In this document: piece after piece, positions 1-34,290 of the stretch
Numbering within the stretch: position 1 is the first letter of the stretch
Layout: each line of letters opens with the position of its first letter
Source of the DNA: an uncultured Planctomycetaceae bacterium
GTDB lineage: Bacteria > Planctomycetota > Planctomycetia > Pirellulales > UBA1268
DNA length: 34,290 nucleotides
NCBI GenBank assembly: GCA_963923225.1
Contig: CAWUOA010000002.1
Span: 1 to 34,290 of the forward strand
Reading direction: 5' to 3'
Made by a program: the position numbers and the translations under genes
Notes under the pieces: model-generated
What the model saw: only the letters and a program-made list of their open reading frames with translations
Told to the model about the DNA's origin: nothing
The model's database searches: none

Positions 1-350
1 GCCGCGCTGCATGGATGGCGAAACTCGATGTGCGCGAGCAGGTCGGGATCGAGAATCTCCCGTGCAGCATCACCGACCGACCTGGAGCGATCGGCGTAGA
101 AAACCCCGCTTCTGTCGTAGGAAATCACTCGATAATCGCGACTGGCTCCCCCCGTTCGCGCCGCGACCTCGAGTGAGTGGCACAAGCTGGCCGACGAAAA
201 CCCGGAACCAGTGCCGATCTCCAAGACGACGGACGGCTTTTCCTCGAGGATGGACTCGCGCAGGAAAAGTCCCTCGCGGTACTCGATAGACCCTTTCACC
301 CATTGCGGGCGAGACTGAAAAAGGGTTGCGTACTCTGGATCGAAGGTCAT
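1..350 (-). CDS. class I SAM-dependent methyltransferase, partial (3' end lies beyond the window start)
   Basis: Own translation of the minus strand from ATG (complement of 348-350): MTFDPEYATLFQSRPQWVKGSIEYREGLFLRESILEEKPSVVLEIGTGSGFSSASL... It carries the glycine-rich motif I (VLEIGTGSG) of Rossmann-fold SAM methyltransferases. There is no stop before position 1, which is why it is absent from the ORF track. The frame stays open upstream to about 554, so the true start could lie further upstream (e.g. GTG near 450-458). Confidence 0.6.
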   Translation of the reverse strand, partial: MTFDPEYATLFQSRPQWVKGSIEYREGLFLRESILEEKPSVVLEIGTGSGFSSASLCHSLEVAARTGGASRDYRVISYDRSGVFYADRSRSVGDAAREILDPDLLAHIEFRHPCSA

Positions 351-555
351 GGTGGCGGTGCCGGCTTGGAGGGTGCCGAGAACGATTGCCGAGGAAGCGA
401 GCCCTTGCTGCCTGTTCGTGAAGATTCGATCGTCGAGCCCGCGGTTCGGCACGTTCACGTCAGCGGACTCACGCCTCGACCCATCACCGGCTCGCAGGGA
501 CCACCGGTCTCGCCGCGGTCGGATGCCTCTTCCTCGTGGGCGGCGATGACCCATC

Positions 556-930
556 TTAAGCGAGGTGCACGACGTTTCTCCTGAACCGACTGACGTCGGG
601 CACTTCGTCGAGGATCGGAATCACGGCGAACGGCGTCGCCGCATCGTAACACCCGCTTGACGCGAGCGTCACGGCAGCATCGGGGAGCGACACCGCCAGG
701 TGGAGCTCATCGCGTCCAGGGGCGAAAGTCATCTCCTCGAGGCGACACGTGAAGGCCATCCGCGGAGGCGTGAGCACGATCGACGGGACCGGATGACCGG
801 CACCGAGCGTCGCGATGGCCGGGTCTTCACCGGTGCGGACCTCGAAGCAAAGCGCGACTCCCTGAATCGGCTCGCGAACGGCGAGGACGACGTCGATGAC
901 CACGGGCGAACCGCACCTCCGCCGCGCCAT
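556..930 (-). CDS. hypothetical protein (possibly the 3' part of a frameshifted gene of about 170 codons)
   Basis: ORF track 556..930 (-). The product has ordinary amino-acid composition and G/C-rich third codon positions (VVIDVVLAVREPIQGVALCFEVRTGEDPAIATLGAGHPVPSIVL...), unlike the Arg/Pro-rich alternative frames. No family recognised. Start uncertain (ATG 930 or GTG 903). Confidence 0.45.
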   Translation of the reverse strand: MARRRCGSPVVIDVVLAVREPIQGVALCFEVRTGEDPAIATLGAGHPVPSIVLTPPRMAFTCRLEEMTFAPGRDELHLAVSLPDAAVTLASSGCYDAATPFAVIPILDEVPDVSRFRRNVVHLA

Positions 931-1550
931 CGCCGTTGGTCAACACCGTCTGAACATGGGCGACGAGGGCCGCAGGGGCCTCGGGATGGGACGTCGCACA
1001 GCGTTCGACGACTCCAGCCGCCGCGTCGGCGTCGCCGATGCGGTGCGTCGCCGGACGAGAAAGCAACGTCGGTCATCGGAGTGATCCTCATGGCGACCAG
1101 AAAATGGTCACCGAGGGGTTCCTCCGTCCTCCGCCTGCCAGTCAGAGACCGAGGGGCCCGACCTGCGGCACAGAGGCCGTCGCGTGGTCGCGAACCTCCC
1201 GGATCGGCCGCCGTGAAACGCACGTATGAGCGTAGAATCCAGGCCGTTCTTGACCATTCGTACGGCCTCGTTCACAACGGAGATCAGCGGTCCGCCGCTC
1301 GTTTTTCTTCCGACCGCTCGGCTTTCGGCCGGTCGAGGGGGTGATCGGGACGCTTCGCCCCCTGTCGATCTCGTGCCCCGGCCTGCTTCCGCCCGGCCCA
1401 CGCCTTCTCCCCCGACCGACGCTATGATCGGTCTCTCGGGGGACACGACGCGCCCCCCGCCAGCAGTCCCGGCGACTCGAGCGTCGGTCCGCGTCGAACG
1501 ACCCTGCGGCACGTCGCCGTCCTTCCTTCCACCTTCGCTCGGACCCTTCG

Positions 1551-1775
1551 ATGGCCAACACCGATCTCGATTGTCGCGGGCTGAGTTGTCCGGTGCCGAT
1601 CGTGCGGATTTCCCGCGCCATGAAGGAGATGCACTCCGGAGACACGCTGACCGTTCAGGCCAGTGACCCCTCCTTCGGAGCCGACATCGAGGCTTGGACG
1701 CGGAAACTCGGGCATCGGCTCGAATCGTTCGAGGACGTGGACGGAACGCAGACGGCCGTCATCCGGCACTCGTGA
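1551..1775 (+). CDS. tusA: TusA/SirA-family sulfurtransferase (sulfur carrier)
   Basis: 74-aa ORF MANTDLDCRGLSCPVPIVRISRAMKEM... The LSCPxP motif (Cys codon 1587-1589) and the small size are characteristic of TusA/SirA proteins. Confidence 0.85.
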   Translation: MANTDLDCRGLSCPVPIVRISRAMKEMHSGDTLTVQASDPSFGADIEAWTRKLGHRLESFEDVDGTQTAVIRHS

Positions 1776-1797
1776 CCCAGCTGGAGGAATCTCGCCC

Positions 1798-2406
1798 GTG
1801 AGCGATCACACGAACGCGGACCTCGAACGACTGATCGAGGCCGCCGTGGAGCGACGCCTCGGAGAGAGACTCGCGGCCATGGAAGGCGCGATCGCGGATC
1901 TCGGGAACCGCGTCCGGGGTCTGGGCGCGGACTGCCCCGAGGATCGCGCGACGCTGGTCGTCTTCAGCGGCGACATGGACAGGCTCTTCGCCGCGCTGAC
2001 GATCGCTTCGGGCGCGGCGGCGATGGGGATGACCGTTTCGCTGTTCTTCACGTTCTGGGCCCTCGCCGCACTCCGGGTGAAAACGACCTACTCCGGCAAG
2101 TCGTTCGGCCAGAAGATGGCCGGCTTCATGCTTCCCTCCGGCCCCGACGCCGTGCCGACCAGCCGCATGAACATGGGGGGCGTCGGCCCGGCGTTCTTCA
2201 AGATGCTCATGCGCCAGAAGAACGTGCAGTCGGTGCCGGACATGCTGGAGATGGTCCGGGAACTGGGCGTTCGCATCGTCGCCTGCGAGATGTCGATGGG
2301 GGTGATGGGGATCACGCGCGAGGAGCTCATCCCCGGTATCGACTACGGTGGCGTGGCGACCTACCTCGGTGACGCGGCCAAGTCGAAGATCACGCTGTTC
2401 GTGTGA
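1798..2406 (+). CDS. DsrE/DsrF-like (DrsE_2-type) sulfur relay protein with an N-terminal helical extension
   Basis: GTG 1798 sits 9 nt after GGAGGA (1783-1788). The C-terminal ~150 aa ([37 protein letters not shown] ... [15 protein letters not shown]) resemble the DsrE-like family that commonly neighbours TusA. Conserved Cys codon at 2284-2286. Confidence 0.8.
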
Positions 2407-2419
2407 CCCCGAGGCGAGC

Positions 2420-4603
2420 ATGGTGCCCCGACAGGACGATCTCGAGCGTGAGGTGGCCTCGCTGCGGCGGCGCAACGAGGAGCTTTCCAGTCTCTCCACC
2501 TCCCTGGCCGAGGCGAACGCCAACGCCGCGGAGTTGATGGCCGCGCTCGAGGAGGCCAACGAGCGGGAACGCCAGCTCGTGGAGCGGGGCGAGGAGCTCG
2601 CCCTGCAGACCCGGCTCGACGAGATCCTCCAGGGTGAGCGCGACGAGACGACGCTCCTGGAGAACGTGGCGAAGGAGCTGCGGGCGACCGGCAGCCTCGG
2701 CTTTCACGGAGTGCGACCGGAGCTGCTCCGCGGTGGGGAATACTGCTTCATGCCCGAAGGGCGGATCGGGTACCTCACCGTGCGGGCCGAACTGCTCCCC
2801 ACGGAACCGGCGCTCGGCACGAAGCCGTCGCTCGTCCTCCCCGAGCCCGGGCAGGGCATCGATGGCTCGTTCGTCGTCCTCATCCATGCCGGCGAGCACC
2901 GCCTCGGGTTGTTTCACATCGACTCCCCGCCTCGGGACGCGCGTTGGTGTCGCCGCTGGGTGCCGCTCCTCAAGTCGTTCGGCTCCCAGGTCGGCGTCGC
3001 CATCCAAAGGCTCCGGGCGGAGGCGGCGAACGAACGGATCAACGCCGATCTGCTCCGGGCGCGGGACGCCGCCGTCGAGGCGAACTACGCCAAATCGATG
3101 TTCCTGGCCAACATGAGCCACGAACTGCGCACCCCGATGAACGCGATCATCGGCTACAGCGAGATGCTCATCGAGGAAATCGCGACGATGAGCGAGGGGG
3201 AGGTGCTCTCCGACCTGCGCAAGATCCACGGCGCGGGCCGGCACCTGCTGTCGCTCATCAACGACGTGCTCGACATCTCGAAGATCGAGAGCGGCAAGAT
3301 GACGCTCTACCTCGAGACGTTCGACGTTCGCGGCATGGTGGACGAGGTGGAGAGCACCGCACTGCCGCTGATGCGGGCCAAGGGGAACGGGCTGATCGTC
3401 ACCGTCGCCGCAGACGTCGGCCAGATGCACAGCGACCTGACCAAGGTCCGGCAGACGCTGTTCAATCTGCTGAGCAACGCGGCGAAGTTCACCGATCACG
3501 GCGACGTTCGCCTCGACGTCCGGCGGGAGTCCCGAGCGGGCCGGGAGACGCTCGAGTTCGAGGTCAGCGACACGGGCATCGGCATGACGGCCGAGCAACT
3601 CGGCAGGCTGTACGAGCCGTTCTCGCAGGCCGACGCGTCGACCACCCGGCGCTACGGGGGAACGGGACTCGGCCTGGCCATCAGCCGTCGCTTCTGCAGG
3701 ATGCTCGGCGGCGACGTCTCCGCCGAGAGCGAGCCGGGCCGCGGGTCGGTGTTCCGGGTCTCCCTCCCGGCGCTGGCGTCGGACGCACCGCCCTCCGCCC
3801 CCGTCGTCGGGACGACCGGCGAGCCGACCGGCCAGGAACGCCCCTGCGTGCTCGTCATCGACGACGATCCCTCGGTGCTCGACCTCATGAGACGCTATCT
3901 CGAGCGCGAGGGGTTCGCGGTGATGAGCGCGACGAACGGACGGGACGGGATAGCCCTGGCGAAGAAGCATCTTCCGATCGCGATCACGACGGACATCATG
4001 ATGCCGGAGATGGACGGCTGGTCGGTGATCGGCGCGCTGAAGAACGATCCCGCCACCGCCTCCATCCCGATCGTCGTGGTGACGATCACCGACAACCGGG
4101 AGATGGGCATCGCCCTGGGGGTCTCCGACTATCTCGCCAAGCCCGTGGACTGGGCGCGCCTGGGCAGGCTGATGTCGCGATTCCGGTCGCACCTTCCCGA
4201 ACATCCCGTCCTGGTCGTCGACGACGATCCCGCGTGCCGCGAGCAGGTGTGCAGGGCGCTGGCGCGGGACGGCTGGCAGGTCACCAGCGCCACCAACGGC
4301 CGGGAGGCGATCGAGGCCGCGGCCGCGAGGACTCCCGCGGTCGTCCTCCTCGACCTCATGATGCCGGAGATGGACGGCTTCGAGTTTCTCGGACGCTTCC
4401 GCGCCATGGCCGGCTGCAGGGACGTGCCGGTCGTCGTGGTCTCCGCACTCGATCTCACGCCGACTCAGCGATCCCGACTCGACAGCGACGTCGTGGAGTA
4501 CATCGGAAAATCCGGGTCTACCGCGGGGGACGTCGCGGTCTACCTCCGGGAGCGGCTCGGCGCGATCCGCGGCGACACCCATCCCCGGCCGTCCGCATCC
4601 TGA
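2420..4603 (+). CDS. hybrid sensor histidine kinase: coiled coil, GAF-like domain, HisKA, HATPase_c, REC, REC
   Basis: ATG 2420 ([22 protein letters not shown]...). H-box [16 protein letters not shown] (His codon 3119-3121). ATPase boxes [25 protein letters not shown]. Two receivers: [10 protein letters not shown] (Asp codon 3992-3994) and [10 protein letters not shown] (Asp codon 4352-4354). No transmembrane segment seen. Confidence 0.9.
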
Positions 4604-4620
4604 CCCCCGCGAGAACCTCC

Positions 4621-4995
4621 ATGCCGAGAATCCTCCTCGTCGAAGACAACGAACTCAATCGCGACATGCTCTCCCGCAGACTCGCGCGGAAGGGGTACGT
4701 CGTCACGGTGGCCGTCGACGGCGCGGAGGCGATCGACAAGGCGGGCAACGGGGAAGCGGACCTGATCCTGATGGACATGAACCTGCCGGTGATCGACGGA
4801 TGGGAGGCCGCCCGCAGGATCAGGTCGAGCGAGACCGCGGGCAGGATCCCCATCATCGCCTTGACCGCGCACGCGATGGCAGGCGACCGGGAGAAGGCGA
4901 TCTGGGCCGGCTGCAACGAATACGAGACGAAGCCGGTCGATTTCGAGCGTCTGCTGGCGAAGATCGAGGCCTTCCTCGGACCCCGACCGACATGA
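4621..4995 (+). CDS. single-domain response regulator (CheY-like receiver)
   Basis: MPRILLVEDNELNRDMLSRRLARKGYVV...LILMDMNLPVIDGW (Asp codon 4774-4776)...ALTAHAM...YETKPVDF. No output domain. The stop overlaps the next start (ATGA at 4992-4995). Confidence 0.9.
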   Translation: MPRILLVEDNELNRDMLSRRLARKGYVVTVAVDGAEAIDKAGNGEADLILMDMNLPVIDGWEAARRIRSSETAGRIPIIALTAHAMAGDREKAIWAGCNEYETKPVDFERLLAKIEAFLGPRPT

Positions 4996-6488
4996 CCCGT
5001 CAGCCGTCCTCGCTCGCGCACGAACTCCGCTCGCCACTCAATCAGATTCTCGGTTACTGCGAGATCGCGATCGAGGACGCGGAGGCCGCCGGCGTCGACG
5101 ATCTCGTCGCCGATCTGCAGCGGATCCACGACGCCGGCACGAGGCTTCTCGCCGTCGTGGAGTCGACCTTGGCGCCGTCGATCGCCTCGGTCGTCCCGCT
5201 CTCGGCCGACGTCATCGACCGGGAGGTCCGCGGTCCCGTCGACGCCATCGCCGGCTACGCCGATTTGGCCGGTGAGCGCGCGGCCGAGTGCGGGCTCGAC
5301 TCCACGGTGAGCGACCTCGCGAAGATCCGCGGCGCAGCCCACCGTCTTCTCGGGGTGGTCACCGCGAATCTCGGCGTCTCGCCGGTGACCGGGGCGCCGG
5401 CAGGCACCGACGGGCCGCCCCCGGAGGTCGGCCGCAGCCCGCTGGTGGGCGACATCCTCGTCGTCGACGACAACGCCGAGAACAGGGAGATTCTCTCACG
5501 CCGTCTCGGCCGGCTGGGCCATCGGGTGACCACCGCGGACGACGGACAGGAGGCGATCGAGAAGGCCGGTGCCGGCGCGTGCGACGTGATGTTGCTGGAT
5601 CTCCGCATGCCGCGCATGGACGGATTCTCGGTGCTCGAGCGGATGAAGGCCGACCCGAGGCTCCGGGACATCGCGGTCATCGTGCTGTCCGCGGCGGACG
5701 ACGCGGTGTCGGTGACGCGCTCGATCGCGCTCGGGGCCGAGGACCACCTGCGCAAGCCCGTCGATCCGGTGTTCCTCCGGACGCGGATCGGTGCGGCGCT
5801 GGAGAAGAAGCGTTTCGCCGACCGCGAGCGGGCCTACCTGCAGAAGATCGAGGAGGAGCGGGCCCGTTCCGACGCCCTGCTGGAAGTCATTCTGCCCGCG
5901 GACATCGCCGCCGAGTTGAAGTCCGAAGCGACGGTGCGTCCGCGGCGATTCGAGGACGTCGGGGTGCTTTTCTGCGACATCGTCGGCTTCACCTCCTACT
6001 CCGAACGAACGCCCCCCGAAGTGCTGCTGGAGCAATTGCAGAGTCTGGTCGAGGCCCAGGAGCGGGCCACCGAGAAGCACGGCCTGGAGAAGATCAAGAC
6101 GATCGGCGACGCGTTCCTGGCCGTGGCGGGGATCGGCCCGCCCATGGACACCGCGATGGCCTGCGTCCGCTGTGGATTGGACATGCTCGCCGCGGCGGCG
6201 AAGACCCCTCCGTTCTGGCAGTTGCGGATCGGCATCCACTGCGGCCCCGCGGTGGCTGGAGTGGTCGGTCGGAAGAAGTATCAGTACGACGTCTGGGGTG
6301 ACACCGTGAACACCGCCTCGAGGGTCGAGCACGCGGCGTCACCGGGCACGGTGTGCGTGACCAGGTCGACCTGGGATCGCATTTCGTCCCGTTGCCGGGG
6401 AGCGTCGCTCGGCAAGGTGGAGATGAAAGGCAAGTCTCCGACCGAAATCGTGAGGATCGAGGGAACGCCGGAGGAATGGGGGGAGTAG
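4992..6488 (+). CDS. two DHp/H-box-like repeats, REC, and a class III adenylate cyclase catalytic domain
   Basis: MTRQPSSLAHELRSPLNQILGY (His codon 5019-5021). REC with VMLLDLRMPRMDGF (Asp codon 5598-5600). Cyclase domain from about 5944: metal Asp residues in LFCDIVGFT and KTIGDAFLA, adenine-specifying Lys (EKIKTIGD) and Asp (YDVWGD), and transition-state NTASR. No HATPase_c boxes. Confidence 0.9.
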   Translation: MTRQPSSLAHELRSPLNQILGYCEIAIEDAEAAGVDDLVADLQRIHDAGTRLLAVVESTLAPSIASVVPLSADVIDREVRGPVDAIAGYADLAGERAAECGLDSTVSDLAKIRGAAHRLLGVVTANLGVSPVTGAPAGTDGPPPEVGRSPLVGDILVVDDNAENREILSRRLGRLGHRVTTADDGQEAIEKAGAGACDVMLLDLRMPRMDGFSVLERMKADPRLRDIAVIVLSAADDAVSVTRSIALGAEDHLRKPVDPVFLRTRIGAALEKKRFADRERAYLQKIEEERARSDALLEVILPADIAAELKSEATVRPRRFEDVGVLFCDIVGFTSYSERTPPEVLLEQLQSLVEAQERATEKHGLEKIKTIGDAFLAVAGIGPPMDTAMACVRCGLDMLAAAAKTPPFWQLRIGIHCGPAVAGVVGRKKYQYDVWGDTVNTASRVEHAASPGTVCVTRSTWDRISSRCRGASLGKVEMKGKSPTEIVRIEGTPEEWGE

Positions 6489-6515
6489 CGAGACGGGACA
6501 GGAACTCTCGACGGT

Positions 6516-6543
6516 GAGGATCGTGCCTGAAACGTCGATCCTC
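6516..6543 (+). terminator. hairpin 28 nt downstream of the cyclase stop (possible weak intrinsic terminator)
   Basis: Perfect 8-bp inverted repeat GAGGATCG (6516-6523) / CGATCCTC (6536-6543) with a 12-nt loop, followed by CGGCTTTCTCC, which is only a short T run. Confidence 0.3.
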
Positions 6544-6604
6544 CGGCTTTCTCCGCGCCGATCTCCCCTCGGAATCGTCCGTGCGGTCTCGGGAAGGCGA
6601 AATC

Positions 6605-7915
6605 ATGAAAACGACCGCGGCCGTTTGCCTGGCGGCAGCCTTGGTCGCCGCGTGTTCCCGGCCCGCGACGGCTCAATTCGGACCGTTCCTCACCGGCGCC
6701 GGTCCCGTCAACAGGTCGATGGCAGGAGCTTCCACCGCCGCTCCGCTCGACACGCTGGGAGCCTTTCTCTGGAATCCGGCCACGATCACCGCGCTGGAGA
6801 ACTCGGCGGACATCGGTCTGGAGGTTTTCCTCCCTTCGGCGACGCTTTCCTCGTCCGTCGACGCCAACGCCTTCGGACCCGGAGCGCCTCCGATGACGTT
6901 GTCGGGACGCACGGCGAGCCAGAGCGGCGCCTTTCCGATCCCGAACTTCGGCTTCGTCTACCGGCCCGACGACTCGCCGTGGTCGTACGGCGTCGGCCTG
7001 CTGACCCTCGCGGGATTCGGCGTCAACTATCCGGGGGATCCGTCGAATCCGCTCTTGTCACCGCAACCGCCCGACGGGTTCGGCGTCGGCCCGATCTATT
7101 CCCAGTACGCGCTGCTCCAGATCGTGCCGACGATCGCCCTGCAGGCGACGGACAGGCTCTCCCTCAGTTTCTCGCCGCTGATCGACATCGCCACGCTCAC
7201 CGTCGATCCGGGCATTCTGTCGTCGCCGGACATGGTCGGTGGATCTCCCGTCTACCCTCCGCTGACGCACGGGAGCTACCACTGGGGTGGAGGATTCATG
7301 CTGGGGGCGTGGTACCGCACCGACGTCGACTGGGACGTGGGCGTCTCCTACCGCAGCCTGCAGTCCTTCATTCCGTTCCAGTACGCCTCCCGGCGCCCCA
7401 ATGGCGAGCCGAGGACGGTCGATTTTCTGGTCGACGCACCCGCGACCGTGTCGCTCGGCACCGCCTACCGAGGCTTCGACCGTTGGCTCTTCGCGCTCGA
7501 TCTCCGCTATCTCGACTTCGCGTCCACGCCGCCCTATTCAGCCGCCGGATTCACCCCACAGGGCGCGGTGCGCGGGCTCGACGTCGAGAGCATGTTCGCC
7601 CTCGCCACCGGCGTCCAGTACCGCGTGAACGAGCGGGCGTCGATCCGGAGCGGTTACTCGTACTGCACGAAGCCGATCGGATCCGACCAGGCCTTCGCCA
7701 ACGTCGCCTCGCCGTTCGTCCTGCAGCACGCCGTCACCCTGGGCGGGACGTATGCGATCTCGGATCGTTTCGACGTGTCGTTGGCGTACGCGCACTTCTT
7801 CACCGGAAGCGTGAGCGGGCCTTGGCAGTCCCCCGCGGGTGCGATCCCTGGCACGAACGTCACCTCGACGCTCTCCGCCGACGCGGTCATCGCGGGCGTC
7901 GGGTTCGACTACTGA
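6605..7915 (+). CDS. outer-membrane transport protein, OmpP1/FadL/TodX family
   Basis: ATG 6605. Signal peptide MKTTAAVCLAAALVAACSRPATA-QF. N-terminal GAGPVNRSMAGASTAAPLDTLGAFLWNPATI motif typical of the FadL family. Alternating beta-strand-like sequence throughout and a C-terminal aromatic residue (GVGFDY). Confidence 0.75.
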   Translation: MKTTAAVCLAAALVAACSRPATAQFGPFLTGAGPVNRSMAGASTAAPLDTLGAFLWNPATITALENSADIGLEVFLPSATLSSSVDANAFGPGAPPMTLSGRTASQSGAFPIPNFGFVYRPDDSPWSYGVGLLTLAGFGVNYPGDPSNPLLSPQPPDGFGVGPIYSQYALLQIVPTIALQATDRLSLSFSPLIDIATLTVDPGILSSPDMVGGSPVYPPLTHGSYHWGGGFMLGAWYRTDVDWDVGVSYRSLQSFIPFQYASRRPNGEPRTVDFLVDAPATVSLGTAYRGFDRWLFALDLRYLDFASTPPYSAAGFTPQGAVRGLDVESMFALATGVQYRVNERASIRSGYSYCTKPIGSDQAFANVASPFVLQHAVTLGGTYAISDRFDVSLAYAHFFTGSVSGPWQSPAGAIPGTNVTSTLSADAVIAGVGFDY

Positions 7916-7940
7916 CTCGACGGCTGCGCCGACGCGTCGC

Positions 7941-8726
7941 TCACCCTGACCCGCCGGCCGACGAGCCCACCCAGGCGGTGCACCACCCGACGACCTCGAA
8001 CCCGACGGCGTCGTAGAGCGGCCGGCCGGCGTCGGTGGCCACCAGGAAGGCCTGCGAGGCGCCGGTCCGGAATCGCCGTGACAGGACGTGCGAAAGGCCC
8101 GCCCGGGCGATGCCTCGGCGACGCTGGGCCGGAGGAGTCGCCATCGACCAGACGCCCACCAGCGTCCCGAACGACGTGGTCTGGAGGCTCCCGACCGGTT
8201 CGTCGCCGTCGAGGACGAGTTCGACGGTGACGTCGCCGGCGTCGAGAAGCCCGGCCCCGAACACCTCGTCGAGCAGCGCCACCGGCAGGTCGAACGCCGC
8301 GGCGGTCACGCGGTTGGACGCGAGGAGGTCGGAGGGGGAGGTCGCCTGGCGTGTCGTGAAGCCGACGTCCACCCCGATCGGTCCCGGGAGGAGCGTCATC
8401 AGCGGCATCCGGGCGGCCGCGATCAACCCGACCTCCGCTGCGGCGGAGTGGGCGTCCGCCCCCGCCGAGTCGGCCACGAGCAGGATGCCCGGCAGGCCGC
8501 GTCGCCCGAGCGCCGCAGCCAACGCCCGCGTGGCCGCCGCGGCGTCGGGAGAGGCCCAGACCGCGCCGCAGTTGAGGTCCGGCGCGGCGGCTCCGGTCAT
8601 CGCGAGCATCCCTCCCGGCACCTTGACCAAGTCGAACCCCGCGGCCCCTTGGAACAGTCGTGCGAAGCCGCAGCCCACGGCCTGCCAGAGGAGGGTTTCG
8701 GCGTCGTTCGAAAGCACGTTCATCAT
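7941..8726 (-). CDS. GNAT-family N-acetyltransferase
   Basis: ATG at complement of 8724-8726, 8 nt after GGAGGA (complement of 8735-8740): MMNVLSNDAETLLW... The C-terminal half carries the acetyl-CoA motif (VWSMATPPAQRRRGIARAGL...LVATDAGRPLYDAVGFEVVG). Only the last 261 codons of the 731-aa ORF-track entry are believable. Confidence 0.75.
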   Translation of the reverse strand: MMNVLSNDAETLLWQAVGCGFARLFQGAAGFDLVKVPGGMLAMTGAAAPDLNCGAVWASPDAAAATRALAAALGRRGLPGILLVADSAGADAHSAAAEVGLIAAARMPLMTLLPGPIGVDVGFTTRQATSPSDLLASNRVTAAAFDLPVALLDEVFGAGLLDAGDVTVELVLDGDEPVGSLQTTSFGTLVGVWSMATPPAQRRRGIARAGLSHVLSRRFRTGASQAFLVATDAGRPLYDAVGFEVVGWCTAWVGSSAGGSG

Positions 8727-8793
8727 CGAGGCTTTCCTCCCACCGCGATTCGCGACGGGTTCACTCGAGGGGCATCCATCCATCGACCAGCCG

Positions 8794-8815
8794 GGTGCGG
8801 CGACGACGTCGCACC
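8794..8815 (-). terminator. GC-rich hairpin 16 nt downstream of the antiporter stop (possible terminator, no U-tract)
   Basis: GGTGCGGCG-ACGA-CGTCGCACC: 9-bp stem including one G-T pair, with a tetraloop. No T/A run on either side. Confidence 0.25.
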
Positions 8816-8830
8816 GTCGGCCAGCCCCGC

Positions 8831-9871
8831 TCACTCCGGCAGGTGGAAGAAGCCGATCGCCAGGATCGCGTAGGCGGCGACGAGGAGCACCCCCTCGAAC
8901 CAATTCGCCCGGCCGTCCTGGATCAGCTCCCGCGTGATCACCGTGGCGAGCACGATCGACACCACCTCGAAGGAGGTGAAGGCGAGATCCATCGGCTGGC
9001 CGAGCAGGCGACCGGCGAGGACCAGCAGCGGCGCGACCAGCAGCACCGTCTGGATCGTCGAGCCGACCGTCGCGGCCAGCAGTAGCGAGGAGCGGCCCTG
9101 GCGGGCGAAGTGGATGCCCGAGAGGATCTCGCCCAGGCTCCCCACCACCCCGAGGAGCACCAGCCCGCTGAAGGTCTGCGAGAGGCCGAGGGCCGTCGCC
9201 GTCGGCTGGAGGGCGTTGGACATCGTCTCGCTCACCACCGCCAGCCCGGCCGCCGTGGCGGCGAGCACGGCGAGGCTCCGCCACGCCGGCTCGTGGGGAT
9301 GCTCGTCGATGATCGCCTCGTCCACGAGCAGGCCCGTCGCCGGGCTGCCCGAGAGGGTGACGACGACGTTCAGGGCGTAGATCGCCACCAGCACCAGCGC
9401 CATCTCCAGCGAGAGGTCGCGCGTGCCGTCGGGGGTGCCGAGGTTGAACACCGCCGGGACGATGAAGCAGAAGGCGCAGAGCACGAGCATCGACGAGCTG
9501 ATGCGGAGCCGCCCCGAATCGAAGCGCATGTCGCCGTGGCGCAGCCCCCCCGCCACCAGCGCCACCCCCAGGCCGAGGAGGAGGTTCGCGAGGATCGCCC
9601 CGGTGAGCGACGCCTTGACCACCGCCGAATAGCCGTTGGCCAGGGCCACCGTGCCGATGATCATCTCCGGCAGGTTGACGAGCGTCGCGTTGAGGAGCCC
9701 GCCGGAGGTGGCCCCGAGCTTGGCGGAGAGCCGCTCGGTGGCCCGGCCCATGATCCCGACGAGGGTGAAGATCGCGACCAGCGACAGCCCGAAGGCGACG
9801 ATCGCGGGGCCGCCGACGCGTTCCGTCGCCACCGCCAAGGGCACCGCCACGAGCGACCACAGACGAATCAT
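8831..9871 (-). CDS. cax: Ca2+/H+ antiporter (CaCA/CAX family) with divergent alpha-repeat signatures
   Basis: ATG at complement of 9869-9871 (MIRLWSLVAVPLAV...). About 11 hydrophobic segments. Sequences of the form GGLLNATLVNLPEMIIG...VVKASLTGAILANLLLGLG and LLGVVGSLGEILSGIHFARQG match the two alpha-repeat regions of CAX/ChaA exchangers. Confidence 0.85.
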   Translation of the reverse strand: MIRLWSLVAVPLAVATERVGGPAIVAFGLSLVAIFTLVGIMGRATERLSAKLGATSGGLLNATLVNLPEMIIGTVALANGYSAVVKASLTGAILANLLLGLGVALVAGGLRHGDMRFDSGRLRISSSMLVLCAFCFIVPAVFNLGTPDGTRDLSLEMALVLVAIYALNVVVTLSGSPATGLLVDEAIIDEHPHEPAWRSLAVLAATAAGLAVVSETMSNALQPTATALGLSQTFSGLVLLGVVGSLGEILSGIHFARQGRSSLLLAATVGSTIQTVLLVAPLLVLAGRLLGQPMDLAFTSFEVVSIVLATVITRELIQDGRANWFEGVLLVAAYAILAIGFFHLPE

Positions 9872-9873
9872 TG

Positions 9874-10268
9874 ATGCCCTTGCCCGCGCGGGATCGTGAT
9901 GAGGCCCGGTCCAGGTTGCCGGCCGCCCTGCGGGCAGGTCGCTCGGGAGGCCCCGGACTTCCCTTCGCCCTCGAACGGCTCGCGAGGATACCAGGGGAGG
10001 GTTCGAGATGGGATCCGGCGCGAAAGAGCCAGGTCCGCTCCCGGGGCGCCTCGCCGAATTCGCGGGCAACCGAGCCACGCCCGTCGTCGTTCGCCGCGAT
10101 CGCCGGAACCGACTCGCCCGACTGCCCGCGATCCACGCCGATCCCTTCGAGGGGATGTTGGTCGCCCAGGCGAAGACCGAGCCGCTCCTCCTGCTGACGA
10201 ACGACGCGATCCTCTCCGGTTACAGTGACTGCATCGAACTGGTCCCATCGAAGCCGCGCCGCGGGTGA
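9874..10268 (+). pseudogene. decayed PIN-domain (VapC-type) toxin remnant, frameshifted
   Basis: The C-terminal ~55 codons (from about 10050, frame of ORF 10008..10268) read LARLPAIHADPFEGMLVAQAKTEPLLLLTNDAILSGYSDCIELV. This matches the conserved HxDPFDRMLIAQA...LLTxD...Y end of PIN toxins. A different frame upstream (ORF 9871..10197) shows only faint PIN-like strings (RLPAALRAG, GSRWDPARK). The N-terminal acidic catalytic motif is not recognisable. Confidence 0.45.
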
Positions 10269-10313
10269 CGATCGTTCCGACCGAACGGCGTCGCCCGCGC
10301 CGATTCCTGGGGC

Positions 10314-11009
10314 TCAGGCCGCAGTCGGGCGACGCGGCTTCACCAGACACAGGCAGCCGAGGGCCAACGCCGCGACGGCCGCCCATCCGGCCGGGCCGAT
10401 CTCGGGGACCTGCTCCACGCGCATCTGGTAGGTGCCGTCACTGTCGGAGTCGCCGTAGACGAAGGTTCCGGAATCGGGGGCGTAGAAATAGCGGGTTCCC
10501 GTGACTCCGATGCCGGAGGCATTGTTCGAACCCAGCCAACTGGCCGCGGTGGGTCCATCGTTGACCAACCCGATCCAGTAGAAAGAATCGGCGGCGAGAT
10601 CGAAGGTCGATCCGGTCGCCCATCCGGGATCGGAGGCGGAAATCGTCACGAAGCTCGGATTCGACGTGTCGGTGCTCGTGACCGCCGAGTCGAAAAGGTC
10701 GAACAGGGCGAGCAGCGGACCGAGTTGGCCGCCGTCGTCGAGCGCCAAGAAGAGGATGTTGTCCCCCGTCGAGGCGGGATCGCTCGTGACCATCGCCAGG
10801 GTCACGCTCGCAAGCGCCGTGTCCCGGGGGCCGCTCGAGAACGACTGGCCACGGGCGTAGATACCCATCGACCAAGAATCGGTGGTCGGCACGGCCGGCG
10901 GAAGCGTGTCGAAGAGGACGTCGCCAACGGGCCCGGAAACCGCGGCGCACGGAGCGAGGCCGACGAGGACGGCGAACAGCGCGGGCAGGATCGAGGGAAT
11001 GGCACGCAT
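10314..11009 (-). CDS. secreted protein with a PEP-CTERM sorting signal
   Basis: ATG at complement of 11007-11009, 10 nt after GGAGGA (complement of 11020-11025). Signal peptide MRAIPSILPALFAVLVGLAPCAA. C-terminus VPEIGPAGWAAVAALALGCLCLVKPRRP (10317-10409) has the P-E-x motif, a hydrophobic helix and a basic cluster. Confidence 0.7.
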   Translation of the reverse strand: MRAIPSILPALFAVLVGLAPCAAVSGPVGDVLFDTLPPAVPTTDSWSMGIYARGQSFSSGPRDTALASVTLAMVTSDPASTGDNILFLALDDGGQLGPLLALFDLFDSAVTSTDTSNPSFVTISASDPGWATGSTFDLAADSFYWIGLVNDGPTAASWLGSNNASGIGVTGTRYFYAPDSGTFVYGDSDSDGTYQMRVEQVPEIGPAGWAAVAALALGCLCLVKPRRPTAA

Positions 11010-11120
11010 GGGGGTGGGTTCCTCCGTGGCCCGGACGGTATCATCTTTCCTCTCTCCGCCCCATCCCGAAAAGTGGCGCGACCCGGCGTCGCCCGGCCGC
11101 CGCGACGCCTCCGAGCAACG

Positions 11121-11213
11121 ATGTCCCCCGTACTCGCCATCGCCGGAGTGATCGCGACGGCGCTGGCGGTGTATCTCGTCGTGGCGATGCTCGCCCCGGA
11201 ACGGTTCTCATGA
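11121..11213 (+). CDS. kdpF: K+-transporting ATPase subunit F
   Basis: 30-codon [33 protein letters not shown]. The YLxxAMLxPERF ending is typical of KdpF. The stop overlaps the kdpA start (ATGA 11210-11213). Confidence 0.75.
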
Positions 11214-12910
11214 CGGCGGCGTGGGCGGAGATCGTCGCCATCCTGGCGCTGACGTGCCTCGCGGCCGTCGCGGCGGTCCCCTGGATCGCCGCCCTGTTTC
11301 CCGTCGACGCCGCGCGACCGGGGACGCCCCCGTGGATCGTCGGCGCCATCGAGCGGCCCTTCCTCCGGGCGGCCGGAGCGTGGCCGCCGCGCGAGACGGG
11401 GGCGGTGGAGTACGTCCGGGCGCTGGTGGTGATGCACGGCGCGGGTTTCGTCCTGCTCCTGGCGATCCTCCGATCGCAGGGATTCCTTCCCTGGAATCCG
11501 GCGGGGCTTCCGGCGGTGCCCTGGGGAATCGCCGTGAACACGGCGGCGAGCTTCGTCACCAACACCAATTGGCAGTCGTACGCCGGCGAGACGACCCTCT
11601 CCCCGCTCTCGCAGGTCTGTGGGCTCACCCTGCAGAACTTCGTCTCCGCGGCGATCGGCCTCTGCGCCCTGATGGCCCTGACACGAGGGTTCGTGCGGAC
11701 CGCCTCGCCCACGGTGGGGAACTTCTGGCAGGACCTCGTCCGCGCCACCGTGCTGCTCCTCCTTCCGCTGTCGACGATGCTCGCGCTGCTCCTGGTCTGG
11801 CAGGGGGTGCCGCAGTCGCTCGCCGCGACGGCCGGCGCCGGCGGCACGGGGCCGATCGCGACCCAGACGGCGATCGCGCTGGTCGGCAGCAACGGCGGCG
11901 GCTACTTCAACGCCAACGTCGCGCACCCGCTGGCCAATCCGACACCGCTCTCGAACGTCCTGGCGATCGTCGGCATGCTCGTCCTTCCGATCGCCGGCTG
12001 CCTGGCGTTCGGACGCATGGTGGGGGACCGCCGGCAGGGGCGAGCCATCCTCCTGGCCAACGTCCTCCTCTTCCTCCCGGCGCTGGCGGCGATCGTGGCC
12101 GCGGAGACGGCGCCGAACCCGCTTCTCCCCGAAGGCGTCGACCAGACCGCCACGCTCGAGCACGACGGCGGCTCCCTCGAGGGGAAGGAGGTGCGTTTCG
12201 GCAGCGGCGCGACGGCGCTGTTCGCCGCCTCCACCACCGCCACGAGCACCGGCGCCGTCGACGGCATGCACGACAGCCTGAGCCCGATCGGGGGCCTGGT
12301 GACGTTGTTCCTGATGCAGCTCGGCGAGGTCGTCTTCGGCGGCGTCGGCACGGGGGTGGCCGGGATGCTCGCCTACGCGGTGGTGGCGGTGTTCGTGGCC
12401 GGCCTGATGGTGGGCCGCAGCCCCGAATACCTCGGCAAGAAGATCGAGGCGCGGGAGATGAAGCTCGCGATGCTCGTCCTCCTCGTGCCCCCGATGCTCA
12501 CGCTGCTGGGCTCCGCCGCGGCCTGCGTCGTGCCGGGTGCCGCGGCCGCGGCGCCGAACCCCGGGCCGCACGGCTTCTCCGAGATGCTCTACGCCTTCAC
12601 CAGCGCCGCCAACAACAACGGCTCGGCCTTCGCGGGGCTCGACGCCTCGAGCCGGTTCTGGACGCTCTCGCTGGCCGCGGCGATGGCGGCCGGACGGCTC
12701 CTGTCGCTGGTGTGCCTGGTGCTCCTCGGCGGATCGCTCGCCGCGAAGCGGCCGGTGGCCGCGTCGATCGGCACGCTCCCCACCCACGGGCCGCTGTTCA
12801 TCGTGCTCCTCTCGGGCGTGGTGATCCTCGTCGGGGCGCTGTCCTTCGTGCCGGCACTGGCCCTGGGGCCGATCGCCGAGGCGCTGGCGCCGCCGGGAGC
12901 GACCCCATGA
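11210..12910 (+). CDS. kdpA: K+-transporting ATPase subunit A
   Basis: 566-aa polytopic protein with the KdpA hallmark ...[20 protein letters not shown]... and ...[13 protein letters not shown]... Confidence 0.95.
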
Positions 12911-14994
12911 GCGGGCGGACGACGACGGGACGCGAATCCGGCCCCTTCGGCGACGGCGCGGCCCTCGCGGCGGCGCTGGCGGGGGCGATCGCGAAGCTCG
13001 ATCCGCGGCGGATGGTCCGCTCGCCGGTGATGTTCACCGTCGAGGTCGGCGCCGTGGCGATCACGGGCCTGGCGGTCCTGCGGGCGCTGGGGCAGGAGGG
13101 CCCGGAACCGGCCGCCTTCGTGGCGGCGGTGGCGGCCGGCTTGTGGGCCACGGTGCTCTTCGCCACCTTCGCCGAATCGCTCGCCGAGGGGCGTGGGCGT
13201 GCCCAGGCCGACGCCATGCGGGCCCTGCGCCGCGACACGCCGGCGAAGCGATTGGCGGCGCCGTCGCGCGACGCGGCGGTCGAGACGGTGGCCTCGCCGC
13301 TGCTGCGGGCCGGCGACCACGTCCTCGTCGAGGCCGGCGACGTCGTCCCCGGCGACGGCGAGGTGGTCGACGGCGTCGCGAGCGTCGACGAGAGCGCCAT
13401 CACCGGCGAGAGCGCGCCGGTGATCCGCGAGAGCGGCGGCGACCGCGACGCCGTCACCGGAGGCACGAGGCTCCTCTCCGACTGGCTCGTGGTGCGGATC
13501 ACCGCCGACCCCGGCGACAGCTTCCTCGACCGGATGATCGGCCTCATCGAAGGAGCGTCGCGGCAGAAGACCCCCAACGAGATCGCGCTCGACATTCTCC
13601 TGGCGGGGCTGACGCTCGTGTTCCTCGTGGTCACCGTCACGCTCCTCCCCTTCTCCATGCACGCGGCGGCGACGGCGGGCCGCGGGCAGCCGATCGGGCT
13701 GGCGGTGCTCGCGGCACTGTTCGTGTGCCTCGCACCGACGACGATCGGCGGCCTCCTGCCCGCGATCGGGATCGCCGGGATCGACCGGATGGTGCGGGCC
13801 AACGTCCTGGCCAAGAGCGGCCGGGCCGTCGAGGCGGCCGGCGACGTCGACGTCCTCCTCCTCGACAAGACCGGGACGATCACCCTCGGCAACCGCCAGG
13901 CCGCCGCGTTCCTCCCCGCCGCGGGCGTGAGCGAGCGCGACCTCGCCGACGCGGCGCAGCTGGCGAGCCTCGCCGACGAGACGCCGGAGGGGCGGTCGAT
14001 CGTGGTCCTCGCCAAGGAGCGGTACGGACTGCGCGGCCGCGATCTCGGCACGCTGGGGGCGACCTTCGTCCCCTTCACGGCGCAGACCCGCATGAGCGGC
14101 GTCGACCTCGACGGACGGCGGATCCGCAAGGGGGCCCGGGACGCGGTCGTCCGCCACGTCGAGCAGGCGGGGGGAACGGTTCCCGCCGACGTGTCGGCGA
14201 TCTGCGACACCGTCGCCAAGGCAGGGTCGACGCCCCTGGTGGTCGCCGACGGCACGCGGGTTCTCGGCGTCGTCGAGCTCAAGGACATCGTCAAGGGGGG
14301 AATCGCGGAACGATTCCGGGATTTGCGCGCGATGGGGATCCGCACCGTGATGATCACGGGCGACAACCCGCTCACCGCCGCGGCGATCGCCGCGGAGGCC
14401 GGGGTGGACGACTACCTCGCCGAGGCCACGCCCGAGGCCAAGCTCGCCACGATCCGCCGTTACCAGGAAGAGGGCCATCTGGTGGCGATGACCGGCGACG
14501 GCACCAACGACGCCCCGGCGCTGGCCCAGGCCGACGTCGCCGTGGCGATGAACTCCGGCACGCAGGCGGCGAAGGAAGCGGGCAACATGGTCGACCTCGA
14601 CAGCGACCCGACCAAGCTGCTGGAGATCGTCCACGTCGGCAAGCAGCTCCTCATGACACGCGGCAGCCTCACCACCTTCAGCCTCGCCAACGACATCGCC
14701 AAGTATTTCGTGATCCTTCCGGCGGCCTTCGGCGGGATCTATCCCTGGCTCGGCCGCCTCGATCTCCTCCGCCTCCACTCTCCCTCGAGCGCCGTGCTCG
14801 CGGCGGTGGCCTTCAACGCGCTGGTGATCGTGGGGCTCGTGCCGATGGCCATGAAGGGGGTCGCCTACCGGCCCAGGCCCGCGGCGGAATTGCTCCGCGC
14901 CAACCTCCTGGTCTGGGGCCTCGGAGGCCTCCTCCTTCCCTTCCCCTGCATCAAGGCGCTCGACCTCCTCCTCGCCGCACTCGGGGTGCCCTGA
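12907..14994 (+). CDS. kdpB: K+-transporting P-type ATPase subunit B
   Basis: ATG 12907 overlaps the kdpA stop. P-type motifs [17 protein letters not shown] and [19 protein letters not shown], plus [14 protein letters not shown] at the N-terminus. Confidence 0.95.
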
Positions 14995-15578
14995 TGGATC
15001 TCCCCTCCGGCCGGCCCGGCTCCCTCGGCGCGGACGCGCGTGCCGCGATCCTCCTCCTCGCCGCGTTCACGGGGCTTTCCACGCTCTACGCCGCGGGCGT
15101 GGCGGCGATCGCGGCACTGCTCCCCCGCGAATCGCCCGCGATCGCCACCCCCGGCGCCGGCCGCACGGGCCCGGAGTGGTTCCACGGCCGGCCGGATCCC
15201 GCGGCCGGAGGCGTCTCGGGGGGGAGCAATCTGGGGCCGACCAACCCCGCCCTCGCCGCCGCCGTGGCGGGCCGCGTGGAGGCGGTGCGCGCGGAGAATC
15301 CGTCCCACACCGGTCCGGTGCCCGTCGATCTGGTCACCGCCAGCGCCAGCGGCCTCGATCCCCACCTCTCCCCCGCGGCGGTGCGTCTGCAGGTGCCGCG
15401 CGTGGCGGCTGCGAGGGGCTTGCCGGAAGCGGAGGTGCGCGACCTCGTGGAGCGGTCGGTCGAGCCGCGTTCGCTCGGGCTCTTCGGCCACCCGCGGATC
15501 GACGTCGCCGAGCTCAACGAACGCCTCGCCCGGCTCCCCGCGTCGAGCCGCCCGACGACCGCCGACGGTGTTCCATGA
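14994..15578 (+). CDS. kdpC: K+-transporting ATPase subunit C
   Basis: ATG 14994 shares 1 nt with the kdpB stop. N-terminal TM helix, then GGSNLGPTNPALAAAV, VDLVTASASGLDPHLSPAAV and VPRVAAARGL, all KdpC-like. Confidence 0.85.
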   Translation: MDLPSGRPGSLGADARAAILLLAAFTGLSTLYAAGVAAIAALLPRESPAIATPGAGRTGPEWFHGRPDPAAGGVSGGSNLGPTNPALAAAVAGRVEAVRAENPSHTGPVPVDLVTASASGLDPHLSPAAVRLQVPRVAAARGLPEAEVRDLVERSVEPRSLGLFGHPRIDVAELNERLARLPASSRPTTADGVP

Positions 15579-17560
15579 CCCGCGATCCGGACCGCCCCGA
15601 CCCCGACGCCCTCCTGGCGGAGATCACGAAGCAGGAGCGGGCCGCACGCCGCGGGAGGCTCCGCATCTTCTTCGGCTTCTCGCCCGGCGTCGGCAAGACC
15701 TACTCCATGCTCGAGGCCGCGGGGCGGCTGCGCGCCGACGGGATCGACGTCGTGGCGGGGATCGTCGAGACCCACGGCCGCGCGGAGACGGCGCGGCTCC
15801 TCGAAGGCATCGAAACACTGCCCCGGCTCGAGGTCCCCTACCGTGGCCACGTGCTCCACGAGTTCGACCTCGACGGGGCGGTCGCCAGGCGGCCGGCGCT
15901 GGTGCTGGTCGACGAGCTCGCCCACACCAACGCCCCCGGGCTGCGCCACGGGAAGCGCTGGCAGGACGTCTTCGACCTGCTCGACTCCGGGATCGACGTC
16001 TTCACCACGCTCAACGTCCAGCACGTGGAGAGCGTCGTCGACCTCGTCGAGCGGGCGACCGGGATCCGTGTCCGGGAGACCGTCCCCGACACGGTGCTCG
16101 ACAGGGCCGACGAGATCGAGCTCGTCGACGTCCCCCCCGAGGTGCTGCTGGAGCGCCTCCGCGACGGGAAGATCTATCTTCCGGACGTCGCCAGCCGGGC
16201 CGTCGACCGCTTCTTCAAGCGGTCCAACCTCCTCCACCTGCGCGAGCTCGCGCTGCTCCGCGTCGCCCGGCGCGTCGGCGCCGACGCCGAGGAGACGCGG
16301 CGTGGCGGAGCCCGCCCCAATCCGGGCACCACCGAGCGGATCGTCGTCGGCGTGGGGGAGGGGTTCGGATCGGCGCGCGCCATCCGCGACGCCGCGCGGA
16401 TCGCGGCGGGCCTGCGGGCGGACTGGGTGGCGGTGCACGTCCGGCGGCCGTTCGCCCGGCCGCCGCTGGAGACCACGGCGGCACGGCTGGAGGCGAACCT
16501 CCGCCTCGCCGAGTCGATGGGCGCCCGGGTGGAGCGGGTCGTGGGGGCGTCGGTCGCCGCGGCGCTCCTCGACGAGGCCCGCCGCATCGACGCCACGCGG
16601 ATCGTCGTCGGCCGGCCCGGGCGCACGGGATGGCCCGAGCCGTTCCGCGAGAACGTCCTCGACCGCCTGGTGCGCGAAGGCGGGCCGGTGGACGTCGTCG
16701 TGGCGGGGGAGCCCGAACGGACCGACGACGGCGTCGCGCAGCCCGTCGGCGCGGCGGCGCCGCTGGCGCTCGGGCCGGCGATCGCTGGCGCCGTGGCGAT
16801 CTCCGTCGGGGCGGCGCTCGCCGTCGGCCGGTGGCTGAGGCCCTGGGTCGACGACCACGACATGGCGCTGTTGGCGCTGTTGATCGTGGTGTCGGCGTCG
16901 CTCCGCTTCGGACGCGCCGCGGGAATCCTCGCGGTCCTGCTTTCGGCCCTGGGGATCGACCTGCTCTTCCTCCACCCGGAGTTCAACCTGGCGATCGCCG
17001 ACACCAAGAAGGTCGTGTCGCTCGTCCTCCTCCTCTCGGTGGGCATCGTCGTCGCCGAGTTGATCGTCCGGACGCGGGCGCAGCGCGAGGGGGCGCTCGC
17101 CTCCGAACGGCGCGTGCGCCGGCTCCTCGAGCTCTCGCGCCGCCTGGCGACGGCGGTCGACGTCGACGAGGCCGCGAAGGCACTTGCCGAGACGGCCTCC
17201 GAGGTCGTCGCCGCGGGGGCCGAGGTGATGCTCGCCGAGCCGTCGGGGGAGCTGCGCGCCGCCGCCCGTACGGGTTCCCTTCCCCACGCCGCGGCCGGCT
17301 CGGGCGTCGTGCTGTGGAGCCACGCCTTCGGCCAGCCCGCCGGCCGTGGCACCGAGACCCTCCCCGGCTCGGGCGTCTTCTGTCTGCCGCTCCGCGAGGC
17401 GGGCCGGACGCGGGGCGTGCTCGTCATCGACGCCGATCCGCCGAGATCCCTCTCGCGCGACGAACGCGAGCTCCTCGAATCCGCGGCGCGCCAGACCGCC
17501 GCCCGACTCGCCGTCCTCCCTCCGGCCGATCGTCTCCCCCCCGGGCCCCATCCCCGATGA
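15575..17560 (+). CDS. kdpD: KdpD-like sensor lacking the histidine kinase core (KdpD N-terminal domain, Usp-like, 4-TM region, GAF-like)
   Basis: ATG 15575 (ATGA overlap with kdpC). RLRIFFGFSPGVGKTYSMLEAA...VVAGIVETHGRAET...LDELAHTN... is the KdpD N-terminal domain. Hydrophobic block about 16740-17060. The GAF-like tail ends ...ERELLESAARQTAARLAVLPPADRLPPGPHPR-stop. No H-box and no N/G1/G2 ATPase boxes anywhere in the 661 aa. Confidence 0.85.
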   Translation: MTRDPDRPDPDALLAEITKQERAARRGRLRIFFGFSPGVGKTYSMLEAAGRLRADGIDVVAGIVETHGRAETARLLEGIETLPRLEVPYRGHVLHEFDLDGAVARRPALVLVDELAHTNAPGLRHGKRWQDVFDLLDSGIDVFTTLNVQHVESVVDLVERATGIRVRETVPDTVLDRADEIELVDVPPEVLLERLRDGKIYLPDVASRAVDRFFKRSNLLHLRELALLRVARRVGADAEETRRGGARPNPGTTERIVVGVGEGFGSARAIRDAARIAAGLRADWVAVHVRRPFARPPLETTAARLEANLRLAESMGARVERVVGASVAAALLDEARRIDATRIVVGRPGRTGWPEPFRENVLDRLVREGGPVDVVVAGEPERTDDGVAQPVGAAAPLALGPAIAGAVAISVGAALAVGRWLRPWVDDHDMALLALLIVVSASLRFGRAAGILAVLLSALGIDLLFLHPEFNLAIADTKKVVSLVLLLSVGIVVAELIVRTRAQREGALASERRVRRLLELSRRLATAVDVDEAAKALAETASEVVAAGAEVMLAEPSGELRAAARTGSLPHAAAGSGVVLWSHAFGQPAGRGTETLPGSGVFCLPLREAGRTRGVLVIDADPPRSLSRDERELLESAARQTAARLAVLPPADRLPPGPHPR

Positions 17561-19002
17561 ACACCCGCGCCCTCGAAGCGATCGGCGTTCCCGCCGCGCA
17601 TGTACGACTGGCCAAGCAACTCGTCGCCGAGGCACGGGCCGCGGGGATCGAGCGGAATCGTGTGCGGCCCGAGCTCGAGGCGGTCCTCGCCGATCCCGCC
17701 GCCCATCTGGCCCACCCGGCGTTCGGCCGCCTGGCGCGTGCGATGGCCGCCCCGGCGGCCGACGGACCGTCGGAGGCGAGCGAACCGCGCGAGCCCGCCC
17801 CCTGGGCGCGGTGGGGCGACGAGATCGAGGAGAACGCGCTCGAGCAGATGCGTCAGGCGATGCGGCTCCCCGTCGCCGTGGCCGGGGCGCTCATGCCCGA
17901 TGCCCACGTCGGCTACGGTCTGCCGATCGGCGGCGTGCTGGCCGCGGAGAACGCGGTGATCCCCTATGCCGTCGGCGTCGACATCGCCTGCCGGATGAAG
18001 CTCTCGGTGTTCGACGCCCCGGCCGAGTGGGTCTCGTCGCGACCGGACAAGCTCGCCGACGCGCTCGAGAACGAGACCCGCTTCGGGATCGCGGCCGCCT
18101 TCGGCGCCCCCGGCGACCCCCGCCGTGCCCGCCACCGCCATCACGACGTCCTCGACGACGACTGGAGCGTCTCGCCGGTGACGCGGGGGAGCCTCGACCG
18201 GGCCCGCGCGCAGCTGGGCACCAGCGGCAGCGGCAATCATTTCGTGGAGTTCGGCACGCTTCACGTCGACGCGGCGCAGGCCGGGGCCCTCGGTCTGGCC
18301 GGCGCCGGCACCTTCCTCGCCCTCCTCTCCCACTCGGGCTCGCGCGGCACCGGCGCCGCCGTCTGCGCCCACTACTCGAAGCTGGCGATGCGCCGGCACG
18401 GCGATCTCCCGCCGGCGCTGTCCCGACTCGCCTGGCTGTCGCTCGACGACGAGGAGGGGCGCGAGTACTGGGCGGCGATGGAGCTCATGGGAAAGTACGC
18501 CGCCGCGAACCACGCCGTCATCCACCGCCACGTGGCCGCGGCGCTGGGACTGGAGTCGATCCTCTCGATCGAGAACCACCACAACTTCGCCTGGGAGGAG
18601 ACGCACGACGTCGGCGGGGTCGCCCGGCGCGTGATCGTCCACCGCAAGGGGGCGACGCCGGCCGGGGCCGGGGCGCTGGGGATCATCCCCGGGTCGATGG
18701 CCACCCCCGGCTTCGTCGTCCGCGGCCGCGGCGTGGCCGCCGCGCTCCATTCCGCGAGCCATGGCGCCGGCCGGCGGATGAGCCGCACGCAGGCCCGGGA
18801 GACCTACCGCTGGGCGCAGGTCCGCGACTATCTCGAGCACCGCGACGTCCGGCTGCTCAGCGCCGGCATCGACGAGGTGCCGCACGCCTACAAGGACATT
18901 CACGGCGTGATGGCGGCGCAAGCGGAGCTCGTGGAGACCCTCGGCCGCTTCGAGCCGCGCGTCGTGAAGATGGCCCCCGAGGGGGAGAAACCCGAGGACT
19001 GA
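17557..19002 (+). CDS. rtcB: RtcB-family RNA 3'-phosphate ligase with an N-terminal extension of about 60 aa
   Basis: ATG 17557 (ATGA overlap with the kdpD stop). Motifs MPDAHVGYG, GVDIACRM, GSGNHF, HNFAW, HRKGAT, PGSM and SASHGAGR (guanylylated His region) are all present. Confidence 0.9.
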   Translation: MNTRALEAIGVPAAHVRLAKQLVAEARAAGIERNRVRPELEAVLADPAAHLAHPAFGRLARAMAAPAADGPSEASEPREPAPWARWGDEIEENALEQMRQAMRLPVAVAGALMPDAHVGYGLPIGGVLAAENAVIPYAVGVDIACRMKLSVFDAPAEWVSSRPDKLADALENETRFGIAAAFGAPGDPRRARHRHHDVLDDDWSVSPVTRGSLDRARAQLGTSGSGNHFVEFGTLHVDAAQAGALGLAGAGTFLALLSHSGSRGTGAAVCAHYSKLAMRRHGDLPPALSRLAWLSLDDEEGREYWAAMELMGKYAAANHAVIHRHVAAALGLESILSIENHHNFAWEETHDVGGVARRVIVHRKGATPAGAGALGIIPGSMATPGFVVRGRGVAAALHSASHGAGRRMSRTQARETYRWAQVRDYLEHRDVRLLSAGIDEVPHAYKDIHGVMAAQAELVETLGRFEPRVVKMAPEGEKPED

Positions 19003-19069
19003 TGCAGCCGTCGCCCGATCGGCCCGCCTACACTGTCTCGGCATCCCGACTCGCCCCGGCTTCACCGTC

Positions 19070-19729
19070 ATGATCCGCCAGCTGATCCTCGTGCCCACCG
19101 ACATGGAGCGGCGGGCCCTCGCCGCGCGGCTCGACGGCCGCCTCCCCGACGACGCCCGCATGGAGCTCTGCGGCTTCGGCCTCGTCGCCGCCGCCGCGCG
19201 GGCCGCGGGCCTCGTCGCGGCGCTGCGTCCCGAGCGGGTGATCCTCGCGGGGATCGCCGGGCGGTACGGGGACTCGATCGCGCTCGGCGGGGCCGCGATC
19301 GTCGAACGCGTCGCCTGCCACGGCATCGGCGTGGGATCGGGCGCGGCCTTCGTGCCCGCGGCGCGGCTCGGCTGGCCGCAGTGGCCGGGCGACCCGGCCG
19401 ATCCCCGCGTCGCCATCGGAGACGACCTCGCCTGCTCCGTTCCCCGCGGCCACCGGCTCCTCCGCGTTCCGCTCGCGCTCTCCGTCGCCGCCGCGAGTGC
19501 CGATCCCGCCGAGGCCGCGCTGCGGCGGGCGACGTTTCCCGAGGCGGTCTGCGAGGAGATGGAGGGCTTCGGCGTGGCCGTCGCCTGCCGGCTCACCGAG
19601 GTGCCGCTGACGATCCTCCGCGGCATCTCCAACGACGCGGGGGACCGCGACCACGCCCGCTGGCGGACGCACGACGCCCTCGCCTCCGCGGCCGATCTCC
19701 TCGTCCGCATCGTGGAGGGGGTCCGATGA
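19070..19729 (+). CDS. mqnB: futalosine hydrolase / nucleosidase (PNP_UDP_1 fold)
   Basis: 219 aa, MIRQLILVPTDMERRAL...VILAGIAGRY...VCEEMEGFGVAVAC...LRGISNDAGDRD. Nucleosidase-fold motifs. Translationally coupled (ATGA 19726-19729) to mqnD. Confidence 0.7.
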   Translation: MIRQLILVPTDMERRALAARLDGRLPDDARMELCGFGLVAAAARAAGLVAALRPERVILAGIAGRYGDSIALGGAAIVERVACHGIGVGSGAAFVPAARLGWPQWPGDPADPRVAIGDDLACSVPRGHRLLRVPLALSVAAASADPAEAALRRATFPEAVCEEMEGFGVAVACRLTEVPLTILRGISNDAGDRDHARWRTHDALASAADLLVRIVEGVR

Positions 19730-20562
19730 CGCGACCGATCCGCCTGGCCATCTCCACCTGCCCCAACGACACCTTCGCCTTCCATGCGATCCTCGCCCGC
19801 GAGGTCGATTGGCGCGGACTCGACTTCCGGGTCGAGCTGCTCGACATCGACGAGCTCAACGGCCGACTCCTCGCAGGCGCCGCCGACGTCTGCAAGGCGA
19901 GCTTTCACGCGGCGCTGACCGTGGCCGAGCGCGTCGTCGTCCTCCCCTCGGGCTCGGCCCTCGGGTTCGGCGTCGGCCCGCTGCTCCTGGCGGCCGAGCC
20001 GGACACGACCCCGCGCGATTCCGGCCAGCTCACGCTCTGCCCCGGGCGGCTGACCACCGCGGCCCTGCTCTTCTCCCTCTTCCATCCCGGCACGACGCGC
20101 GTCGAGCAGACGGTCTTCTCGGCGATCATGCCCAGGCTCCGCGAGCGCTCGGCCGACTTCGGCGTCTGCATCCACGAGGGGCGATTCACCTGGGGCCAGC
20201 AGGGGCTCGTGCTCGTGGAGGATCTCGGGCTCCGCTGGGAGAACGAGACCTCGAGCCCGCTGCCGCTGGGGGGGATCGTCGCCGACGCTCGGCTCCCCGC
20301 CGACACCCTCCATGCCGTAGAGGAGGTGATCCGCGACTCGATCGCCTGGGCGCTCGCCCACCCCGCGCGGACCCTGCCCACGATGCGCCGCCACGCGCAG
20401 GAGTTCGACGACCGGGTGCTCATGCAGCACGTCGAACTGTACGTGAACGACTGGACGATCGATCTCGGCGAGGTCGGCAGACGGGCCCTCGACGAGCTTT
20501 CCGCCCGCGCCGCCGCCGCGGGCCTGGGAGACGGCTCCCGGCTGGCCGTCTTTTCCGGATGA
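19726..20562 (+). CDS. mqnD: 1,4-dihydroxy-6-naphthoate synthase (futalosine pathway)
   Basis: MTRPIRLAISTCPNDTFAFHAILAREVDWRGLDFRVELLDIDELNGRLLAGAADVCKASFHA... matches the characteristic MqnD N-terminus (SxCPNDTF...DIexLN...K.S). Confidence 0.8.
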   Translation: MTRPIRLAISTCPNDTFAFHAILAREVDWRGLDFRVELLDIDELNGRLLAGAADVCKASFHAALTVAERVVVLPSGSALGFGVGPLLLAAEPDTTPRDSGQLTLCPGRLTTAALLFSLFHPGTTRVEQTVFSAIMPRLRERSADFGVCIHEGRFTWGQQGLVLVEDLGLRWENETSSPLPLGGIVADARLPADTLHAVEEVIRDSIAWALAHPARTLPTMRRHAQEFDDRVLMQHVELYVNDWTIDLGEVGRRALDELSARAAAAGLGDGSRLAVFSG

Positions 20563-20650
20563 ACGGCCTCCGGCGGGTGGCCTCCGCGGTCCTCACGGCG
20601 TACAATCCCCCCGAACGGGGATGCCGCCCCAGCCATCACGGAGCCCAGCC

Positions 20651-22036
20651 ATGCCGAGCCGGACCGAGCGACCGGCCGCACGGGGCGACCATCGGGCGGC
20701 GCACTGGCGGTGGCGGACGCGGATGCTCGCGCTGGAGATCAACTCCGCCTGGTGGCTCGACCATTTCCTGGTGCCGGTCTTCCTCCTCGGCATCGTCGGA
20801 GCCTTCTCCCTCCTCTGGGTGCGCACGCGCCGCGTCGATCTGCTCCCCGCCGCGTGGGCGGGGATCGCGCTGGCGGCCCTGATCGCCGCGATCGTCTCCT
20901 GGATGTCGGCCCGGCGGCGTTTCGAGTCGATCGAATCGGCGCGCGTGCTCCTCGAGGATCGGCTGGGCCTCGATGCCCGTCTCTCCGCGGCGGAGGCGGG
21001 CGTGGGGGAGTGGCCGCCGATCGCCGCCGGCACGGACCTCTCCTGGCCGGTGCGGATCCGCGCGGGCCGTCCGCTCCTCCACGCCTCCCTCGCCGCCGCC
21101 ATGCTCGCCGCGGGAGCGCTGGTGCCCGTCACCGACGCGGACGCCGCCCGGTCCCTGCCGGATCGCCCCCCGCCGGACGCCGAAGCGGTGTCGCGGTGGG
21201 TCGAGGAGATGCGCGAGGCGAAGGCCGTCGACGAGGATGCCGCCGCCGATCTTTCCGACCGTGTCGCCGAGCTCCTCGCCAGGCCCCGCGACCGCTGGTA
21301 CGAGCATTCCGGGCTCGAGGCGGCGGCCCATCTCCGAGAGCAGACGGCGGCCGACATCGCGGCGCTCGCCCGCGATCTGGCCGAGGCGGGCAGTGCCGCC
21401 GAGGCCCTCGCCGGCGGAAAACGCGGGGAGGCGCGGGACGCCGCCGCGCGCCGTCTGGCCGGGGCCGCTTCCCGTCTCGCGTCCGGGGGCCTGCGCCCCT
21501 CCGAGGCCACCGCGGCGGCACTCGCGACGAGCGGCCCGGAGGGCATCGCCGAGCTCTCGCCCGAGCGACTCGCGCGGCTGGCCGAGGCGCTCGCCGCCAA
21601 CCGCTCGGCTCTTCGCCAGGCGCTCCAACGGGCCGGAGCCTTCGACCTCGGAGCCTTCACCCCCGGAGAGCCCTGCCCCGAATGCGGGGCCGAGTGCAAA
21701 AGCGGCAAGCCCTGTGCGAAATGTGGAAGCCGAGGAGGGCGGGACGGCGGCCGCGGGGACGTCACCCGCGGGCCCGGTACCGCGCCGATGACGCTCGGCG
21801 CGGAAGGCGAGCTCGGCACCCGGCGGAGCGAGCGGGTGACCGCGCCGCTCGACGTGGAGCGCGGTGCGGCCGGTGAGCTTCTGGAAGTGGTCGACGGCGA
21901 CGAGCCGGTGAACGAGGAATGGGCCGGCCCGGTCGATGGCGGCACCGCGGTGGATGGAGACGGGGGGGGTGCCGTGCGGGTCGACGACCTCGCGCCGCGC
22001 GAACGGGCCACCCTCCGCCGCTACTTCAAAGAGTGA
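20651..22036 (+). CDS. hypothetical membrane protein: 2 TM, Ala/Glu/Arg-rich helical region, Cys-cluster (zinc-ribbon-like)
   Basis: ORF 20621..22036; start ambiguous (ATG 20621, 20651 or 20723). TM segments FLVPVFLLGIVGAFSLLWV and AWAGIALAALIAAIVSWM. A third hydrophobic stretch LLHASLAAAMLAAGALVPV. CPECGAECKSGKPCAKCG at 21674-21724. No family recognised. Confidence 0.6.
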   Translation: MPSRTERPAARGDHRAAHWRWRTRMLALEINSAWWLDHFLVPVFLLGIVGAFSLLWVRTRRVDLLPAAWAGIALAALIAAIVSWMSARRRFESIESARVLLEDRLGLDARLSAAEAGVGEWPPIAAGTDLSWPVRIRAGRPLLHASLAAAMLAAGALVPVTDADAARSLPDRPPPDAEAVSRWVEEMREAKAVDEDAAADLSDRVAELLARPRDRWYEHSGLEAAAHLREQTAADIAALARDLAEAGSAAEALAGGKRGEARDAAARRLAGAASRLASGGLRPSEATAAALATSGPEGIAELSPERLARLAEALAANRSALRQALQRAGAFDLGAFTPGEPCPECGAECKSGKPCAKCGSRGGRDGGRGDVTRGPGTAPMTLGAEGELGTRRSERVTAPLDVERGAAGELLEVVDGDEPVNEEWAGPVDGGTAVDGDGGGAVRVDDLAPRERATLRRYFKE

Positions 22037-22091
22037 CCCGGCCGACGACCGGCCTGGAAAGACTCGCAAAACGCGATCGGGGGATCCCCTC

Positions 22092-23162
22092 ATGACGACC
22101 GGCTCGGGCGAACGGCACCAGACACCGGGCGCGCCCCGGCTCCCCGCGCTCGACGACGACGAGGCCCGGCTCGCCGCCGGCGCGATCGGCCGGCTCACCG
22201 AGACGCTGCGAACGGTGCTCTTCGGGCAGGACCGGATGGTGGAGACCGTCGTCACCGGGATCCTCGCCCGCGGCCACGTGCTTCTCGAGGGGCTCCCGGG
22301 CCTCGGCAAGACGGAGCTCGTGAAGGGTCTGTCACGCGCGCTCGACCTGACGAGCAAGCGGGTGCAGTTCACCCCCGACCTCCTCCCCGGCGACGTGACC
22401 GGGAATCCGGTCCTCGAGGAGACCGATGGCCGGCGCACGTTCCGCTTCCAGCCCGGTCCGGTGTTCGCCAACCTCCTCCTGGCGGACGAGATCAATCGGG
22501 CCTCGCCGAAGACCCAGTCGGCGCTCCTCGAGGCGATGCAGGAGCGGAGCGTGACGGTGATGGGGCAGACGCACGCCCTCCCCCGACCGTTCGTCGTCCT
22601 CGCCACGCAGAACCCGATCGAGCTCGAGGGCACCTATCCGCTCCCCGAGGCGCAGCTCGACCGGTTCCTCTTCAAGATCGACGTTCCCCCCGCCGACGAG
22701 GCGACGCTCGAGCGAATCGTCCTGGAGCGGGAGATCGGCCTGCCCCCCGACGTGCCCCGGGTGATGGATGCCGCGGCGCTCGAGCGCCTCCAGGAACAGG
22801 TCCGGCGCGTGTTCCTCCCGCAGCCGGTGGCGGCCTACGTCGCCCGGCTCGTGGCGGCCACGACCCCCGGCACGCCCACCGGCGCCGGACTCCGCTTCGG
22901 GGCGAGCCCCCGCGCCGCACTGGCGCTGGCGGCGGCCGCCCGCGCCCGGGCGCTGTGCCAGGGGCGCATCAACGCCGGCTACGACGACGTCCGCGCGGCC
23001 GCCCTGCCGGTCCTCAGGCACCGCGTCCTTCTCGACTACGGAGCACGGCTCGAGGGGCTCACCCCCGACCGCATCGTCGCCCGCCTCCTCGAGGCCGTGC
23101 CGGCGCACGACAAGGAGCTCCCCTCGACGCTGGCCGCCGCGAAGGTCCGGGGGCGCGCATGA
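22092..23162 (+). CDS. MoxR-family AAA+ ATPase
   Basis: ATG 22092. Walker A LEGLPGLGKTEL, Walker B LLLADEINRASPKTQSALLEAMQE, then VLATQNPIELEGTYPLPEAQLDRF. This is the canonical MoxR signature. Confidence 0.9.
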   Translation: MTTGSGERHQTPGAPRLPALDDDEARLAAGAIGRLTETLRTVLFGQDRMVETVVTGILARGHVLLEGLPGLGKTELVKGLSRALDLTSKRVQFTPDLLPGDVTGNPVLEETDGRRTFRFQPGPVFANLLLADEINRASPKTQSALLEAMQERSVTVMGQTHALPRPFVVLATQNPIELEGTYPLPEAQLDRFLFKIDVPPADEATLERIVLEREIGLPPDVPRVMDAAALERLQEQVRRVFLPQPVAAYVARLVAATTPGTPTGAGLRFGASPRAALALAAAARARALCQGRINAGYDDVRAAALPVLRHRVLLDYGARLEGLTPDRIVARLLEAVPAHDKELPSTLAAAKVRGRA

Positions 23163-24991
23163 TCGGACCGCCGTGCCGCCGCGCGATCGCCGCGCTTTTC
23201 GTGCTGGCGGCGGCCCGTTGCGCCGCGCCGGCGGCGGCGTGGGCGGCGCCCAAGGCCCCGTCGATGACCGAGTCGGTCGTCGTCTTCACCGACCGCGAGT
23301 CGCGTCTGTCGATCGAGGCCACCGGCTGGCTCGGTCTGGCGGACATCGCGTCCGACGGCGACCGCGGAGCGGTCCCGGTCACGATCCGCATCGTCAACGG
23401 CAGCGACCACGACGTGACGGTGGCGGTCGAGCCGAGAGCCGGTACCGTCACGGCCGTCCTGCCGTCGGTCGTGATCGCGGCGCCTGCCGGCTCGACGACG
23501 ACGGAGACGGTCCACGTCGAGGCGATGCCCAGCGCCGGCGGTCGGTTGGGATCGATCTCCGGCGCGTTCGTCGGCAGCCTCCGCGCGGCCCATTCGGGCG
23601 GCGGATCCCGCCACGTCGTCGAGCTTTCCGTGGGCGAGACGTACGTGTCGGCGGCTCCCGGTGCTCCCTCGTCCGGGATTCCGCGGATGGCGGCGACGGC
23701 GACGGCGCTCGAGCGGCTCGCGTCCGCCATCGGCGACGGCGACGCGCCGCGTCTATCGACCCTGGACACGATCGACCTCGCGGCGGCGCCGGAGGACTGG
23801 CGCGGCTGGTCGGCGCTGCGGGAGGTGGTGATCTCAGACGATGAATGGGAACGGCTGCCGGCCGTGACGCGGCAGGCGATGTTCCAGTGGCTGGCGCTCG
23901 GCGGGGTGCTGCGCGTCGTCGCCGAGGATCTCGATCCCGCCCGGCTGGACCGGATCGGTCTGCCGGAGCCGGGTGCCGACGACGTCCGACGCGTCGGCGC
24001 CGGCGAGGTGATTCCCATACCCCTCGACGACGTCTCTTTGAGACACGTCGTCTCACAGGGGTGGTTCGTTGATGGCGGCGACGGCTGGCGGGATCCGCGG
24101 CCGCTCCATCCCTGGCTGCCGGACGCTCTCGCGGCGGCGGGAGGCTTCTCGGCGCGCACGTTTCCCCTCAACGCGATCCTCGCGTTCCTGGTGCTCTTCG
24201 CGCTCGCGGCAGGCCCGGCGAACGTCATCCTCGCGGCCCGCGGAGGGAGACCGGCACGGGTCTTCTGGACGACGCCCCTGCTGTCGCTCGCCGCCGCCGC
24301 GGTCCTCACCGCCATCATGCTCCTCGGCGACGGAGTGGGCGGGGCGGGCGTGCGGCGCACGCTGTGCCTCATCGACCCGGCCCGCTCGAGCGCGGGTGTG
24401 CTGCAGGAGCAGTTCTCTCGCACCGGCGTGCTCTTCGGCGGATCGTTCCCCGTCCGGGAGCGGAGCCGGATGCGGCCGGAGCCGACCATCGCCGGCGGTC
24501 TCTCTTCCACGAAGGGCGTCGTCGAAGGACGGCGGTTCACCGACGCCCCCGGCCAGAGGCGTGGCGACTGGTTCCGCAGCCGTTCCGACCAGGCCTTCTC
24601 GCTGGCCGCGATCCGCCCCCACCGCGGCCGACTGGATTGGAGCGGCGGGGAATCGCCGGCGATCGAGTCGAGCATCGACGCCGCGATCGACCGGGTGATC
24701 GTGCGCGACGAGCGCGGCAGGCTGTGGCGGGGCGGCCAGACCGAGGCCGGCCGAACGACGGCGCTCGAACCGGCCACGGAGGACGAGCTCAACTCGATGC
24801 TCGCGACGCTCGCCCCGGATCAGACCGGCGCCGTCGCCGTGGCCGTCGCCCGGCTCCGCGACGCCCCCGGCCTCGCCTGGGCGGAGGCGGCGTCCCCCGC
24901 ACGCCTCGCCATCGCCACGCACGGCGCCATCCGCTGGCGCGACGACCGCGCCTGGTTCGTCATCCCGGTGGGACGGAGGGACCAGCCGTGA
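23159..24991 (+). CDS. hypothetical exported/membrane protein (signal peptide plus two central TM helices), no recognisable family
   Basis: ATG 23159 overlaps the MoxR stop (ATGA). Signal-like MIGPPCRRAIAALFVLAAARCAAPAAAWA. TM pair FPLNAILAFLVLFALAAGPANVIL and TTPLLSLAAAAVLTAIMLLG. Normal composition and high GC3. Confidence 0.7.
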   Translation: MIGPPCRRAIAALFVLAAARCAAPAAAWAAPKAPSMTESVVVFTDRESRLSIEATGWLGLADIASDGDRGAVPVTIRIVNGSDHDVTVAVEPRAGTVTAVLPSVVIAAPAGSTTTETVHVEAMPSAGGRLGSISGAFVGSLRAAHSGGGSRHVVELSVGETYVSAAPGAPSSGIPRMAATATALERLASAIGDGDAPRLSTLDTIDLAAAPEDWRGWSALREVVISDDEWERLPAVTRQAMFQWLALGGVLRVVAEDLDPARLDRIGLPEPGADDVRRVGAGEVIPIPLDDVSLRHVVSQGWFVDGGDGWRDPRPLHPWLPDALAAAGGFSARTFPLNAILAFLVLFALAAGPANVILAARGGRPARVFWTTPLLSLAAAAVLTAIMLLGDGVGGAGVRRTLCLIDPARSSAGVLQEQFSRTGVLFGGSFPVRERSRMRPEPTIAGGLSSTKGVVEGRRFTDAPGQRRGDWFRSRSDQAFSLAAIRPHRGRLDWSGGESPAIESSIDAAIDRVIVRDERGRLWRGGQTEAGRTTALEPATEDELNSMLATLAPDQTGAVAVAVARLRDAPGLAWAEAASPARLAIATHGAIRWRDDRAWFVIPVGRRDQP

Positions 24992-25005
24992 GCGGATCCT
25001 GTCCG

Positions 25006-25959
25006 ATGATCGAGGTCAGTGGCCTCCACCGGTGGTTCGGCCCGGTCCACGCCGTGCGCGATCTCTCCTTCAAAGTCCCCCACGGCGCCGTCGTCGGCTT
25101 CATCGGCGCCAACGGCGCCGGCAAGACGACCACGATGCGGATCATCGCCACGCTCGACGAGCCGACCTCCGGTCGGGTCCGAGTCGACGGCCACGACGTC
25201 GTCGAGGAGCCCTCCGCGGTGCGCCGCATCGTCGGCTGGATGCCCGACAGCCTCGGCACGTACGACACGATGACCGTTCTCGAGTACCTCGACTTCTTCG
25301 CGCGTGCCTACGGGCTGGGCGGGGCCCGCCGCCGGGCCCGGGTGGAGGAGGTGATCGACTTCGCCGATCTCGGTCCGCTCGCCGACCGGCAGATGGCGAA
25401 GCTCTCCAAGGGCATGGCGCAGCGGCTCTGCTTCGGGCGGATGCTCGTCCCCGATCCCGGGCTGCTGATCCTCGACGAGCCGGCCGCCGGCCTCGACCCC
25501 AAGGCCCGCCTGGAGTTCAAGAACCTGGTCCGCCTGCTCGCCGGCCGTGGCAAGACGATTCTCGTGTCGAGCCACATCCTCAGCGAGCTCGGCGAGATGT
25601 GCGACGAGCTCGTGTTCATCGACTCGGGGAGTCTCGTCTTCCAGGGCCACGCCGACGAGCTGCGGCACGGCGTGCCGACGGCCGGATCGCCCGGATCGGC
25701 CGACGCCGTCTCCACCGTCGTGGTCTCGGTCGCCGGCGATCCGGCCCCGCTCCATGCATGGGCGGCGGAGCGGCCCGGCTGGCGGCTGCTCGAGAAACGG
25801 CGCGACGGTGCGAAGGTCGAGGTGCCAGGCGGCGACCCGGCCGCGGTCGCGCTGGCACTGCGGCGCCTGGTGGAAGGGGGCATCGAGGTGACGGAGTTCC
25901 GCCGCGAAGGGCGGCTCCTGGAGGAGGCCTTCGTCGACATGGTGGGGCGGAACCGATGA
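25006..25959 (+). CDS. ABC transporter ATP-binding protein (ABC-2/CcmA-like, with a C-terminal extension)
   Basis: MIEVSGLHRWFG... Walker A GANGAGKTT, signature LSKGMAQR, Walker B LLILDEP, H-loop VSSHIL. Alternative start GTG 24988 would overlap the upstream stop (GTGA 24988-24991). Confidence 0.9.
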   Translation: MIEVSGLHRWFGPVHAVRDLSFKVPHGAVVGFIGANGAGKTTTMRIIATLDEPTSGRVRVDGHDVVEEPSAVRRIVGWMPDSLGTYDTMTVLEYLDFFARAYGLGGARRRARVEEVIDFADLGPLADRQMAKLSKGMAQRLCFGRMLVPDPGLLILDEPAAGLDPKARLEFKNLVRLLAGRGKTILVSSHILSELGEMCDELVFIDSGSLVFQGHADELRHGVPTAGSPGSADAVSTVVVSVAGDPAPLHAWAAERPGWRLLEKRRDGAKVEVPGGDPAAVALALRRLVEGGIEVTEFRREGRLLEEAFVDMVGRNR

Positions 25960-27395
25960 GCCACGCGACACCCGCGGCCCCCGCCGCGCCCGCCCGCGAT
26001 GCGGACGACTTCCCCTCCTGGATGAACCCGATGCTCGTCAAGGAGCTGCGCCAGGGGGTGCAGTCGGGGGCCTTCGCCTGGACCTTCATCCTCCTCCACG
26101 CGGGGATGTTCGTCCTGATGACGCTGTGGGTGCTGACCTTCGTGGCCGATCGCGATTCCCCCACCGACGTCCACGGCTTCTACCGCGGCATCTTCTGGGC
26201 GTTGTTCGGCGTCGCGGCCATGCTCGTGGTCCCCGGCCGGGCGGCCGGCTCCATGGCCGCCGAACGACAGGGGACGGCGCTCGACCTGCTGCGACTCACG
26301 CGCCTCTCGTCGACGCAGATCGTACTCGGCAAGTGGCTCGGCACGATGGCCCAGGTGGGGCTGGTGACGGTGTCGGTCCTCCCGTACGTCGTCCTCCAGT
26401 ACTTCTTCGGGGGCCTCGACGTGATCGCCGACCTGATGGCGCTGGCAGGGGTGCTGATGGCGGCGTCGGTGACGACCGCGGGGTCGGTGGCCATGGCGAA
26501 ACAGTCTTCGATCCTGCGTGGGGGACTGTTCCTGATCCTGGGCTACGCCGCCGTGGGCTTCGCGGTGGGAACGGCCGGAGGGTTCAGCCTCACCCTCACC
26601 CCGAGCGGCACGTTGGTCGGAGTCGCGGCGGTCGCGGCGGCGCTGCTCACGGCCGTGCTCCTGGAGTACTCCGCCGCCGCCGTCGCCCCCGCCGCCGAGA
26701 ACCACGCCGGCCGGATCCGTTTGCTGGTGCTCGTCGCCGTGGCGCTGGCGCTGGGGGTGGGCCCCGCGCTCGGCCCCGGGATCGATTCCCTGCTGGCGAC
26801 GGCGGCGGCGACGCTGGTCGTCGTCGTGGCCACCGTCGAGTTCACCACCAACGCCTCGCCGGTCATCGCGCTCCACGCGCCGTTCGCGCGGGCCCGGCTC
26901 CCGGGACACCTCGCCGCGGCCCTGTTCACCCCCGGCTGGGCCACCGCCGTGCCGTTCCTCCTGGTCGCCACGGCGCCCTGGCTCCTGCTCGGCTCCGCCA
27001 CCGGCCGGCTCGGGGAAACCGCCGTCGGGCTGGCCGCGCTCCTCCTCCCCCTTCCGTTGTTGGCGCTCTTCCCGGCAGGGCGCCAGCGATGGGCCGCGAT
27101 CCTCCTGGTGCACGCCGCGTCGATCGCGCTGTACGCGCTGGGTGGTGCCTGGCTGGCCATGAACTCCCTGTCGCGGCGGTTTCCGGTGTTGCTCCCCCTT
27201 CCGGCGTTCATCGCGCGATACGGCGCGGGCATGGGCGCCGATGAAGTCTCCGCGATTCCGGCGCTGTGCACGACGGCGGTCTGCCTCGTGCCCCTGGTTC
27301 CCCTCTGGCTGTACGAGATGCGCGCCCTCTCCGGCAGACTCGCGGCCGCTTCGGGCCGGCGCGACGCGTCCCTCCCTCCGCGGGCCGCGCCATGA
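25956..27395 (+). CDS. polytopic membrane protein, probable ABC-2-type permease partner
   Basis: ATG 25956 overlaps the ATPase stop (ATGA). N-terminal NPMLVKELRQGVQSGAFAW is typical of ABC-2 permeases. About 10-12 hydrophobic segments across 479 aa. The permease assignment rests mainly on context. Confidence 0.7.
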   Translation: MSHATPAAPAAPARDADDFPSWMNPMLVKELRQGVQSGAFAWTFILLHAGMFVLMTLWVLTFVADRDSPTDVHGFYRGIFWALFGVAAMLVVPGRAAGSMAAERQGTALDLLRLTRLSSTQIVLGKWLGTMAQVGLVTVSVLPYVVLQYFFGGLDVIADLMALAGVLMAASVTTAGSVAMAKQSSILRGGLFLILGYAAVGFAVGTAGGFSLTLTPSGTLVGVAAVAAALLTAVLLEYSAAAVAPAAENHAGRIRLLVLVAVALALGVGPALGPGIDSLLATAAATLVVVVATVEFTTNASPVIALHAPFARARLPGHLAAALFTPGWATAVPFLLVATAPWLLLGSATGRLGETAVGLAALLLPLPLLALFPAGRQRWAAILLVHAASIALYALGGAWLAMNSLSRRFPVLLPLPAFIARYGAGMGADEVSAIPALCTTAVCLVPLVPLWLYEMRALSGRLAAASGRRDASLPPRAAP

Positions 27396-28267
27396 ACCAC
27401 GCGGAGATCCACGCCTCGGCCCGCGGCGCGGCCGACGTCCTCGCCCTCCCGCTGCGCCGCGAGCGTTTCGCGGGCTCCGCCGGTCCGTTGTCCGGCCGCG
27501 GGAGCGGGAGCTCCCTCGAGTTCCACGACCAGCGACGCTACGTCCCCGGCGACGACCCGCGCCACATCAACTGGCTCGCCACCGCGCGGGGCGGAGAGTA
27601 CGTCCTCAAGCAATGGCGCGAGGAGGTGTCCCCGTGCATCGACATCCTCCTCGACCACTCCCCCTCCATGTTCCTCTTTCCCGCCAAGGCCCGGCGCGTG
27701 TGGGAACTGGCCTACTTCGCCATCGAGGCCGCCCGCCGATCGGGGGCCCGCCTCCGCATCCTCCGTCTCGGCCGCGAGCGGGGCACGGCGCCGGAAGCCA
27801 TCGCCCCGGAGCGGGCGCTCGCCCACGACTGGCCGGCGGTGCCCGCTCCCCCCCGGGCGCCCGCGCCGCTGGCCGCCGATCTGTCGCGTGCCGATCCCCG
27901 GCCCGGATCGCTGCGGATCCTCGTCTCCGACCTGCTCGACCCGGCCCCTCCCGACGGGGCGACCTCGGCGCTGGCGGCCGGCAACGGCCGGGCCGTGATC
28001 CTCGCCCCGTCGGCCGCGGAGGAACGTGACCCGGACTGGTCGGGCAACGTCGAATTCGAGGATTGCGAGACCGGCGCGCGGCGGTTCTCGCTCGTCGACG
28101 AGACGATCATGGCACGGTACCGGGCCGCATGGCAGCGTCATGTCGGAGCCTGGCGGGAGTCCGCCGCGCGACGCGGGATCGGCATGGCGATGGTCGCCGC
28201 CGAGGGGCCGTTCCTCGACGCCCTGCGCGGCGAGGCGCTGCCGGCCGGCGTCCTGGAGCCGTGGTGA
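27392..28267 (+). CDS. DUF58 domain protein (vWA-like, MoxR-associated)
   Basis: ATG 27392 overlaps the permease stop (ATGA). GSGSSLEFHDQRRYVPGDDPRHINWLATAR is the DUF58 hallmark, followed by the MIDAS-like ILLDHSPSM. Confidence 0.85.
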   Translation: MNHAEIHASARGAADVLALPLRRERFAGSAGPLSGRGSGSSLEFHDQRRYVPGDDPRHINWLATARGGEYVLKQWREEVSPCIDILLDHSPSMFLFPAKARRVWELAYFAIEAARRSGARLRILRLGRERGTAPEAIAPERALAHDWPAVPAPPRAPAPLAADLSRADPRPGSLRILVSDLLDPAPPDGATSALAAGNGRAVILAPSAAEERDPDWSGNVEFEDCETGARRFSLVDETIMARYRAAWQRHVGAWRESAARRGIGMAMVAAEGPFLDALRGEALPAGVLEPW

Positions 28268-28283
28268 CGCCCGCGACGGGAGC

Positions 28284-30167
28284 GTGGATGCCTTGGGAAT
28301 CGTTCTCGCCAATCCGTGGGGCCTCGCCGCGCTCGCCGCGGTGCCGCTCCTGATCGCGATCCACTGCCTGCGGCAGCGCTCGCGGAGCGTGCGCGCGAGC
28401 ACCCTCTTCCTCCTCGAGCACGCCGCCCCCCGCCCCGTCGGCGGCAGACGGCTCGAGCGCTTCCGCGGCAGCCTGCCCTTCTGGCTCCAACTCGCCGCCC
28501 TCCTGGCCGCGACCTGGCTCCTCGTCGAGCCGCGCTGGATCCGCAAGGAGTCCCGCCAGACCGTCGTGGTGCTCCTCGACGGCTCGATCTCGATGGAGGC
28601 GTTCCTCGGGGAGACGAAACGGGCCCTCGCGGCGGCGTTGAGGACGCTCGCCACCTCGGCGGGGCGCACCGACTGGCATCTCGTCGAGACCGGCCCGCGC
28701 CGGGGGTCGCTCCATGCCGGCGACCGGCTCGACGGCCTCCTCGCCGCCCTCGAGCGCTGGCGACCGACGCAGGGCACGCACGACCCCGGCCCGGCGCTGG
28801 CCCTGGCGCTGTCCCTCGCTCCGCCCGAACGCGGCGGAGCGATCCTCGTCACCGATCGTCCGGTGGAGGTGCCGCCGGGAGTGGCGTTGTTCTCCGTGGC
28901 GACGCCGATCGGGAACGTCGGCTTCACCGGAGCCGATTCGACGGCGGAGGAGACCGCGGACGGCTCCGACTCGGCGCCCCGGGCGTCGCCGGTGCGGCGC
29001 TGGCGGGCCCTCGTGAAGAACCACGGCCCCTCGGCCGCCACCCGGAGCCTGTCGCTCTTCCGCGGTGCGATGGGCGGGGTCCCGGGGGAGCGCGTCGGCG
29101 AGCCGCTGGCCCTGAACCTCGCGCCGGGGGAGACGCGCGCCCTCTCGGGCCCCTGGCCCGCGGGCGCCGACCGCCTCCTCCTCGCCCTCGACCCCGACCG
29201 CTTCACGGCCGACGACGTGGCGCCGATCGAGCGGCCCGTTCCGCGGGACGTGCGCGTGGCGCCACGCGAAGGGGGGGAACCGCGCGTCGCGGCGATGCTC
29301 GCCGCCGCGGACGCGGTGACCGTGATCGGCGATCCCGCCGACGCCGATCTCGTGGTGGGTCGTCTCGGCGACGACGTCGCTCGTCACGCCGTTCTCCTCC
29401 CGGCCCTCGCCACGGAGGGGAGCGCGGAGGCACCGCTCGACTCCGCTCCGATCGCCGCCACCGACCATCCGCTCGTCCGTGATCTCGCCTGGGGCGGCCT
29501 CCTCTCGGCGTCACCCGTCGAGATTCCGACCGGGGCCGGCGACGAGGTGCTCGTGTGGAAGGGGCGGATGCCGCTGGTCGTCCTCCGCACCACGATCCTC
29601 CCGGACGACGCCCCGCGGGAGTCGCTCCTGCTGGCCTTCGATCTCGAAACCTCGAACGCAGCGCGCCTCCCGGCGCTGGTCGTCCTCCTCGACCGGTTCG
29701 CCGAACGCGTCCGGCGGACCATCGACCGGCCGTGGGCCGACACCTTCCAGACCGAGCAGTCGATCCCCCTGTCCGAGCGCGCGGCCACGATGGCGGTGTC
29801 GCCGGCCGCGCCGCCGCCCGGCGCCGACGACGCCGCGGAGGAGCCTTTCCAGGGGCGCGCGCCACGCGGAGCGTCGTTCTTCGAGGTCCGGGACGGCGGG
29901 GGGGCCCCGCTCCTCTCGGGCGCCGCGTCACTCCTCGATCCGCGTGAAGGGGATTTCGCCGCCGCCGGAAGCGTCGACGGGATCGGCGCGATGCGTCGCG
30001 AGGGGGCGCTGCGCCGCTCGGTCGCCGATCCGTTCCTGCCGGGTTGGCTGGCGCTGCTCGCGGGGGCGCTGGCGACGGCGTGGTGGCTCCAGGCCCGGCC
30101 CGCCGCGACGCTCCCGCATCCCTCCCCGATCGGCACCCCGTCCCCGCTCCCGGAGCCGAGGCCATGA
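28284..30167 (+). CDS. BatA-like protein: N-terminal double-TM domain, vWA-like domain, C-terminal TM
   Basis: Start GTG 28284 or TTG 28293 (GGGAG at 28278-28282 favours TTG). LANPWGLAALAAVPLLIAIHCLRQRSR ... LPFWLQLAALLAATWLLV matches the aerotolerance-regulator (BatA) N-terminal double-TM pattern. MIDAS-like VVLLDGSISM. C-terminal helix PGWLALLAGALATAWWL. Confidence 0.75.
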   Translation: MDALGIVLANPWGLAALAAVPLLIAIHCLRQRSRSVRASTLFLLEHAAPRPVGGRRLERFRGSLPFWLQLAALLAATWLLVEPRWIRKESRQTVVVLLDGSISMEAFLGETKRALAAALRTLATSAGRTDWHLVETGPRRGSLHAGDRLDGLLAALERWRPTQGTHDPGPALALALSLAPPERGGAILVTDRPVEVPPGVALFSVATPIGNVGFTGADSTAEETADGSDSAPRASPVRRWRALVKNHGPSAATRSLSLFRGAMGGVPGERVGEPLALNLAPGETRALSGPWPAGADRLLLALDPDRFTADDVAPIERPVPRDVRVAPREGGEPRVAAMLAAADAVTVIGDPADADLVVGRLGDDVARHAVLLPALATEGSAEAPLDSAPIAATDHPLVRDLAWGGLLSASPVEIPTGAGDEVLVWKGRMPLVVLRTTILPDDAPRESLLLAFDLETSNAARLPALVVLLDRFAERVRRTIDRPWADTFQTEQSIPLSERAATMAVSPAAPPPGADDAAEEPFQGRAPRGASFFEVRDGGGAPLLSGAASLLDPREGDFAAAGSVDGIGAMRREGALRRSVADPFLPGWLALLAGALATAWWLQARPAATLPHPSPIGTPSPLPEPRP

Positions 30168-32761
30168 TGCGGCTGGTCTCCCCCCAGTGGCTCGTTCTCC
30201 TGCCGATCCTCGCCGCGGTGGCGTGGCGCTGGCCGGCGCTCGGCCTGTGGCGGCCACCGCGTGCCGCGTGCATGGCACTCGTCGTCCTCCTCCTGGCCGG
30301 CCCGGAGATGCGGCGGCAGGGGGACGGGCTCGATCTCTGGCTCCTCGTCGACCGCTCCGAGAGCGCCGAGGAGACGGTCGGCACGCGGGCGCGCGAATGG
30401 GAGGCGATCCTCGCGGAGTCGCGCGGGCCCGCGGACCGGCTTCTGGTCGTCGACTTCGCCGACGAGTCCGTGACGCGCGGCGCCATCCTCCGCGCCGGAG
30501 CGGGAGGGGGAGAGTTCTCCGGCAAACGCGGGGCGACGCGTCTGGCCGGCGCCGCCCGCCACGCGCTGGCGCAGGCCCGCTCCGACCGGGCCACGAGGAT
30601 CCTGGCGCTCACCGACGGGTTCTCCACCGAGCCTCTCGACGGCCTCGCCGAGACGCTGCGCGCACGGGACGTGCCCCTCGATCTCCGCCTCGCCCCCCTG
30701 CCCCGCGAGGACGACTTCTCGGTGGCGTCGCTCGTGGCCCCCAGACGCGTCGGCCCGCGCGAGGGAGTCCTCCTCGAGACGCTCGTCCGCGGCTCCGTCG
30801 ATGCCCGCGTGCCGGTGGAGGTGTGGCGCGACGGGCAGCAGGTGGGGAAGTCAATCGCCGACGTCGTCGACGGGGAGGCCCGGCCGCGCTTTTCCGATCT
30901 CCCCGCCACGCCGGGAGCCCACCGCTACGAAGTGCGCGTCGCCGCGGAGGGGGACGCCCGCCCCGGAAACGACGCCGCGGGCCGGTGGGTCGAAGTGGCC
31001 GGCGGGCCGCGGATTCTCCTGGCGAGCGCCTGGAATCCGAGCCCGCTGGCCGCGGCGCTGCGTGCCCAGGGCCACGACGTCGTCGAGACGAGCGACCCCG
31101 GATCGCTCCACGTCGGCATGCTCGCCGGCGCCCGCGCCGTGATCCTCGACGGGATCCCCGCGCACCGCTTCCCCGTCGACTTCATCCGTGCGCTCGAGTT
31201 CTTCGTGACCGCGCAGGGGGGCGGGCTGGCGATGATCGGTGGGAGGCACTCCTTCGCCGGCGGCGGCTGGGCGGGCTCGGTCGTCGACCCGCTCCTCCCG
31301 GTATCGCTCGAGAGCAAGGCGGAGCGCCGCAAGCTCGCCGTCGCCATGGCGATCGTCCTCGACCGCTCCGGTAGCATGTCGATGACCGCCCCCGGCTCGA
31401 ACGTGACGAAGATGGCGCTCGCGGACGAGGGGGCGGCCCGGTCGATCGAACTCCTCGGCGACCAGGATCTCGTCGTCGTGATCCCGGTCGACTCCGAAGC
31501 GCATCCCCTCTCGAGCGCCCCCGTCGCCGTGGGACCGAACCGGGAGAGCCTCGCCCGGGCCGCACGGGGCGTGACCAGCGGTGGGGGGGGCATCTACTGC
31601 TACACCGGCCTGGCGTCGGCCTGGAGCATGCTCCGCGACCATCCCGTCGGGCAGCGCCACGTGATCCTCTTCGCCGACGCCGCCGACGCCGAGGAGCCCG
31701 GGGCCTACGTCGCACTCCTGGAGGAGATGCAGCAGGGGGGCTGCACGGTGAGCGTCATCGGGCTGGGCACGGAGCGCGACCGCGACGCGGCCCTCCTCAG
31801 CGACATCGCCGCGCGGGGCGGCGGACGGATCTTCTTCAGCGACCGCCCGGACGACCTGCCGGCGCTGTTCCAGATGGAGACCGCGACGGTCGCGCGTTCG
31901 GCGTTCGTGGAGGAGCCGGTGGCCGTGGCCGCCACACCCGGCTGGCTGCAACTGGCCGCCGCGCCGCTCGACTGGCCCGGCACGGTCGACGCCCACAACG
32001 TCGTCGAGCTCCGTCCCGGTGCCTCCACGGCGCTGGTCACGTCCGGCGAGGAGGAACCGGTGCCGCTGGTGGCGTTCTGGCAGCGCGGCGCCGGCCGCAC
32101 CGCGTCGGTCGCCCTTCCCCTCGGCGGCCCGGGCTCGGAGGGTGTCCGCGGGTGGGAGGGCTACGCTCCGTTGGCCGGCACGCTCGCCCGCTGGCTCGCC
32201 GGCTCGGGGATGCCGGAGGGGATCGGCCTGCGGACCACGGTCGAGGGATCGGCGCTCCGCCTCGACCTCCTCTACGACGACGCCTGGAGCCAGCGTGTCG
32301 CCGCCGAGCCGCCCCGCTTGGCGATCGCCCGGGGGCGTGCCGGCGCCGCGGCGGAGGTGCCGTGGGAGAAACAGGCCCCGGGACACTTCTCCGCCTCGGT
32401 CGACATCGCCGACGCGGAGTACGTCCGCGCCGCGGTCACCACCGGTGACGTGGCCCTCTCCGCCGGCCCCCTCGACGCCGGCACGAACCCGGAATGGACG
32501 CTCGATCCGCGCCGCCGCGACGACTTGCGTGCCGTGAGCCGGGCCACCGGCGGCGCGGAGCGCGACGACCTGGCCGCGGTCTGGCGGGCCCCGCGGCCCC
32601 GCGCCTGGCGCGGCCTCCACCGCGAGCTCCTGACGCTGCTCCTGGCGGCGATCCTGGGCGAGGCGTTGGCCACCCAGGCCGGCTGGCAGCCGCGCGTCGC
32701 GACGCGTGGCTTCAGCGGCGCGGCCCCAGCCGCCTCCCGACCTCGAGCGCCACGAGCCTGA
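30164..32761 (+). CDS. large membrane protein: vWA-like, GATase1-like (non-catalytic), vWA
   Basis: ATG 30164 overlaps the upstream stop (ATGA). N-terminal TMs. LWLLVDRSESA (MIDAS-like). PRILLAS...VILDGIPAHRF...FVTAQGGGLAMIGGRHSF resembles the GATase1-like DUF1355-type fold but has no nucleophile Cys in the GGGLAMIGG elbow. A second vWA domain with IVLDRSGSMS...GGGIYCYTGL...ILFADAADA. C-terminal TM LLTLLLAAILGEAL. Confidence 0.8.
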   Translation: MMRLVSPQWLVLLPILAAVAWRWPALGLWRPPRAACMALVVLLLAGPEMRRQGDGLDLWLLVDRSESAEETVGTRAREWEAILAESRGPADRLLVVDFADESVTRGAILRAGAGGGEFSGKRGATRLAGAARHALAQARSDRATRILALTDGFSTEPLDGLAETLRARDVPLDLRLAPLPREDDFSVASLVAPRRVGPREGVLLETLVRGSVDARVPVEVWRDGQQVGKSIADVVDGEARPRFSDLPATPGAHRYEVRVAAEGDARPGNDAAGRWVEVAGGPRILLASAWNPSPLAAALRAQGHDVVETSDPGSLHVGMLAGARAVILDGIPAHRFPVDFIRALEFFVTAQGGGLAMIGGRHSFAGGGWAGSVVDPLLPVSLESKAERRKLAVAMAIVLDRSGSMSMTAPGSNVTKMALADEGAARSIELLGDQDLVVVIPVDSEAHPLSSAPVAVGPNRESLARAARGVTSGGGGIYCYTGLASAWSMLRDHPVGQRHVILFADAADAEEPGAYVALLEEMQQGGCTVSVIGLGTERDRDAALLSDIAARGGGRIFFSDRPDDLPALFQMETATVARSAFVEEPVAVAATPGWLQLAAAPLDWPGTVDAHNVVELRPGASTALVTSGEEEPVPLVAFWQRGAGRTASVALPLGGPGSEGVRGWEGYAPLAGTLARWLAGSGMPEGIGLRTTVEGSALRLDLLYDDAWSQRVAAEPPRLAIARGRAGAAAEVPWEKQAPGHFSASVDIADAEYVRAAVTTGDVALSAGPLDAGTNPEWTLDPRRRDDLRAVSRATGGAERDDLAAVWRAPRPRAWRGLHRELLTLLLAAILGEALATQAGWQPRVATRGFSGAAPAASRPRAPRA

Positions 32762-33542
32762 AGAAGAGCCGCGGCGAAAGACGCTTCACCCACCAGATCA
32801 GCCGCCCCTTCGCCGGCTGGAACACGTACAGCCGCTTGGCGGCCATCGCCTTCACCGCCGCGTCGGCCACCGCCTCCGCGGTGAGCGTCGAGCGGGAGAA
32901 CTCCCCGCGGGCGACGCGGAGGTCGGCGGCGGTCGCGAAGCGTCCGTTGTCGAGGAGACGGGTGGGGAAGAACGACGGGCAGAGCACGGTCACGCCGATG
33001 CCGCGGCTCCGCCACTCGGAGTGGAGCGTCTCGGAGAAGGAGACGACCGCCGCCTTGGTGACGTTGTACGCGGCCATCCCGGGAAACGACCCGATCGCCG
33101 CCAGCGAGGCGGTGTTGATCACGTGCGCGCCCCGGGGATTGGCCTCCAGCCAGTCGACGAAGACGTGGCAGCCGTGGATCACGCTCCACAGGTTCACCTC
33201 GACGATCCAGCGCCAGTCGTCGAGCGGGCAGCGGCCGACGTTCCCCGACACCGCCACGCCGGCGTTGTTGACGAGCAGGTCGAGGTGCTCCCAGTCGGCC
33301 CCGAGCCGGGCGCGGAGCGATTCCCACGCCGCCACGTCGGTGACGTCGAGCGGCTCGACGCGCCCCGCCCCGCCGGCCGCGCGGACGAGGTCGAGGGTCT
33401 CCCGGCTGCCGGCCTCGTCGACGTCGCAGAGGGCGATTTCCCAGCCGTCGCGCGCGAGGCGCCGGCAGAGGGCGCGGCCCAGGCCGCTCGAGGCCCCGGT
33501 GACGATCGCCCGCCTGGGGGCGGCCGCGTTCGGCCGGCTCAC
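32712..33542 (-). CDS. short-chain dehydrogenase/reductase (SDR)
   Basis: GTG at complement of 33540-33542 overlaps the upstream stop (GTGA). AIVTGASSGLGRAL (TGxxxGxG), LVNNAGV, and the catalytic S...YNVTK (YxxxK). Confidence 0.85.
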   Translation of the reverse strand: MSRPNAAAPRRAIVTGASSGLGRALCRRLARDGWEIALCDVDEAGSRETLDLVRAAGGAGRVEPLDVTDVAAWESLRARLGADWEHLDLLVNNAGVAVSGNVGRCPLDDWRWIVEVNLWSVIHGCHVFVDWLEANPRGAHVINTASLAAIGSFPGMAAYNVTKAAVVSFSETLHSEWRSRGIGVTVLCPSFFPTRLLDNGRFATAADLRVARGEFSRSTLTAEAVADAAVKAMAAKRLYVFQPAKGRLIWWVKRLSPRLFFRLVALEVGRRLGPRR

Positions 33543-34290
33543 GGCAGCTTCCGCCTGCAACGGTGCAGGGTCATGATCGCGTAGGCGGTGCCGTACTGCT
33601 GGTGGTAGTCGTAGAGCGGGTAGTCCCACCAGGAGCCGTCGGCGTCCTGGACGTCGACGATGATCCGGGCGAGGTGGTCCTGGTAGAAGGGGCGACGCTC
33701 CGCCGGCAGCTGGTCGATGACCCGCGCGGCGTAGTAATGGCCGAAGTAGTAGAAGTAGCCCGCCACCTGAAAGAACGACTCGTGCGGGACCGGCCGTTTG
33801 CGGCCGAGATCGAGCCAGCCGTTGCGCGTCACGAGCCGGTCGAGCCAGTCCTCGAAGACCTGCTCGGTGATCTTCTCGTCGCCCCACAGCCGCATCGCCA
33901 GGTTGCACGCCTGACTGCGCCCCAGGCTTCCGGCGGGACGGTTGATGCCGCGGCGCGGCTGGTTGCGCAGGTAGCTGCCGTAGAGGTAGCTGAAGTCGGG
34001 GAGCTGCTGGAGACGAGTCGCCTCGACGGCGCGGGCGGTGACCTTCTCGGGGGGTGGCACGCCGATCCCCCGGGCGTCGGCGAAGGCGACGAGGACCATG
34101 GCGTTGACGAAGCTCGTCGACGACGACGCCGGCCGCTGGGTGCCGTGCTTGAAGTCGTAGTAGCCCCAGCCCCCCTCGGCCGACTCGTACTTCTCGAGCT
34201 TCTCGTACTGGCCGCGGATCAGCCCCTCGATCCGTTCCCGCCGCGCCGCGTCGTCGGGCTTGCGGCCGTGCATCGCCACCAGCGCCTGGA
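33539..34290 (-). CDS. prenyltransferase/squalene-oxidase-repeat (alpha-alpha toroid) protein, partial (5' end beyond the window)
   Basis: The frame is open to the window end (..QALVAMHGRKPDD..). Repeated aromatic-rich units SAEGGWGYYDF and DADGSWWDYPLY are typical of terpene-cyclase/prenyltransferase repeats. Confidence 0.7.
   Translation of the reverse strand, partial: QALVAMHGRKPDDAARRERIEGLIRGQYEKLEKYESAEGGWGYYDFKHGTQRPASSSTSFVNAMVLVAFADARGIGVPPPEKVTARAVEATRLQQLPDFSYLYGSYLRNQPRRGINRPAGSLGRSQACNLAMRLWGDEKITEQVFEDWLDRLVTRNGWLDLGRKRPVPHESFFQVAGYFYYFGHYYAARVIDQLPAERRPFYQDHLARIIVDVQDADGSWWDYPLYDYHQQYGTAYAIMTLHRCRRKLP

Follow-up and report, generated by a model that had tools for sequence, protein, structure and literature searches.

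This locus raises the question of why a pair of sulfur carriers, TusA and a DsrE-like protein, should be encoded together with a phosphorelay that ends in an adenylate cyclase, and whether the carriers could be what the relay senses. The locus lies in a window of 34,290 nucleotides, which is the whole stretch of DNA analysed here, from an uncultured Planctomycetaceae bacterium. The window is high in GC, and its genes were read by Pfam scans of long ORFs.

A six-gene block

A first-pass annotation of the sequence had described five genes as an operon. Translation of the ORFs and Pfam searches bore out all five sets of coordinates, along with the intergenic gaps of 22, 13 and 17 nt and the ATGA overlap at 4992–4995 (Table 1). 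To these five a sixth gene has to be added: the FadL-like gene that follows belongs to the same conserved block. The five tightly packed, same-strand genes and this sixth one are kept at about 70% nucleotide identity in three relatives (L001, L002 and L084), the conserved stretch beginning precisely at the start of TusA and finishing at the FadL-like stop codon. The six genes, with the same lengths of 74, 202, 727, 124, 498 and 436 aa, also come out of an independent public gene call for two contigs on which the kinase is identical. No promoter-like or terminator-like site was found inside the block with a simple consensus scan, including the junction between 2406 and 2420 where such a site would split the carrier genes from the signalling genes, and a search of the window against Rfam gave no family. 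Since the region upstream of the block is not conserved among relatives, no regulatory site is proposed. A scan of neighbouring genes found none for sulfur oxidation or persulfide detoxification in the window, and none recurring near relatives.

Table 1. Features of the conserved block, in window coordinates
Feature	Coordinates	Strand	Evidence
TusA-family protein, 74 aa	1551..1775	+	PF01206, 1.1e-21
DsrE_2-family protein, 202 aa	1798..2406	+	PF13686, 1.5e-45; GTG start, GGAGGA 10 nt upstream
Hybrid kinase, input module	2420..3091	+	No Pfam or NCBIfam match; AF2, Foldseek
Hybrid kinase, transmitter and two receivers	3089..4603 (whole gene 2420–4603)	+	Pfam
Single-domain receiver, 124 aa	4621..4995	+	PF00072, 1.1e-26
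Tandem DHp hairpins, receiver and class III adenylate cyclase	4992..6488	+	Pfam HisKA, REC and Guanylate_cyc
FadL/TodX-family outer-membrane protein	6605..7915	+	PF03349, 6.7e-18

The first carrier matches PF01206 with 76.9 bits (cut-off 28.6) and has its CPxP cysteine (Cys13, LSCPVP) at codon 1587–1589, as annotated. It falls below the cut-off of the equivalog model for E. coli-type TusA (NF001423; 42.7 versus 78 bits) and is, judged by these profiles, a family member and not an equivalog. It also carries a second cysteine, Cys8 (LDC), which together with Cys13 (CPVP) makes a C-x4-C spacing. Both cysteines occur in 32 of the 33 sensor-linked loci with an aligned TusA as against 9 of 53 unlinked loci, an enrichment that is partly phylogenetic because the linked loci belong mostly to one DsrE_2 clade; Cys13 is kept in the TusA of every linked locus.

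The second carrier scores 155.4 bits against PF13686 (cut-off 25), and its annotated cysteine codon at 2284–2286 is indeed the conserved Cys163 of DsrE_2, invariant in 24 homologues. It too falls below an equivalog cut-off, that of the sulfur carrier DsrE2 (NF047629; 74.9 versus 210 bits), and its closest solved structures are 3pnx (6.5e-25) and 2qs7 (4e-15), the latter a DsrE2B. That DsrE-family proteins pass persulfide sulfur, a premise of the first-pass annotation, is established for DsrEFH and DsrE3; the Metallosphaera DsrE2B, the nearest studied relative of this subgroup, reacted with none of the sulfur compounds tested in vitro and did not bind TusA in vitro (PMC4175335). The protein also has an N-terminal helical extension of about 48 aa. 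Pairing of this helix with the kinase coiled coil was considered as a specific feature and rejected, since comparable extensions are present in many unlinked phyla, and the linked locus L050 has none. Some relatives encode a third carrier, an extra DsrE with a CxxC motif.

The kinase contains HisKA (residues 224–292), HATPase_c (339–451) and two receivers (REC1, 477–581; REC2, about 600–712), in agreement with its reading as a two-receiver hybrid kinase. Its motifs are intact, namely the SHELRTP H-box, the N and G boxes (NAAKFT, DTGIGM, GGTGLGL) and the receiver aspartates in TDIMMP and LDLMMP, and it has no hydrophobic segment of transmembrane strength (maximum KD19 1.32), as expected of the cytoplasmic protein that had been predicted. 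The lone receiver is 73–78% identical to its counterparts in L001, L002 and L084, and 59–65% in the loci with a PP2C output. In the last signalling protein, a HisKA domain (residues 6–61) without an HATPase_c partner precedes a receiver (155–266) and a cyclase domain (317–487; PF00211, 1.5e-41). The HisKA region is a tandem DHp, with the H-box histidine in hairpin 1 (nt about 5007–5174) and an arginine at that place in hairpin 2 (nt about 5220–5381). The internal repeat scores 104, compared with 27 ± 5 for shuffled sequences, and is kept in L001, L002 and L084; the histidine is kept in these three and in L086. Such a duplication with a single histidine is what would be expected of a monomeric four-helix bundle. 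Six potential phospho-sites result (two His, four Asp) where five had been counted. The proposed His-Asp-His-Asp relay is the natural reading of these domains, as a second histidine module lacking an ATPase stands between receivers, and in L097 a true Hpt domain occupies the place of the H-box domain.

The cyclase carries both metal-binding aspartates, the Lys/Asp adenine pair and the Asn/Arg transition-state residues in one chain, and its motifs FCDIVGFT, EKIKTIGD, YDVWGD and TVNTASR can be aligned with C1 as well as with C2 of the mammalian enzymes. The alignment confirms the Lys/Asp specificity pair from which ATP had been predicted as the substrate. The FadL-like protein scores 64.8 bits against PF03349 (cut-off 29.7), covers profile positions 9–419 of 421 and begins with a hydrophobic N-terminus, MKTTAAVCLAAALVAACS, read as a signal peptide. 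FadL-like genes also flank TusA–DsrE_2 in L010, L013, L017 and L052.

The input module and its linkage to the carriers

The kinase begins with a long coiled-coil helix (residues 5–72) bearing the motif ANAxAAELxxxLEE (segment at nt 2504–2557), and behind it comes a degenerate fold of GAF-like type (residues about 76–173); W176 and W180 are near-invariant, and a helix then enters the DHp. Residues 1–223 have no Pfam match at E ≤ 0.01 and no NCBIfam match. By sequence profile the domain does not qualify as GAF, and a family profile run against PDB sequences returned weak GAF matches only (E = 0.002 to 0.3). An AF2 model built on two sequences was poor (pLDDT 62), and the one used here, from a 25-sequence alignment, reached pLDDT 87.6, with three strands confident and residues 103–148 poorly modelled. 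Nearly all top Foldseek matches to it are GAF domains (probability 0.9–1.0; E = 1.6e-3 to 0.1), and their TM-scores are about 0.4 when normalised to the query and reach 0.68 when normalised to the target. By fold the sensor appears GAF-like, as it had been called.

The module is rare. Word-indexed protein searches with the sensor, alone or as a profile, gave one and two matches; the family was found through an exhaustive HMMER scan, which yielded 31 clusters among 1.84 billion protein representatives, and a DNA-pattern scan. Linkage of the carriers to the kinase in relatives, on which the earlier proposal depended, holds strongly in both directions. TusA lies directly upstream of DsrE_2 in almost all of the 80 genome loci found with DsrE_2. 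In the loci most similar to the window (L001–L009, L012–L015, L017, L023 and L050), and likewise in L081–L083, a protein with the coiled-coil motif follows right after the DsrE gene or genes; in L010 and L027 a kinase is present and the motif absent. In the reverse direction, a scan by the sensor alone found TusA and DsrE_2 immediately upstream on the same strand in 11 of 11 metagenome loci, some of them near-identical, and the module is linked to carriers in all three representatives with alternative outputs. In every locus examined it lies directly downstream of TusA–DsrE_2, or of DsrE in loci at which the contig breaks off. When 1.4 Mb of fetched loci were translated in six frames, the motif did not occur away from DsrE genes.

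Across phyla the linkage is maintained even as the output domains are exchanged. The module leads to a kinase-REC-Hpt protein and then a REC-cyclase in L097, to GAF-GGDEF-EAL in L095, to STAS in L096, to a directly fused PP2C/SpoIIE in L009, and to a kinase, a REC and a HisKA-REC-SpoIIE protein in L008. On the evidence of these gene orders, the conserved unit is the carriers plus the coiled-coil input module, and a constant input with swapped outputs is the pattern that would be expected of an input-partner relationship and not of co-regulation. Linkage here means gene adjacency, which by itself proves neither physical interaction nor its direction.

How the carriers may be read

The reading slightly favoured here is that the block encodes a cytoplasmic signalling system in which the two-cysteine TusA and DsrE_2 would be the sensing elements, read by the kinase through contact. 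The carriers are preferred as the actual sensors because conserved cysteines are absent from the input module, whereas DsrE_2 has the invariant Cys163, linked TusA almost always has the second cysteine of the C-x4-C pair, and the extra DsrE of some relatives has its CxxC. Their state, whether free thiol, persulfide- or polysulfide-loaded, or oxidised, would be read by the N-terminal input module through protein–protein contact, and this contact would change autophosphorylation of the kinase. From the domains, the phosphate would pass from the kinase histidine to one of its two receivers, then to the histidine of the ATPase-less tandem DHp of the last protein, acting much like an HPt, and on to the receiver of that protein, which would control a homodimeric class III adenylate cyclase and the output of cAMP. 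The lone receiver could serve as a branch or a phosphate sink. In what is the weakest step, the FadL-like protein may admit a hydrophobic compound that starts the signal. Several observations speak against such a mechanism. In the variants with only the coiled coil, the contact site lies about 90 residues from the DHp, which requires long-range transmission; the inertness of DsrE2B, the scores of both carriers below the equivalog cut-offs and the lack of sulfur-oxidation neighbours, all noted above, count against it as well.

A wider version can be put forward more tentatively, and we would give it somewhat less than even weight: in several phyla, TusA and DsrE proteins could be dedicated receptor subunits of an unrecognised cytoplasmic signalling family, whose ANAxAAELxxxLEE coiled coil docks the carriers and which turns the persulfide or redox state of these into cAMP (in this window), c-di-GMP, partner-switching or phosphatase activity, while the FadL-like porin may admit S8 or organic polysulfanes. 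The earlier proposal that a sulfane-sulfur or thiol signal becomes cAMP is too narrow in its endpoint, the cyclase being a lineage-specific output among several.

Another means by which the same architecture might work is through general thiol oxidation by disulfide stress, peroxide or electrophiles, with the C-x4-C TusA as a disulfide switch. The extra cysteine that nearly all linked TusA proteins have, five positions ahead of the one in CPxP, would suit such a switch, as would the absence of sulfur-oxidation genes beside the cluster and the failure of DsrE2B-type proteins to react with sulfur compounds in vitro. A simple disulfide switch would hardly explain why up to three carrier families (TusA, DsrE_2 and DsrE) are kept together, however, and no conserved thioredoxin- or peroxiredoxin-type partner accompanies them; the SulP-family transporter gene that follows the sensor gene in L096 also counts against it. 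We regard this signal as unlikely.

It is less likely still that the carriers are merely co-expressed with the relay, attending to ordinary sulfur trafficking while the kinase senses something else, or that the relay controls the carriers. Such an arrangement would fit the TusA–DsrE_2 pairs that most phyla have with no signalling gene beside them and the N-terminal helix of DsrE_2, which is not specific to linked loci. It does not fit a module that was never found apart from carriers, whether in the reverse scan or with alternative outputs, nor a linkage that crosses phyla despite those swapped outputs.

The first-pass annotation had suggested that cysteines of the GAF-like region could be persulfidation targets, so that TusA and DsrE_2 would pass sulfane sulfur to Cys109 and Cys177 and thereby switch the kinase. 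Both residues are present in the window protein; Cys177 (ARWCRRW) is flanked by the near-invariant W176 and R179/W180 and is also present in L001, L002, L008, L081, P0125 and P0131, and cysteine-based sensing of sulfane sulfur is the rule in known regulators (PMC10451225, PMC9952342). Across 25 family representatives, however, the input module has no conserved cysteine. Cys109 (EYCFMPEG) is confined to the window and its close relatives L001, L002 and P0121, Cys177 is replaced by S, T, R, F, A, M, L, V or H in most of the representatives, the L003 and L004 sensors are entirely free of cysteine, and six linked loci (L009, L013, L014, L017, L050 and L083) encode proteins without the GAF-like part. 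The sole near-universal cysteine of the whole kinase, Cys426, sits in the ATPase domain and is generic to the kinase subfamily, since an unlinked dCache kinase (L086) has it too. Direct persulfidation of the kinase is thus unsupported and very unlikely as the switch. Finally, it is most improbable that the GAF-like pocket binds a small sulfur-containing molecule produced or supplied by the carriers: GAF domains usually bind small molecules and the fold search does return GAF domains, but the pocket region (residues 103–148) is the least conserved, lowest-confidence part of the module, and the domain is absent from at least six linked proteins.

Significance and comparison with known systems

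An input module that, in all the genomes examined, was found only beside carrier genes points to an undescribed bacterial route for sensing sulfur or thiol status. In the literature searched, sulfane-sulfur sensing is the work of one-component repressors with reactive cysteines and of one Fe–S kinase, NreB. If contact sensing by carriers is correct, sulfur or thiol status would have a new and general way of influencing second messengers and lifestyle decisions, through a module common to kinases, c-di-GMP enzymes, STAS proteins and PP2C phosphatases, and the poorly understood soluble DsrE_2 (DsrE2B-like) proteins would gain a function. TusA, DsrE_2 and the kinase make up a defined three-protein system that could be reconstituted in vitro. 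They are also a candidate input for a planctomycete cAMP pathway, a kind of signalling that to our knowledge has hardly been explored.

The literature searched contained no description of a two-component pathway coupled to TusA and DsrE, as the first-pass annotation had supposed; one apparent hit, to a DsrE protein in the Hmr phosphorelay of Caulobacter, proved spurious, as the text had matched on 'dsRed'. In Bacillus licheniformis, the cluster yrkD-yrkE(DsrE)-yrkF-yrkH-yrkI(TusA)-yrkJ-ydfQ-nreBC-sqr-pdo (PMC9918477) likewise encodes a kinase together with TusA and DsrE homologues, and that kinase, NreB, responds to reduced sulfur. It senses sulfide through a cysteine-ligated [2Fe-2S] cluster in its PAS domain (PMC13478379), and the carriers there have no assigned sensing role. 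In contrast, the module described here has no conserved cysteine, has a different fold without a Pfam family and is strictly adjacent to the carriers. The outputs differ as well: NreB acts through a DNA-binding regulator of sqr-pdo, whereas second messengers or a phosphatase are found here, with no sqr or pdo.

CstR, SqrR/BigR and SoxR/sHdrR also convert sulfane sulfur into a regulatory decision. A link from carriers to regulation has been raised explicitly as a question for Hyphomicrobium, where TusA is proposed, not shown, to be a sulfur donor to SoxR/sHdrR (PMC11582611). These regulators are one-component, DNA-binding repressors that are switched when their own conserved cysteines become joined by a sulfur bridge, whereas the system proposed here would use a signalling protein without conserved cysteines, a phosphoryl relay and an output of cAMP.

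Kinases controlled by accessory proteins are known, with trimeric PII (GlnB) acting on NtrB and LuxP on LuxQ. DsrE3-type proteins are homotrimers, like PII (PMC11094781; PMC4175335). As with PII and NtrB, a small, covalently modifiable protein would bind the kinase directly and so inform it of a metabolic state, and such binding is what we infer for the carriers. The partner families are unrelated to those of either pair, and the proposed docking is on an N-terminal coiled coil and not on the kinase core.

Spo0B and ChpT are DHp-like phosphotransferases, and the cyanobacterial CyaC is a class III cyclase controlled by a receiver. The predicted pathway shares their elements: the His-Asp-His-Asp logic, a DHp phosphotransferase without an ATPase, and a receiver that would gate an adenylate cyclase. 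It differs from them in that the DHp hairpin is duplicated within one chain, retains one histidine and is fused ahead of the receiver-cyclase, and in that the upstream input would be a pair of sulfur carriers.

Gene block and predicted relay

Re-derived coordinates bore out the operon-like block of the first-pass annotation, five same-strand genes with spacers of 22, 13 and 17 nt and one ATGA overlap, and public gene predictions for two contigs with the identical kinase reproduced all boundaries and added a sixth gene, encoding a FadL/TodX-like protein. Because nucleotide similarity of about 70% in three comparison loci (L001, L002 and L084) spans exactly the TusA start to the FadL stop, the conserved unit comprises six genes. 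A consensus scan found nothing resembling a terminator or promoter inside the block, and a scan of the window matched no Rfam family. The window is rich in G+C (~65–77%) and planctomycete-like, and its closest DsrE_2 homologues carry the names Planctomycetota or Pirellulales.

H, N and G boxes are intact in the kinase, whose two receivers hold acceptor aspartates; it lacks any hydrophobic segment of membrane strength, in keeping with its description as cytoplasmic. The Lys/Asp adenine pair from which ATP specificity had been predicted is present in the cyclase, whose single chain also holds both metal aspartates and the Asn/Arg pair and whose catalytic domain can be aligned to either half of mammalian cyclases. 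The N-terminus of this protein consists of two tandem DHp-like hairpins with no ATPase domain, the H-box His lying in hairpin 1 and an Arg at the equivalent position in hairpin 2; the repeat, conserved across four genomes, scores 104 versus 27 ± 5 in shuffled sequences. Joined in a single chain, two such hairpins could fold into a monomeric four-helix bundle that has one His, the equivalent of an HPt domain, and this role is supported because the kinase of locus L097 has a genuine Hpt and the cyclase protein there is only REC-cyclase. In the PP2C-output homologue of locus L086, HisKA is matched once and a short linker comes next. Among the relay proteins, conservation is highest in the lone receiver (73–78% identity in close relatives), which may serve as a sink or branch point. 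Six candidate phospho-sites, not the five counted originally, lie within 2420-6488: the kinase His, two kinase receiver Asp residues, the lone receiver Asp, the H-box His and the Asp of the cyclase-protein receiver.

Elsewhere the window carries unrelated genes (CaCA exchanger, kdpABC, RtcB, futalosine-pathway genes, an ABC ATPase and a short-chain dehydrogenase). The KdpD-like protein has no room for a kinase core, because RtcB comes directly after it, and the Bat/aerotolerance-type cluster is unrelated to the carrier-kinase finding.

Features of the window and of the fetched comparison loci (L numbers)
Feature	Locus	Position	Strand	Remarks
TusA	window	1551-1775	+	Pfam TusA, 1e-21
DsrE_2 protein	window	1798-2406	+	Pfam DrsE_2, 1.5e-45
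Hybrid kinase	window	2420-4603	+	Pfam HisKA, HATPase_c, two receivers; first 223 residues without match
Lone receiver	window	4621-4995	+	Pfam, one receiver
Cyclase protein	window	4992-6488	+	Pfam HisKA (no ATPase), receiver, Guanylate_cyc
Tandem DHp-like hairpins	window	5007-5381	+	N-terminus of cyclase protein
FadL/TodX-like outer-membrane protein, 436 aa	window	6605-7915	+	public gene call; last gene of conserved block
kdpA	window	11210-12910	+	kdpB and kdpC thereafter, to 15578
KdpD-like protein	window	about 15600-17560	+	KdpD sensor, Usp, DUF4118, GAF; HisKA/HATPase_c absent
MoxR AAA ATPase, DUF58, BatA, VWA genes	window	21936-32761	+	Bat/aerotolerance-type cluster
Kinase-REC-Hpt, then REC-cyclase	L097			after carriers
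GAF-GGDEF-EAL	L095			after carriers
Module fused to STAS, then SulP-family transporter-STAS-carbonic anhydrase gene	L096	1814-8255		after carriers
Module fused directly to PP2C/SpoIIE phosphatase	L009			after carriers
Kinase, then REC, then HisKA-REC-SpoIIE	L008			after carriers
Kinase-REC-Hpt-REC-GGDEF-CBS	L010			after carriers; coiled-coil motif not recognisable
dCache-HAMP hybrid kinase	L086	287-4915	-	likewise L005-L007, L087, L088, L091
PF02635 DsrE, CxxC	L003	1305-1703
PF02635 DsrE, CxxC	L009	8511-8897
PF02635 DsrE, CxxC	L010	10621-11007
PF02635 DsrE, CxxC	L014	885-1280
PF02635 DsrE, CxxC	L015	10644-11024
PF02635 DsrE, CxxC	L050	6985-7365
PF02635 DsrE, CxxC	L024	8749-9108
PF02635 DsrE, CxxC	L095	375-773

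A carrier-linked input module and its outputs

A DsrE_2 alignment led to 80 genome loci, drawn from many phyla. TusA stands directly upstream of DsrE_2 in nearly all of them, a pairing already known, and where a locus most resembles the window, a histidine kinase comes directly next. The kinase-bearing loci are labelled Pirellulales, Pirellula, Rubripirellula, Planctomycetaceae and Myxococcota (including Nannocystis), joined by MAGs that bear the names Armatimonadota and Actinomycetota. On two long planctomycete contigs, the bare trio of TusA, DsrE_2 and hybrid kinase stands among unrelated neighbours. In the reverse direction, the first 224 residues of the kinase returned 11 loci from metagenomes, some near-identical, and TusA and DsrE_2 lay immediately upstream on the same strand in all 11. 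Because linkage was found in both directions, the carrier and kinase genes are clearly syntenic in relatives. Some labels call for caution: L001 (CAMDDJ010000064.1), named as a Candidatus Kuenenia stuttgartiensis MAG, combines 68% G+C with a gene block of Pirellulales type and is probably mis-binned, and the labels 'Armatimonadota' (L003, L004) and 'Enterobacterales' (L011, 70% G+C) look doubtful.

The N-terminal region of the kinase is covered by no Pfam or NCBIfam model. It opens with a long helix that bears the nearly invariant motif L-A-x-A-N-A-x-A-A-E-L-x-A-x-L-E-E-A, usually followed by some 100 residues and then by a helix that starts R-W-x-x-R-W and leads into the DHp domain. A confident AF2 model from 25 homologues (pLDDT 87.6) places helices at 5-72 and 76-89, three strands and a helix at 174-223, with segment 103-148 poorly defined. 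The best structural matches, at modest scores, are almost all GAF domains, as are the weak sequence-profile matches. GAF-like is a fair description of the region, which is a candidate and not an established member of the GAF family. The coiled coil occurs alone, the GAF-like part being absent, in five linked kinases (L013, L014, L017, L050 and L083). The module is rare, with 31 clusters at E ≤ 1e-3 in an exhaustive HMMER scan of 1.84 billion representatives, and when the fetched loci, 1.4 Mb in all, were translated in six frames, even a relaxed motif was confined to the gene that comes next after DsrE (one gene or more).

This one module heads proteins of differing output, each directly behind the carriers (or behind the DsrE gene in cut contigs), and the cyclase is limited to the three closest relatives and, differently built, L097. 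Judged from these sequence comparisons, what is conserved is the input module and not the cyclase, and the finding generalises to a rare and undescribed putative input module that is linked to the carriers and has several outputs. In L096, TusA is preceded upstream by ChrB/chromate-transporter genes. Pirellula-type loci encode a second hybrid kinase, membrane-bound and divergent from tusA, beside a receiver 65% identical to that of the window and a HisKA-REC-SpoIIE protein, an arrangement that suggests two kinases feeding one relay.

Cysteines of the kinase and of the carriers

The first-pass annotation had suggested that a sulfane-sulfur or thiol-redox signal might be passed on to cAMP, with cysteines in the kinase GAF-like region as possible persulfidation targets. 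Its cysteine codons for TusA (CPxP) and DsrE_2 are correct in translation, and Cys163 of DsrE_2 does not vary among 24 homologues. Neither Cys109 nor Cys177 of the kinase is conserved across the sensor family: Cys109 is found only in the window, in L001 and L002 and in the family representative P0121, Cys177 is substituted in most members, and the sensors of L003 and L004 contain no cysteine. The only near-universal cysteine of the full-length kinases, Cys426, lies in the ATPase domain and is also present in an unlinked dCache kinase. The proposal as a whole is partly supported: comparative evidence lends good support to the predicted coupling of carriers and kinase and to a predicted relay to cAMP, and the proposed GAF-cysteine mechanism is left unsupported.

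The carriers, unlike the kinase sensors, do keep their cysteines. A second TusA cysteine, five residues before the CPxP Cys (LDC...CPxP, C-x4-C; Cys8 in the window, codon 1572-1574), occurs in 32 of 33 linked loci versus 9 of 53 unlinked ones, where Ala or Val is usual, an enrichment that is partly a clade effect. The C-x4-C of linked TusA may be where a disulfide or polysulfide bridge forms. A dozen related loci have one more small gene, placed between DsrE_2 and the signalling gene and encoding a PF02635 DsrE protein with CxxC(xxxC); it accompanies five of six coiled-coil-only variants and fewer than half of the variants that keep the GAF-like part. On the simplest reading of these sequences, the carriers would do the sensing through their chemical reactivity, with the coiled-coil protein as transducer.

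The solved structures nearest to the window DsrE_2 are 3pnx and DsrE2B (2qs7). DsrE2B of Metallosphaera neither reacted with any sulfur compound tried nor bound TusA (PMC4175335), and both window carriers score under NCBIfam equivalog thresholds; sulfur-carrier activity of this DsrE_2 subgroup is for these reasons only assumed. FadL-like genes also adjoin TusA-DsrE_2 in L010, L013, L017 and L052, three of the four being signalling-linked. As speculation, the co-conserved porin points to a hydrophobic compound; a hydrophobic sulfur species would be a guess. Sulfide- or persulfide-oxidising genes were found neither in the window nor recurrently near its relatives.

Comparison with known systems

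The literature searched yielded no kinase, cyclase or c-di-GMP pathway coupled to TusA/DsrE, in line with the first-pass annotation, to which no described two-component pathway of this kind was known. In Hyphomicrobium, TusA has been suggested, without demonstration, as the protein that loads SoxR and sHdrR, which are repressors (PMC11582611). In that literature the nearest described case is the yrk-nreBC-sqr-pdo cluster of Bacillus licheniformis (PMC9918477; PMC13478379), where, as in the window, a kinase is encoded together with homologues of DsrE and TusA. That kinase detects sulfide through an Fe-S cluster of its own, and its output is a DNA-binding regulator (PMC13478379). The present system, with all function inferred, is best classed as accessory-protein-coupled two-component signalling. 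Control of NtrB by PII is an instance of a kinase governed by a small modifiable partner, and it is this type of partner control that the carrier-linked system would functionally resemble, by analogy only.

Follow-up and report, generated by a model that had tools for sequence, protein, structure and literature searches.

Bat-like MoxR/vWA genes interleaved with an ABC-2-type transporter in a gene cluster of Planctomycetota and Verrucomicrobiota

Results

Organization of the cluster

In a 34,290-nucleotide stretch of DNA from an uncultured Planctomycetaceae bacterium, the whole of which we refer to as the window, genes for a MoxR ATPase and for vWA-type proteins are interleaved with genes for an ABC-2-type transporter, and this interleaved order is kept in Planctomycetota and Verrucomicrobiota at 25-50% protein identity. 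We consider it somewhat probable that the eight genes constitute one conserved operon of these two phyla and that they encode a single inner-membrane/periplasm-facing system.

The cluster spans positions 20621-32761 and comprises eight tightly packed genes on the + strand. An earlier note on this DNA had proposed such a run, and translation bore out its coordinates and open frames, with no internal stop in any of the eight ORFs. Four of the junctions are ATGA overlaps, located where the note had placed them (23159-23162, 25956-25959, 27392-27395 and 30164-30167), and the gaps of 16 nt (28268-28283) and 55 nt (22037-22091) were also found as described. A possible GTGA at 24988-24991 is present as well: the GTG at 24988, which overlaps the stop codon of orf3, is an alternative start for the ABC ATPase and is the one chosen in an independent gene prediction for the source contig, which gives a 323-aa product. 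For orf1, an independent gene call places the start 30 nt further downstream. Junctions are likewise overlapping or near-abutting in another locus (L001) that is 37% identical. Inside the cluster we found three terminator-like sites against 2.0 expected from shuffling, which is not above chance, and no sigma-70 signal above the shuffled expectation.

Conservation of gene order

To describe the neighborhood from one direction we used orf3, the gene for the 610-aa protein, as the seed in species-representative genomes, counting for each gene those loci that had enough flanking sequence. The orf3 gene was directly preceded by MoxR in 68 of 69 loci and directly followed by the ABC ATPase in 68 of 70, which agrees with the placement of the 610-aa family that the note had put forward; the permease followed the ATPase in 54 of 61. 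Further along, DUF58 was present in 38/50 loci, a BatA-like gene in 31/45 and the last vWA gene (VWA2) in 28/44, and an orf1-like gene lay upstream in 31/61. These loci span Pirellulales, Planctomycetaceae, Chthoniobacterales, Verrucomicrobiales, Prosthecobacter, Luteolibacter and Akkermansiaceae.

From the other direction we used VWA2 as the seed in metagenomes. Upstream sequence reached 9 kb or more in 23 loci, of which 16 held the whole cluster, one was partial with the ABC and permease genes, and six had VWA2 alone. The permease and ABC genes preceded each of the 23 DUF58 genes for which 2.8 kb or more of upstream sequence was available, and no plain MoxR-DUF58-BatA version of the orthologous cluster lacking the ABC genes was seen among the VWA2-seeded loci. 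Both seeds therefore upheld the suggestion that the ABC pair, together with the unnamed orf1 and orf3, is part of the MoxR/DUF58/vWA group and not there by chance.

The linkage of MoxR with orf3 and the ABC ATPase is tighter than that of MoxR with DUF58. Downstream sequence reached 7 kb or more in 50 loci, and in 12 of them MoxR-orf3 had no DUF58-BatA-VWA2 inside a 10-kb range. The ABC ATPase was retained in most of the 12, and all were Verrucomicrobiota wherever a taxon was stated. Because of these 12 loci, and because VWA2 stands alone in some metagenome loci, the two halves of the cluster are separable.

The transporter genes and orf3

The ABC ATPase (25006-25959, + strand) matched ABC_tran (1e-28), TIGR01188 drrA (1.7e-63) and TIGR03522 GldA (4e-57, 194 bits), the latter two under their equivalog cut-offs, and we describe it as a DrrA/GldA-like ATPase of the ABC-2 type. 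The overlapping permease gene (25956-27395, + strand) encodes a protein with 12 hydrophobic segments in the hydrophobicity scan and a conserved N-terminal motif, DFxDWLSPMLVKELRQG. Its matches to ABC2_membrane_3 (9.4e-4) and GldF (8.5e-6) are both weak and below the curated cut-offs, and a single homologue matched ABC2_membrane_2 (5.4e-6), so that we call it distantly ABC-2/GldF-like. Some Pirellulales loci carry an extra permease paralogue of ~1000 aa with 23 TM segments. In a comparison with anti-phage defence families the cluster-specific proteins were unmatched, and the two ATPases gave generic, weak P-loop cross-matches only. As read from the translations, the Walker and signature motifs of the MoxR and ABC ATPases look canonical.

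The 610-aa product of orf3 (23159-24991, + strand) had been described as exported. A signal peptide is indeed predicted, but simple export does not fit, since an internal TM hairpin is indicated by both the AF2 model (pLDDT 79.8, pTM 0.81; multi-domain) and the hydrophobicity scan. In order, the protein has the signal peptide, a beta-sandwich (~38-165), a flavodoxin-like alpha/beta domain (~177-300), the TM hairpin (337-391), whose conserved loop RxRxFWTTP is predicted to be cytoplasmic, and a beta-rich C-terminal domain (395-606). Sub-threshold matches to DUF4350 in 3 of 24 and 13 of 80 family members, as well as in P0095, map to the alpha/beta domain and suggest weakly that it is DUF4350/GldG-like. 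Against the PDB, orf3 gave no significant fold or sequence match; Foldseek returned generic flavodoxin-like matches only (best E 0.04), and a ThuA-like entry ranked 15th (E 0.14). An hhalign comparison of the orf3 domain with the GATase1-like region of VWA2 found no relation. We propose orf3 as a candidate accessory subunit of the ABC-2 transporter.

The label of orphan, which the note had given to both this protein and the product of the first gene, did not hold, as each belongs to a conserved unnamed family; that of orf3 comprises 4,765 clusters at 50% identity (E<=1e-3). Profile searches assigned the unnamed proteins to no unrelated pathway.

The product of the first gene, orf1 (20621-22036, + strand), is a membrane protein that has two to three hydrophobic segments at its N-terminus, a middle part resembling a coiled coil, a block rich in Cys and, in its C-terminal part, the conserved motif GGxAVW..L.P.E...LRR(Y/F)FK. 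It had no match in Pfam, NCBIfam or PADLOC, and a homologue with the C-terminal motif lies just upstream of MoxR at 36 loci drawn from both phyla. The earlier reading of a zinc-ribbon-like protein with two TM segments stands insofar as the CxxC block exists; the block is variable and limited to a subset of the planctomycetes, and is not a conserved feature of the family.

MoxR, DUF58 and the BatA-type proteins

The MoxR-family AAA+ ATPase (22092-23162, + strand), whose stop overlaps the start of orf3 in an ATGA, matched AAA_3 (2.6e-62) and AAA_lid_2 (5.2e-16) in Pfam, has no hydrophobic segment and is predicted to be cytoplasmic. The vWA-like DUF58 protein (27392-28267, + strand) matched PF01882 (1.4e-14), also lacks a hydrophobic segment, and is the predicted cytoplasmic partner of MoxR.

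Protein 7 (28284-30167, + strand) matched PF07584 BatA (1.2e-6; 29.2 bits against a cut-off of 25.9) and, weakly, VWA_2 and VWA_CoxE. It has an N-terminal BatA domain with a double TM, a vWA-like domain and a C-terminal TM anchor, and K/R residues are abundant in the loop that joins TM1 to TM2. By analogy with the BatA-type protein BB0173, whose vWA domain was located in the periplasm by experiment (PMC5700661), the large domain of protein 7 is predicted to be periplasmic. VWA2, the eighth protein (865 aa; 30164-32761, + strand), matched VWA_3 (1.6e-11, residues 395-555), VWA_2 (4.7e-9) and VWA (7.2e-7), and has hydrophobic segments at 1-19 and 822-840 in the hydrophobicity scan; besides the N-terminal one at 1-19, a second, BatA-like segment may be present. 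Its layout comprises a degenerate vWA-like region, a GATase1-like region (matched weakly in 12/18 family members), a canonical vWA domain at 395-555, then a conserved region towards the C-terminus and a C-terminal TM. Columns of the family average 57% identity.

The four MIDAS-like DxSxS motifs reported in three of these proteins (LLDHSPSM in DUF58, LLDGSISM in protein 7, and LVDRSESA in the degenerate and VLDRSGSM in the canonical region of VWA2) are all present and conserved: across 45 DUF58, 36 BatA-like and 24 VWA2 homologues the D and S residues do not vary, or vary only between S and T, and both VWA2 motifs are invariant across 23-24 homologues. A fifth DxSxS, at residue 226 of protein 7, was rejected as a MIDAS and is ascribed to chance; it sits in a lineage-specific insertion.

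Discussion

We found no published description of this MoxR/vWA and ABC-2 arrangement in the searchable literature, and we compared it with several known systems. Bat loci, studied in Bacteroides, Leptospira, Borrelia and Riemerella, consist of MoxR, DUF58 and BatA/BatB vWA membrane proteins (with BatC/D/E). The present cluster shares with them the AAA_3-type MoxR, the MIDAS-bearing DUF58, and membrane proteins with BatA N-terminal and vWA/MIDAS domains, the latter probably periplasmic here as in BB0173 (PMC5700661). Unlike Bat loci, it has orf3, the ABC ATPase and the 12-TM permease between MoxR and DUF58 at every informative locus, an extra orf1 family in front, and far larger BatA-like proteins with GATase1-like regions and C-terminal anchors. 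A domain search of the cluster detected no BatC (TPR), BatD or BatE-like protein, so that the label "Bat-like" applies only loosely.

The transporter genes resemble the GldA/GldF/GldG system of gliding motility in Bacteroidota, the ATPase through its GldA score, the permease through its weak GldF match, although all scores fall far under the equivalog cut-offs and the permease has its 12 TM segments in one chain. Like GldG and the ABC_transp_aux proteins of "ABC-type uncharacterized transport system" operons, orf3 would be a large membrane-anchored periplasmic accessory protein with an alpha/beta domain weakly similar to DUF4350/ABC_transp_aux; it differs from GldG in its signal peptide, internal TM hairpin and extra beta-rich domain. 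We know of no linkage of Gld operons to MoxR/DUF58/vWA genes.

A further parallel comes from the part of Makarova, Galperin and Koonin (2015) that treats arCOG01314: DUF4350 was there shown with HHpred to be homologous to GldG and adjoins MoxR and vWA genes in archaea, and the neighborhood, found also in some bacteria, is predicted to encode a new kind of complex for secretion or membrane remodelling (PMC5898192). As that part describes it, the neighborhood has in common with ours MoxR, a DUF58-type vWA protein, a membrane-anchored protein with Ig-like domains and an extracytoplasmic, flavodoxin-like, GldG-related domain, and a predicted envelope role. In contrast, its section and Table 2 include no ABC transporter, the ABC link being GldG homology only (PMC5898192), whereas a real ABC-2 ATPase/permease pair is present here. 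BatA-type proteins also replace the S-layer-like Ig proteins of that section, and the orf3-DUF4350 match is sub-threshold.

Other readings of the cluster deserve consideration. Inserting metals or cofactors is the classical task of MoxR/vWA pairs (NorQ/NorD, CoxD/CoxE, BchI/BchD), and some ABC-2 complexes, such as NosDFY, serve periplasmic cofactor assembly and not bulk transport. A periplasmic device for metals or metallo-cofactors, maturing or supplying a metalloprotein of the periplasm or membrane whose gene lies elsewhere, would suit the four invariant metal-binding MIDAS motifs, the weak MoxR matches to the chelatase families BchD/ChlD and cobaltochelatase, and the large periplasmic partners beside an ABC-2-like permease. 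We nonetheless think it unlikely: vWA domains carry MIDAS motifs in general, the chelatase matches lie far below their cut-offs (49.5 bits against 499.55), and no client metalloenzyme gene is conserved beside the cluster, the flanking genes varying among the loci compared.

Zhang and Aravind modelled MoxR-vWA-YebA(TGL) operons, with a transglutaminase, as agents of membrane-proximal degradation, and named the lentisphaerae-verrucomicrobia-planctomycetes clade among those that carry them (PMC3495828). Such quality control, with MoxR unfolding membrane or exported proteins that DUF58/vWA recruits and the ABC-2 transporter expelling the products or being a regulated client, would accommodate MoxR and DUF58 adjoining polytopic membrane proteins, a feature common to both systems. 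The present cluster differs in having an ABC transporter, and profile searches detected no peptidase or transglutaminase domain in the eight proteins or their families, which makes this reading very unlikely. We disfavor most strongly the notion of an ordinary ABC-2 exporter and accessory protein that merely sit, functionally unlinked, inside a Bat-like MoxR cluster: the separable halves would allow it, but MoxR stays with orf3 and the ABC ATPase and not with DUF58, the order is interleaved over two phyla with permease and ABC before every informative DUF58 gene, and the junctions overlap.

We therefore return to a single system, in which the products may form one envelope machine. The DrrA/GldA-like ATPase and the 12-TM permease would make up an ABC-2-type transporter, and orf3 would be its accessory subunit, in the role that GldG has for GldA/GldF. 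Its beta-sandwich, flavodoxin-like (DUF4350/GldG-like) and beta-rich domains would lie in the periplasm, held in the membrane by the TM hairpin, whose invariant loop is a likely contact site for a cytoplasmic partner. MoxR would be an AAA+ chaperone working as a hexamer, with the soluble DUF58 protein, which carries a MIDAS motif, as vWA adaptor, and the two may spend ATP on assembling, activating or resetting the membrane complex, MoxR remodelling the ABC complex in the process. A periplasmic location of the vWA domains of protein 7 and VWA2 would put them out of the direct reach of cytoplasmic MoxR; these two BatA-type proteins would instead display MIDAS/vWA and GATase1-like domains in the periplasm and bind either a partner in the envelope or the substrate that is exported or remodelled, and orf1 would be a further membrane-anchored scaffold. 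The recurrent arrangement provides a new and testable clue to the role of Bat-type MoxR systems.

Gene calls and limits of the cluster

The earlier note described eight consecutive genes on the plus strand at 20621-32761. All eight ORFs translate cleanly, and the junctions are exactly as reported there, with ATGA overlaps at 23159, 25956, 27392 and 30164, a GTGA at 24988, and intergenic spaces of 16 and 55 nt. For the source contig, an ENA metagenome scaffold of 38,210 bp, there is an independent gene call with the same eight genes, which differs in start codons only: orf1 starts 30 nt later, the gene for the BatA-like protein starts 9 nt later, and the ABC ATPase gene begins at a GTG overlapping the orf3 stop. 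Simple scans revealed no promoter-like or terminator-like signals inside the cluster above shuffled expectation, and Rfam and tRNA scans of the window returned no match. G+C content in the cluster region is approximately 72-77%. Because approximately 75% G+C leaves few stop codons, long spurious ORFs appear in all frames; very long overlapping or antisense ORFs on both strands of 15040-20430, for example 16174-20430 (minus strand, 1418 aa) and 15040-19002 (plus strand, 1320 aa), were read as G+C artefacts and not as genes.

We set the limits of the cluster at 20621 and 32761 because the flanks are ordinary chromosomal genes, with an opposite-strand gene (a short-chain dehydrogenase) downstream; the flanking genes are not conserved with the cluster. 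Upstream, two signalling genes lie in tandem on the plus strand (2348-6488), one for a hybrid histidine kinase that has two receiver domains and the other for a fusion of HisKA, receiver and adenylate/guanylate cyclase, and these are followed by a FadL/TodX-type outer-membrane channel (6581-7915) that indicates a diderm host. The upstream region also encodes a DsrE-like protein, a Na/Ca exchanger, a complete potassium-uptake operon, kdpA-kdpB-kdpC-kdpD (11210-17560, plus strand; KdpA at 1.4e-199, with E1-E2 ATPase, KdpC and KdpD from the contig's precomputed Pfam matches), and then rtcB (approximately 17557-19002). These are ordinary genes, and neither kdp nor rtcB is a conserved neighbour of the cluster in other loci. 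Directly ahead of orf1 is a pair of futalosine-pathway (menaquinone) genes on the plus strand (19070-20562), encoding PNP_UDP_1 (MqnB-like) and VitK2_biosynth (MqnA-like) proteins; this adjacency is probably coincidental, as it was not seen in other loci.

Proteins with recognizable domains

The second gene (22092-23162) encodes a member of the MoxR-proper (AAA_3-type) family, defined by AAA_3 followed by AAA_lid_2 in approximately 320-360 aa and by the lack of TM segments: it matches PF07726 (AAA_3; 2.6e-62, 208.9 bits against a cut-off of 27) and PF17863 (AAA_lid_2; 5.2e-16), and a hydrophobicity scan found no hydrophobic segment. The ABC ATPase (25006-25959; ABC_tran in Pfam, 1e-28) belongs to the DrrA/NodI/GldA group of ABC-2 exporters, its best NCBIfam matches being drrA (214.7 bits), GldA, NodI and RbbA. 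The permease (25956-27395) has 12 hydrophobic segments, and its similarity to ABC-2 and GldF permeases is below threshold in Pfam and NCBIfam (ABC2_membrane_3, 18.8 bits against a cut-off of 31.6). Among 24 members of the permease family, two match ABC2_membrane_3, one matches ABC2_membrane_2 and one ABC2_membrane_5 (best 5.4e-6); a comparison with PDB sequences found no relative.

The remaining recognizable products are a DUF58 protein (27392-28267; PF01882, 1.4e-14), a BatA-like protein (protein 7, 28284-30167), in which the BatA N-terminal domain PF07584 scores 29.2 bits against a cut-off of 25.9, and VWA2 (protein 8, 30164-32761; VWA_3, 1.6e-11), whose residues 395-555 form a canonical vWA domain. 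The MIDAS-like DxSxS motifs pointed out in the earlier note, four in all, proved to be invariant, or S/T, across approximately 24-45 homologues each. A fifth DxSxS, inside a lineage-specific insertion of protein 7, is there by chance. Protein 7 also carries a K/R-rich loop between its first two TM segments, which agrees with a predicted periplasmic orientation of its vWA domain; a periplasmic vWA domain has been demonstrated experimentally for the BatA-type protein BB0173 (PMC5700661). GATase1_like was matched weakly by 12 of 18 members of the protein 8 family. A common GATase1-like origin for the VWA2 family and the alpha/beta domain of orf3 was rejected, with hhalign finding no relation (probability 0.3%).

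Two conserved families without domain models

The products of orf1 (20621-22036) and orf3 (23159-24991, 610 aa) had been regarded as orphans, and in this the earlier note was mistaken: both belong to genuine conserved families, although, in the profile-HMM searches that it had proposed, neither matched anything in Pfam, NCBIfam or PADLOC.

Members of the orf1 family in both Planctomycetota and Verrucomicrobiota share N-terminal membrane segments, a WYEH.SLEAA...EQT block and a C-terminal motif, GGxAVW..L.P.E...LRR(Y/F)FK. Pfam scans of 26 members gave scattered noise, with no family in more than four of them. The zinc ribbon attributed to orf1 is a Cys-rich CxxC...CxxC block (window 21640-21700, residues approximately 340-362, columns approximately 375-410 of alignment A7 of the family), with two to four CxxC pairs in part of the planctomycete homologues; it is a variable block, and is not a core feature because most Verrucomicrobiota homologues are without it. 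It may be a metal-binding or redox module particular to one lineage.

A word-indexed search returned 97 relatives of orf3, and an exhaustive profile search found 4,765 clusters at 50% identity with E<=1e-3, 786 of them with E<=1e-30. Among the matches listed, all names given by the sources are "hypothetical" or "uncharacterized". Searching the word-indexed database with a profile from alignment A1 of the family retrieved the same set as the single-sequence search and nothing beyond the PVC clade, which includes Planctomycetota and Verrucomicrobiota.

An AlphaFold2 model of orf3 built from a 24-sequence alignment is confident (pLDDT 79.8, pTM 0.81) and consists of a signal peptide, a beta-sandwich (residues approximately 38-165), an alpha/beta domain (approximately 177-300), a TM hairpin (337-391) and a beta-rich C-terminal domain (395-606). 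The best-conserved motif of the family, RxRxFWTTP, is on the short loop of the hairpin. From the signal peptide and the hairpin, we infer that both large parts would face the periplasm and that the RxRxFWTTP loop would be cytoplasmic. Foldseek comparison of the full-length model with the PDB gave no meaningful relative (best E 6e-3, low TM-scores, to mu-homology and aminopeptidase beta domains); a second model, of the isolated alpha/beta domain (pLDDT 90), gave only generic flavodoxin/Rossmann-like matches (best E 0.04), and the orf3 profile found no relative among PDB sequences.

The sole Pfam family to recur in the orf3 family is DUF4350 (PF14258), always below threshold: in 3 of 24 members (best 0.0077) and in 13 of 80 (best 8.5e-5). 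The match of one relative, P0095 (1.5e-4, 22.5 bits against 30.4), maps to the alpha/beta domain; the window's own orf3 has no DUF4350 match in Pfam. ABC_transp_aux was matched by 1 of 80 relatives (E 0.12). We also considered the C-terminal beta domain as DUF4340-like, as in a GldG+DUF4340 fusion; this idea found no support, there being no DUF4340 match listed for any of the 104 members scanned. Makarova et al. 2015 (PMC5898192) used HHpred to show homology between DUF4350 and GldG, which serves the GldA/GldF ABC-2 transporter as its accessory subunit, and found DUF4350 genes beside MoxR and vWA genes in archaea.

Conservation of gene order

For the gene-neighbourhood analysis suggested earlier, the orf3 alignment was compared with one genome per species, which placed relatives in 160 candidate stretches; the best 79 of these loci are from Planctomycetota or Verrucomicrobiota by their record titles. 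A few "binchicken" MAG labels look unreliable: planctomycete-type clusters labelled "Chitinophaga sp." or "Candidatus Kuenenia" (L006, L007, L012, L019, L022 and L028) have nearest relatives labelled Pirellulales or Planctomycetaceae. Neighbours were counted at loci with enough flanking sequence, the tblastn queries being the proteins of the window and of a second, 37%-identical locus (L001). MoxR is directly upstream of orf3 in 68 of 69 loci and the ABC ATPase directly downstream in 68 of 70, followed in frequency by the permease (54/61), DUF58 (38/50), the BatA-like protein (31/45) and VWA2 (28/44); an orf1-like gene is upstream in 31 of 61. Gene order is that of the window, and L001 has stop/start overlaps at the same junctions.

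Variants were found within this order. In some Pirellulales the ABC ATPase is followed by an extra permease paralogue of approximately 1000 aa and 23 TM segments, and only then by the permease of 490 aa (L001, at 12760-15774, L017-L023, L028, L033 and L042); one lineage has thus duplicated or fused its permease component. These loci have one or two further upstream genes, including one for a single-TM protein of approximately 555 aa. Several Prosthecobacter loci have two permease genes, and at one locus (L004) an inserted trpC (IGPS) separates orf3 from the ABC gene. Fifty loci have enough downstream sequence, and 12 of them keep MoxR-orf3 with no DUF58-BatA-VWA2 within 10 kb. These are all Verrucomicrobiota where a record title is available; the ABC ATPase is present in most and the permease in several. 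Loci of this type are L003/L054 of Brevifollis, L004, L039, L041, L049, L050, L053, L059, L062, L064, L073 and L079. DUF58 and the two BatA-type proteins are a second, separable module. In Brevifollis, the opposite strand carries an orf1-like gene downstream.

Because this test was conditioned on orf3, we also performed the reverse, a metagenome scan seeded on the well-conserved VWA2 family and followed by tblastn. Upstream sequence reached 9 kb or more at 23 loci: 16 contain orf3, ABC ATPase, permease, DUF58 and BatA together, one is partial (ABC ATPase and permease), and at six VWA2 stands by itself, none of the other cluster genes being found within 10 kb even with phmmer. Close VWA2 orthologues (44-53% identity) that lack other cluster members in up to 10 kb of sequence are present at L101, L103, L113, L135, L139, L142, L143 and L145, so that in some uncultured lineages the last gene can be unlinked from the rest. 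The ABC pair is indeed a conserved part of these MoxR-DUF58-BatA clusters, as each of the 23 DUF58 genes that have 2.8 kb or more of upstream sequence comes directly after permease and ABC ATPase. No "plain" MoxR-DUF58-BatA-VWA2 version of the orthologous group was seen among the VWA2-seeded metagenome loci; the ABC module is integral to the group and not an occasional insertion.

Comparison with known systems

MoxR-DUF58-vWA ("Bat"-type) loci are among the commonest conserved clusters of unknown function in bacteria and archaea, and we know of no mechanism for them from studies in Bacteroides, Leptospira, Borrelia or other genera. The window cluster resembles the Bacteroides aerotolerance (Bat) operon in encoding MoxR, DUF58 and BatA_N/vWA/MIDAS membrane proteins together. 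It differs in that orf3, the ABC ATPase and the permease lie between MoxR and DUF58, both in the window and in 23 of 23 informative loci, and no TPR, BatD or SH3 family match, as sought for BatC (TPR), BatD and BatE, was found in any cluster protein. With the gliding-motility transporter GldA/GldF/GldG it shares an ATPase, a putative ABC-2 permease and a large, membrane-anchored, predicted periplasmic accessory protein with a flavodoxin-like domain; the equivalog tests failed (GldA 194 bits against 402.6, GldF 25.9 against 288.5), and no cluster protein matched GldG in NCBIfam. A further parallel in architecture is the archaeal DUF4350-MoxR-vWA neighbourhood, predicted to encode a secretion or membrane-remodelling complex (PMC5898192).

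An anti-phage defence system was rejected: PADLOC gave generic P-loop cross-matches for the two ATPases only, and nothing for orf1, orf3, the permease, DUF58, the BatA-like protein or VWA2. Kamneva et al. 2012 and Pinos et al. 2016 were ruled out as sources of a PVC MoxR/vWA operon, as neither mentions MoxR, DUF58, BatA, von Willebrand or ABC. Full-text searches, which covered mainly papers outside subscription journals, turned up no account of an ABC-2 transporter embedded in a MoxR/DUF58/BatA cluster, nor any of the orf1 or orf3 family.

Possible function of the cluster

An interleaved, translationally coupled gene order that is conserved in both directions of search, in two phyla and at 25-50% protein identity, is strong comparative evidence that the eight genes form a functional unit, and it speaks against mere adjacency of unrelated genes. 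The tightest linkage is MoxR-orf3-ABC ATPase, which makes orf3 and the putative ABC-2 transporter the probable immediate working partners of MoxR. Our best reading is that the products would form an inner-membrane complex, given the linkage, the parallels with GldA/F/G and archaeal DUF4350, and the periplasmic location of BatA-type vWA domains. In such a complex the ABC-2 transporter, with orf3 as accessory subunit, would export something or drive a periplasmic process, proteins 7 and 8 would be periplasmic MIDAS/vWA receptors working on the outside, and the cytoplasmic MoxR with its vWA adaptor DUF58 would assemble or regulate the whole. The rival readings, to which we prefer the inner-membrane complex, are a metal or cofactor maturation device and membrane-proximal quality control.

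DUF4350-type proteins occur with MoxR-DUF58 in archaea and some bacteria, and GldG-type proteins occur with ABC-2 transporters in Bacteroidota and elsewhere. The window-type cluster would join these two hitherto separate comparative-genomic observations. We speculate, while considering it rather unlikely, that a widespread class of envelope systems reaches its complete form in the PVC cluster, DUF4350/MoxR-DUF58 and GldG/ABC-2 being halves of one mechanism, with MoxR-DUF58/vWA assembling or gating GldG-like ABC-2 complexes for export or mechanotransduction. Under this speculation orf3 would be a fusion-like subunit, GldG/DUF4350-like with a second periplasmic beta domain added through the TM hairpin, and could couple the cytoplasmic AAA+ motor to the periplasmic vWA receptors.

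Planctomycetota and Verrucomicrobiota are phyla with unusual cell envelopes, and throughout them two sizeable "dark" families, orf1 and orf3, are now defined, the latter with at least 4,765 clusters at 50% identity and neither a Pfam nor an NCBIfam model. In the window-type variant, the MoxR gene is hard-wired to the genes of a putative ABC-2 exporter and of a large membrane-protein family that has no name. The concrete hypothesis that follows, with named partners, is that the MoxR/vWA module would serve a complex for export or assembly in the envelope. If the PVC cluster is the complete form of such systems, Bat-type loci would gain their first concrete function, the control of an envelope exporter.
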